In this document: positions 1-64,000 of the stretch, piece by piece
Numbering within the stretch: the first letter of the stretch is position 1
Layout of the letters: each line of letters begins with the position of its first letter
NCBI RefSeq assembly: GCF_030684315.1
Contig: NC_081378.1
Location: forward strand, 23,422,571 to 23,486,570
Direction of reading: 5' to 3'
Length of the DNA: 64,000 nt
Origin: Stegostoma tigrinum
Lineage: Eukaryota
Translations under genes and position numbers: made by a program
The notes under the pieces: model-generated
What the model was told of the DNA's origin: nothing
The model's input: the letters and a program-made list of their open reading frames with translations, nothing else
Databases searched by the model: none

Positions 1-149
1 CCAGACCCTCAGCGATGTTGACTTTTAGCTGCCCATGAATAGGCCAAACAAACTATTCAGTTCAAAGGCAAGTAGGGGTGGGCAATAAATGCTGGCCTTA
101 CTAACAATATCGACATCGCATGAAAGAATGAAGAAAAAAATAACCATTT

Positions 150-690
150 ATTGGATAAATTTATTGGAAAAAGTTCTGAGATAATACAAGTTATCATTTC
201 GAGAGATACAGGTTAATCAAGGTTGTCAGTATCGTCAAGTTAAGGGAAGTTTGTATCTAACTAGATTGATTGAATTTTGGGAGGAAAAAAACAAAGAGGG
301 CACAGTGTTTAATGGATATGAATAAGGTCACACGTGTCAAAATGGTCAGTAAATGAAGAATCCAAGCAAAAATGGCAAGTTGGATCCAAAACTGGCTCAA
401 TGACAGATAGCAAGAGGTAATGGTCAATGGATGATTTTGTGATTGGAAGGCTGATTCCAGTGAGGTTCCCTAGTCTTATTACTGCATCCCTCATTGTTAA
501 TAATCAATATTAATGTTTTAAATTTACATAAAGGGGGCACGATCAAGAAGTTTGCACATAACATGAAAATTGGCCACATGATTGATGGTGAGAGGTTAGC
601 TCTCGACTCCACGCATATATTTGGGCAGAAAAGAGTCAAATGGAATTCTTTCTGGAGAAGTGAGGTAATGAATTTTGGGGAAGGCGAAGT
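150..690 (+). mobile_element. Decayed CR1-type LINE RT fragment
   Basis: CR1-like remnants: tgtatctaactagattgattgaatttt (CLTxLIEF), tggatccaaaactggctc (WIQNWL), aagtttgcacataacatgaaaatt (KFADDTKI-like). Confidence 0.65.
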
Positions 691-1639
691 CGTTACCCCA
701 CCTTGTGATCATGAAGCCCAATGTAGTACCTGTATGATGACCAGTAGACCCCATCGTAATCCTTTAAACTATCCCTGCCCCTTTCGTGCCCGATGTTTTT
801 AAAAAAAACAGTAGTATCTCAAAATGGCAGTGGCCTCTCTGCCACATACAAACGACTGATTGGGGTACTCTGCTCATTCATGTTCCCAAAATGAAAATTG
901 ACTCCACTGAGGCTGTGTTAGCTAAGTGATGAACTTTAAAAAATTAGATCTAGCTGATTTTGGTTTGCAATTGATTTGGGATTTAAAAAAACAAGTCAGA
1001 CATAATTAATTAAGTTTTGTTAGCATTTCGGACAAGCTCCAGAGAATTGAAACTTCATGTAATTTAACTCGTGTACATTCCCAAGTAGTTAGACACTTCT
1101 CATGATAAAAATGAAATTTAAGTAATTCCATTCAGTTATAGTATGAACACAGAGCAAATACAATTAAAATTGAATTGTGATGAATCAGCATGTAAGGCAT
1201 CCAAGAAGGATTTGACATTTTACAGGTGCTAATTCTTCCTTTTAGCAGTTTGGGATTGATTCTGGATATAAAAGTAGAAGCATATTTTATTCCCCAGGGC
1301 TGACATCTGCACAAAAATAACTTCTTTATGTATTGTTCAAGATTGTTTATTTTAAATCAGAAGCCGGCTGTGGCACAGATATTTAAGTAAAACAAAACGC
1401 TAATGCAATGATAAGCTCAGTTCCAACTTCACGCTGACTCCAAGATATTTAGACTTTGCTTGGAATTTAAATGCAGCAGTAAGAAATTAATCATATATTA
1501 ATCTATCGGAATCAGATTGTTGGAGTATGCTGACACAAGACACCACTAGCCGAATCTTAGGGATTTTTGGCTAAGTCTAAATTGCATTGTGTTTTGTTAA
1601 GGCTTCTATCACTGTGAGGCAGGTTCTCTCACTGTATCT

Positions 1640-3090
1640 GACCATAAGATGTAGGAGCAAAGGTAGGCCACTCTGCCCATTGAGTCGGTTCTGCCATTCA
1701 GTGAGATCATGGCTGATCTCTTAAACAACAACTCCAATTTACTGCCGTTGCCCTATAATGTTTGGTTTTCTTACCCATTAAAGATCTTTCGTCTCAGCCT
1801 TGAATATACCTAATGACTCAGCTTTGACAGCCCTCTGTGGTAAAGAAGTCCACAGATTGACACTATGAGGGAAAAAAAAGTTCTTCCTCATCTCTGTCCT
1901 AAACGTGCAACCCCTTACTGTGAGATTATGCCCTCTGGTCCTAGACTCTCCCACAAGGAGAAATAACCTTTCTGCATCTACCCTGTCAAGTCCTCTAAGA
2001 ATCTTATATATTCCAATGACTGCAGGCCCAATCAACCCAACTATCCTTGTAAGACAGTCCCTCCATACCTGGTATCAGCATAGTGAATGTACTCTGGACA
2101 GCCTCCGATGCCAACGTATCTTTCCTTAGATAAGGGGCTAAAGACTGTTCAAAGTATTCTGGCTATATTCTCACTAGTGCCTTGTGTAGCTTTAGCAGAA
2201 CCTCTGCATCTATACTCCATCCCTATTGAAGTAAAATCCAACATTCTATTTGAATTCCCTATTATCCACTGAATTTGGATGCTGCCTTTTTGTGATTCAT
2301 GGATTAAGACTCCCAAATTCCTCTGTTCCATAGATATCTGCTGTCTTTCTCTATTTAAATAATTTTCAGCTCCCAAATCTTCACATTTCCCTATACTATA
2401 TTCCATTTGCTAAGTTCTTGCCCATCCTCTCAACCTGCCTATATCCCTCATCTGAGTTTGTGTTATCATCTCCACTTGCTTTCCCATCTATTGTGTCACC
2501 TGCAAACTTCTTTATAGTACATGCCATTTCCTCATTCAAATCATTAACGTATATTGTAAATAATTGTTGCCCCAGCACTGATTCCAGTAGCACTCTGCTA
2601 GTTACAGGTTGCCATCCTGAAAATGTCCCCCTCATTCCAATTGTCTGTTAGTTCGACAATCCTCTGCTATACGCAACCTCCAACCCCATGGATTCGTGTC
2701 TTATTAAGTAGCCTAATGTGTGGCACCTTATCAAACACCTTCTGAAAATCTAAATATATTACATCCAATGCCTCCCTGTTATCCTCCATTTTACCTCCCT
2801 GAAAGAATTCTAGTAAATTTCTCAGGTATGATTCTTCTTACCTGAAATCAAGCTGACTCTGCTTGATCATATTATGTATTTCTAAATGTTCTGCTATTAC
2901 ATCCTCTATAACAGACAATAAGATTTTCCTAATAACAGACATTAAGCTACCTGGCTAACAGGAACCCTTTTTTTCTGTTTCCCTTTTAAAATAAATGGGT
3001 TATATTGGCAGTTTTCTAAACCTCTTCTACTTCTCCAGAATCTAAGGACTCCAGGAAAATTATCACCGTGCACCCATTATCTCTGCAACA
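1640..3090 (-). mobile_element. Decayed CR1-type LINE (RT end and 3' tail)
   Basis: ORF-track peptides FSGWQPVTSRV...LFTIYVNDL...KFAGDT and YKILRGLDRVDAERLF...SRTRGHNL. Confidence 0.85.
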
Positions 3091-3299
3091 AACTTGCCTC
3101 ATTTATTAACTACCTCTTGCATAATGTCTCAAGTTCAATTTCTGCCCCATTTTTCCACACACCTTTCCCAAACAACTCGCCACTTGGTGGATATCCATCA
3201 AAACACCATCAATACTTGTGCCCACACATTATTTGAAAGTCCGTTGTGCACCTGGACAGGCACTGTGAGTCCAGAGCTGCCCTGCACACTTGTTGACAT

Positions 3300-3530
3300 A
3301 TGCCCGAACGTGGCAGATGGGGGAAAGTCAGCACTATGCTCTTTGACCAGGGACTTGGAAGCCATGCTGGATAGCGTGATGCCATTGTGGTGCTCCCTCC
3401 ACCCCAAAGGACCAGCAGTCATGAACACCAGACCGTACCAACTTGGTCTGCAGTTGCCACCCAGATTGGAGGAATGTTCCGCACTGTAGAAAGAAGACCT
3501 TCTCCCCTCTTCCAGAGTAAGTGTCACTAT
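3300..3530 (+). mobile_element. Decayed Myb/SANT-like coding remnant, probably from a PIF/Harbinger transposon
   Basis: Frameshifted peptide RDLEAMLDSV...TVPTWSAVATQI...CRKK followed by a gtaagt donor-like site; resembles the Harbinger Myb/SANT protein pattern. Confidence 0.45.
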
Positions 3531-3631
3531 CTCCTGTCTAATACCTCACCCTCACTCTGCAACTGTATCAATCTCCCACCATGCATTTATCATTTTCACC
3601 ATTGCCTGCAAGATCTTCCTCACTTGCTCTT

Positions 3632-4050
3632 ATTTATTCATTCACGGGATGAGGGCGTCACTGACTAGGCTGCAATTATTGCCCATCCCTAATTGCCCAG
3701 GGGGCAATTAAGAGTCAACCATATTGCTGTGGGTCCGGAGTCACATATAGGCCAGATCAAGTTAGTCTCATGACAGTTTCCATCCCTAAAGGACATTAGT
3801 GAACCAGGTGGGTTTTTCTAATAATTAATAATGGTTTCATATTCATCATTAGGGTTTTAATTCCAGAGTGTTTTCCAAATCAAATCCACCATCTGCCTTG
3901 TGGGATTTGAACTTGAGACCTCAGAACATTTTTCTTCACAGATGCTACTGGACCTGCTGAGCTTTTCCAGCAACTTCTGTTTTTGTCCCCAGACCATTGC
4001 TTGGGTCTCTGTCTTAACAGATAATACCACTAGGCCATTGCCTCCCCATT
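3632..4050 (-). mobile_element. tRNA-derived SINE-like repeat
   Basis: Minus strand has an A-box-like tggcctagtgg and a B-box-like gttcaaatccc. The 3' part (tagggatgggcaataa...atgaat) matches positions 60-135 on the + strand. Confidence 0.6.
3931..3986 (+). mobile_element. Short PLE-terminus fragment inserted in a SINE
   Basis: cacagatgct...cctgctgagcttttccagcaacttctgtttttg matches the family at 29412 in reverse. Flanks cctcagaacatt / ccccagaccatt (10/12). Confidence 0.6.
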
Positions 4051-7000
4051 ACACATTCCAATGCCAACAGCAGTAACCCTGCATGACCTGAGCGCCACCG
4101 ACTCACTTGCTTGAAACACCTCCTCATCTGCACCACAGTAATAACTGTGTCACCAACTTTCAGCTCTCATGATACATCCATCTCTCACACTCCATGAAGA
4201 AAGCAGCTCACAATAGGGCAGAAAGCGTCAAGACAGGCGATGAGCTGCCTGTTATTTGGCTCCTCATGCCTCATGAGGTGGGGACCCTGATTCTGACTGC
4301 CCTGAACAGGGCCTGGACTGCTATTTGAATTTGCCCTTGACTTACTGTACCAGGAACCTGTGAACAAAGGCTAATCCCCTCGATTTGACTGAGGCATGCT
4401 GCCAACTATGACAAGCTTCTTGATTTTGTGTCCACTGTGAATGCTACTGTAATCTGGCAGTACTGTGAGCCTGGAGTCACTGACTGGGGTGGCAAAGCAA
4501 AAAACCAAAGCAAGGTGGGGATGCTGTGACCATCCAGGTAGGTTCAGAGTGAGTGAGAGCTAGGAAAGCTAACAATGAGCCCATGGATCAATGTGATACC
4601 CACTGACAGAGACACCCTCTGTGGGGAATGACTGACAGTGCTCCTCATGGAATTGGCAGGCATTCAATACCAGTTCTCCTACTGTTGGACAAGATCCTGG
4701 TCAATCTGATAAAAGCCCAGCCATTATCTCTCACCCATTCATCGAGGAGTGATGCTTATAAAAATAAGAAAGAATGTCCTATCATTTTTATTTGTATCTT
4801 TTACTTATTAACCAATGCTGATTTATTTCAAATTATGTTTCATTCACCTTTGTCATCTTCACTTTCTCACTCACCTACTTCTCTTATTTCTTTCATTATC
4901 ATAAAGAATTTTTGCTTTGTTTCACATTCCTTTTCCTCCTTTTTATTTAGTTTCACTATCCATCTTTGTTCCAGTCTTGATGACTTTGCTAAGATATTAA
5001 TTTGTTTTCATTATTTGCATTGTCTGGTTATATTTTCATGATTAATTTTTAATTTTATTTTTCATTCTTTCTTTAGTTTGATGATCCTTATGATCCTTAT
5101 GATACTTGTCCTTATTTTTCTCTCTTGTCTGTGAGTATTGTCATTCATCACCTGTACTATGCTCAGAATTTCTCAGTGCTGATTTTCCCTGTCTCCAAAG
5201 CTGTCACTTCAATTAGGCATCAATAGAATAAATAAGTTACCCCAATGTAAATAATGTGAAGTAATATTTTGGTGTTATTTTTGTTAATTCTTGAGGCATT
5301 CTACAATAGTTTTGTTTTACTGCTTATCTTCCTGAGCTCCCAGCTCTGTCCATCTCTATTATCTACTCTCCCCTGTGACCTTTGTTCTACCTTTTCTGTC
5401 TCTGTGATCGCAGGATGGATATGGATGAGGATACTTAAGCTCTCCCTGGTTCATCCATCCAGAAATAACCTATAGTCCCCTATACAGCAGCCAGCACTTT
5501 TTAAAAAATGATTGCAAGGTTTTGCCATTATCCATGATTATACCTGAGAGTCTGTCTTGTGTCTTCGTCCCTTTTGTGCAGATAGGAAATTGTCAGCATC
5601 TGTTCTAAGTTTCATTATTTTATACTCTGCTGTTTAAGTCCTGCTGCTTATTTTGTAGTAATCTTCTGGATCTGCCTCTTCCATGTTACTAATGCACCGA
5701 GGAGGACCTCATATTCATTCCTTTCCAAAGCTAAAAAGTCTGTTTCTCAACATGTTTCTTCAAATTTTGGCAGTAGGAATCAGTATCCTGGTGGGTTTCT
5801 GCACCACTTTGAAGGATTTGATATATTTCTTGGATGAAACTTTAAAGTGAGTTAAAAAGGAATTTAAAGATTTTTTTGCATTTCACTAACCTCCAACTGC
5901 TGCCATTTATCTTCAAACTCTTCGATATGTTAATTCGATCCATGTCTTCTCTCTTTGTGTTGAACAATTGTCATAACTTTGAGGTCATGAGTTAGTTCGT
6001 ACAAGTTAACAGATTCATACCTCTGTTGGTATTGTATTTCAACACTATCCTCTGGATTTCTCGGTGTCCTTCTAGGACTAACTCACCTCCGAGCTTTTTG
6101 TCTAAATTTGAAATATGTTAGAAATAATTATTTCACTAGTACAAGATGGCCATGCTATTTTGTTTTAATATACAAGTTAGTCTAAATTATTGCAAGCTGT
6201 TAGATAGACAGATGGATAGGTGTGGTCAGTAGTGAACCCTTTCCAATCTGTCAGAACGTAAGCCATATATTTGTTTTACTGTCCTTTTAAATATTATCTT
6301 GTTCACCATTGTATTCAATCTGCTGGAACTCATTTCACCCCTGACCATGTTCTTAAAAGTCATCAGACGGAAATGATCTATTATTCATATGGCTCCAGGA
6401 TAGATTGAAGAGAGATATTCCGGAGGTGAAAGCAGCGCCTCACACACTACATCTGCTATTCCACAAACATTGTGTGAGCACTGTGAGGTTTTCTGTTCAA
6501 GGAAAGATGTACCCTTTCTATTGATGCACCATTTCAGGTGTAAGATGTACAGGAGTAATTCAGATTTACCAATTACCAAAGTTAGAAATATCATTTGACG
6601 AATGTTTCAAATGAGCAGGAAGCAAAATGACTGAACTTACATATTAAATAGATTGTTACCTTAACAGTTTAGTAATGTGCTTCACTGATTTGCATTGCTA
6701 TATGATTAAATTCTTAATAACATGAGGCATCTGGCCGCAGAATTTTTCCTGTTTAACCAAGCTGAGAGCTTAGTAATTATTTCAAACTATTGATGATGCA
6801 CAGATTTAACAGTAAAATTATTTAATTAGTTCAGTTTCTAAGTTAACTTCTTAATCTTACAGAACATAAAACATAGGACATAGAATAGCACAGCACAGAA
6901 ACAGGCCCTTCACCCTACCATGTCAGTGCCTATCATGATGCCATTTTAAACTAATCCACCTGCCGGAACATGGTCTACATTCCTCTATTCCCTGCCCATT

Positions 7001-7910
7001 CATGTGTCTGGCTACATTCTTCTGTTCTCTGTCCAAAGGCAAGTCCGTTCCACTGCATCATATTATCCACTACAGATACAGTGAGGGAGCAAGTCCTGAA
7101 TACACTCCAACTTGATCCTCATGATCAAATCCTATCATCTACCTAATCCATATTGGTGGTCTGGCCAAGTAAGCTGCAAAAGGCTTCAAGAGAGCATAAT
7201 CAGATTAACAGAATGGGAAAACAAGTGGAAGGGATAATTTAATGTGGAGCAGTCTGTGACAATATGTTATGGAAGGAAAATCAAATGTGCAGAAATGGAA
7301 GGATACTGAAGGGTGTGGCTGAACAGAGTCCCGGGGAATCCAATATATAATTCCTTGAAAGTAGAAAGCAGCTGTATAAATCCATAGCAAAGCCCAAAAG
7401 AATTGATGCTACGCGCAGAGGTTTAAAGCATAAGACCAAATTGGCCCAGTAGCATTTCAAAGGCCTTAGATAATACAAACTATGCATTGTCTTCTAGACA
7501 CATCACAATATGAAAGAGCTATTAAAGCCGTAGATTAGTTTGGATTGAGGATAGTGACATACAAGTTAGAAACTTGAAATTACTGAAGTCAACAAAAAAG
7601 TTGTTGTTAAAATGATTGTGGCTATAGAAATGAACCATTTTCAGTTTATTATTGCTTTAAATAATTAGCCTATTAAACACTCAGGAAAATAAATAATCCA
7701 TTTTATCACAATGATTCTTGGACTGAGGGATTGAGCTTCTGGGGTCTTTTACTGTGATGCTGCCATCATAATTTGTCTTCATGCTTAAGGCAATACTGAA
7801 TAAATAATTTAAATTTCTCTTCAAAATTCTCTTTGTTGAAGCCTGGGATTGTTGTGTTTACAAACTAATGTCCTGAGTCCTTGTAATGCACTCTGTCTCT
7901 CCCTCCACAG

Positions 7911-8056
7911 CATAGCTGTCAATCTGATGGTAACTCCATGTATTTCCATGGGACTGAGGGCACCGATTTTAACTTTGTAACAACCAGGGATGTTGATCTT
8001 TGGACTGAAGGCAGTGTAACACAGTGGGTGGAAGAGTTTGAAAGTCAGCCTGCAGG
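7911..8056 (+). CDS. RELN: Reelin coding exon (~human exon 11), 146 bp
   Basis: Acceptor ctctccctccacag, donor gtaagt. Translates [49 protein letters not shown], matching reelin [17 protein letters not shown]...EEFESQPTG. Confidence 0.96.
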
Positions 8057-10691
8057 GTAAGTGCTAGTTATCTCTGGTATTCTGAATATATGTACAGTTA
8101 TCTAGGGGATAAGTGAGATTCAAAGGAGAATTGCTTTAGCCCCAAACATACATATTTAAACCACAGCTACATGTCAAAGAAATTTGTTGAGAGAATGGAT
8201 TAAGTCTTTGTGGTGGGGTGTAAAGGATCCATTGGAAATAATATTTTAACTCTTTATTGCTATTATGACTTCAGAAGGAAATAAATACAGCTATTCACTT
8301 CGTGGCATGAAAAAAACTAAATCATCTTCTCTCTGTTCTTTGCTGCAGAGTTTCTCTAAAAGGTTTTCTTTACACTCGCTTATGGAAAAAGCACTTGACA
8401 GCGTAGGGAATTTAATTCCCTTCACCTTTCCCCAATGCCTACCCTCATTCAATTGACTGCACAAGGATATTCATGCAACAGTCTCCCTCAAGATTTCAAT
8501 CTTCAGTTAACTCTGAGATTCTATAATGTTTGAGATTCCAGCAATTTTAATCTGAGTAATTTTTTTTAGTGTATTCTGTGTGTAGAGTAGCGAAAGGTTT
8601 CATATTTCCAGCATCTACTGTCTTTGAAGGGAATAAACTGCATGGACTTGTTTTTACTACAAACAGTTGTTTACGGTGATCTTTCCCTTAAGACTAACTA
8701 CTGTTTTTTTTATCACCACAATTAACTAAAAATGTGTACAAATTCTGAATGCTCGGAGGTCAGACCAGTGAGGTAGCTACCTCGCTGTGAAGCTTAATCT
8801 ACATGCTGAGCCTTAACACTGTTGTTTCATCCACAATCACCATCTGCATTACTATCTTCATTTGCAACTTGGCCTGTGTTGTTTCCTTGTCTCATTCAGG
8901 GATCCCATCCACCTCCATGTCCTTGCTTGTACATTCCAGCCTTCTAACAGTAATTCCCTGTGCATCCCTTCTCCCTTCACTGTCCAATTGCTGACAACCT
9001 TTCGCTGTCTTAGCCTTGTCTGCTGAAACTTTATCCAATTTCATAAACCTTCTCAAAATCTATCTCTTTAGTTGTGCCTTGCACCTCCTAATTCTAAGTT
9101 TTGATTCTAAGCATAATAGGTCTGTGGAATGCAGGAACCTGAGTTAGTGCAGCAGTAATGTGGAGCTGAACTATTGTTGAAAAGTAAAGATTCTGTCATT
9201 GGGTGCATTTCTGCATCCTAACCCCATCTTGTGGCACAACACAGCCAATCGAAAATTCAGCCGCCTGTCTTTAAAAATAGCTTGGATTGGTAAATGAAGG
9301 AGAATTGAATAAAAGGTAATCATAACATGGAGATTGCATTAACAAATCACTTGTGGTAAAGAACAAACAGCAACATGGTTTGGTTGGACCCAACCAACTG
9401 TTTCTATTTTATAACATATATGCAACTCTTCTACTGTTGCTTGTTGATGGCTTCCCTCTCCTCCTCCTCCTCAAGCAATGTCTGAGGATAGTTACTGCAG
9501 AAAAAGTGTGATGTAAGTGTTAATTGTTATTGAAGATATGGAGAGAGAGTTTAGATTTATTGTCCCTAAAAAAGAGTTAGTGAACATTCCCACTGTAGAT
9601 TTTCCTTACAATTGTTTGTATTTATTTTCATTGAATGCTGTGTAGATAAAAACTGTCCAACTCTAGTGGCAGCATGTACAGTTGAGTGGAACCATGTAGA
9701 TATTAAAATAAAAGTCAACAATGTTGGCAAATGATAAAAGGATTTTGAGAGTTTAAAATAATCTTAAATTAATTAATTAATCAAATTTGGGATCATTTTT
9801 ATTTGCTCACTTTTATTGTGTTGCATTATAAAAGGTACTATATAAATGCAAGCTCTTCGTTTATCTTGTTAACGGCCCCATCAAAACATGAACATGTCTT
9901 CCCTCCCGGCACTAACGAATGAACCTGTGCATTTCTAGGATTTTCTGTTTTGTTTCTGGTGTTTGGCATTTGAGGTTATTTTAATTTGTCTCCATTTTCC
10001 CCTATCTTTTTCTTATTGTAAGTGTCAGAAGTTGATATTCATGTTGAATTCAGCATTGGTACACATGCAATGTCTTCTAGTTGAGAATCCAAGGTTCCAC
10101 TGAGATTACGCTTTTAAATAGATCTGTGAGAGATAGATTTGTGCTGTTTAAACTACTGACTTCTTGTAATCTATGCAGTTAGACATGCTCTTGTCTTTTT
10201 TGTCTGGACTGAACAGACCTCCAATTAATGCTTTGTTTTGCAGTGCAAATCATCAACTTAATTCCTTTTTAACCTGATATAGTATTTAAGATCACTTGTT
10301 AATCCAGATATTTATTTCTGAAAATCATCAATGTCACTTTCTTGTAAACAGTTTTCCATAGGGAAAAAATTCTTCTGTTCACTCAAATATCTGCTAGTAA
10401 ATTCACATTCCACAAGTTGTATCCTTTAAACCCCAGGTTCATGTTTCATTTCTTGCCCAGTGCTAATAAAAATGTGTTTACATTAACATTCCTAATACTT
10501 ACTTTCATCAAACCTGTCAGATTATGTTGGGACAACCTTATTTAATACTATATTTCCCCAGTTTTCAGCCCTCGTGTGTGCTGTCGATGTTTATAAAGGC
10601 AAGTGGTGCTTAAGTGTTGTTGTGGCTGTAATTAAAGTACAAAGCAGAAACAGACCAAGCTGACTGATTATTGCATTCTGTTTCCCTACAG

Positions 10692-10843
10692 CTGGGAAAT
10701 ATCAGGAGCTGTCATTGGCACTGAGTGCAATGTCATGGAGTCAGGCTCGTCTCTTGTGTTCCTCAAAGATGGAGACAGAAGTATTTGCACAGCGTATCTG
10801 GATACAACTAATGATGGAAACCTTAGATTTTACTTCAGCATGG
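10692..10843 (+). CDS. RELN: Reelin coding exon (~exon 12), 152 bp
   Basis: Acceptor tttccctacag, donor gtgagt. [50 protein letters not shown]; phase fits the previous exon (GG|C). Confidence 0.96.
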
Positions 10844-11295
10844 GTGAGTGAACAGAACCAACAGGAAACATGGTGGAACATTATTATATTTGGTTGCTCT
10901 GTCTGTTCACTTGCTTTGAAATAAAATTTTCATCTATTAAGGGTTTTCTTAGTCACTTTCAAAACATTCGGTGAAGCGCACATGCAGAAAATCATGAAAT
11001 TCAATTCAGATCAAATGTGAATGAAATAACATAAAACTATGTAAAACGTATTGCTATATCCTTAACTCTACTACAATGTGATTGTATATTGGGTAGTACA
11101 TGCACACTAAGTAGAAACGATGATTAGACCACTTTTGGGAAGGAATAGCAATGTTCACACAGAATGAATGTCTAATACAAAACCCTAAAAAGGTATAAGT
11201 GATAATGGGAACTACAGATGCTGGAGAATCCAAGATAATAAAATGAGGCTGGATGAACACAGCAGGCCAAGCAGCATCTCAGGAGTACAAAAGCT

Positions 11296-11323
11296 GACGT
11301 TTCGGGCCTAGACCCTTCATCAG
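11296..11323 (-). ncRNA. Minimal hammerhead ribozyme motif in PLE terminal region
   Basis: Reverse complement is CTGATGAAGGGTCTAGGCCCGAAACGTC: CUGAUGA core, stem II GGGU/GCCC, GAAAC, GUC triplet. Confidence 0.7.
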
Positions 11324-13244
11324 AGAGGGGGATGGGGAGAAAGAACTGGAATAAGTAGGGAGAGAGGGGGAGGCGGACCAAAGATGGAGAGAAAAGAAGA
11401 TAGGTAGAGAGGAGAGTATAGGTGAGGAGGGTGGGAGGGGATAGGTCAGTCCAGGGAAGACGGACAGGTCAAGGAGGCAGGATGAGGTGGTAGGTAGGAA
11501 ATGGAGCTGCGGCTTGAGGTGGGAGGAAGGGATGGGTGAGAGGAAGAACAGGTTAGGGAAGCCAAGACAGGCTGGGCTGGTTTTGGGATGCAGTGGGTGG
11601 AGGAGACGAGCTGGGCTAGTTTTGTGATGCAGTGGGGGGAGGGGAAGAGCTGGGCTGGTTTTGGGATACAGTGGGGGAAGGGGAGATTTTGAAGCTTGTG
11701 AAGTCCATGTTGATATCATTGGGCTGCAGGGTTCCCAAGCGGAATATGAGTTGCTGTTCTTGCGACCTTCGGGTGGCATCATTGTTGCACTGCAGGAGGC
11801 CCATGATGGACATATCATCTGAGGAATGGGAGGGGGAGTTGAAATGGTTCGCGACTGGGAGGTGCACTTGTTTGTTACAAACCGAGCAGAGGTGTTCTGC
11901 AAAGCAGTCCCCAAGCCTCCGCTTGGCTTCCCCAATGTAGAGGTAGCCACAGTGGGTATAATATACCACATTGGCAGATGTGCAGGTGAACATCTGCTTG
12001 ATAGGGAAGGTCATCTTGGGGCCGGGGATAGGGGTGAGGGAGGAGGTGTGGGGGCAAATGTAGCACTTCATGCGGTTGCTGGGGAAGGTGTGGTGGGGTT
12101 GGAGGGGAGTGTGGACCGGACGAGGGAGTCGCGGAGAGAGTGGTCTCTCCTGAAGGCAGACAAGGGTGGTGATGGAAAAATAGCTTGGGTGGTGGGGTCG
12201 GATTGTAGATGGCGGAAGTGTCGGAGGATGATGCGTTGTATCCGGAGGTTGGTGGGGTGGTGTGTGAGAACGAGGGAGATCCTCTGGGGGCGGTTGTGGC
12301 GGGGGCGGGGTGTGAGGGATGTGTTGCGGGAAATGTGGGAGACGCGGTCAAGGGCGCTATCGACCACTGCGGGGGGAAAGTTGCGGTCCTTGAATAACAT
12401 GGACATCTGGGATGTGCGGGAGTGGAATGCCTCATCCTGGGAGCAGATGTGGTGGAGGCGGAGGAATAGGGGATGGAATTTTTGCAGGAGGGTTGGTGGG
12501 AGGAGGTGTATTCTAGGTAGCTGTGGGAGTCAGTGGGCACACCTGGCACCTTCCCCTACAACCGCAGGAAGTGCTACACTTGCCCCCACACCTCCTCCCT
12601 CACCCCCACCCCAGGCCCCAAGATGACTTTCCATATCAAGCAGATGTTCACCTGCACATCTGCCAATGTGGTATATTGTATCCATTGTACTCGGTGTGGC
12701 ATCGTCTACATTGGGGAAACCAAGCGGAGGCTTGGGGACCGCTTTGCAAAACACCTCCGCTCGGTTCGCAACAAACAACTGCACCTCCCAGTCGCGAACC
12801 ATTTCAACTCCCCCTCCCATTCCTCAGACGATATGTCCATCATGGGCCTCCTGCACTGCCACAATGATGCCACCGGAAGGTTGCAAGAACAGCAACTCAT
12901 ATTCCGCTGGGGAACCCTGCAGCCCAATGATATCAATGTGGACTTCGCCAGCTTCAAAATCTCCCCTTCCCCCACTGCATCCCAAAACCAACCCAGCCTG
13001 TCTCTGCTTCCCTAACCTGTTCTTCCTCTCACCCATCCCTTCCTCCCACCTCAAGCCGCAGCTCCATTTCCTACCTACCACCTCATCCTGCCTCCTTGAC
13101 CTGTCCGTCTTCCCTGGACTGACCTATCCCCTCCCTACCTCCTCACCTATTCTCTCCTCTCTACCTATCTTCTTTTCTCTCCATCTTTGGTCCGCCTCCA
13201 CCGCTCTCCCTATTTATTCCAGTTCCCTCTCCCCATCCCCCTCT

Positions 13245-13272
13245 CTGATGAAGGGTCTAGGCCCGAAACGTC
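13245..13272 (+). ncRNA. Minimal hammerhead ribozyme motif in PLE terminal region
   Basis: CTGATGAAGGGTCTAGGCCCGAAACGTC, identical to the other four copies. Confidence 0.7.
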
Positions 13273-13599
13273 AGCTTTTGTGCTCCTGAGATGCTGCTTG
13301 GCCTGCTGTGTTCATCCAGCTTCACACTTTGTTATCCTAAAAAGGTATAGTCTTTTTTCTTTATTTCCTCCTGTTTTTCTAAAATGTTCTCCTCCTTGTT
13401 AGAGACAAATATGAATGACCACAGACTTGAGACCAAGGCTCTATAACTCTCTTGTAGAATTTAGAATTTTAGAATTTGGAACTGTACAGCAAAATTTTCC
13501 TTTGATATATCTTGCAGTTCTGATTTATTCAGTGTAAGGACATCCTACACTCAACATCCAGCCAACGTGCAATCTGTCCTAAATATTAGCCTCCTTTAG

Positions 13600-14360
13600 A
13601 AACAGAGAAATTCAGGAAAAGGACTGTGACATTAAACCTATTAATCTGCCCAAACATTCATTTAGACCAGAGCTGATCTTTTATCTGCATTGCCACTTTC
13701 CCACATTGTTTCCATATCCCAACATACCATTAGTCTCCAGAAATCAATTTCTGTCTTGTGCATGTTGTGTACTCCCTGAGGTATATAATTTCAAAGATTT
13801 GTTACCATCTAGATGAAATTCCTCCTCAGTTCTGTCCTAAACAGCCTTAATGTTATTTGAAATTAAATCCTTGGGTTCTAGAATCAAGGGAAATATTCCA
13901 TCTACATCTATCCTGCCTCACCCACATAAGACTTTATAAGTTTCAATGAGATCACCTCTCATTCCTCAAAACTCTGGAGATAATGTAATGAGTTGCCTCA
14001 ATTTCTTATGAAACAATCCTGCCATTCCAAGGATTAGTCTTGTGAACTTTGTTGAACTTTCTCTTTGGTAAACACATACTTCATTAGATTAGGAGATCTA
14101 AAGTACTCCAGGTGCAGTCTGACCAAGGCTCTATACTTTACTGCATACTTAGCTCCCTTGAAATTAACACCGACTTACAGTTTGCCTTCCTATTGCTTTC
14201 TTCCTACAGCTACCTTTTAGTAACTCTTTGACAAGGACTCTTTGATCCCCTTCAACACCCACACTTCCCAATATCTCGCCACTTGAGATATTCTGCCTTT
14301 CTGGGTTTTTTTCCTGCGAAAGTGAATAGCTCCGCCTTCATTCACTTTATATTCCACTTC
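13600..14360 (-). mobile_element. Decayed CR1-type LINE 3' fragment
   Basis: Collinear similarity to the 1640-2400 CR1 segment (tctacatctatcctg, gtttcaatgagatcacctctcattc). Confidence 0.65.
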
Positions 14361-14449
14361 CCATACCAGAGAAAGAGTTCATGTTTTGAGCCTGTTATGA
14401 CTGTTCTTTTAATTTAACCCTTTCTCATTATACAATAGTAAATCCACAG

Positions 14450-16000
14450 CAGCCTAGTCCCCAGTTGCTTCCTCAATATACTGTTCCAGGAATACATCTT
14501 GTACACACTGCAGGAATTCATCCTCCACATCATTAGAACTGACTTGACTAAACCAGTTTGAATGCAAATTAAAGTTGCCCATTATTACAATCTTTATTTT
14601 TTACAGCCGATCCAACAAAAGAACTACAGTATGGTGTTCTATAAACAACTCTCACCAATGTTTGCTTCCCATGCTATTTCTTATCTCTACCCAAACTGAT
14701 TCTTGATCTAAGATCCTCTTTTACTGATGTACTGATCTCATCTATTATGAGGAGTGGTATCTGCCTGCTTTCTCTATACCTCCCAAATTTAGAACGCCGC
14801 TGAATATTCACTCCCCTATCTCGGTCACCCTGTAGCCACATCTCTGTAATGGCAATGAGATCATATACATTTCCTCGATTTGGGCATTCAAATAATAATC
14901 CTTCCTCGTGAATACACATTCAGATAATGTCTTTGATTCAAACTTTTCAACATTATTTTCCATTTTGATCCTATTTGAATTTTATTATTGCTTTGTCTGT
15001 CTTCTGTTTGTACCTTCTCTTCTATTTTATTTTATTTTATTTTTGCTTCTGTTGAATCTGCATTCCCTCTTGGTTTCTCATTTCTGATTCCACAGAAGAA
15101 CCAGTTTAAGCCCTTCCACCAGCACTCGCAAATTTCCCCAATTGTTAGTTCCTGTCCTGCACAGATCAATTCATCCATCTTGTACAGGTACCACCTACCT
15201 CAGAACAAGTCCTAAAGTGCCAGGAATCAGGTGTCCTCCCTCCTACACTGGTTTTCCAGCCATGTGTTAAATCACCCAGTTCTCCTATTTCTGTATTTCC
15301 TAGCATGTGGGACTGGGTGTATACCTGAGATTCATGCTTTGGAGGTCCTAATTTTTGAATCTCTCTTGTAGCTGTGAAATCAGTTTTCAGGACCTCATTC
15401 CCCTTGTTCCATAAGCCATAGGTACTAATGTAGACAATGTCCCTAGGCTATTCATCCTGACTACGAAGAATATCCCAAGTGCTTGGTGAAAATTTTGATT
15501 GTGGCACTAGAGAAGCAAATATTCCAGCATGGAGTCATGTTTACGACCTCACACCCCCTAACTAAAGAATTGTTTATCAGTATTTATTTTCCACTTGTCT
15601 TAATCCCCTCCTGTACATCTGAGCTGCTGATTGTCCCATTGACTTGCCTATGACTGCAATAGTCTGAAAAACCATTGCTCCTTACCAGTGCATAAAGGGA
15701 AAATGGATTTGTGAGCAGGCTTGTCTCTGGAGTCCTGCACAATCTATCTAGTTCACTTGGAATGCCTTGCGGTCACCCATCCCTTATTTCCCTGCACACC
15801 CCTAACTGAGGTGTGACCATCTCCCCAAAAGTGCTGTCCTCTGCCTCTCAAATGCAGGAGAATGACCCCAGCTGGTGCTTGACTTGCAAACCTGAAGTTC
15901 AAGCTTGTGTAGTTGATGACAGTTCTTTTGGGTGTTTTTGTCTCAGTCTCAAGGTGCTTCCATGACTTCCTGTATTCCACAGGCTGTATATGCCACTTTG
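14450..16000 (-). mobile_element. Decayed CR1-type LINE, endonuclease start and upstream ORF1 region
   Basis: ORF 14674..14919 contains YDLIAITEMWLQGD, the start of the CR1 apurinic endonuclease. Confidence 0.65.
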
Positions 16001-16409
16001 CTGAGCTGCCCTGTTATAACTATACCGATTGTTTGTTTGTTTATTAAAAGTAAAACGGATTACTAGTCCCTCACCAACCAGTTCCTCCTCCTGCTGCAAA
16101 GTCAAATCCAAATACTGGATGCTGAAGAAAGCAGATGAAACAAGGGAAATATAGAGAACATCACCTCCTCCTTCCTTCCTGTAACTCACCATTCACAAAA
16201 TTCACCCAGTTTGAAATCTTCACTCTCCTTACAAGATGCATTTAGGCCTCTGTACTTACACTCTTTGGCATTACACTGTAGTAACCAGGTCTACCTAATT
16301 AATTATTTGGCTGTATTCTAGTTTAGAGGATGATGCAGTGGTAGTGATACCACTTCGGGACCAGATGGTCCAGGCTCAAATCTAACATACCCTAGAATTC
16401 TGTCATAAC

Positions 16410-16920
16410 ATAGCTTCATACAGCATGAAAACAGACTCTTCAGTCCAACTCCTCCATGCCAAACAGACATCCCAATCTAACTTAGTCCGATTTGCCAGCA
16501 TTTAAACCATATCCTCTAAACCTTTCCTATTCATATACAGATCTAGATGCCTTTTAAGTGTAATTGTACCCGCTTCCACCACTTCCGCTGGCAGATCATT
16601 CCATACATGCTCCACCCTCTGCATGAAAAAGTGTTTTTCAAAATCTTTCCTGTCTCACCTTAAACCTATACCCTGTAGTTTTGGATCTCCCCCCACCAAC
16701 CCTATGAAAAAGACCCTGGCTATTTACCCTATCTATGCGCTCAGGATTTTATAAACTGCTATAAGGTTACCTCTCAGCCTCCAACACTCCCTATAACTCA
16801 AACCCTCCAGTCCAAGCAAGATCCTTGTAAATCCCCTCTGCACTCTCTCAAGTTTAACAACATTCTTCCTATAGAAGGGTGCCCAGAATTGTACACGGTA
16901 TTCTAAAAGTGGCCTTCTGA
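16410..16920 (-). mobile_element. CR1-type LINE 3' end
   Basis: RPLLEYRVQFWAPFYRKNVVKLERVQRGFTRILLGLEGLSYRE, followed by a typical tail. Confidence 0.85.
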
Positions 16921-17299
16921 ATAGGTTGATTAACAATTTTTTTTTCCCCTGCCTAACACCAACAACTTTAATTTTTTACCATACTGCAAATCTTAGCACA
17001 ATAAATGCCAGTTAAATATTAGCTACAGAAAACACTTTTCATAAGATATTAACACTTAATAACACATACTCTGCTTGGAATTTCTATGGAATCAACATAT
17101 GTATAAAATACCAAGTTAATGGAGCGCTATTATTTTGTTGAATCAAAGAAATGGAGCAAATAAAGAGTTCCACTAAAAATTGAACTAATCATTGGCTAAT
17201 TTATTTTGGCATATTGTATGCCCAGAAGTTGTGTAGTCAGGTAGTTTTTGCTGGTATCCATGTTTAAGCAGGAAATAATATTCTATCTCTTTCTATCAG

Positions 17300-17412
17300 G
17301 GAGTGGTTCATGTAATCCTGGGGAATCATATGAACATGATGTCACACTCTATGCCGTGGTTGAGGGTAGAAAAGAGCACGTTTTGGATGTGTTGCCTTTT
17401 TCATCCTACAGG
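17300..17412 (+). CDS. RELN: Reelin coding exon (~exon 13), 113 bp
   Basis: Acceptor ctctttctatcag, donor gtaagt. GSGSCNPGESYEHDVTLYAVVEGRKEHVLDVLPFSSYR (inside ORF 17248..17448). Confidence 0.95.
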
Positions 17413-18615
17413 GTAAGTGGAATTGCTGCTTGTTCTTTAAATGCCTAACTTTAATTAATCAGTATTTTAAGGTAATATGTCTGCAATGTGTATTTGAGTG
17501 CATATGGATAGCATAGATCCTACCAGACCATGATATCAGGATCTTAAATGAACAGTTTATCTTTCAGCTCATTAATTAAATGAAAGTAAGGACAGGAAAC
17601 ATAGCATTATAGTAATGGGGTACAGATTCAATCTCTCCCTTCTGCTCTGCCAAGTTTCTAATCACTGCCACATCTGCAAAGTCGTGTGGTAGTTAGAGCA
17701 CAGTCAGATTTTCCAGGACTGTGGAAAAGTGAACAGAGAGCTGTCTGCTGTTGCCGTTACTCATCAGCCACATATGAATGAATGACTTTGTGATAAATCT
17801 ACAGGCACGTGACAAACTGCAAATGCTGTCATCAGAAGTGTGCCCCCAGGGAGATGAGAAAGTTAATAAAGGTTCTTCTAAAAAAAATTCAAATATTCAT
17901 AACTTCAACCAATAAGAAAATTTACTTTATGACTACAAATCGTTGAGGATTTTCAATGTTAATATCCGTATGTGTTTTTATATCTTTTATTAAAATGTAA
18001 CAGTTTCAACTGGTTACTTAGGATGAGCAAAGTGACTTCTTTCTATGTAATTTCTTATTGCCCAAGGGTTACTGATCATAACTCAAAACCATAATATCAC
18101 GGAAATTGCTGGCACCAAGAATTCCTTTTACCAGTGCAAAGGTTCAACCTACCCTGTTGCTGTTTTTTTACACCACATTCTAATCAACCCTAACCAAAGG
18201 CCCTAATCAACAACATGGTAGTCATTATAAGTTTATCTGTGCTATTCCTCGTTATTGTTGCAAATCGGTGAGATTGAACTGCTGCATTACCCAGCTGGAT
18301 AGTTAAGGTAGTGACAGCATATTCTATATCTTCCTTCTTACGTGTCATGCTGTCACATTTTGTTGCATGGTGCTTCTGTGAATCATCTGGTGTTTAATTT
18401 TGTTAAAAGTACGATACAAACAAGTATAAATTGGTATCAACTATAATTTAGAAGGAGAAACATTAACTTGTGTCTGTTTAAAGCTATTATTAATGATTTT
18501 GGCCCCGTTTCAACTACTCAGCGTATATAAAACAATTTCCTGACCCTTTGCCAATAGTAATGTGGCAGAATTAATCAGCCAAAGGGTGATATTTATGACT
18601 TTATATCCCCATTTT

Positions 18616-18657
18616 GTCCCATTTTACTTGTTTCCAGTCCCATTTTACTTGTTTCCA
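18616..18657 (+). repeat. Perfect 21 bp tandem duplication
   Basis: gtcccattttacttgtttcca occurs twice in tandem. Confidence 0.9.
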
Positions 18658-18899
18658 AGAGTCTGTCTCAGATCAGAAGGGGTGTAAAGTGTGAAATTTT
18701 CTTTAATACAGTAACAGTGGTCCAAGATCCTTAACAGTCAGCAATATTTTCCTATCAAGTTTCGTCTGGGTATATAATACTTGACAACTCTTTGCTAACT
18801 TCAATGAATCTAGCAACGTGACAATGGTTAACTGCTTATGTGTTAAAATTAAAGAATTTAAAAAGTTTCTACCTTTTAACCTATTGGCATTGTTTGCAG

Positions 18900-19108
18900 A
18901 AACCAGCCCTAGTTTCAGTTGCTATCAGTCCAGAACTCCAGACATCTGCCACAAAGTTCTGCCTGAAACAGAAGAGCCACCGAGGACTGAACAGGAACGT
19001 GTGGGCTGTGGATTTCTTCCACATTCTACCTGTCATGCCACCATCACCTTCTCACTTAGCAGAGTTTTCTATCAACTTGGGCTGTGGATCTCTTCAACCA
19101 GGCAACAG
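18900..19108 (+). CDS. RELN: Reelin coding exon (~exon 14), 209 bp
   Basis: Acceptor tgtttgcag, donor gtagca. [69 protein letters not shown]. Confidence 0.96.
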
Positions 19109-20428
19109 GTAGCAGCATTTTGATCACCTGGTGACATTTTCTTGTCTTGGGCAATTTGTTTAACAGTTTATAACATAATACATAGTCCATCATGATGGCT
19201 CAAGAGTAAATATGTTGCCAAATTGTGACTGTGAGCCCTGCAGACCAGAAAGGACCGAGGTTTAATCCTTTGATCGCTAGATTGAGCTTTCTTTATCATT
19301 ATTGACCTATTTTCCAATCAGAAATTGCACACAACTGAAGTAACAAACATCTTCATTCTACAAACAATAATGAATCATTATGGCTGTGCTTCATGATTGG
19401 CTAATTCCCATTACCTTTGAATATTCATTGGTTTGATGGCTACAATTGTCAGTTATTTTATGTGAAGGGCTCTGAAACTATCTGCACTAACCAAAACTTC
19501 ATTAATTGCTGCTTTCAGTGACGTGCTTTCTTGTTTAAACAAATGTAGCTGCAGACTGTTAGTCACACACAAAGTTAATTTCAGAATATCTAGCGGTATC
19601 ACAAGAAAAACAAGATGTAGCCCAAATCTGAGACCTAGAGCTGCCACTGACCTGGAATTACACCTGTGATATGAGAAAGAACCTCCATCTGCCCAAGTCC
19701 ATGCTTTGTTTCATGATTGAGAAGTATTTGCCTGTTTGGGTAAGCTATCTGCAAATGTAAGGGCCATCAACCACATTTTGCTTAAATATTGCCGCGAAAC
19801 CCACAGTTGCTTTCCCAAAATTGATCTCCTTTTTCTTTCTCAACTGTAGTGGGATATGAGGCAGACAAAGCATGTGCTTATATTTTTTCCAGGAACATGT
19901 CGTTAGCCTACCACCAGAGGCTATTCCTTGTAAAGGGCTGCTCCACATGGCTAACCAGTACTCTCTTCTGTACTTACCACCTGCCAAAGGCATAGTAAAA
20001 GGATTTGAGGGTTGAGAATCAACTTGTTTGACCATGTTTTGAAGGCACCTTCTCTGGCCATCAAGTCCTCAAGTAGGACTCAAAACCAGAGCTTCAGGTT
20101 CACAGGCAGAGATATTACCCTTGCTCTACAAGACCTCCTCTCAAAGCCTATCAGGAAACATGAATTCTTTGGTCATTCCCCCTTTTCAGAAAAATAGCTT
20201 ATTTGGTATCAATTGCCCTTCTTTTGCAAAGGTTTGCAAACTTTTCAGAGATTCACTAGAGAGCTCCTGTCAGCTCCCAGTTAGTTCTGCTGATGCCTTG
20301 ATAGACTCCATAGATTTACAGCCTGAACTGAATAGTTCCTTGGCTCCAATTAAGTCTACTAAATCATTCTTTGTGAAGAATGGTGATGATGACTCCATTT
20401 TTAAAAAATTTCATTTCTATACTACCAG

Positions 20429-20557
20429 CATAAGTTTGGAGTTTTCAACAAATCATGGACGATCGTGGTCCCTACTGCACATGGAGTGCCTGCCTGACCT
20501 ATGCACAGGCCCACACCATCCCCACAGCTCTGTCTATTCTTCTGAAAACTATAGTGG
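20429..20557 (+). CDS. RELN: Reelin coding exon (~exon 15), 129 bp, with Asp-box/BNR motif
   Basis: Acceptor actaccag, donor gtaaga. [43 protein letters not shown]; STNHGRSW is the Asp-box. Confidence 0.97.
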
Positions 20558-20903
20558 GTAAGAATCTAACTTAAATTCTATTATTATCTTTGATTTAAAA
20601 AAACTTTAAATTACTACGGTGTAGTGCGGAATGACTCTTCCCTTTCTCCATCCCTCTCGATACACCCCACCTTCCTTCCTTCCATGCCACTCCACCAGTA
20701 GCAAGCCAAACAGTGGAGCTGAAATAGTGCCAGACCCTGTTGAAAAGAAGCTAAATGAGAGTGATCCAGGAACTTAGTTGGCTCAGTAACTGTTCAGTCA
20801 GATGGGGTGCCATACTTCTGCACATTTCTGAAATCACTGAACTAGTAAAAATATCAATATTGAAGAGGTCATTTGATAACATGTATGTTGTCCTGTGTTA
20901 CAG

Positions 20904-21013
20904 GTGGAGTCGTATAACCATTCCTCTGCCATATGCAGCGCTCACCACAGGGACCAGATTTCGTTGGAGCCAGATGGGCCCTGTGGCTGGAAATATGTGG
21001 GCAATTGACAATG
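20904..21013 (+). CDS. RELN: Reelin coding exon (~exon 16), 110 bp
   Basis: Acceptor gtgttacag, donor gttagt. [36 protein letters not shown]. Confidence 0.97.
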
Positions 21014-21958
21014 GTTAGTCATATTGGGCATTTGAAATTTAATATTATACAAAGTAGAATCAACATGATTGCAGGTGTCCAAGTTGTGTTCAGCTAGTTA
21101 TTTCCTTGCATGTTTCATTTAGTTTGTTTGAATTGCTTATTTAATTGGGACATTTGGAAAACTCTATAATGAATAATAACTAATAGCTGATAGACAATTC
21201 AATCTGAAGTTCTATTAATATGCTACTATATGTCATAGCAATTTTTTAACAATGATTCATTTTTTCAACTTGTATCATCTTTTATTAAAAACAATGACTC
21301 ATGGGTTAAATGTACACCTTTGTTTGAGTTTCAACCATTCAAACCAGAAGATTCCACGTTCCTGATCAAAGTTGATCAGGGTGAGATTGATTTTCCTGAG
21401 ATTGATTTGTCCCTGCACTAGAAAACACCTGGCCATGGTTCTCATTCCTGACTGCAAAACAGAAACCCTTGCTTGAAGCTGATATGCATCAGCTTTGAAT
21501 TTGAAACTTGCTAGGTTCAGGATTTGAACTCTGTACACAATCTACCATCACAGCAGCAATCACAATTGGGGCTGAAAAAATGGCCATATTTGTGAAGTGT
21601 CAAAGAATGAACATTTCCTATGAAGCTTTAAAAACAAATGACTTGAATCCTTTAGTAGGGTTATAGTGACAGAAAATGAATAAAGGTTAAAGAAGAATGG
21701 ATAAAGTTGTAGTGGCACAAATGTTAGGCATCAACCATATCACTGTTCATATTTCCTTTGAATTCTTCCTGTGTATAATGTTAGCAAAATATTCAGTTGT
21801 AGAGGACAAAACAGATAATCTTAGTTATTTAGGGCAATATATTTTATCAATGTGACATGTTCACCCAGTTTATTCCTGTTGTGAATCTTGTAAACAAAAT
21901 TTAGCTCAAGCTGACATTGCAATAGTCTGATCTTTGAGATGTTTTATTCCTTCTGCAG

Positions 21959-22025
21959 TCTACATTGGCCCTGCGTGCTACAAATTGTGCTCTGGCCGAG
22001 GTCGATGTACCACCAACGGATGCAA
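21959..22025 (+). CDS. RELN: Reelin coding exon (~exon 17), 67 bp, first part of the EGF-like module
   Basis: Acceptor ccttctgcag, donor gtaaga. [23 protein letters not shown]; too short for the ORF track. Confidence 0.96.
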
Positions 22026-25000
22026 GTAAGATGAAACATGATTAATTTCTTTCAATGAGGTTTACACGTGACTTTTTGTTATCGCCAACAAATTAAAACA
22101 TTCTTACTGACCTAATTCCTTTGATAATTAAACTTGTTTTAGCATCCCCAGTCTTTCGCTCACTTGACACACACTGTTTATTTATTCGGGACCTGTTTAT
22201 TGACCCATCACAACAGACTTTAAGTAAACTTCCTGTAGATAATGTCTCATTTGATACAATTTATTCTCAATCTTGAAGCATTTCACAGTGCTCACATCGG
22301 TCAAATTAAGTGGTAAAGTAAACTCTGAAAATAACTGGCAGAGCAATATTTTTGCTAATTAGTATTTGATGGATTATGTGGTGACCATTTGACATAAAAT
22401 TTGCATAAATGAATCAAGGTGCCAGATGTCATGATGATTGTAAACCATACACAGTGTTGTTCTGTGGAGACATTGAGATTTCCTCTGTGCGTCAAATGTC
22501 TTGTACTACTTTTGTAAAGAACACATTGTGGTTTTACTTAATATGGCAGTTTTTGCAAGTTGAAACTTAGCTTCTCAATGCTGTTTTTCAGGCAAATATT
22601 GAGGAACTTTGGAGTTTTGGCAGTAGCAATCAGATGAATGAGAAACTAACAGGGGCTTCTAACAGAAATGACTGTCATTATTCATCATGTCAAAAATAAT
22701 TTAAAATGATTCAGAGAAATGAATTTATATTGAAGTGTTTCTAAATTTATTATGATCAGGTCAAGTGAAGACATTCCTGTCAATTATTGTTTTCAAAAGT
22801 CATGTAAAAAATTCTAGCAACAGTCCTTATGCATATTTAAGGCTGGGATGGGGCAATAAAGGGTTACAGGGACTTGCAGGAAGGTAGACATGAAAAAGAT
22901 TTTAGACCAGTCATCATTTTATTGAATGGCAGAATAAGCTTGAGGAGCTGACTCGCCTACTCCTGTTTGTTTCTCAGGTTCTTATGGTCCTAACCGCAAA
23001 GTAAATCCCTGTATTCCCCTTGCCTGATGCCTAAAAGTTCAATATGTTGCCAGGCTTCCCACATGGTATGGGCCATCCTCTAACATAGTTGAAGTAACAT
23101 TGAAGACAGGATGAGGCACTTATATGGCTATTAATGGACTCTTAAGGAGTTCAACAAACTTCAGGTCAGGGGTCTATCTAACACCTACTTCAAAATAGGA
23201 GACTGGTTGAGTGTGAATCATATGCTGCATTTTACAGTATCCTCACCTTCAAACATGTTACCTGGGCAGCATTACACCAACCATCCCAGCCCTGGATCTC
23301 TGGTCCATATCCAATTGAAAGAGGCATTAATGATTTGTCTTGAAAAACCAATAGTAGAGCACTTGAAAAACTAAAAGCATTAGAAAAGCACCATCAGCAC
23401 TGCCCTTGCAGATTCTCCAAATCTAGTTCTAAGAAAGTTGGTCCAACAGTAGCATCCTCTCCTAAGTCAACATGCCGAGCATTGAGACACTAATCACTCA
23501 AATGCAGCAGCACTGGGTCCTGTCAATATTCTTGAATGTTGTTGGAGTTACACTCATCCAGGCAAGTGGGGAGCATTCCATTACGCTCCTGAGTTGTGTC
23601 TCATTGCTGGTGGGCAGGCTTTGGGGAGTCAAGCGGTGAATTGGGGGTTGTACTTGTCACTGTGTGGCTGACACCAGACTTTTATAATAACTGCCCTAGT
23701 TGCAACTCAGTTAGGAGTACAACAGAAACACTTTAGAAATGTCCTCTCTGAAGAAGTCAAACATTCACGCCAACTCCTGGGAGTGTCTGACCTTTGATCA
23801 ATAAAAGTGGAAAAAACTAATTTGGGAAGGTACCAAACTATTTTGAGACTTTGCTGTCCAACCCTTCCAGCAGAGTCTGCGGATTGTGCACTGAACATAG
23901 CAGCAGCCATCTCAGAACTCCTCAAATTGGAGTGGAAGCAAATCATCTTAAATCCTGAGGGGCTGCCTAAGAATATGGAATTGATCTGTCAAAGTCAAAC
24001 TCGTTCAGGTCATGAGATCTGGGACTTAGCTACATCCTTGAAAGATTTTGGACAAGAGTATAGTGAGGTGTTGTGGGAATGGCATTTCTATCTTCTATGG
24101 TAGCTGATGGTTTTGTGACCAGACAAGAAGTGTGGCTCTTTCGGTTGTCTTCTTCTGGCAGGAGGCTGAAATGCACTAATGGTCACATGGACACCTTGGC
24201 AATGTTATATTTGTCAGGGAATTTAGTCTGCAAAAGCCGTAGGCAGAGATCACCAGAAGATACATCCCTGGTGTTTACATTAGAAACTCTCCTCCACATA
24301 TTCAACTCTAACCTTCGAAATATAGAAAGTAGACAGATTACTAATTAGGATTCGGATTTTAAACCTTCAAAATAAAAGCCATCTACACCCAACAGTATAT
24401 TGTACAACAATACTGAAAGCAGGCACTGGGTTTTATTAGAAGAGCATCAAAATAATATCAAGGAAATAGTAAGACTCTATCCCATATGCTGCACAAATCA
24501 CTTTTACGCAGAAAGTATTTTTGACCATGTTGTCCCATATTGGCCAAGTCAACAAGAAAATCACATCTATATTCATTAATTATAACTATCAATGCTCAAT
24601 AGATAAAAATATCCCTGTGTACTACATCCTTCAAGTGTGTAACAAAAAAACCCAATGTTCCTGGGATAATGAAAACAAAAGATGTGCATGTTCAGATTGA
24701 GAAAGAAGAGGTTTTGTGATCAGCTAATTAATAGTTTCCAAAATTATGAAAAGCACTGACACTGCTGAATTAAATAAATTATTCCATTAATTTAGCTCTC
24801 AGATGTCAAACAGGCATATCCATTTTCTTTAACGAGTGGAAAATCATGAACTGATGATTGTAAAAATTCCAACTTGGGCCACGACACTTCTTAAAATGTA
24901 GGAATAGAGAATTTAAACAGAACTGTTACCTACAGAGGCCAACAATATTTGGAATAAGTTAGCATTGAATTGAAGCATATTATTAGGTTTCAGTGTAAAT

Positions 25001-25416
25001 ACTACACGCACATTCTGTAGAAATAAAACTGTGAAGAGACCGGAAAGTGGATATGCAGTCCATCAAGAAGTGTGATGGCTGTAAGGTCAAACAGCCTTTT
25101 CTCACAACCATCAATATTTATGTTTTTCAAAACAAGAAAATAAATATTATCTGTCACTGATCAATTATTACAAATCTAAGTCTAGCCTTTAGAGGACAAA
25201 GGATGCAGCATAAAGATGCTTTGGAGATTCCCCTAATTCAAAAGCTTCAAGCTTAAAGTACCAGTGTAAATCCTGAAGGAAACCAATTTGCTGACACTGG
25301 AAATGTGTTAAATGCTATGATTATAAATAATAATCTACTGTAAAATATTTAAGCCCAGTTACAGTTCTGTTAACTTTTTAGTGTAAATCTGGCTACTTCT
25401 ACATTTTTTTTTCCAG

Positions 25417-25650
25417 ATGTGACCCAGGATTTTCAGGACCTGGTTGTGACATAGCCTCACAGACATTTCCTACCATCATTTCAGAAAGTTTTAGTAATTC
25501 GCGGCTATCATCCTATCACAACTTCCACTCAATCCGCGGTGCAGAGCTTGGCTTTGGTTGTGGCGTCCTCTCAAGTGGCAAGGCATTGGTATTTAACAAA
25601 GAGGGAAGGCGAGAGCTCATTACTTCATTCCTGGACAGCACTCTAGCTAG
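25417..25650 (+). CDS. RELN: Reelin coding exon (~exon 18), 234 bp
   Basis: Acceptor tttttttttccag, donor gtaaat. [78 protein letters not shown]; absent from the ORF track. Confidence 0.97.
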
Positions 25651-26414
25651 GTAAATAATAAGATCCTTAATGAACAATTGTAATTATAAATGGCTGCTAG
25701 TGTTCACACAGAAGTGATGTGCTTTTAGCCTGAGGCTATTATTGTTTATCTTGCTGTCTGTAGAATTCTTCACAGTTTTTAAAAAAAAGTTGCCTCAGAA
25801 GCCAGTTTGCTAGTTCATTGAATACTTTTGGGATGCTATTGCCACTTTTTCATCAAACAGCTGAAAGACATAGTAGCACTGTGGTCCTGCACTACATAAT
25901 CTTTATCATACTGGTTCAAGCCTCCTTGAAGACAGTGGGCCAAGATAACTGTGTTAGTCTAAACTGAAATTTTCACACCCCAATCCATGTTTGTATCTGC
26001 TTTGAACTCAGAAAATGACACCCTTATGTCAAGTGTAACATTAAAATAAATGTTTGTTACTTCACTCAGAGAAATAAAAAGGTGAGATTAACATTCTACA
26101 ATATGAAAGTAGATATATTTTCATCAAGTTGCCGCTGTTTTGAGACAGGTTCCTGTTCAGTGACTTTCTTTCACCTCAACCTTGCTACCTGCGATCTAGA
26201 GCTTTCTTTGCAGGCATTTTGTGGCTGAGAAAATAAAATGTTTGCATTAAACTTCACCAGACTGGTACTGATTATGTGGAATATTGTCTTAAAATGGGAG
26301 TGACAAAGTTGTTTTTGTGTTTATGGAGCAAAATGGTTTGAGTTGTGGAGCTTTTACCACTCCATGTGAAGGTCAAATTGATGTTCCCCTTAAATCCATA
26401 TGTCTCAACTTGCT

Positions 26415-26689
26415 AGTGCTATCAGATCTTGGTGCCTCATCATTTGGTAATTAAATCTGCTATTTTCAAATCTCCATAAGCATGTCCACAAGCAGACAAA
26501 ACAGCAGATAAACACTTCAGCACAAATTGAATTGTTTTGAGCTTGAAGGCTGAGCTGCTGGGCTCAGAGCCAGTAGGCTACAAACCCTAATTTTGTATTA
26601 TGTGACATAAGCTAAAATTACATCATAAGGGTGGAAAAATCATTCAAAAAAGAGATGATTTGGCAGCAACCGATTGCTGCCAGCCCAGA
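26415..26689 (+). repeat. ~275 bp direct repeat, copy 1
   Basis: agtgctatcag...ggcagcaaccgatt.ctgccagc is repeated at 28998-29278 with long exact blocks. Confidence 0.9.
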
Positions 26690-27141
26690 GTGACACATTG
26701 ATGCAGAATGCAATTAAATTTCATCAGATGAGCACAGAGAATTAAAGCATGGCGTACACGTTTTCAAGATGTATTGACCTAAGTGCATTCTGTAATTTCT
26801 GATAATATGGCAGCCTATTGATCTTTCTGCTTCAAGCTATAGTACCTGTCTGGAGTAAATCCATTGAGCAGTTGACTGATGAATCTAGAGTTATCAATAA
26901 AAGGTTATTTCCAAAGTCTCTCAAAGTGATTTCAGCCAAAGCAGCATTAGAATTGTGAAATTGAGCTATTATCACCAACCGATGACCTATTCTGAAGCCA
27001 TTGGGTATCAGCTATTAGGTTCACTATAATGTGCATGTTATAATTACTTAAGAAGGAGCTCTCACTATTGGTCACAAGAAACACCCAAGAAGAAAACTTT
27101 AGGGCTCAGAGGTCAGTCAAGAACAAACACCTCACTAAGAG

Positions 27142-27238
27142 CAAACAGAAACAGAAATTGCTGGAAAAACTCAGCAAGTCTGACAACATTTGTAGAGAGG
27201 GAATCAGAGTTAAGGTTTCAAGTCCACTGACCCTTTAT
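27142..27238 (-). mobile_element. Short non-autonomous PLE-terminus element with decayed hammerhead
   Basis: ttgctggaaaaactcagcaagtctg...gttaaggtttcaagtccactgaccctttatca. Flanks cacctcactaagag / caccttatttagag (11/14). Confidence 0.65.
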
Positions 27239-27699
27239 CACCTTATTTAGAGATGACAGGCACATATAGCGTATGAAAAGCTTGTGTATCTATCATTACT
27301 CTGCCTGTCCATCAATTGATGAAATTCTCGTTGATAATGTGTGTACTGATAATGTGATATTCATTTCAGGGCTCATGATGTCTGTCTGTCCTCTGTTCTG
27401 AGTTTCTTTTTAACTGTTGTCAAGTTTTTGAAAGCTGAAGACTATATAGAATCATTGAAATTTCAGGAGAAGTTTGAAGAAAGCGTATGGCTGACCCATC
27501 AGTTCATCTCCATAATTGCGATGACTTGTCGAATTTTTATAATTGAAATTTAAATGCTCTACAGAAGGATCTTCTCTGAAAGTCTGTCAGTGGACAATTA
27601 CTTTTCTCTTTAGGTTATCTGAAATATAGAGTGCAGGGTGGGTGTGGGGGTAGTGTAAGACTGATCAGGAGTACAGAGATTCCATTGCAACAGAAGACA

Positions 27700-28240
27700 T
27701 GGAGAATGGGGTACTTCATCAGTTATAGATGGAGCCTTCTATCTCTTGCCTTAAGTTTATATTGTTTTGTTATTGCTACTTATGGAAAAATGGCTTCCTA
27801 TCCTCCCTATCAATGCTCTCAGTATTTTAAACAGCCCTATCAGGTACCCTCCAAACTTTAATTGTTCCAAAGAATACAAACCCAGCCTGTCTAATATTCT
27901 GTCTTGGCTCAGATATTCCAGCCCAGGCAACATCCTGATAAAACTCCTTTGCACTGTCTTGAGTGCAATAACATACGTCCTATGATCTGGTGACCAGAAC
28001 TGTACATAGTGCTCCAGTTGTGCCTGAACCAGTGTTAACTTCGTGCTCATTCTATGCCGTAGCTAATAAAGACAAGTATCTAATCTACCTTCTTAATCAT
28101 CTTACCTACCTGGTCTGCTACCTTTTTGGGATCTGTGGATATGCAGAGCACTTTCCAAGGTCCCACCATTCATAATGTAATCCTTTACCTTTTAGCATTA
28201 CCTGTCACTATTTTAATTTTCTTGAATTCCATTTGCCATT
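27700..28240 (-). mobile_element. CR1-type LINE fragment
   Basis: LEHYVQFWSPDHRTYVIALKTVQRSFIRMLPGLEYLS. Confidence 0.85.
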
Positions 28241-28997
28241 TGACCGCTTTTGCTGTGTCGAGCCTGACTGCCTTCCTGTGTTTTGGACAACAGCAGATTG
28301 CAATGTTATTTACTGTGTTCCTGGGCCTGTCTCCTCTTTGCTGCACAAATGGTCCTTGCCCTCCACAGTCAACCTGATGGCTCTTTCCTCAAAAGAGTTT
28401 GAGAATCCATGTCAACTTATCTCTTTTCCCCACCCCCCCCACCCCAACCAACAGCCATTGCTGACTTGTCAGTCTTGCAGTCTGGGTCCGGTTGTGCATC
28501 ATAAGGATTGAGCGTGTTGGGAATCAGTGCAGGAGCAGTTTGTCATCATCAGTTGTCATAACCATTGCAAGTGGTGAGGCCTCCCAAGTGAGTGAATGGG
28601 AAGCAGCGTGGGCAGGAATGATACTAGGTTGAAAGGCTGAGATTGTTTGAGTAGACATCATGCATGTGAATGCTGAGGCTTGTGGGATTTGGCCCTTTGT
28701 GAGATACATGAGCAGTGACACTGTGAAGCTCTTGTAACATTGTGGTAGCGATAAGAAGATGTTATCACTTAAATGATTGATACTTTTCCTGCAGTGTTTG
28801 TTGTCTGTTTCATGGGGGCCAGTGACATTGATCTGTGCTGCTGCATTTGGGACAGATCTGATGGGATAGCCTCATGATGCGGTCACCCAGGAAGAAGATT
28901 GGCTTTCTGTGTAGGGTGGCATCAGTAAACCTTGAAGCCATCTTAGGAACCTTGATAAGCATTACTGGGCTTCTAACGTGACTACCATAGGCTGGCC

Positions 28998-29278
28998 AGT
29001 GCTATCAGGTCTTGGTGCCCCATCCATTTGGTCATTAAATCTGCTATTTTCAAATCTCCATAAGCACAAAAGTCAAGCAGACAAAACAGCAGATAAATAC
29101 TTTAGCGCAAATTGAATTCTTTTGAGCTTGAAGGCTGAGCTGCTGGGCTCAGAGCCAGTAGGCTACAAACCCTAATTTTTGTATTATGTGACATAAGCTA
29201 CAAATTACATCATAAGGGTGGAAAAATCATTCAAAAAAAGAGATGATTTGGCAGCAACCGATTTACTGCCAGCTCAGA
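28998..29278 (+). repeat. ~275 bp direct repeat, copy 2
   Basis: Shares for example ttttgagcttgaaggctgagctgctgggctcagagccagtaggctacaaaccctaatttt exactly with copy 1. Confidence 0.9.
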
Positions 29279-29411
29279 AGGTCCTGGCTTGCAGCAACTG
29301 ACGTGATGTTCACTTGGCCTTTAAAAATGATGCCAGACTCAGTGGATCCCACTCGTGGTGAGAACATGCAGCTCACTTGCCACGCAATGCACTGAGTATC
29401 TTATGGAACAT

Positions 29412-29538
29412 AAAAACCTAAAGAACTGCAGATGCTGTAAATCAGGAACAAAAACAAAGTTGCTGGAAAAGCTCAGCAGTCTTGTGTGAAGGAAAAAGCA
29501 AAGTTAACGTTTCAAGTTCGGTGAGCCTTCCTCAAAAC
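29412..29538 (-). mobile_element. Short non-autonomous PLE-terminus element with hammerhead-like motif
   Basis: Minus strand reads TTGAGGAAGGCTCACCGAACTTGAAACGTT. TSD tcttatggaacat (29399-29411) / tctcatggaacat (29539-29551), 12/13. Confidence 0.75.
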
Positions 29539-29811
29539 TCTCATGGAACATCTGGCTTGCAAGGGTACTGAGCCATGAAGCATGTGATTTCATTGGATAA
29601 CCCATCCCAAGCCTTGGATGACTCAAAATGCCATCAAATACTCTCGATGCCATACTTTTAACTTCAAAATTCTGCCTATTAGATTTTCTGTGCAATTTCA
29701 GTATTAATACAACCCTCTCTATTGCGTAAGTGGCGTATTTTAATAAACACGTTTCAGTATGGGTTTCTGTAAGATTGGAAATACCCTGCCTCAAACTCTT
29801 ATGATTCCCAG

Positions 29812-29973
29812 GTTCCTCCAGTTTACTCTTCGCCTGGGCAGCAAGTATGTACTAAGCACGTGCAAACCACCAGACCAGCCAGGAGAAGGGATTCTACTGC
29901 ACTTTTCTGCCGACAATGGAATCACGTGGAATTTGCTGCAACATTACTCTTACCAGAATTACCATGAGCCAAG
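29812..29973 (+). CDS. RELN: Reelin coding exon (~exon 19), 162 bp, with Asp-box
   Basis: Acceptor attcccag, donor gtaaga. [54 protein letters not shown]. Confidence 0.97.
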
Positions 29974-30569
29974 GTAAGAAAAATACAGGTCACTGTATAA
30001 CACTTCCATGAATACTAGCAAGTTAACCCTCTAGTAATGAACCGAATCTTAATTTTCCTCTGAAATACCCCTGTAAACCATTAAATTGTAACAGATTACA
30101 ACAGAAAAAAAATTGAGCATACTTATGCCTCATGGATAGCAGAAGTTCAAGAAGGTATCTCATGATTACTTTCTTGAAGACAGTTAGAGATGAGCAAAAT
30201 GCTGGCCCTGTTTGAAATTCCATCATGCCCTGATGAATGAAAAATTGCTAAAACGTTTAACAGCTTTTACTGTTTTTACTTCCAATCTGTTGCTTTGTAT
30301 GGAATATTACTTGTGATTCTCCTATAGTCTAAATTTATGAAAAGGTAGAGTACTTTTCAAATTGCTTTAGTATACCCAAATTCTGGAACTATCCATTTGT
30401 TGACATCTCAGTTTCTACTTTCTCAGAAAGTAAGTTTGTCAATTTCAGCCAGAATCAGGATCTAACCATCAGTGCTGGTATTTTAGTGTACCAATAACTG
30501 TGCAGTTTATTCACTGTTCTTCTGCAGACATTCTGAATATCCTCATCCGAAGCAGGCACTCAACTGTAA

Positions 30570-31340
30570 CTGAATGATGAAGTGATGAATTTTGGAAGGT
30601 CAAGTGCATTTGGAAATTATACAGTGAATGGCAGAAACCCTTAGAACTGTTGAAATGCAGAGAGATCTGAGTGTGCAGGTCCACAGATCACTGAAGTGCA
30701 GGTAGATAAGGTAGTAAAAAAGGCTTATGGCATGCTTGCTTTCATTGGAAGGGGCATTGAGTATAAGAATAGACAAGTTATGCTGCAGCTTTATAGAACT
30801 TTAATTAGGCCACACTTGGAATGTTACGTACAGTTCTGGACACCACACTACCAGAAGAATGAGGATGTTTTCCAGAGGGTACAGAAAAGTTTTACCAGGA
30901 TGTTGTCTGGTATGGGGGATTTTAGCCATGAAGAAAGCTTGAATAGACTGGATTTGTTCTCACCAGAACCCAGGAGGTTGTGGGGCGACCTGATGGAAGT
31001 TTATAAAATTATGAATGGCATGGATACAGTGGAAAATCTGAAGTTTTTTTCAGGGTGGAGGGGACACAGGTTTAAGGTGCAAGGGAGAAAATTTAAAAGA
31101 GCCGTGTGAGGTAGGTTTTTCACACAAAGAGTGGTGAGTGGCTGGAACATGTTGCCAAAGGAGGTGTGGAAGCAAACACAGTAGTAGCATTCAAGATGCA
31201 TCTGGATGAATACATGAATAGGAAGGGAATAGAGGGATATGGATCTTGTAAGTGAAGATAATTTTAGCATGGAAGGGCAAAATGATTTGGCGTGGGCTTG
31301 GAGGTCCAAAGGTCCTGTTCCTGCGCTGTACTGTTCTTTG
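30570..31340 (+). mobile_element. CR1-type LINE 3' end
   Basis: ORF 30696..31109: QVDKVVKKAYGMLAFIGRGIEYK...RPHLECYVQFWTPHYQK. Confidence 0.9.
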
Positions 31341-33994
31341 TTGTTTGAATCAAGGTGAAGCAAAGTAATTGTAATTGTCTTTAAGAGAAGCCCCAGTTCA
31401 CACCTTGTTATGAGCTTCATCATTCAATAAAAGCTTCCAGCACCAGCATCTTGGAAGTTTTAGTTTGAAAGTGGTGAGGTGATGGTAAAGATGTAGTAGA
31501 TTTTAAGGAAGTACAGAGGAATGGGTAATGGGCTGGACAAAAACAAAGTGGTCAGTTTAGTTTGGAAGGAAAAACTAAATGACAAAAGGAGCAATGGTGG
31601 AAACCAAAAGTGCAATTGTAGTCGGGCAAATTAAATAAAAGATGGGCCCAGAGGAGCTGTAAATGCCAGCAACAGAATCATTGCAAGCATAGGCAGTCAG
31701 AAAATAATGAGAAAAGGTGGTTATGATTAAAAATTGTTGGAACCCATATGTGTGTCATCCATCATGTGCAGATTTGCCAGGGTGATGTAGTGAAAGTGAT
31801 TTACTCTATTACCTACATCACACCAAAAGCTTCCGAGTGATTTGTTCAGCCCTGCCATTTTCCTTGGTAATTCAGATTGTCAATTTCAATAGCTCCCCAC
31901 TTTGAAATGGATAGCAACTGTGTCTTCCCCGAATGTACACACCTTTTCTTTCTATTGCTCAAACTGCAACATGTAACCTAGTCACTTGGCAGCAGTGGAA
32001 TTTTTCCAAGTTTCTCCAAGAACCGTACATTTATATTTATCTCTAAGTAATACATTTTATTGACTTGATTATTACTTATTAAACATAAATATCTGTACAT
32101 GAAAGCAGCCTTGAATTTGATCACATAATAAGTTAAAACTTTGAAATCTCAACAAAATTCATAGGAAGTCTCAGAATTCTGTACAACTGAACATTAGCTC
32201 AGACTTTGCAGCATGAGGAAACAATACCAGGAAAAGCAATATTTAACTATGATTCCACTTTTTTTTGAGGAATGAAGTTGGGAGGATCCATTCTTTTGAG
32301 TCTGTCTCATTTGATTTAGCTGGGTTGTTAGATAGTGTCACACTGAGGTGAAATATGACATCAAGATAACCATTTGGAAATCTTCAGGTGCGGATAGCAG
32401 GAAGAAATCTTAAAGCAATGTTTGACTATGTTAACATATGATCAATGTACCTATCTCAATAACGGCATCAGCAATGCAATAAAACTTGGCAACAGATGGA
32501 ATCAACGTGCATATATCTTATATATCTTCTGTAAAACAAGAATTGCAATGTTTTTCTCTGGTTGTCAGTTTCACATGGTTACAGAGTAAAGTGTGTCACA
32601 GAGGACATCTGAGATCTGGGGAAGAGGTGAAACTAAATATTCCTTTGGCAATCTTCAGACATTTTAGTTTTAGCAAATTAAAAAGACACAGAAAGCTTTC
32701 TACGGTTATTACTTTTTCAATTTTATTTTAATAATCAAAAGCTATCATGTTAATCAGCATTACAGTATTTTCTCACCAATTTCAGTCACCATAGTTACAG
32801 TGAAACTAAAAGTCATTTGTCATAGACTGCAGCCAAGATTACAGGATTTTATTTCACTGAACTTATATAAATAATTTTTCGAGGCTTAACTATATTCAGC
32901 TGGTCATAATCTGTTCAAACTTTCAGAATTGCACAGATGCCTGGAGTATTCTTTTGAGCAAGTAAAATAAATAAAAAGTCAGGGTAGTAACTCCATTTTC
33001 CTTTGGCCAATTTTGTTCTCTAATTATGCATACTTGTTATTGACGAGTTGGAACAACCTCGAGTTGACAAACGAGACCAGGATCTTTGCAGGCAATGGCT
33101 GCCTGCTGGGCCAGTTTTCTGCCTTTGCCAAGTATCTCCACTGTTTGAGCATTGTCCACAGTGTCCATTGTGACTAGAATGGCAGCTGTACCAGATTTTA
33201 TAACTGTTCCCCAGCTGTGCTACACCCAAGGATTTTGCCAAGTGCACTATTTTTATGGTGTGTGCCACCTGTCCTGGTAACAGCAATGCCAGCTGAATAA
33301 AACACACTCTGTGCATGATGCTATCATTTAGTTCAGGTCTCTATGCTGATTTGCAGTAACCCCTGAATAACTATTTGGCAGTTTAATGAATTTGTGATCA
33401 GATGTAATATTGTTTTTCATGGCATTTTATGTTATGATGGCTGCCTTGTTTAAATGATTAGAAACGTAAGACATAACAATATGAGATAATAAATGGATTG
33501 TACACTGTATTGTGGTATTTTAGCAAGTTAGCACAATTTCCTTGAACTTTAACTGAGGTATCTGTTTATGTAGAAGTGAATCAATGTGCACTTGCATGAG
33601 ATGCTTTAGTGTTAATGGGGAGATAGGTGACAACATAAAGGAAGAACTTCATGTGCCCCATGTTCTTACCTGCTACATTTTCATATGTCTGGCTTTCTAG
33701 GAAAATTAGAAAAGGTGTTTTAAAGGATATACTTTATAGCACAGCATAATCTTATTTTAAATCCCTTAAATCTCTAAAAATCCCTAAATTAAACACTGTT
33801 AAACTCAGGTTATGGCTATCATGATTTTCTGTTTTAAATCAATTATTTTTCTGTAACTGCCGTTAAAAGTGAAAAGTTCGCTTGGTTGGAAAAAAAACTC
33901 GTCTGACAAATGTAATTGTATTAAAAGATATAAGAAAGTATGGAATGGGAAATGTGAAGATTCTTTCTTCAGGCAACAGAGAAAAAGGCAAGCT

Positions 33995-34410
33995 GCCATT
34001 TATGTAGTTCTTTGCAAAGCCACCGACATCCCCAAAGTGTTTCACAGCCAATGAAGTACTTTTGAAGTGTAGTCACAATTGTAATGTACAAAATTGCAGC
34101 CAATTTGTGCATTGCAAACTCCTAGAAACCGCAATATAATAATGATCAGATCATCTATTTTTGTGATAGTGAATAAGAAACAAATATTGATCAGGCTGCT
34201 GAGAATAATTCCCTTGCTCTTCTCTGAACTTGTACCATGGATATTAAGTCAATTTGAAAGGTCAGAAGGAACCTCAGTTTAATGCCTCATCTGAAAGATA
34301 GCATCTGCAAATGTGCAGCACTCCCCTGTACTGGAGAATCAACCTTGATTTGTGTGCCACAACCCGTAAACCTCTGATTCAGAGGCATATGCACCACAAA
34401 TTGAGCTACA
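33995..34410 (-). mobile_element. Deu-domain SINE (SacSINE1/AmnSINE-like)
   Basis: Minus strand tgactacacttcaaaagtacttcattggctgtgaaacactttggg, recalled as the Deu-SINE 3' core. Confidence 0.65.
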
Positions 34411-34639
34411 GCTACATCCACAATTTCCAAAAACTAATGACACAACACTTTCCTATCCACACACTTTTTTCGTTCAGGCACACTAAACAACTTGAACACC
34501 AAGTAAACAATGTGTTGATTTCAATCATCCCCATCTATTTCTATAGCCTCATATTTAAATATTTATCCTATTTCCCTTTTGAAGAAGTGCTTGTACTACA
34601 AAAATAACCCTTTTCTGAGAGTTTGTTCCTCATATCCAG

Positions 34640-34945
34640 ATGTCAGTAGCTAACTAATAGCATTCTCACATCAGTCTCAAGATTGTGAGTTCAAGTCCAA
34701 CTCCAAAGACCTAAGCACACAACCTGGTCTGACACTTCGGTGCAGTACTGTAAAGGTGTTGTACTGTTGGAGGAGCCTCTTTTCTGGTGCTCATCAATAA
34801 AACCAAGGTAGTTTCTGCCATCTGAGGTAGATGTGTGACATCATTTTTCAAAGAAGATGAGGCTCGAATTGCCCAATGTGCCCTGGACAACAACTTTCTC
34901 TCAGATCACATCAGTCAAACAGATAATCTGATCATAATCTCATTG
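34640..34945 (+). mobile_element. 5' part of a Deu-type SINE, abutting the Gypsy remnant
   Basis: B-box-like gagttcaagtcc, then ctgacacttcggtgcagtactg; complementary to the 34250-34400 segment. Confidence 0.5.
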
Positions 34946-35476
34946 GTAATCGTGGTATGATACGAATTGAGACTCACAAAGCAAATCCGAGATTAAATAA
35001 ATTGGCACAGTCAGATCATACCGAGGTGGAGGCCACAGGAGTTCTGGAGTGCTATTATCTTAAGAAAGGAATAGTTATGAAAATGTGGAGACCCCCCTCA
35101 CAGATTCACACCTCAGATAGTGGTAGAACTCAGCTATGGTAGAGAGATGTTACAAGTAGCAAATGGAGTTCCCATGGCAGGACATATAGGGATCTGAAAA
35201 GCTCAAGTGCACATACACAGATATTTTACCTGGTCAAACTTAAATAAGGATGTTGTACATTTTTATAAAATATGCCATAATCATCAAATTGTAAGTAAAC
35301 CTCGACATTAAATGAACCAGCACTCTAGATCCCAAAACTGATTTTGAGGAACCATTCAGTTGCATACTAGTGGATTGTGTAGAACTGCTACTTAAGACAA
35401 AAGCTGGATTGTGGCCACTCAATTTTCAAAAGCTGTTTGTTTAAGAACAATCAGAGTTAAGGTGGTAGTGGAAAAA

Positions 35477-37309
35477 TTCCCTGGCCCCCAACACCTCATA
35501 TTCACCATGGACGTCCAGTCCCTGTACACCTGCATTCCGCATGGAGATGGCCTCAAGGCCCTCCGCTTCTTCCTGTCCCGCAGGCCCGACCAGGCCCCCT
35601 CCACCGACACTCTCATCCGCCTAGCGGAACTCGTCCTCACACTCAACAACTTCTCTTTTGACTCCTCCCACTTCCTACAGACTAAGGGGGTGGCCATGGG
35701 CACCCGCATGGGCCCCAGCTATGCCTGCCTCTTTGTAGGTTACGTGGAACAGTCCATCTTCCGCACCTACACAGGCCCCAAACCCCACCTCTTCCTCCGG
35801 TACATTGATGACTGTATCGGCGCCGCCTCTTGCTCCCCAGAGGAGCTCGAACAGTTCATCCACTTCACCAACACCTTCCACCCCAACCTTCAGTTCACCT
35901 GGGCCATCTCCAGCACATCCCTCACCTTCCTGGACCTCTCAGTCTCCATCTCAGGCAACCAGCTTGTAACTGATGTCCATTTCAAGCCCACCGACTCCCA
36001 CAGCTACCTAGAATACACCTCCTCCCACCCACCCTCCTGCAAAAATTCCATCCCCTATTCCCAATTCCTCCGCCTCCGCCGCATCTGCTCCCACGATAAG
36101 ACATTCCACTCCCGCACATCCCAGATGTCCAAGTTCTTTAAGGACCGCAACTTCCCCCCCACGGTGATTGAGAACGCCCTTGACCGCGTCTCCCGCATTT
36201 CCCGCGACACATCCCTCACACCCCGCCCCCGCCACAACCGCCCCAAGAGGATCCCCCTCGTTCTCACACACCACCCTACCAACCTCCGGATACAACGCAT
36301 TATCCTCCGACACTTCCGCCATTTACAATCCGACCCCACCACCCAAGACATTTTTCCATCCCCACCCCTGTCTGCTTTCCGGAGAGACCACTCTCTCCGT
36401 GACTCCCTTGTTCGCTCCACACTGCCCTCCAACCCCACCACACCCGGCACCTTCCCCTGCAACCGCAGGAAATGCTACACTTGTCCCCACACCTCCTCCC
36501 TCACCCCCATCCCAGGCCCCAAGATGACATTCCACATTAAGCAGAGGTTCACCTGCACATCTGCCAATGTGGTATACTGCATCCACTGTACCCGGTGTGG
36601 CTTTCTCTACATTGGGGAAACCAAGCGGAGGCTTGGGGACCGCTTTGCAGAACACCTCCGCTCAGTTCGCAACAAACAACTGCACCTCCCAGTCGCAAAC
36701 CATTTCCACTCCCCCTCCCATTCTCTTGATGACATGTCCATCATGGGCCTCCTGCACTGCCACAATGATGCCACCCGAAGGTTGCAGGAACAGCAACTCA
36801 TATTCCGCCTGGGAACCCTGCAGCCATATGGTATCAATGTGGACTTCACCAGTTTCAAAATCTCCCCTTCCCCCACTGCATCCCTAAACCAGCCCAGTTC
36901 ATCCCCTCCCCCCACTGCACCACACAACCAGCCCAGCTCTTCCCCCCCACCCACTGCATCCCAAAACCAGTCCAACCTGTCTCTGCCTCCCTAACCGGTT
37001 CTTCCTCTCACCCATCCCTTCCTCCCACCCCAAGCCGCACCCCCAGCTACCTACTAACCTCATCCCACCTCCTTGACCTGTCCGTCTTCCCTGGACTGAC
37101 CTATCCCCTCCCTACCTCCCCACCCACACCTTCTCCACCTATCTTCTTTACTCTCCATCTTCGGTCCGCCTCCCCCTCTTCCCCCTATTTATTCCAGTTC
37201 CCTCCCCCCATCCCCCTCTCTGATGAAGGGTCTAGGCCCGAAACGTCAGCTTTTGTGCTCCTGAGATGCTGCTTGGCCTGCTGTGTTCATCCAGCCTCAC
37301 ATTTTATTA
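35477..37309 (+). mobile_element. Penelope-like element B, 5'-truncated, uninterrupted RT-linker-GIY-YIG frame to the stop at 36994; probably Neptune clade
   Basis: RT motifs TMDVQSLYT, QTKGVAMG, RYIDD; linker cysteine motif CNRRKCYTC; VVYCIHCTRCGFLYIGET. TSD tagtggaaaaa at 35466-35476 and 37310-37320. Confidence 0.94.
37220..37247 (+). ncRNA. Minimal hammerhead ribozyme motif in PLE terminal region
   Basis: CTGATGAAGGGTCTAGGCCCGAAACGTC, about 225 nt after the PLE stop codon. Confidence 0.7.
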
Positions 37310-39434
37310 TAGTGGAAAAACTAACACTGTTTTTTACCTGTATTGGTCTACCAATGGAAGTACAGTCTGATCAAGGATAAAAGAATCAAGGATTATTATG
37401 TCAAAACATTTTCAGAATATCATCATTGGTTTGCGGAGGTATCACCAAACTTTTAAAACCATGATCAAAGCTTTATGTTATGAGTATCCAAAGGATTATG
37501 ACAAAAGGTTAGATTTTCTCCTATTTGCCACCAATCTCCAAATGATCCCACTGGTTTCAGTTCATTTGAGTTTGTTTATGGCTATGAAATAAGAGGACCA
37601 TTGTAACAGATCAGAAATAAATTGTGAAATCACAAAAATTAATCTTCATGGTAAAAAATTGATTGTGTCATGTGAATATGTTAAAACAGTAGTGTTGTAG
37701 AGAAGGCGATGAGTAAGTACAGGTGAATCAAATAGGTAAATCTACTAGAGGAGAACAGAGGAAAGAAGGATGAGAGTGAAGATGAAATGGACAATTTCCA
37801 AAGCAAACTTCCTGCTATTAGATTAACAAATTTGGATAAGGTAGAGATTTTCGATGTTATTTTCATATTTGGAGAAAGATCAACAGTTAGATATAGTGAG
37901 ATTGCTCAGGTGATACAAAGAAGGTATTTTTATTCAACCCAATCAGAGATGTTACAGCACACGTCTGAAGCAAGTGGGACTAGAATCCAGTCATCCTGGA
38001 ACTGAGGTAGGGGCACCACAACTGTCCAACAAGACCCCTAGTTTGCAGAGAAACACTTAGATAATACTACATTAATCAAACATGACAGGGTTGGAGATAG
38101 TTCAGACCCAATGAAACAAAAGCCATATCAAAACCCAGTGAAACAGGTCCAAGTAACGAAAGAAATTCATTGTGTTGGAAAATCAATTGATTAAGCCAAG
38201 CCCATTAGTATTGGTCCATAAACAAGATGGTTCAATTAAATTATGTGTATGCCACAGAAAATTGAATGAAGTCACAAAGTTGGATTTGTACCCTATTCCC
38301 AAACGAGAAGATTGCATTGATGGGGTTTGGTGGTGTGTTATTCTTATGTAAAATTGGCTTGTTAAAAAGATACTAGAGCTACTGTGGACAGTAAGGACAA
38401 AGGAAACTAGCACTTTTATCACATCCAGTGGATTATACTGATTTCAGGTTACGCCATTTGGATTTAATAATATCCCAACCACACTCCAGTGATTAATGAA
38501 CAGATATATGGCCGATGTACCTAATTCTGCAGATCATTTGGATGATATTATGCATAGCAACACATGGAAAGAACATATACAAAACTTGTTTAAACAATTA
38601 CTGTAAGCTGGGTTGGTGTTAAATCTAGCAAAAAATGAATTTGTTGAAGTTACATATTTAGGATTTAATGTTCGGCAAAGACAGGTGTCATTCAGAACAG
38701 CTGAAGTAAGAGCTTTGATTGACTTCTGCGTCCCTGAAACAAAATGAAATATAATGAGGTTTTGTTAATGTTGAGATGTTATCAGACGTTTGTACCTAAT
38801 TTCAGTATAATAACTGTGACCTTAACCAACCTGCTATGAAAACAGACAAAGATGGCATGGTCAACAGAATGCCAGGCAGCCTTTGAAAGGCTGAAACCAA
38901 TCTTAACAAATGAACCTGTATTAACTGTAACTAACTTTCAGAAACCATTTAAATTAGTAGTAAATGCTAACAATTTGAGGATTGAAGCAGTTTTCTTACA
39001 GGATGACAGGGCCTAAATGGAATGGCCAGGGGTTATTTTTCCAAGAGTTAAATCAACATCAGAAGAAATATTCCACTATGGAAACTGAGGTATTGCACTC
39101 AACACTTTGAGGTTTATTTTTGACATGGGGATCCACAAAACTTTGGCTTCTACTGATCATAATGTTAACTTTATGAGAGATTTAAGACTAAAACTCTGAG
39201 ATTGTTCTGCTGGAGTTTGTATTGCAACCTTATGATACAAAAGTTGTACATATTTTGGTGAAAGAAAATGTAATTGCCAGTGCTTTATTCTAATTTTAAT
39301 CTATTGAAAAATGTAAGCAATTTAAGTAGGAAGAATAGTTGTGAGGTTTCTGTTTTGTTTGTCATGTAAATAATACTAACCTTGTCATGAAACGCATCTT
39401 TGAAATGACGTTTCATTCTTGTGAGGGTGGACAT

Positions 39435-39587
39435 GATGTGGTGGTACCAGTGTTGGCCTCTGGTGGACAAGGTCAAAAATCACATAACAGCAGGTTATAG
39501 TTCCACAGCTTTATTTGAAAACACAAGCTTTCGGAGTCTCATTCCTCCTTCAGGTGTTCACCTGAAGTTGTGTGATTTTTGACTTTG
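39435..39587. mobile_element. Miniature palindromic hammerhead-type element in the Gypsy PPT region
   Basis: Inverted arms caaggtcaaaaatcacataac / gttgtgtgatttttgactttg, central hairpin cttcaggtg-tt-cacctgaag, minus-strand CTGAAGGAGGAATGAGACTCCGAAAGCTT. Flanks tgagggtggacat / tgaggatggagat (11/13). Confidence 0.65.
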
Positions 39588-39599
39588 AGGATGGAGATA

Positions 39600-40505
39600 C
39601 ATCATTAGTTTCCCTTTATTTTTATCATTTTTGGTTTGGAACTGAGAGTTGACATTGAGAATTGCACTTTGAGCAGCAGTTTATTTTGAAAAGAGGAGAG
39701 AACAGAAGACAGATGTTAGCTGTTGAGAACTGGCCTGGGAAAATAATCCAGGTTAATTCTGTTGTAAGAAGTCTGGAGATGATTTGGCGCAGGGATGTTG
39801 CTATGCTGAGGACTGGCAGCTGGTTAGATGTTGAATTGGTCAGTCAAAGGAGGACTGGTGCTGGCCAGCGAATCACAGATATTGTTGATAAAGAAAAAGA
39901 AAACAAAGCTAGTGCTGACATTGGGCAGGAGGCAATTTTGTCAAGGAAGTTTCCAGACTCTCTTTTTTAGGTTTTACTCTCTCTAATTTCTCCAGTTATC
40001 AATTTGTTAAATGAGAAAAGAATCTCAGTCTGGAAGAAATAAATGAATGTCTCCAAAGCACTGTTGTAATTGTTTGGATTAACTAATGACTTTGGAATTC
40101 AAACAGGATATTCAGTCCACATGCCTGCAATTCTATCTACTGTCCAAGGATTTCACAAAGGCCTGGTAATCATTACTGAAATGGTTATCAATATAACAAG
40201 TTGTGACTGTCATTTAAAAAAATGTACCTTGACTCTGTTGGTGTGAGAGTGGGAGTTTATGATCACAGAAGATTGGGTTTAGAATGTACATATTAAATAG
40301 GTTGCCTTATTTACCTGTGTTCTGCTAAAGTTACATTATTAATAATAAATTATTAAATCTTGTGTAAATTATAAACTTTGTGTCCAAGATCTGTGATCTG
40401 GTTAGGAACAATTAGGCAATTTTGAAGGTCATTGAATGTTTTAAATTCACTGTTTTGCAAATCCACTGAGAATAAAGCATTTGGCTTGCTAACCCTCTGT
40501 CGTAA
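39600..40505 (+). mobile_element. Probable 3' LTR of the Gmr1-like element (ends uncertain)
   Basis: Follows the RNase H end and a purine-rich PPT-like tract (gagggtgga / gaggatggaga); AATAAA near 40345; no 5' LTR available for comparison. Confidence 0.4.
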
Positions 40506-42151
40506 TTGTGTAAGAAGCTTTTGGATAAGAATTCAGCATTAAACAAGATATCCTGTTCTATAATCTCACATGAATGTTGTTCATTTTCATGTGCCCTCAA
40601 TTGTTTCTTTGGCGAAGACAAATTCAACTCTAAATCTCTCCTCATTGAACACAGTGGTATGTTCAACAGAAGTTGCTGACAAGTGTGATTTTAATTGCAT
40701 AGTTTTAGTCCCATGCACTAATTTTCCTAGAAAATGTTTAATTTTGCAGTAGAGGTAAATGTACTTCACCTGTGCAATGACCACGTGTTTCACAATGTTC
40801 AATAATCAAGGAAGTAACATACAAGAATTGCAAAGAGCTAAGATTGATCTCCATCTCGTCATTTTATCAACACACAGCAAAACTAAGCATCCTCACAAAT
40901 GTCATGCCAACGTGTGTATTAACATAGTAATTTATTAATCAAAAATGCAGTTAGCCACATCCTGATTCCTAATTAGCCAGATGTAGATTATGGCTAACAT
41001 TTTGAGAAACACCTTGTCAGAGGACCTGAGCTTCAGAGTTAGTTGTGTTTCTGTAAATCAACTTATTAATGTTAGTTTGAAGGTCAAATGGCCAAAACAT
41101 TACGCATCCAAATTTTTAACTTCAAGTGGTTGATTCTCTACTTTGCTGCACTGCCACAGAGCATTGCAACCTGGGATGGCATATTCAGTAATCGATATAG
41201 AGAATTGTACACCTGTTGTGTTGCACCTGGTCTTCTATCAATTTGCATAAAACTAGGCAGACTGCATAATGAAGGCATTATCTTCTATCATAATTATTTT
41301 ATTAGAAGCAGGCTACTTAGCTGCTCAATCTTGTTCTATCATTCAGGAAATCCACAATCTGTGACCCAATTCCATTTATTCACTTTGCCCTATATCCCTT
41401 AATACATTTGGTTAACAAAAATCTGTCAGTCTTAGATTTCAAACTATTGATCTATCATCAATTTCCATTTCCAAAGGAGAGGCCCAAAATCCAACCACCT
41501 TTGTTTGGAGAAGTTGTGTTTTGATAACTTTCATGTAAATTGTGATCATGTAACTGATCACGTGTCTCTGATATCAGTAAGAGAGAAGACAACTATTCTT
41601 GAATGGGTGTAAAGACAGAAGCCTTAGTCACTACACTAGGGTGCTGTATTTGAGAATTTCCTGTGTACAGATGTAAATAAAGGGGCATTATGAGATATAA
41701 GGAATTGAAAAGTTGTAGTGTAACATGAGATTTGAACATATAGAAGACCCAAAGATCATTAAGCAGAATTCTTTATTCCATTGGCATTGGGTCATTACAA
41801 CAGGAAGGGAAATTAAAGATACAAAAGATCAATTTACAATGTCGGTATGCAGTGAAGCCAGTGGGTTATATTGGACTGTGAAATCCTTTATTTGTCTCGT
41901 GTTCCTTTGCATTCACCCCTCCTTCCACCGAAGACACCTTTTTTTACCTGGGGGCCATTTTACTGCCCAGCTGCCAGCCCTTACTGTTGCCACCTAGTGG
42001 TGGCGATCGTGGTGAACTGTGTAGTCTCATTACTCGGTGCCTTCCGTTACTGTTACCACTTGGAGGTCCCCTTACGTTACTTAGAAATAAGGAGTAGTCA
42101 GCCTCATTGTATGTACAGACATTTATAGATAGAGATACTCCAAACCAGGAT

Positions 42152-42660
42152 TGTGACAATGCTGTGGCTTTAAGTGGCGTGTTCTGTCCTGGATTTTTAG
42201 AAGAACTTGGAATAACTTAACTTTATTGGAAAACTTAAAAGAAAAATAGATACGGTAACTATTACTAATTAACTGTTCCAAATAGAAATATCCCATAAAC
42301 ACACCCTTGGCAAAAAAAATCCCTCAGAAAACAGATTGACTCACATGCAGTGCTCCAATCCAGGAGGAAAGAACATCAAAAGACAATTTGGAGAGAAAGT
42401 GTAGCAGCCAGGAGAAATTCACTGCCTTCCAACCCTGCTGAAACCCCAGCAACAACTACAGAAAGCTAACTAAAAATTCTGGATCCATGAGAGTTTGACC
42501 ACATCCATTCAGGCTGCATCTATTGTTCCAACTTTAAAAAAAAACAAGGCCTCACGAGTTGTTTCTCTTCCCATAGATTGCTCAACACCCGTTACCCTAA
42601 TCTCTCTCTCGAAAAGAAACCAGGACAAAACTCATCTCTTACAGCTACAGTATCATCGCT
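42152..42660. mobile_element. Non-coding element with ~50 bp imperfect terminal inverted repeats (MITE-like)
   Basis: Left tgtgacaatgctgtggctttaagtggcgtgttctgtcctgg; the right end reverse-complements to agcgatgatactgtagctgtaagagatgagttttgtcctgg. Confidence 0.55.
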
Positions 42661-42710
42661 GTATCTCAATACGTTGTTAGCAGTATACATTTCAAGCACA
42701 AGATAAGTCA

Positions 42711-43190
42711 GAAGTGTTTTCTAATTGCATTCCTGAAACATGTAGCTTTAATTAATGATTAAACTATGCCCTAGTCATAGATGAACCCCCTCACCCCCAC
42801 CATTGGAAATGGTTTCTATTTCTATACCCTATTTCCTCCCCTTTTCGTTTAAAAAAAAGACAGACTATTCTTTAACCTTAGTAATTCCAGAGAATATAAT
42901 CCTAGGTTATGTAATCTGACCCCATAGTTGACCCTAGGAGTCAAGGTATGATGTTAGCAAGTCCAGACTGCTCTCCTCTCAAGACCAATACATCCTGTTG
43001 AAGATATTGTGCCCAGACTGCTATCGGTACTCAAGCTATGACTTGATCAAAGTTTTCTACAGCTCTAAGATTACCTCTACTCTTTGTATCCTGGCCTTCT
43101 AGATTCAAAGGTCAATTTTCCAATAGCCTTTTTGATTATTTTCTGTATCTATTTATGATAATCTAATGATTTAAGATATGGAACCCAAAG
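42711..43190 (-). mobile_element. Decayed CR1-type fragment, continuing from 41300-41514
   Basis: CR1 3' sequence resumes across the intervening insert (...ggagaagt | gaagtgttttcta...). Confidence 0.55.
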
Positions 43191-43829
43191 GCAGAATTTT
43201 GCTTTTTGGATTGGAACTCTGACTTTGTGCTAAAATGAGGTCACAACCCTGCATCATGTGAGAAACAGTGATTTTCTCAGAAATGACCATATGCGACGAG
43301 AGGCTCATCATCTACTTTTGGGGTTTTGCCTCCAATCTGGAGAATACTCCAGCTCAATTAGAGATAAAGGCTGCAGTTCAGGTAGGGTGCCTCCATTGTG
43401 AGCTGTTCCTCTTTAACATTTTGATCTTTCAAATTATAAAATAACCTCATCAGCCCACGAACCACTGTGTGGTGAAAACCTTTCCATGAGGTGTGTTGTG
43501 GACACAGCTGAGGCCAGGAAGGGAGGAAGTGCTGGCCTCACCAATGTGCCATTGGGAGCAGCTCCTAAGTAACTGGCTCAGTCCTAACAGAGGTCAACTG
43601 GAAAATTTCAGTGGGTGTCTGAAAATATTTTTAATAGGCAATTAATTATCTTCATTTGGCTACCTACTGCTTGAGAGCAGGCCAGCCTTTAGGCACTGAT
43701 CCTGCATCTGGGAAAATTACCAAGAGGCAGGATAATGTTGACAAGCTTGTCAGTAAGGTGATGTTTTTGGCCTACTTCTACCCATATTCTCTCCCTTAAG
43801 GAGCTGGTTTCTCTGGGACGCCACTATTT

Positions 43830-44465
43830 CTAATGTTTCACCATTTTGACAATCTCCTGCACGTTCTTCTTTAAATACAATGTGACGATCTCACAACTGC
43901 CAACACTAAAATTCACTTGTCACAGTTTTCTCCATCCTCTCTACCTATTAATATCTCTTTATAATTTATTTCCATTTGTGCTGTTTATAGTCCAACCCTT
44001 CTTTGTATCATCAGCAAATGTGGGTATTTGGCTCTCTGTCCCATCATTTAAGCCATTATTCAATACAGTGAATAATTCCTTAACCAGATCAATAATGTGT
44101 TTTCACCCTGTGAGCGTCAGTTTATCTAACAGTCTCTTATGAGCAAACTTTTATGGAAGTCCATATCAATACCATCCACAGATTTCAGTTATCTCTTCAA
44201 ATAATACAATCTCACACAGCTGAAGATTGTCAAGATGTCCAATCAGTCTATCCTTAATTACTCTAGTCATTTCCTACTAACAAATGGTCAGCTGACTGGC
44301 CTATAATTCCCAGAATTCCCTCCATCACCTATGCTAAATAGCAGCCTGTCATTTCCAATCTGAAGAAACAGTTCTGAAATCATGAAACAATGAAGATAGG
44401 CCATTGGCAATATTCTCAACTATTTCTTATAAAAATTCTGGATGGAACCATCTGCCCTGGGCAGT
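43830..44465 (-). mobile_element. Decayed CR1-type RT fragments
   Basis: tttgtatcatcagcaaat (FADDTK on the minus strand) and gtcagctgactggcctataattccc (GNYRPVS on the minus strand). Confidence 0.65.
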
Positions 44466-44481
44466 GTCTCTTGTAAGCTAT

Positions 44482-44730
44482 AGACAAAAATGAATTGCAA
44501 GAGAAACTCAGCAGGATTGGCAGCAACTGTGAAGGGAGGAACAAAGTTAATTTTACGGGTCCTGTTACCCTTCTTCCATTCCTCTGAGTTCTGAAGAAGC
44601 GTCACCGGATTTGAACCATTAACTCTGCTCTCCCTTCACAATTGCTGCGAGTCCTGTTGAGTTTCTCTAGCAAGTACTGTTTATGTTTGTTTCAGATCTT
44701 CAGCATCTGCATTTCTTTTTTGTATTTTTA
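44482..44730. mobile_element. Miniature palindromic PLE-terminus element (two inverted copies)
   Basis: ttgcaagagaaactcagcagga...gcagcaactgtgaaggga is inverted as tcccttcacaattgctgc...tcctgttgagtttctctagcaa. The plus arm has ctgaagaagcgtcaccggatttgaaccatt (decayed hammerhead). Confidence 0.7.
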
Positions 44731-45289
44731 TCTCTTTGGAGTTATGGGCACAGCCGCCCAAAAGGTACCTTACGATCCACGCACAAATTGTCTGTTTTAG
44801 TTTACAGTGCTTTCAATATGTACATATTTTCTGCTTCCTCTTAAAGCTTGCATTGCATCTACTCACCTTCAAATCCCAGCAACTTTCCCTAATCCAGCTG
44901 TCCACTTTGTCTAAAACCTTTGAATGTCATTATGTTAAACTTGAAATCTGGCCTTGCAGCTTCATGACATCTGTAATATTACAAAAAGCATTTTATTTTA
45001 AATGTATAACAAGTACTGCTTGTGTTATTTTTGAATACAAGAGCACATTTAGAGCCATAGAGATGTACGGCATGGAAACTGACCCTTCGGTCCAACTTGT
45101 CCATGCTGACCAGATATCCTAAATTAATCTAGACCCTTTTGCCAGCATTTGGCCCATATCCCGCTAAATCCTTCTTATTCATATATCCATACAGATACCT
45201 TTTAAATGTTATAATTGTACCAGCCTCCTCTACTTCCACTGGAATCTCAGAAATAGCTCAGGAGATTGAAAGATCACCACCAATGCTTT

Positions 45290-46735
45290 GATGAGAATCA
45301 CTGGAGTCAGGGAGGATCCCAGAGGACTGGAAAATGGCTAATATAACGCCTCTGTTTAAGAAGTGAGGGAGGCAGAAGACAGGAAATTGTAGGCCAGTTA
45401 ACTTGACCTCATTTGTTGGTAAGATTTTAAAGACCATTGTTAAAGTTGAACACTTGGAAGCACAGGGTAAAATAGGACAGAGTCAGTACAGCTTTGTCAA
45501 GGGGAAGTTATGCCTGACAAATCTGTTAGAATTCTTTGAGAAGGTAATGAGTAAGTTCCACAAGAGACAGGCAATGGATGTAATCTGTTTGGATTTCCAG
45601 AATTCCTCCGACAAGGAGCAGTTCAGATGGCTACTAAATAAGCTAACAGCTCAGGGTTTTAGGGACAGGGTACTGGCATAGATAGAGGATTGGCTGACTG
45701 GCAGAAGACAAAGTAGGGATAAAAGGATCTTTTTCAGGGTAGCAGTGGGTGATTATTAGAATTCCACAGGGGCCAGTGTGTGGGCGGATGACGGAACTGA
45801 GGGCATTGTTGCTCAGTTTGTAGATGATGCAAAGATAGGTGGAGGGACAGGTACTGTTGAGGAAGTGGGGAGGCAGCAGAAGGACTTGGACAGGTTAGGA
45901 GAATGGGCAAAGAAGTGGCAGATGGAATACATTCTCAAAGTACAAGGTTATGCACTTTGACGGGATGTATAGAGGCATAGATTATTTATAAATGGAGAAA
46001 GGCTTCAGAAATCTGAAGCACGAGGAAACTTGGGAGCCCCCATTTCGGATTCTCTTAAGGTTAACTTGCAGGTTCAATTGGCAGTTAGGAAGACAAATGA
46101 AATATTAGCATTCATTTCAAGAAGACAAGAGCAAAGATATATTGTTGAGGCTGTATAAGGCCCTGGGCAGACCACTTTTGGAATATTGTGAACAGTTTTG
46201 AGCCCCATATCTAAGAAAGGACGCGTTGGCATTGGAGGGGGGTCCAGAGAAGGTTTCCAAGCATGATCCTGGGGAATGGGGCCTTGTTATACTCGGAGCA
46301 GTTGAGGATTCTAGGCCTGTGTTTGATGGAGGTAAGAAGAATGGGGGAGGTGAGGGTTGCAGGGTGAGGGGATAAATCTGTTTGAAATTTTTAGAATACT
46401 GAGAGGTCTGAACACGGTAGATGTAGAGAAGATTTTCCACTGGTAGGAGAGACGAGGGACTGAGGGCACAGCCTCAGAGTGAACTGAGATGAGGAGGAAT
46501 TCCTTCAGCCAGAGAGTGATGAATCTGTGGAACGTATTGTGACAGAATGATGTGGAGGCTAAATCACACAGTTTATCTAAGACAGGGCGAGTAGGTTCTT
46601 GGTTAGTAAAAAGATCAAGCGTTACAGGGAGAAGGCAGTAGAATGGTGTTTAAAAACATATCAGCCATGACCAAGTGGCAGACTAGACTGTAGAGGCCAA
46701 ATGGCCTAATTCTGCTTCTACATCTTATGGTCTTA
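45290..46735 (+). mobile_element. CR1-type LINE RT and 3' tail
   Basis: GQSQYSFVKGKLCLTNLLEFFE...DVICLDFQ and AQFVDDAKIGG...DLDRLGEWAKKWQMEY; tail tcttatggtctta. Confidence 0.9.
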
Positions 46736-47504
46736 TTTTTCAACCTCTTGTTTCGCTCAAATATTTAATTCACATGTTTCTGAACCTAAATTGTAATTAT
46801 TGGAAGTTCTCCTTTGATAGAATGCTATATTGATGTTTCTGCTTTCTATTTTCTGAGTCTACATTAATTTAATATTTCTATGGTTTATGTTGAAAATATA
46901 ATTATAGAAAAATTCCAATAAAAATTGACACAGGTATGAAATCGACCACATATGAAAGAATTACATTTCTTGATAAATTGAAAACAGACATGAAATTCAA
47001 CATGCTGCCTGCAGTAAGCGCCTGTAGAGTGGCAGATCATTGGTGCCATGCAGTAGCAATGACCAGCAAGTTTGCCAAGAAACCCAGTTGCTTGCTGATC
47101 CTGGCAGGTGCAGAACTGGGTGGGAACAGTATTGTTGATTTATGGAGCTAATCATGGAGATAGAATTATCTTTTCCTGTGATAATATGTCCTCCCTGCTG
47201 CCCCATATGTCGACAGTTGTTTAAAACATGACATTATTCTTCATTAGTGCTTCATACTTTGTGACGTTTGCACTGTTCTATTATCTAAGTGGGTATGAAC
47301 ATATTTGACTAAACAACCAGTGCTAAATTTAGCCTCTGTGCACTAATTACGCATATTAGCAATTAGGAGGAAGCAGCAGAGACAAAGTAGAGGAATTTTG
47401 ATAATGCCTACGTGTGATGGGTAACAATAATGGATAAACTGATGACCGCACTGTGGACTAAATAGAAGGGAGGCAACATTTATTTGGCTTCCAGCACAGA
47501 TGGA

Positions 47505-49200
47505 ATCCCCTCTGAAGTGTTAAAGTACCGCAGAGAGGCACCGCTAATACGCATCTGTGATTTCATCACCACTGCCTGGAAGGAAGAGGTCATGCTGGGA
47601 GATCTGAGACAGTAAAGTTTTGACCATCTTTAAGAAAGGAGCCAGGCCTGGCTTTGGAAATTGCAGAAGGATTTCCCTGCTGTCGGCCATGGGAAAGGTC
47701 ATGTGAGAATTCTTCTCAGCTGCCCCGTCCCAGAGGCTAAAGAGCTCCTCCACGAATATCAATGTGCCTGTGCCCATCGAGGTACACAATGGACATGATT
47801 TCAGTGCACAACAAATCCAAGCGGAGCACACAGAACAGCACCCACCTCTAAACATAGTCTTCTTCAATCTTTCAAAGGCCTTCGACTGTCAACCATGAGT
47901 GATTGTGGAATATATTCATCAGATTGGGCTGTCTGCAGAAACTCACCACTATTCTCAACCTGCTTTGGGATGACATACAAACTGACCTGCATCAAATGAT
48001 GCACCACAGACGCAATAGGAGTGTAAACTAGGGTCAAACAGAGCTGCATCATAGCAGCAATGCTCAGCTCTAACTTCCTCACTGCAACACTCCACCTCCC
48101 CTCCATGAAACTCCCAGCTGGAGTGCAGCTAAGCTACAAGATGAGTGGGAAACTGTTCAACTTTTGCACCTTCAGTCCAGAACCAAGACCATCCCAACTT
48201 CTATCACCGAGCTGCAATAAGCAGGCAATGCCTGCATGCGCGCACACTCAGAGGCCAAGCTATAAACCATCAACACAATCACTGAGGCATATGAGACTGA
48301 ACCGCAGACTAAACATCCGGAAAACAAAGGTTCTGTACCAGCCTGCTCCTACCACACAGCGCACCACCGACTCCCCAACTCCCTCCCCCCAACATCAGCT
48401 GGACAATGTGGATCATTTCCCATACCTTGGGAGCCTCCTTTTCCTGTGAATGGACATTGACAATGAAATCCAACATTGACTCCAATGCCTTAAGTTGCCT
48501 CCTCCCTGTGGTTGAAGAGTAGTGCAGCTGTTGGATTCCTAAGGAACAAGGCTGCTCGATGCCCGAGACCTCAAACCCAGCATCAAGCTCATGGTCTACA
48601 GAGCAGCCATGCCCCCACCTTCCTGTATGTATCAGAAACATGGACTATGTATAGCAGACAATTCAAAAACATGGAAATTTATCACCGGCACTGCCTTTGC
48701 TTATCCACTGGCAGGAAACACACACCAGCATGAGTGTTCTATCCCAGGCAAATATCCCCAGTGTCGAGGCACTAGTCTCTCACGATCAGCTGCGATGGGT
48801 GGGCAACATTTTCTGCAAGGCCACCACAAGACTCCCTAAATGACTGATCTACTGCAAGCTCCACAATGTTAGGCAATCATTGGGAGGGGAGAGGAAATCC
48901 TACAAGGATACCCTGGAAATCTTCCAAAATAAATGTGATATCCCCGCCAACTCATGGGAATGCATAATCTGGAGAGGAAGCATCAGCGAAGACACCAACT
49001 ACTTCCAGCATCATTGAGTAGAGCACATGGCAGCCAAACACAAGCTTGGAATGAGCGAGCAGAATCCAGAGGGTCCCATTCACACAGCTAATCAAACACC
49101 AGCTGGCCTCCTGTGGTGGTGTCTGCAGCTACATGCTTAGTGTTCAAGCCCCGTGGAGTGGAAGCAAGTCATTCTTGACCCTGAGGGACTGTCAAAGAAG
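47505..49200 (+). mobile_element. Decayed RTE-clade LINE (RT to 3' end)
   Basis: Remnants GKLFN, LNIRKTKVLYQPAP, VDHFPYLGS, LYVSETWTMY. The tail gagtggaagcaagtcattcttgaccctgagggactg also occurs at ~23930. Confidence 0.8.
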
Positions 49201-49670
49201 ACTACTTATTTGCTGCTTTTTAAAACCTCTGATACAAATAGAAAAAATATTTTAGTTTTTTGGATGGAAATAGATCTTTTATTCTTTACCTGCTATATAT
49301 TTTATCCAATATGTGAAGCGAGTAATTATTGTTGGTCATGCTAGTCAGTTAAATACTTGTCTCAGCATCTGCAGTTCTTTGTTTTAGTTAAATGTTTAGT
49401 GCGTTCATCTGAAATTCCTCTGTGACTTACTTAAATGCATACATTGGCCTATGTCTTTGTATGAATGCTCTGGTAAAATATTAGACAAAGAACACCAAAT
49501 ACACATTTTAGATTTTCATCCATTAATGTGTGAACAGAAGTTCAAAAATCCAAATTTGCGATCAAGTACAAGAGATAATGGGAACTGCAGATGCTGGAGA
49601 ATCCAAGATAATAAAATGTGAGGCTGGATGAACACAGCAGGCCAAGCAGCATCTCAGGAGCACAAAAGCT

Positions 49671-49698
49671 GACGTTTCGGGCCTAGACCCTTCATCAG
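49671..49698 (-). ncRNA. Minimal hammerhead ribozyme motif in PLE terminal region
   Basis: gacgtttcgggcctagacccttcatcag, the reverse complement of the same 28-mer. Confidence 0.7.
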
Positions 49699-52284
49699 AG
49701 AGGGGGGTGGGGTGAGGGTTCTGGAATAAATAGGGAGAGAGGGGGAGGCGGACCGAAGATGGAGAGAAAAGAAGATAGGTGGAGAGAGTATAGGTGAGGA
49801 GGTAGGGAGGGAATAGGTTAGTCCAGCAAAGACGGACAGGTCAAGGAGGTGGGATGAGGTTAGTAGGTAGATGGGGGTGCGGCTTGGGGTGGGAGGAAGG
49901 GATGGGTGAGAGGAAGAACAGGTTAGGGAGGCAGAGACAGGTTGGACTGGTTTTGGGATGCAGTGGGTGGAGGGGAAGAGCTGGGCTGGTTGTGTGGTGC
50001 AGTGGGGGGAGGGGACGAACTGGGCTGGTTTAGGGATGCAGTAGGGGAAGGGGAGATTTTGAAACTGGTGAAGTCCACATTGATACCATTAGGCTGCAGG
50101 GTTCCCAAGTGGAATATGAGTTGCTGTTCCTGCAACCTTCGGGTGGCATCATTGTGGCACTGCAGGAGGCCCATGATGGACATGTCATCTAAAGAATGGG
50201 AGGGGGAGTGGAAATGGTTTGCGACTGGGAGGTGCAGTTGTTTGTTGCGGACTGAGCGGAGGTGTTCTGCAAAGCGGTCCCCAAGCCTCCGCTTGGTTTC
50301 CCCAATGTAGAGGAAGCCACACCGGGTACAGTGGATGCAGTATACCACATTGGCAGATGTGCAGGTGAACCTCTGCTTAATGTGGAATGTCATCTTGGGG
50401 CCTGGGATAGGGGTGAGGGAGGAGGTGTGGGGGCAAGCGTAGCATTTCCTGCGGTTGCAGGGGAAGGTGCCGGGTGTGGTGGGGTTGGAGGGCAGTGTGG
50501 AGCGAACAAGGGAGTCACGGAGAGAGTGGTCTCTCCGGAAAGCAGACAGGGGTGGGGATGGAAAAATGTCTTGGGTGGTGCGGTCGGATTGTAGATGGCG
50601 GAAGTGTCGGAGGATGATGCGTTGTATCCGGAGGTTGGTGGGGTGGTGTGTGAGAACGAGGGGGATCCTCTTTTGGCGGTTGTGGCGGGGGCGGGGTGTG
50701 AGGGATGTGGTGCGGGAAATGCGGGAGACGCTGCCAAGGGCGTTCTCGATCACTGTGGGGGGGAAAGTTGCGGTCCTTGAAGAACTTGGACATCTGGGAT
50801 GTGCGGGAGTGGAACGTCTTGTCGTGGGAGCAGATGCGGCGGAGGCGGAGGAATTGGGAATAGGGGATGGAATTTTTGCAGGAGGCTGGGTGGGAGGAGG
50901 TGTATTCTAGGTAGCTGTGGGAGTCGGTGGGCTTGAAGTGGACATCAGTTACAAGCTGGTTGCCTGAGATGGAGACTGAGAGGTCCAGGAAGGTGAGGGA
51001 TGTGCTGGAGATGGCCCAGGTGAACTGAAAGTTCACTGATGCCCACTTCAAGCCCACCGACTCCCACAGCTACCTAGAATACACCTCCTCCCACCCACCC
51101 TCCTGCAAAAATTCCATCCTCTATTCCCAATTCCTCCGCCTCCGCCGCATCTGCTCCCACGACAAGACGTTCCACTCCCGCACATCCCAGATGTCCAAGT
51201 TCTTCAAGGACCGCAACTTTCCCCCCACAGTGATCGAGAACGCCCTTGACCGCGTCTCCCGCATTTCCCGCAACACATCCCTCACACCCCGCCCCCGCCA
51301 CAACCGCCAAAAGAGGATCCCCCTCGTTCTCACACACCACCCCACCAACCTCCGGATACAACGCATCTTCCTCCGACACTTCCGCCATCTACAATCCGAC
51401 GCCACCACCCAGGACATTTTTCCATCCCCACCCCTGTCTGCTTTCCGGAGAGACCACTCTCTCCGTGACTCCCTTGTTCGCTCCACACTGCCCTCCAACC
51501 CCACCACACCCGGCACCTTCCCCTGCAACCGCAGGAAATGCTACACCTGCCCCCACGCCTCCTCCCTCACCCCTATCCCAGGCCCCAAGATGACATTCCA
51601 CATTAAGCAGAGGTTCACCTGCACATCTGCCAATGTGGTATACTGCATCCACTGTACCCGGTGTGGCTTCCTCTACATTGGGGAAACCAAGCGGAGGCTT
51701 GGGGACCGCTTTGCAGAACACCTCCGCTCAGTCCGCAACAAACAACTGCACCTCCCAGTCGCATACCATTTCCACTCCCCCTCCCATTCTTTAGATGACA
51801 TGTCCATCATGGGCCTCCTGCAGTGCCACAATGATGCCACCCGAAGGTTGCAGGAACAGCAACTCATATTCCACTTGGGAACCCTGCAGCCTAATGGTAT
51901 CAATGCGGACTTCACCAGTTTCAAAATCTCCCCTTCCCCAACTGCATCCCTAAACCAGCCCAGTTCGTCCCCTCCCCGCACTGCACCACACAACCAGCCC
52001 AGCTCTTCCCCTCCACCCACTGTATCCCAAAACCAGTCCAACCTGTCTCTGCCTCCCTAACCTGTTCTTCCTCTCACCCATCCCTTCCTCCCACCCCAAG
52101 CCGCACCCCCATCTACCTACTAACCTCATCCCACCTCCTTGACCTGTCCGTCTTTGCTGGACTGACCTATTCCCTCCCTACCTCCCCACCTATACTCTCT
52201 CCACCTATCTTCTTTTCTCTCCATCTTCGGTCCGCCTCCCCCTCTCTCCCTCTTTATTCCAGAACCCTCACCCCATCCTCCTCT

Positions 52285-52312
52285 CTGATGAAGGGTCTAG
52301 GCCCGAAACGTC
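52285..52312 (+). ncRNA. Minimal hammerhead ribozyme motif in PLE terminal region
   Basis: CTGATGAAGGGTCTAGGCCCGAAACGTC. Confidence 0.7.
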
Positions 52313-52617
52313 AGCTTTTGTGCTCCTGAGATGCTGCTTGGCCTGCTGTGTTCATCCAGCCTCACATTTTATTATCTTGCGTTCAAGTATAATTATTTTT
52401 CTACTAAGGTTTGTGTAAGTGCCGCCTCTTTCCTTTATCTTACAAGCTTTTCAAGTGTTATTGCTGATATTGTAAGTTCTTTAATGTTCATTTTTTAAGT
52501 TACTTTCTTATTTCTGCTAGAAATGAGGGAATTTCTGTTGTGACAGCTATCACATGGCCTCGGAGCCAGCCTATTAACTAACAATTTTGAATTGAAACCA
52601 AACTTAAATGACTTGGT

Positions 52618-52735
52618 GATAGCAAGAACTGCAAATGCTGGAGTCAGAGATGACACAGCATGGTGCTGGAGGAACACAGCAGGCCAACCAGAGGAGCAGG
52701 AAAGTTGACGTTTTAGGTCGGAACCCTTCTTCAGA
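52618..52735 (-). mobile_element. Short PLE-terminus element, same family as the tail at 56330-56452
   Basis: Minus strand reads CTGAAGAAGGGTTCCGACCTAAAACGTC. Flanks aaatgacttggt / aagtcacttggt (10/12). Confidence 0.7.
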
Positions 52736-53272
52736 AAGTCACTTGGTCCCCTGTTAAACCTCTGGAAGAAGTGAGCTCACCTCATGAAAAGAAATGTTAA
52801 TTTGTCAGATTAATTTTTCTCAATTCCATTTATCAGTGAATATTACTGGGACCACTGTTTTTTTGGTGATAGCTCACATGTGAATTGCACATCATTGCCT
52901 CAGTGTTTTTACAATATTTTACAATTATTTTCCCATCTACTTAATGAGTTTTGTTTTATAAAGCTTCTGGTTCACTTACATGTTGGAAACCATATCTACC
53001 CTTCTTACAGATGAAAAATGAGCCATCTCAAGAGGTCATTTTAATAACAATTTATTGAGATCTATCGTCATGTTGTCTGTATGTCTCCATGTAGTTCTTT
53101 GTCTTGTTGACAATGTGACAAAGCTATTCTTCCCTATAGGAGAAGATTTGTGAGTATTGTTTGACTTTACATTTTACTAGACTCTGCCTTCTGAGAATAC
53201 CACAGATAGAAAGAGATGATCGGCAGAGTTTGTGCAGGTAATTTTAATAAAAGGTTGTTTTTTTGGTTTTAG

Positions 53273-53509
53273 AATTATTTCTGTGGAACTCCCAGAAAAT
53301 GCCCAGCAGTTTGGCATCCAGTTCCGATGGTGGCAGCCTTATCACTCTGGGCCTGATGAGGACGTGTGGGCTATCGATGAAATTACCATGACCTCAGTCC
53401 TATACAACAGCATTAGTCTCAATTTCACCAATCTTGTGGATGTCACTCAGTCCCTGGGGTTCTACCTGGGAAATGTCCAACCTTACTGTAACCATGACTG
53501 GACTCTAAG
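53273..53509 (+). CDS. RELN: Reelin coding exon (~exon 20), 237 bp
   Basis: Acceptor ttttggttttag, donor gtagga. [78 protein letters not shown]; continues directly from HEPR, so the 23.3 kb intron before it needs no further coding exon. Confidence 0.97.
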
Positions 53510-54959
53510 GTAGGAAGCATGCTCTATTTGCTGAACTTGGTTTAATTTCTCATATTCCCTTGAAGTAATATTTCCAGGTTTGGAAAAAGTATATATTTTG
53601 TCAAATGTTTTCATTCCTGCTTTTCCAATATGTTTTGGCAGTGTTGAGAGGAGAAATCAAAGATTTGGATTGGATTATCTGTTAACATGCTTTGGATGAA
53701 GCATTCTTATTGACTTTTCATTAGCTTTCATGGAGATCTTGGAAACACTATCCCTTAAAAGCTGTATGGCCTTGTAGATTCATTGAGATAATTGAAAAGA
53801 TTCACCTGATAATGTGATCTGATTGTGTTGTTCTCATTCATAATAGGAAACCTCCAGCACAGTTAACTCACTCAGTTTACCAGTTACAATGCTTGGTATT
53901 CTGTGAAACCTTTAATTGTTACAAACTTTGGATATCGCAAAAAGGTAGGCTTTGACGAAAGATGAGAATAGAGCAAATAAGGCAGGGAGATTTATACAAA
54001 AGATGTCTAATGTGCAAGGTGCCAAATGGCTTCAGGCTTTGCCACTGTGGAATGGAAAAGAGGAAAATGGTTAGTGGACGAATGTCAGATGAATGGAGTA
54101 CCAGTGCTGTAATATACAACTGGAGACAACTTTACCGGTAATTCTCGAAAGAAATGTGAGGATAAGGATAAAGATCTGGAGGGTGGAACCATTCAAAACA
54201 AAAGTCATTGATGGCTGAGATTTTAAGTGAGTTAGATTCCAGGCTTTAAAAGTTTTCGGTGTTTTGTGATTTGTTAATGTTGAAAATGGGGAGACGAACA
54301 AGAGAAATACTTTGGCTCGAGCTGATGAAACTATATCCTAAATCTTACAGCTGGTGGAGATGAAGAGATGTTACTGGAGGCAGTAGTAAGTGGTTGTGGC
54401 AATGCACTGGATGAATTTGAAGCTCAGTTCAGAAGAGGATACAAACAAAGTTTTGTGTCTGCATGTAATAGTCTGAATGACATCTTTGGAAAAGGGTGGA
54501 ATGGGTGCTTGAGATGCAGCGCTATTGCCACAAGGAGAACAAAGTAGCCTCAAATAGCTTAAAGTGTATGATATTTCATAACCAGAATTTGAGAGACTGC
54601 AGTTGAACAGCGTGGTAATAGTTTGCAAACCAAGGGTGAGGATAAAATTGCACATTACCAGCATCAATGTGAAACTCTTCTTCATGATGACATAATCTTA
54701 CCAAAAGTCTTATATAGATAAAGGCTAGAATGGGGAAATGTATAACGTCTTGGAACATGGGAAATGAGGGCTTGAGTGAAGAGGGTTTGAGGAAAGAATA
54801 AAATCAAAACATGGCTTTGCCATGAAGGTAACTCTTTTGAAAACTAATAACATTTCAACATGTCACAGTCATACAAAAAATTACAAAGGAGTCAAAGATG
54901 GATTCTTTTAAGAAGAAGGTGAGGATAGCAATATTAATGGAAGAATGATCAACAAGGTT

Positions 54960-55410
54960 AGTCTTGGTGTTCCACATCCACAACATTCTCCTGCCTCAGC
55001 TCATCTCTTTCTGAAACCTTCATTCATATGTATGTTTCCTCAAGAATCAACTATTTCAATGCTTTTCTGGCCTACCTCCTGACTTGCACCCCCAGTAAAT
55101 GTGAGCTCAACCTTAGCTCCACAGCTTATATTTTATTCTGACTAAATATCTTTCATCTATAACCCCTGTGCTCCCTGACTACAGGTCTCAATTTTGAAAA
55201 TATTATCTTCATTTACATATACTCTATTATCTCTTCCTATCTTATCTGAGTTACTTTCCCTGGCTCTATAATTCTCTCAGATCTTGGTGGTATCTAATTC
55301 TGGCCTTTTGAGTATCCTGGATTTTTGTTAAACTTCACTTTTAGTGTCTATGCCTTCACCTGCTTACATGCTAAGCAGTGGAAATCACTCTCTAACCCTT
55401 TCTGCTTCTC
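54960..55410 (+). mobile_element. Decayed L2-like LINE 3' fragment
   Basis: cctgcctcagctcatct...gaaaccttcattcat...caactatttcaatgcttttctggcctacctcc resembles the L2 ETLIHA...DYxNALLxGLP coding end. Confidence 0.5.
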
Positions 55411-55845
55411 TACCCCAAATCCTTGTAATCCATAGGGAATAGGGGCATGGACTTCCAGCACGGATACCGCCCTGGTGTATCTCTCCTATTTATCGGGAAG
55501 GACTGTGCGATCAAACCGAGCAAGCTTTTGGTCACCTCTCTGAATATCACCTGTTAATGGGTGGTGCGAAACACTGGTGATAATTCTCCTATGCAGTGCC
55601 TTTTGGCAGTTACAATTACTGTTTAAACATAAGTTGTTGTTTTTATTGAGTTGCAGTGACATTCTTAAATACCATACATAGGACTGGGAGGTGTTTTGCA
55701 TGGTAGCCTTCTTAAAAAGGCTGTTGATAATAACAATATTCATGGGATGATGATTGCCTCGAGCAAGAGAGCAATTGACAGTGTTGCTGTCGATTGATGT
55801 TACTACCGACCGTGTTGGTGTTTTCTTGTGTATAGTTCTTTTACA

Positions 55846-56452
55846 TTTCCTGCACTTCTGCCCTCACACGCCCTCACACCCCCTCCCCCCAACAAAAATT
55901 AAAATGTATCATCCCACCAACCTCCGCATCCAGCGTTTCATTCTCCACCACCTACAATCCGACTACAGTCCCTGGATGACGTGTCCATCCTGGGCCTCAT
56001 CCAGTGTCACAATGTCGCCACCCACAAACTGGAGGAGCAGCACCTCATATTCTGCCTCAGGAGCCTACAGCACAATGGTCCCAATGTGGAATTCGTCAGT
56101 TTTAAAATCTCCCCACCCGTAGCCTCGTCCTGTGTCCAACCCTCCCTCTCATCCCCGCCTCCTTGACTTGACACAACCTGTCCATGTTCTTTCCCAACTA
56201 TCTGCCCCACCCACCCCATTGACCAATCCCCACCATTCCCTATCTGCACTCACCTATCACCGTCCCGAACCTTCACGAACCCCACTCCTCCTCTGTCTAT
56301 TTATTTCCCTTCCCTTCCCCTTCCCCATTTCTGAAGAAGGGTCCCGACCCAAAACATCAACTTTTCTTTTCCTCTGCTGTCTGGCCTGCTGCGTACCTCC
56401 AGCTCCACACTGTATTGTTTCTGACTCCAGCATCTGCAGTTCTTGCTGTCTC
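55846..56452 (+). mobile_element. Older, internally deleted PLE of a related family
   Basis: Peptides YHPTNLRIQRFIL and SILGLIQCHNVATHKLEEQHLIFCL...FKISPP resemble element B. Tail ctgaagaagggtcccgacccaaaacatc is a degenerate hammerhead. Possible decayed TSD at 55831-55845 / 56453-56467. Confidence 0.85.
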
Positions 56453-59400
56453 TGTAGCTCTATTATACACTAATTGCTTTATTCAGGCTTCAACTTGCCG
56501 AAGTATTTAGATGACAAACCCACTAAGCCAAGGTTTCCAACATCTGCAGTCACAGTTCTAACTGAGAAATCAGGCATTCTGCAAGTTGCAAAATGGAATC
56601 ATGGTGGGAAAACGTTTCGAATACAACACCCTAAACTTTCAAGCAAATAGACAAATCTGGAGGAGCTTGGCAGGTCTGCCTGTATGAGAGGGAAACAGCA
56701 TTTTGAATGCAATGTGACTTCAGAGCTTTCAAACTTCATTATAGTCCCTTGAGCCAGTCATTTGTTGAATTGAGTATGAAATTTAACACAATAAAATTCA
56801 GAACATTTTTGATAGTGCATAAAGATGTGCCAAATTTCAGCCTTTTTAAAATGGCAGCAAATGGACAGGATTATTGCATATCTAAATTTGAAGTGCTGCC
56901 TATATAAGTTACCTGCTGATGTAGTTATAAAATATTGCTGTTTAAAAAGCAAAAGATTGAATGACACATAGGCTGGATCCTGGGTTCTTTGGGATTCTGC
57001 TGCTGAGACCAAACGAAGGTCCTAAACTTGTACTTGCTAGCAGTGGCAGCAGACATCCAGAAGACAGCTTCCTAACTGGCCTCTACTACATTCACTATCT
57101 TATGAAGGATGGTGGGCAGGCTCCTCATGTTTCCAGCACAGTCAGAGAACAGCGGTATAGGAACGTCAGCATCCCCATCAGGAGAGGTGCTAGCTGCTGC
57201 TAAGGCTATTTGGTAATCACATGGGTGCCTCAACACTCTCACTCCCTGTACAACAGAGAAGAATAACATAAGATCAAGGCTGACAGGTCCTTTGAGTTTG
57301 AGAGGAAGCCCCTCCACTGGAAAAAGCTTGATTGTTATTTCCTCATCGTTGGGATATGAAACCTCTAGCTTTGGCTCTCCTATGTGCTACAAGGTTGCCA
57401 CAACTATTTAGTTGACTGCCACAAGTGTGCCATTAATAAGCATAATTGGTGACCCAAATGTCTGGAGCAGGCAATCAATCTGATACCTAGCCATTCCTGG
57501 GATAGGTCCCTGGCAACAGAATTCCTTAAACCCACCATTGTGAATCAGGGCAAATTCAGGCCATTGTAAGGACAGAATATGTATGGCATTGTCATAGTGT
57601 TCAAAAAGATCATTCTTTATTTGTTGTTGATTTTTCCCTTCTTCACTTATTTTTCTATTACTTTCTACACAGTGCTACTGGTTTTAAAATGTAAATTAAA
57701 ATATTATGAGCACTGCTTTAGTGATGTAATGGCATTATGCCTTCACTGACAGTGTTCTTGTTCTCATCTTTAAACATAACCAAGGTCAGATGCCCTGAAG
57801 TTTGTCAGCAAGGCAGACACCTCCCTTCATTTCACAATTTGCCTTTTTCTTGGCATTTCTTCATGGAGGTTGTTCTTAGGGAGCTTGTACTAATTGGTTA
57901 CAGGCCCACTGGTGTCTAATCAGCCCTATCCGTGATTGGTATATTCTCCCACAGCGGCTTCAGGTAAAAGTGTTGTTGCTGCTCAGGAAAATTGTATCTA
58001 TAATTCTCCTCCTTTTCTAATTTATGCTGACTCTTTGCCCAGTCTCAAAGGTGCCTGTAGCATACCTGAAGTTGAATCTCCAGCCAACATGATCCATGGG
58101 CTGCCTTTCCCACTGGTGATTATCAATGTGACATACAGGGAGGAATTTCTCAGGTAGTTTTGAAACAATTAATGTAGTCTGTCTGTTCCTTTTAGTAGTG
58201 GTCAGCTTTCCATACGAGATAATGTGGGATGGGTGACTGTTTTCTCTGTGAGCAACATGACTTAGCCAACACAATTATCTTTGAAGGATGGCCTCAATAC
58301 TGGTGAAGTTGGCTGTTCTAGGGTTTCAGTGTTTGTGATGCTGCCCTGGCAATGGATCTTAGACACTGTCAATAGCACTGCCTCTGCAACATCCTGAACA
58401 TACTCAGGACAATTTAACTTAGTGGCTTTCTAAAACCATGCCAACTATATAATTGTTCAAGGTTTGGAAGACAACTAGTCAAGAATGATAAATTAATGCA
58501 GCTACAGAGAGTTTCATTGATTTTAGTTTAAAATAACTCGAAGAATATGCTGCAGTTCATTTTCTCATGAATGCTGCTGCGATTTGGTTCTGCTCAAAGA
58601 TTCACTTCAGGAGTTGCAGGAAGCTTGTGTGTTATTTTTCGAAAAGTTACAGGTGAAATTTTTTTGAGCCAGGATTGTATGTTTTGTTGAAGGAGTTATC
58701 CTGTTTGTAAGTACAGAAACATTTTAATGCTCCCACTGATTGCAAACCGGACAATATCCCATCTTTCTCCGTCATTAATTACGGTCTTTTTGAATATCAT
58801 AGTGCATTTTGCATCTTTCCTACTCAAGTGCCTACGTAAAACGGGCATTAAACCAATATAAGTTTGAGCTGTACTTACCCATTGTTACAATTTGGTGAGC
58901 TTTCTTTCAGATTAATATTTGAGAATAATTTAATTAGCTGCTTGAAACAAAAGGTCTTGCGGTTTTCCAATGTTACCCATGTGACATTTTACATTGGGCT
59001 ATGTTTTACCAGTTGAGTTGTTGATAAGATCACCATTTATACTTCAATTTTCTGGATGTGTGACAGATTGAAAATTCTTCTTGTAGATATCCACCTAAAT
59101 ACATTAGTATGTTGGCATTGTGGTATATTAGGTTCTTTTATGACTGTTTCCAATCAAGCCCTGGGTGAAGCTCTATCCTTTCATCATCACCTTCTGGGAT
59201 TGACTCCGGCTGAGTCCATCAAAATGAAAGTCTCTCACTTCTGTCCTGATTCCTGTAATAATCTGGTGTGAAATAGAGTTGGAGAATCTCAAACTTATTT
59301 CTGGCAAGCATGTGCCTGAGCATGATAAGACTGATCATACTTTAGAGGTCATGAGCTTGGGAGTAGAAATTTTAAGCAGGGAGAGGTAGGCCGTTACAAC

Positions 59401-60169
59401 ATAACATAGGCAGCATCATTCTAACCAGTTTTGCCACATGTTTCCAGTTTATTTCACTGAGCAGTCTCAGTCTTTGGAAATTTGTGACCCATTTACACAT
59501 TGCTCCCTTCTTTCTACCTGCCTCATTCACAATCCAGTCGTTTAGCAGTGCTTAGAATGCTTTGGAGCAAAGTTAGTTCTCAATATGCATTTTTGCTTGC
59601 GAACAAAATTTACATTGAGCCCAATTTGCGGGCACAATCACCAAGATTCAATCTGTTCTGGAAGCAACAGCCAGACACTTCAGTGAGAGTATCAGGCAGT
59701 TCCCTACAAGACGATCAGTTCCTGATTAGCATATGCAAGGGAGAAGCCTGTTTTCAGGAACCTGATGATAAAGTTGGCTAAAACGTGAGCTTCGCTGTTC
59801 AGTTTTTGCAGGACTGTCACGGTCTGATCGATCATTCCAAATGGAACCAGTGAAGAATAAATAGGTTTTTGTTTTCTCCATTTGTTTTAATGAACAACCA
59901 GGAGGAGAACTCTTGCTTCTTCAGCTCCATCCAAACCACTTGAGCCTTGTAGCTCTCCCAAGAATTTACTTGTGGGCTGGCTCAGCAGATTCAGTGAAAG
60001 ACCCAACAGGTAACCTGCAGCTCAGCTTACTGTTGGAAATAGTAGGCCCCAAGATCCAATTGTGAGTGGACTCCTAATATTTAAAACACCAAACGTGACA
60101 CTGATTAATTAAATACAGCAAAACATTTTAAAATGTTAAAAGAAGTGCCATCCTTACCAAACACCAATA

Positions 60170-60262
60170 TATAGTGGATGCTGGAAATGAGAAATTGCTG
60201 GAAAATCTCAGCAGGTCTGCATCTGTGGAAAGAAAGCAACATTAACATTTTAGACAACTTCT
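60170..60262 (-). mobile_element. Decayed PLE-terminus fragment
   Basis: ggatgctggaaat...ttgctggaaaatctcagcaggtctgcatctgtggaaagaaa resembles the 27142 and 29412 copies. Confidence 0.55.
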
Positions 60263-63200
60263 GATTCCCATCATCCATTATATTGGCTTACTCAGATTGA
60301 TCTGTACTTACCAAATTTGACATGAAGGGGAATATTTTTAGGAAACAACATCGTATGGAATGCAGGAATAGGGCTTACATCAGGGGGGTATGCTCTCTCC
60401 TATTTTAAAGACACAAACAATGGATCCTGCAGTGGCATCTGTACTTATGTGAGTAGGAACAGCATCCAGGCATGCCTGAAGCACTGACCTACTGATCTGC
60501 AACTGAGAGGCCACCTCCACATATCAAAACTAGCCTTCTGCCACCTGTTTGGATCTGGAAACAGACAGGAAAATCCCAAGAAGCATCCTTTAAGAGGCTG
60601 CTGAGGCCTGTTAATGAGTAGTTTTGGCCACCTGCCATGTGTGGGAAGGCAACCCCACCACACCCTCATTCTCCCATCTCACCAGAAAAATGAACAAGAG
60701 GTGGAATGGAGTCAAGGAATTGGTGTGTTTCCCCCTTCAGAGATTCACAGTCAACTTCTGGATGCACTACTCCAAGAGATTCTACAATGATAACAAATTG
60801 TACTTCTTCAAAGCAAATCAACATGCAAAGATATTTACTTTATTCTATGCCAAGGAGGTGAATTTTGAATAAAAACCATTTGTTACTACATTTTCCATAC
60901 CCTTTAGTATCTCGTTTTCAAGTTACAGCTTCCTAATAGTCCAATGAAATAGAAATATGATCCTCATTAATTCTGTATAATTAAAGTAAGGAAATATTTC
61001 AGATTGTCTAGCTAGGAGGAATTTTTGAAATGCCAACATTAACTTTTTAGCCTATGCTTTTAGAAATAGCCTCAAGGCAAAACTGGTATGTAAAGAGGTT
61101 AATGGGGAGGGTGATGGAACTGGTGGAGATGCAATGAATTTGGCTGATGACCTTCATAGCCCTTGCCAGTTATTATCCCGTGGGAAATCTTCAAACCAAT
61201 TCACACTATCTAACTGATTAGTGGTTAAATTAATTAATGTTAGCTGATCTCAGCTGGGCTTCCATTTGGTGTGCTGTTGGCAACTCCACAGCAATGAGTT
61301 AGGAGCAATGTTGTGTTGGTCACAGGGGAGTGATTGACAATGTTTTCTTCATTGCGTGAACTTGGGTTAGATGATTTATCATTCAGTGCAGACTATTCCC
61401 TATCTCATTTTCTGCAGCAAGTGAAACGTGTCTAATCATGTGTAATGTTTTCATCAGTCACTTTCCTTCACCAAAGAAGAAACCATAAATTTGGAGTCAG
61501 TTAAAATGCTCATAAATAATTTAAATTTTAAACAAATATGATTAAATTATCCTGGGTTTATTTTAAACCGCAAAGTCATAATAAAGTAATTACAGTGCAA
61601 GCAGATAACTCACAGAAGGTCAAGTTTACAGTTATCTTACATTTCCAGAAACAAAAAAATCATCTTTGCAATTTAACTTTTATTGTAAATAATTGTTTTA
61701 AAATGGTTTATTTCTTTTCAGTGAACTAGACTTATGACTAATTTAAGAAATTATTTAACATAGGTTTAAGCAGATTGGTTTGAAATTGGTGGATGTGTGC
61801 TCAATAATACAATGTGACACAAGCTATCTCCTGAGTTGAAATTCACCTCCGGAGGATATTGACCAGAGAAAATCGATGAACAGATTAGTTTATCAAAAGT
61901 TCTTAAGCAAATTGCGATGCTTGATTTTCTCTCACTGCATTCCCCTAAATTGTTAGCAAAGGGTTATTAGAAACTTGTCACTGCATTTCCTTCAGAAACC
62001 ACCTTTGCCATTATAGGGGTATAAGTTCCCTTTCAAGTGAGAGAAGCAGCAGTGGGTACATCTGTCTTTAGGTCCAGGGATTTTTTTTTTGTGTAGATCC
62101 CCTCTCCTGGATAGAGAAGCATCTCCAGCACAGAAAAATGGTTCAACACAGTCAGTAGCCTTTCTACTTTAACATTTCCCTGGAGGATGCTGGTCTGACC
62201 CTGCTTCCTGGTTGGTTGTAATCTTTAACATTAGATGGAACTGAATTTGGAAATAAAAATGTGACCTCTGGAAAAAAAATTAGGATAATAATAATTAAAA
62301 TAAAGATTAAGATGTTCTGATGCTATCCTTGCAGAAAGAAGTTTATAGGCAATTTGGTGAAAACTGAGGTTTGGAACTTTCCTGAGGCATGCATGTTGGG
62401 TGCTATTGATGGAGGCTGCAGTCAAGAAAAAAAATTACCTACATGAATGATATAATCTTGTTCTGCAAAAGGCAAATTAAACAATCCATAAAAGGCAATG
62501 AGGAAAAGGTGGTAATTGATTTGAGTGGTTTTAAAGATTTCATCAATTAGAAAAACCCACAATTGATTTGATTTGATTTCTTTAAAATAGTAATATTTTT
62601 CATTCCTTATAAAACATGCATTGTTGGTTTTGATTTTTTTTAAGCTGTGGACCATAGTTCTTCGATGGTGGCACTGACTAACACAAATAGCATTGATAAT
62701 CAGAGGCTCAGCTAAGTCTGATGTTGTTCAAGACTATTGTATATGTGGCTGCTGATAGTAACACAAAGTTATTTGTGATAGTGTGCTCCAAATGGGTTAA
62801 GATATGGCAATTCTGGTTGTAACACAGAGCGCACTCAGACCAGAGCCAGTAGTGATGACTCAGAACATCACAAATATATGCTACGACCTATAAAACGAAG
62901 TAAAATCTAAAGGATTTATCTTGCTGAACTCAATGATAACCTGAGTTAGCTTAGTCTACACTTCGATGTTCCATGTTGTGTCAAAGAAGATAAATGGCAA
63001 ACATTCACAAAGCTCTCGCAAAAGTGAACTTTACAATTAAAGGTTAGGAAAACAGTCTTGTTCGTGACTGGGCACACAAAGTTTAAAATAAACAATAATC
63101 TTGAATATGAAAAGCTCAACTGTCTCTGGCTGTGACCATGCGTGTCCCATTGCTTCTGTTTCAAAGAGTGATGTCAGTACACAGAATGATTCCCCTTCTC

Positions 63201-64000
63201 TGCGTATTCTACCTGAAGGTAGGTCCTTGGCTCATTGTTTACTGATGATCCCTCTTGAGCCATTTTTCTTTGCAGTTTTCTTCTATCAATGGTAGTTTCC
63301 CATTTTCTGCTGCCGGAGATTGGATGAGGAGCAAGGTCTAAATCTACTTCAAATGAAACAGGAATTAAACCCATGATGTTGGAGTTATTCTAAACCAATA
63401 TCTGGCCAGCATAGCTAATCTGCCCATCAAGGAATGATTACATATGTGAGAAAGTTGTGTAGTGTAATTGTGAATTGGAAGGCAAGAAGCTAGAATTTGT
63501 TTGCAAAAGAAATGATAAGGGAGAAGAGTGTGTGGCTCCTTTAAGGGATAAAGAGCTTTTCTAAGCTTAGAGATTTATACAGAAAATGTGCCTCAGCAGC
63601 TTAAAGGTTACAGCCAGTTCTGTAATTGAAACACATATCAGTTGGCTATGTAGTTGGAAACCTCAGGCTTGTTTTTATGTTTTGGCAATTAGCTGGAATC
63701 AGCCAATTGAATTTAAACTTGTTGGTTTTGACGATCTAAAAACAAAGCAATTGTAAGAAATTCGATATGACGCCCAAGCTATACAAGAAGAGGGTTTTGA
63801 AAATAAGTGTGAGAGCAAACTGCTGTCTGAGAAATAAGCGTATAGCTCTCACAAGAAATCACTAAGCTGTCAAAGAAAGCACCATCTATCCATAAAAGGT
63901 ACCATGGCACTTCTAGCTAAATGTCCTCAAAGAAGACTTCACAGACTAAACATCCATGACAGCTGGATTAGTGGAAGAAAGGCATTTATGTCCTGAGAAC

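Follow-up and report, generated by a model that had tools for sequence, protein, structure and literature searches.

Head-to-head pairs of 5′-truncated Penelope-like elements, each within a single target site duplication, in Stegostoma tigrinum

Penelope-like elements (PLEs) have been described as inserting together with inverted copies of themselves. In the accessible sections of Craig et al. 2021 (PMC8557442), the typical PLE carries an inverted, 5′-truncated copy at its 5′ end; one target site duplication (TSD) encloses the whole, and a tail is found at one of the ends. For Adineta vaga, the passages of Arkhipova et al. 2013 (PMC3846280) on Pen2a_Av and on the Pen2 of scaffold 304 report an adjacent inverted pLTR that closes the insert within one TSD of 8-10 bp (9-10 bp for these Pen2 copies); a tail of about 31 bp is present on one inverted end, and head-to-head is given as the most frequent arrangement. 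The third relevant system is Poseidon of Anolis carolinensis (PAc), whose protein, according to the available text of Frangieh et al. 2024 (PMC11167929), cleaves and extends both top and bottom strands in vitro. Reverse transcription by PAc was found to start from two sites, the interval between them being the tail, and a dimer was predicted; the same portion of that paper holds no proposal of two cDNAs joined head-to-head and leaves the later steps open. The literature searched, which was mostly without subscription papers (older PLE reviews included), yielded no account of such insertions from any shark and nothing that states outright that two cDNAs are joined, and the accessible parts of PMC12602865 and bioRxiv 10.64898/2026.07.22.740005 added nothing on insertion structure.

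The DNA analysed here, referred to as the window, is a stretch of 64,000 nt from contig NC_081378.1 of S. tigrinum. Comparison of the window with itself identified two pairs. Pair C occupies 49571-52376 and pair A 11198-13335; in both, two 5′-truncated PLE arms are joined 5′-to-5′ and bracketed by a single TSD (Table 1), as the original prediction had stated. That prediction had missed a difference between the 3′ ends of the two arms: the left arm of each pair ends in a 35-nt tail that is absent from both right arms and from the solo copy of the same family, copy B. Of all features of the pairs, this one-sided tail is the most informative. The left arm is also the longer one at the 5′ end, by 84 nt in pair C and by about 450 nt in pair A. 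In pair C, the left arm comprises the end of the RT region, the linker, GIY-YIG, the 3′ region, the hammerhead-like motif and the tail, and the right arm holds an open frame (51029-52060) with a GIY-YIG match (E = 7e-4). Over the centre of pair C a short hairpin can be drawn (6-bp stem, 5-nt loop), whereas the arms of pair A meet at one shared base, 12538, and there is no palindrome at their junction. In L1 twin priming, the second target strand primes cDNA and an inverted 5′ segment results within one TSD, but the second primer lands internally and the 3′ end is not duplicated; both arms of the shark pairs, in contrast, contain the 3′ end.

Table 1. Positions of the paired and solo elements and of the reelin frames in the window (1 is the first nucleotide of the 64,000-nt stretch).
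Feature	Position	Strand	Remarks
Pair A, left TSD copy	11184..11197	+	14 nt, 14/14 identical to right copy
Pair A, left arm	11198..12538	-	tailed; several small deletions
Pair A, right arm	12538..13335	+	tail-less; 71-nt deletion within internal short tandem repeat
Pair A, right TSD copy	13336..13349	+	14/14
Reelin exon-bearing frame	29747..29974	+	Pfam Reelin_subrepeat-B, profile 36-87; upstream of B and C
Solo copy B, C/A family	35466..37320	+	including 11-nt TSD; element 35477-37310; tail-less, without inverted arm
Pair C, left TSD copy	49556..49571	+	16 nt, 2 mismatches to right copy
Pair C, tail	49571..49605	-	35 nt; on left arm, absent from right (alignment)
Pair C, left arm	49571..51033	-	5′-truncated PLE, tailed
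Hammerhead-like motif, pair C left arm	49664..49698	-	core CUGAUGA, 4-bp stem, GAAA, short palindromic helix III (pattern scan, fold)
Pair C, central 5′-to-5′ junction	51022..51036	.	left arm to 51033, extra C at 51034, right arm from 51035
Pair C, right arm	51035..52376	+	tail-less PLE arm
Pair C, right TSD copy	52377..52392	+	16 nt, 2 mismatches to left copy
Next reelin exon-bearing frame	53220..53510	+	profile 86-125

The TSDs were evaluated against 4000 random flank pairs, with the duplicate required to lie within 3 nt of both ends. The score of pair C was reached by 1/4000 random pairs, and those of pair A and copy B by 0/4000 each; in a looser search the corresponding values were 8/1500 (C), 0/1500 (A) and 4/1500 (B). 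When the left end of one insertion was combined with the right end of another, scores did not exceed 3, compared to 10-14 for the true pairings. No second TSD was detected at the central junction of either C or A. The best-scoring core of the pair C duplication is 13 nt with 1 mismatch, and the first three bases of its right copy equal the next three of the element (microhomology). Over 52377-52384 this likeness to the element's own next bases extends to 6 of 8 positions, and, of the two mismatched TSD positions, one departs towards the element sequence; pairing between primer and template is a possible explanation.

The 504-codon open frame of copy B has the order of an endonuclease-bearing PLE, RT followed by a C-terminal GIY-YIG nuclease in a single ORF, with matches to RVT_1 (6-130, E = 7e-5) and GIY-YIG (364-403, E = 1e-3) that are both below the Pfam cut-offs; 837 of 3992 candidates were homologues. 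The accessible text of PMC8557442 defines this group further by a CCHH finger whose two cysteines fall between GIY and YIG; residues 364-379 hold a CCHH-type nuclease motif, and two histidines follow it in the stretch examined. Copy B also has a CX4CxxC linker at residues 327-335, which fits the CX2-5CxxC pattern between RT and nuclease, and this linker recurred in 103 of the 108 homologues that showed the nuclease motif (108 from 120 listed). Within the part of PMC8557442 that deals with the linker, it is the mark of Neptune/Nematis, Penelope and Poseidon being without a linker finger. The presence of the finger in the shark element departs from Penelope/Poseidon and its motif, which the original prediction had missed, points to a Neptune/Nematis PLE; the label “Penelope” of that prediction is loose. 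The nearest named proteins were from Stegostoma tigrinum itself (P0002, 96% over 85%) and Rhincodon typus (P0001, 89% over 98%), indicating the same element family in carpet sharks; both are annotated merely as uncharacterized, with no insertion structure on record.

The hammerhead-like motif occurs near the 3′ end in all five arms, the four others starting at 52285 (+), 11323 (-), 13245 (+) and 37220 (+). Hammerheads are known from PLEs in the available text of PMC4209133, and endonuclease-bearing PLEs typically have a minimal one in the terminal repeat; the shark motif gave a fold z of -0.73 and no Rfam hammerhead match, the Rfam search returning only hairpin-driven miRNA matches below the gathering score. 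The tail, optional and of 30-40 nt in endonuclease-bearing PLEs, is 35 nt long here and one-sided; the TSD is variable (11 nt in B, 14 in A, 16 in C); and partial tandems or pLTRs are absent from the window, while same-strand back-joints to 49571 were present in at least 19 and at least 17 contigs of the sequencing samples. A 31-nt motif of the element had no locus (0) among metagenome or viral contigs, and a scan of metagenome contigs for the element protein gave 41 pattern matches with 0 confirmed.

Compared with the described systems, the shark pairs show the general PLE layout of PMC8557442 as far as its accessible text goes; pairs A and C are without a partial tandem. They resemble Adineta vaga Pen2, in the passages available, in the inverted repeat at the 5′ end, the enclosure of the unit in one TSD and the one-sided tail. 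They differ from it in that the inverted part of Pen2, which accompanies a full ORF, has roughly the length of one pLTR (180-220 bp), whereas both shark arms are truncated and measure 0.8-1.5 kb, and in the length of the TSD (14-16 nt in the pairs, 8-10 bp in PMC3846280). With PAc, as presented in the available part of PMC11167929, the element shares AT-rich targets and a tail delimited by two 3′ ends. PAc has a hammerhead at its pLTR, where the shark element has a hammerhead-like motif, and PAc cleaves and extends both strands, as the shark element would under the mechanism proposed below; PAc belongs to the Poseidon clade and is without the linker finger that the shark element has. The layout is thus already known for PLEs and the pairs are an ordinary shark member of it. 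The novelty implied by the original prediction is not supported, the structure being typical in the accessible text of PMC3846280 and PMC8557442 and extension of two strands having been obtained in vitro in that of PMC11167929.

Several other PLE pieces were identified in the window. At 44494-44735 there is a third head-to-head pair, decayed, whose short modules, each with a hammerhead head, come from an older PLE family and whose arms are 76% alike; tail-like sequence was seen on its right arm only, and there is no convincing TSD. Together with published reports of high frequency, this pair supports the earlier suggestion that paired insertion is a routine mode. A short element at 52618-52740 (-) consists of a hammerhead head and tail alone inside a 7-nt duplication, a score of 7 or more being reached in 26/4000 random pairs. 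Position 49699, which precedes the hammerhead core by one base, is an exit point from the element in at least 688 and at least 742 contigs of two samples; short copies with this fixed 5′ end form a class, and the end is perhaps the RNA start. At 55860-56450 (+) a related PLE is present as an older copy with deletions, its identity to C being about 75%; it has a tail and a decayed hammerhead. Combining 52618-52740 with 55900-56450 into a third pair was rejected, because a reelin exon lies between them and they are separate pieces. A direct repeat of 290 nt (26409-26689 and 28992-29278, 92% identity, 2.6 kb apart) has a hammerhead-like head at 27241 (-) and a tail-like motif at 29440 (-) in its vicinity. 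The frames at 30654-31106, 38157-38348, 45367-45678 and 48494-48836 are presumably fragments of other retroelements, which they resemble.

The arms of each pair are closer to each other than to other copies, as had been predicted. C-left and C-right differ at 22/1323 sites (1.66%), compared to 3.7-3.9% (49 and 52 differences) between the C arms and copy B; A-left and A-right differ at 49/787 sites (6.2%), compared to 8.4-9.4% between the A arms and C or B. Among the codons changed between arms, the synonymous share is 2/15 in C (two ragged junction codons dropped; 2/17 with them) and 7/31 in A, with a neutral expectation of 27%. The codon differences between C and B were synonymous in 19/23 cases (Fisher p = 4e-5), as were 9/15 of the codon changes shared by the A arms (p = 0.02). 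As the changes between arms look neutral, the arms were nearly identical at insertion and decayed afterwards. Polarisation assigned only 4 of the 23 C-versus-B codon changes to C, two synonymous and two not, and gene conversion between the arms may also have been a source of the shared C variants. At 50938 both C arms hold an allele absent from 93% (X15) and 97% (X16) of the family depth in two sequencing samples, which favours the original prediction. Insertions like those of A at 49783 and 49868 were present in at least 50 and at least 38 contigs of X15, so at least some of the A-shared variants are genome-wide subfamily markers and not private to the pair; they speak for a common subfamily more than for a common event. 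At three sites one arm has the base of copy B against its partner (0.68 expected, a rough P of about 0.03); among these is a Q/H change, variable also among shark homologues. For pair A, these sites give a weak hint of two templates.

Contigs from 4 of 21 sequencing runs (X15, X16, X1 and X9) were compared with pair C over its left flank and left arm, three bisulfite runs being left aside as unsuited. What is stated of the middle and right end of C, and of the whole of pair A, derives from the window sequence only. The left junction of C with its tail was present on contigs spanning 48410-49594 with 0 differences in both X15 and X16, either of which might itself be the source of the assembly. 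X1 represents a relative of about 94% identity (65/1101 and 86/~1350 flank bases differ), and the flank coverage of X9 was too small to judge the site. In X1, a contig of 1372 nt and single-copy depth runs along the left flank as far as 49559, after which come 271 letters that have no place on the element among the matches listed. The relative appears to be without pair C; an empty site, of the kind that the original prediction had proposed to seek in related sharks, is likely, as judged from where this contig leaves the flank.

The same contigs revealed the ends of the family at large. Summed depth over element bins was 1e6-3e7, against 30-625 in the flank (X15), a figure that is not a copy number. 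Loose ends were found at 49571 in at least 1367 (X15) and at least 1385 (X16) contigs and at 49606 in at least 610 (X15) and at least 604 (X16), which implies two classes of 3′ end, 35 nt apart genome-wide, the interval being the PLE tail; each pair has one end of each class. A head-to-head junction from 50544 to 50629 was present in both samples at depths of 1215 and 430, about 50-65x single-copy, so this inverted junction is itself amplified. Finally, opposite-strand joints from 49571/49574 to 49606-49609, in which a tailed 3′ end faces a tail-less one, occurred in at least 210 contigs of X15 and at least 197 of X16 (five rows) with a mean depth of about 2x single copy; none was among the joints listed for X1 and X9. 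Joints between two tailed ends numbered at least 48 and at least 53 contigs under another mapping, and may be under-reported.

That each pair resulted from one integration event, as originally proposed, is well supported by the single TSD, the near-identity of the arms at insertion and, for C, the likely empty site in the relative. The original prediction named priming by both nicked target strands and snap-back of a cDNA as candidate mechanisms, and these proved to be the right two to weigh. We consider that each pair probably arose by priming on both strands, two nicks giving two cDNAs from two start sites that were joined in one insertion. The nuclease of the element would nick both target strands 14-16 bases apart, and both freed ends would prime reverse transcription, the outer start site giving the tailed arm and the inner one the tail-less arm. 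Both cDNAs would halt early and their ends be united through 0-1 shared bases, after which fill-in would duplicate the staggered target. The layout, the TSDs, the two discrete 3′ ends and the near-identity of the arms at insertion are features of the window and the samples; the model adds that the steps would have been coupled in one event here, and the manner in which the cDNAs would have been joined. It is supported by the single TSD around both arms, far beyond chance, by the two-strand extension, the two start sites bounding the tail and the predicted dimer in the in vitro work available from PMC11167929, and weakly by the three sites hinting at two templates. Copy B, which ends tail-less in its own TSD without an inverted arm, implies moreover that a tail-less end needs no copy-back. 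Counted against priming on both strands are the accessible in vitro results of PMC11167929, in which the start site did not differ between strands, and the fact that the TSD copies of C differ at 2/16 positions while its arms differ by 1.7%.

Copy-back is unlikely on balance, though a serious contender. In this case the tailed cDNA from the outer site would stop, fold back and be copied toward its own start as far as the tail base, and the hairpin would be resolved and joined to the second nick, again within one event. It predicts the longer tailed arm seen in 2/2 pairs, an outcome that also counts against priming on both strands but would arise by chance with a probability of 0.25-0.5. The hairpin at the C junction weighs in the same direction, as does the self-priming model favoured for head-to-head structures in the accessible part of PMC3846280, whereas the A junction has no palindrome and only one shared base. 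The hairpin was rejected as proof of copy-back, with just one base there unexplained by either arm. The C arms differ by neutral-looking changes only, as suits copy-back, and nuclease resolution of the tail is described in the available text of PMC8557442; yet copy B, which has no inverted arm, arrived at this tail-less end too, the copying would have to halt at the very site of in-vitro-type priming, and the three sites hint at different templates.

Two successive insertions, with a copy of the same subfamily later entering the 5′ end of the first in opposite orientation, are very improbable. The family is very abundant and the A-shared variants are partly subfamily markers, as this would need, but neither centre has a second TSD, the arms match in subfamily in both pairs (in C down to an allele in 3-7% of the family depth), and the layout is seen three times within 64 kb as well as in published elements. 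We give scarcely more than passing credence to a ready-made inverted pair at a source locus, copied as a unit: the multicopy junction from 50544 to 50629 indicates that some inverted junctions are amplified, but the A and C junctions differ from each other, and a long RNA hairpin, antisense at one 3′ end, would still require priming at both ends. An artefact of assembly or library, that is, a palindromic chimera, has a negligible probability, for although long inverted repeats are hard to assemble (accessible text of PMC8557442) and the centre of C is absent from the sample-contig matches listed, the arms are 1.7% and 6.2% divergent, contain indels, end unequally and lie within TSDs, whereas chimeras yield identical arms, and the left junction of C is present in two samples.

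Priming on both strands could be taken one step further, in a reading that we regard as speculative and rather doubtful. A PLE dimer would make one staggered double nick, its RT subunits deliberately starting apart, one tailed and one tail-less; where the segment melted, the product would be head-to-head within a TSD, and where it was still paired, tail-to-tail across the target. The opposite-strand joints in at least 210 and at least 197 contigs would then be the second class, a product of which no description was found in the literature searched. These joints may also be chance neighbours, the family being abundant, insertions at an existing tail, or the outcome of self-priming. Should the double-nick reading be true, one rule would hold for all PLE end structures, and PLE integration would be testable from genomes alone.

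As an observation the finding is minor, a clean shark case of a published PLE insertion layout. Young and abundant pairs with long arms would however allow priming at two ends to be separated from copy-back by counting which arm has the tail and from which sources the arms derive, and this choice is the step of the PLE cycle that the accessible texts of PMC8557442 and PMC11167929 leave open. As to the host, five frames match the reelin repeat profile, within 18822-21015 and at the two plus-strand positions of Table 1; the latter two match consecutive parts of the profile, placing B and C in one reelin intron of about 23 kb. Pair A is upstream of the first reelin exon found (18822-19109) and likely lies within an earlier reelin intron, the two frames tried upstream of it giving 0 matches. 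Inverted repeats of 0.8-1.3 kb are now in or near a reelin gene, and pair C would give rise to long double-stranded RNA in a reelin intron.
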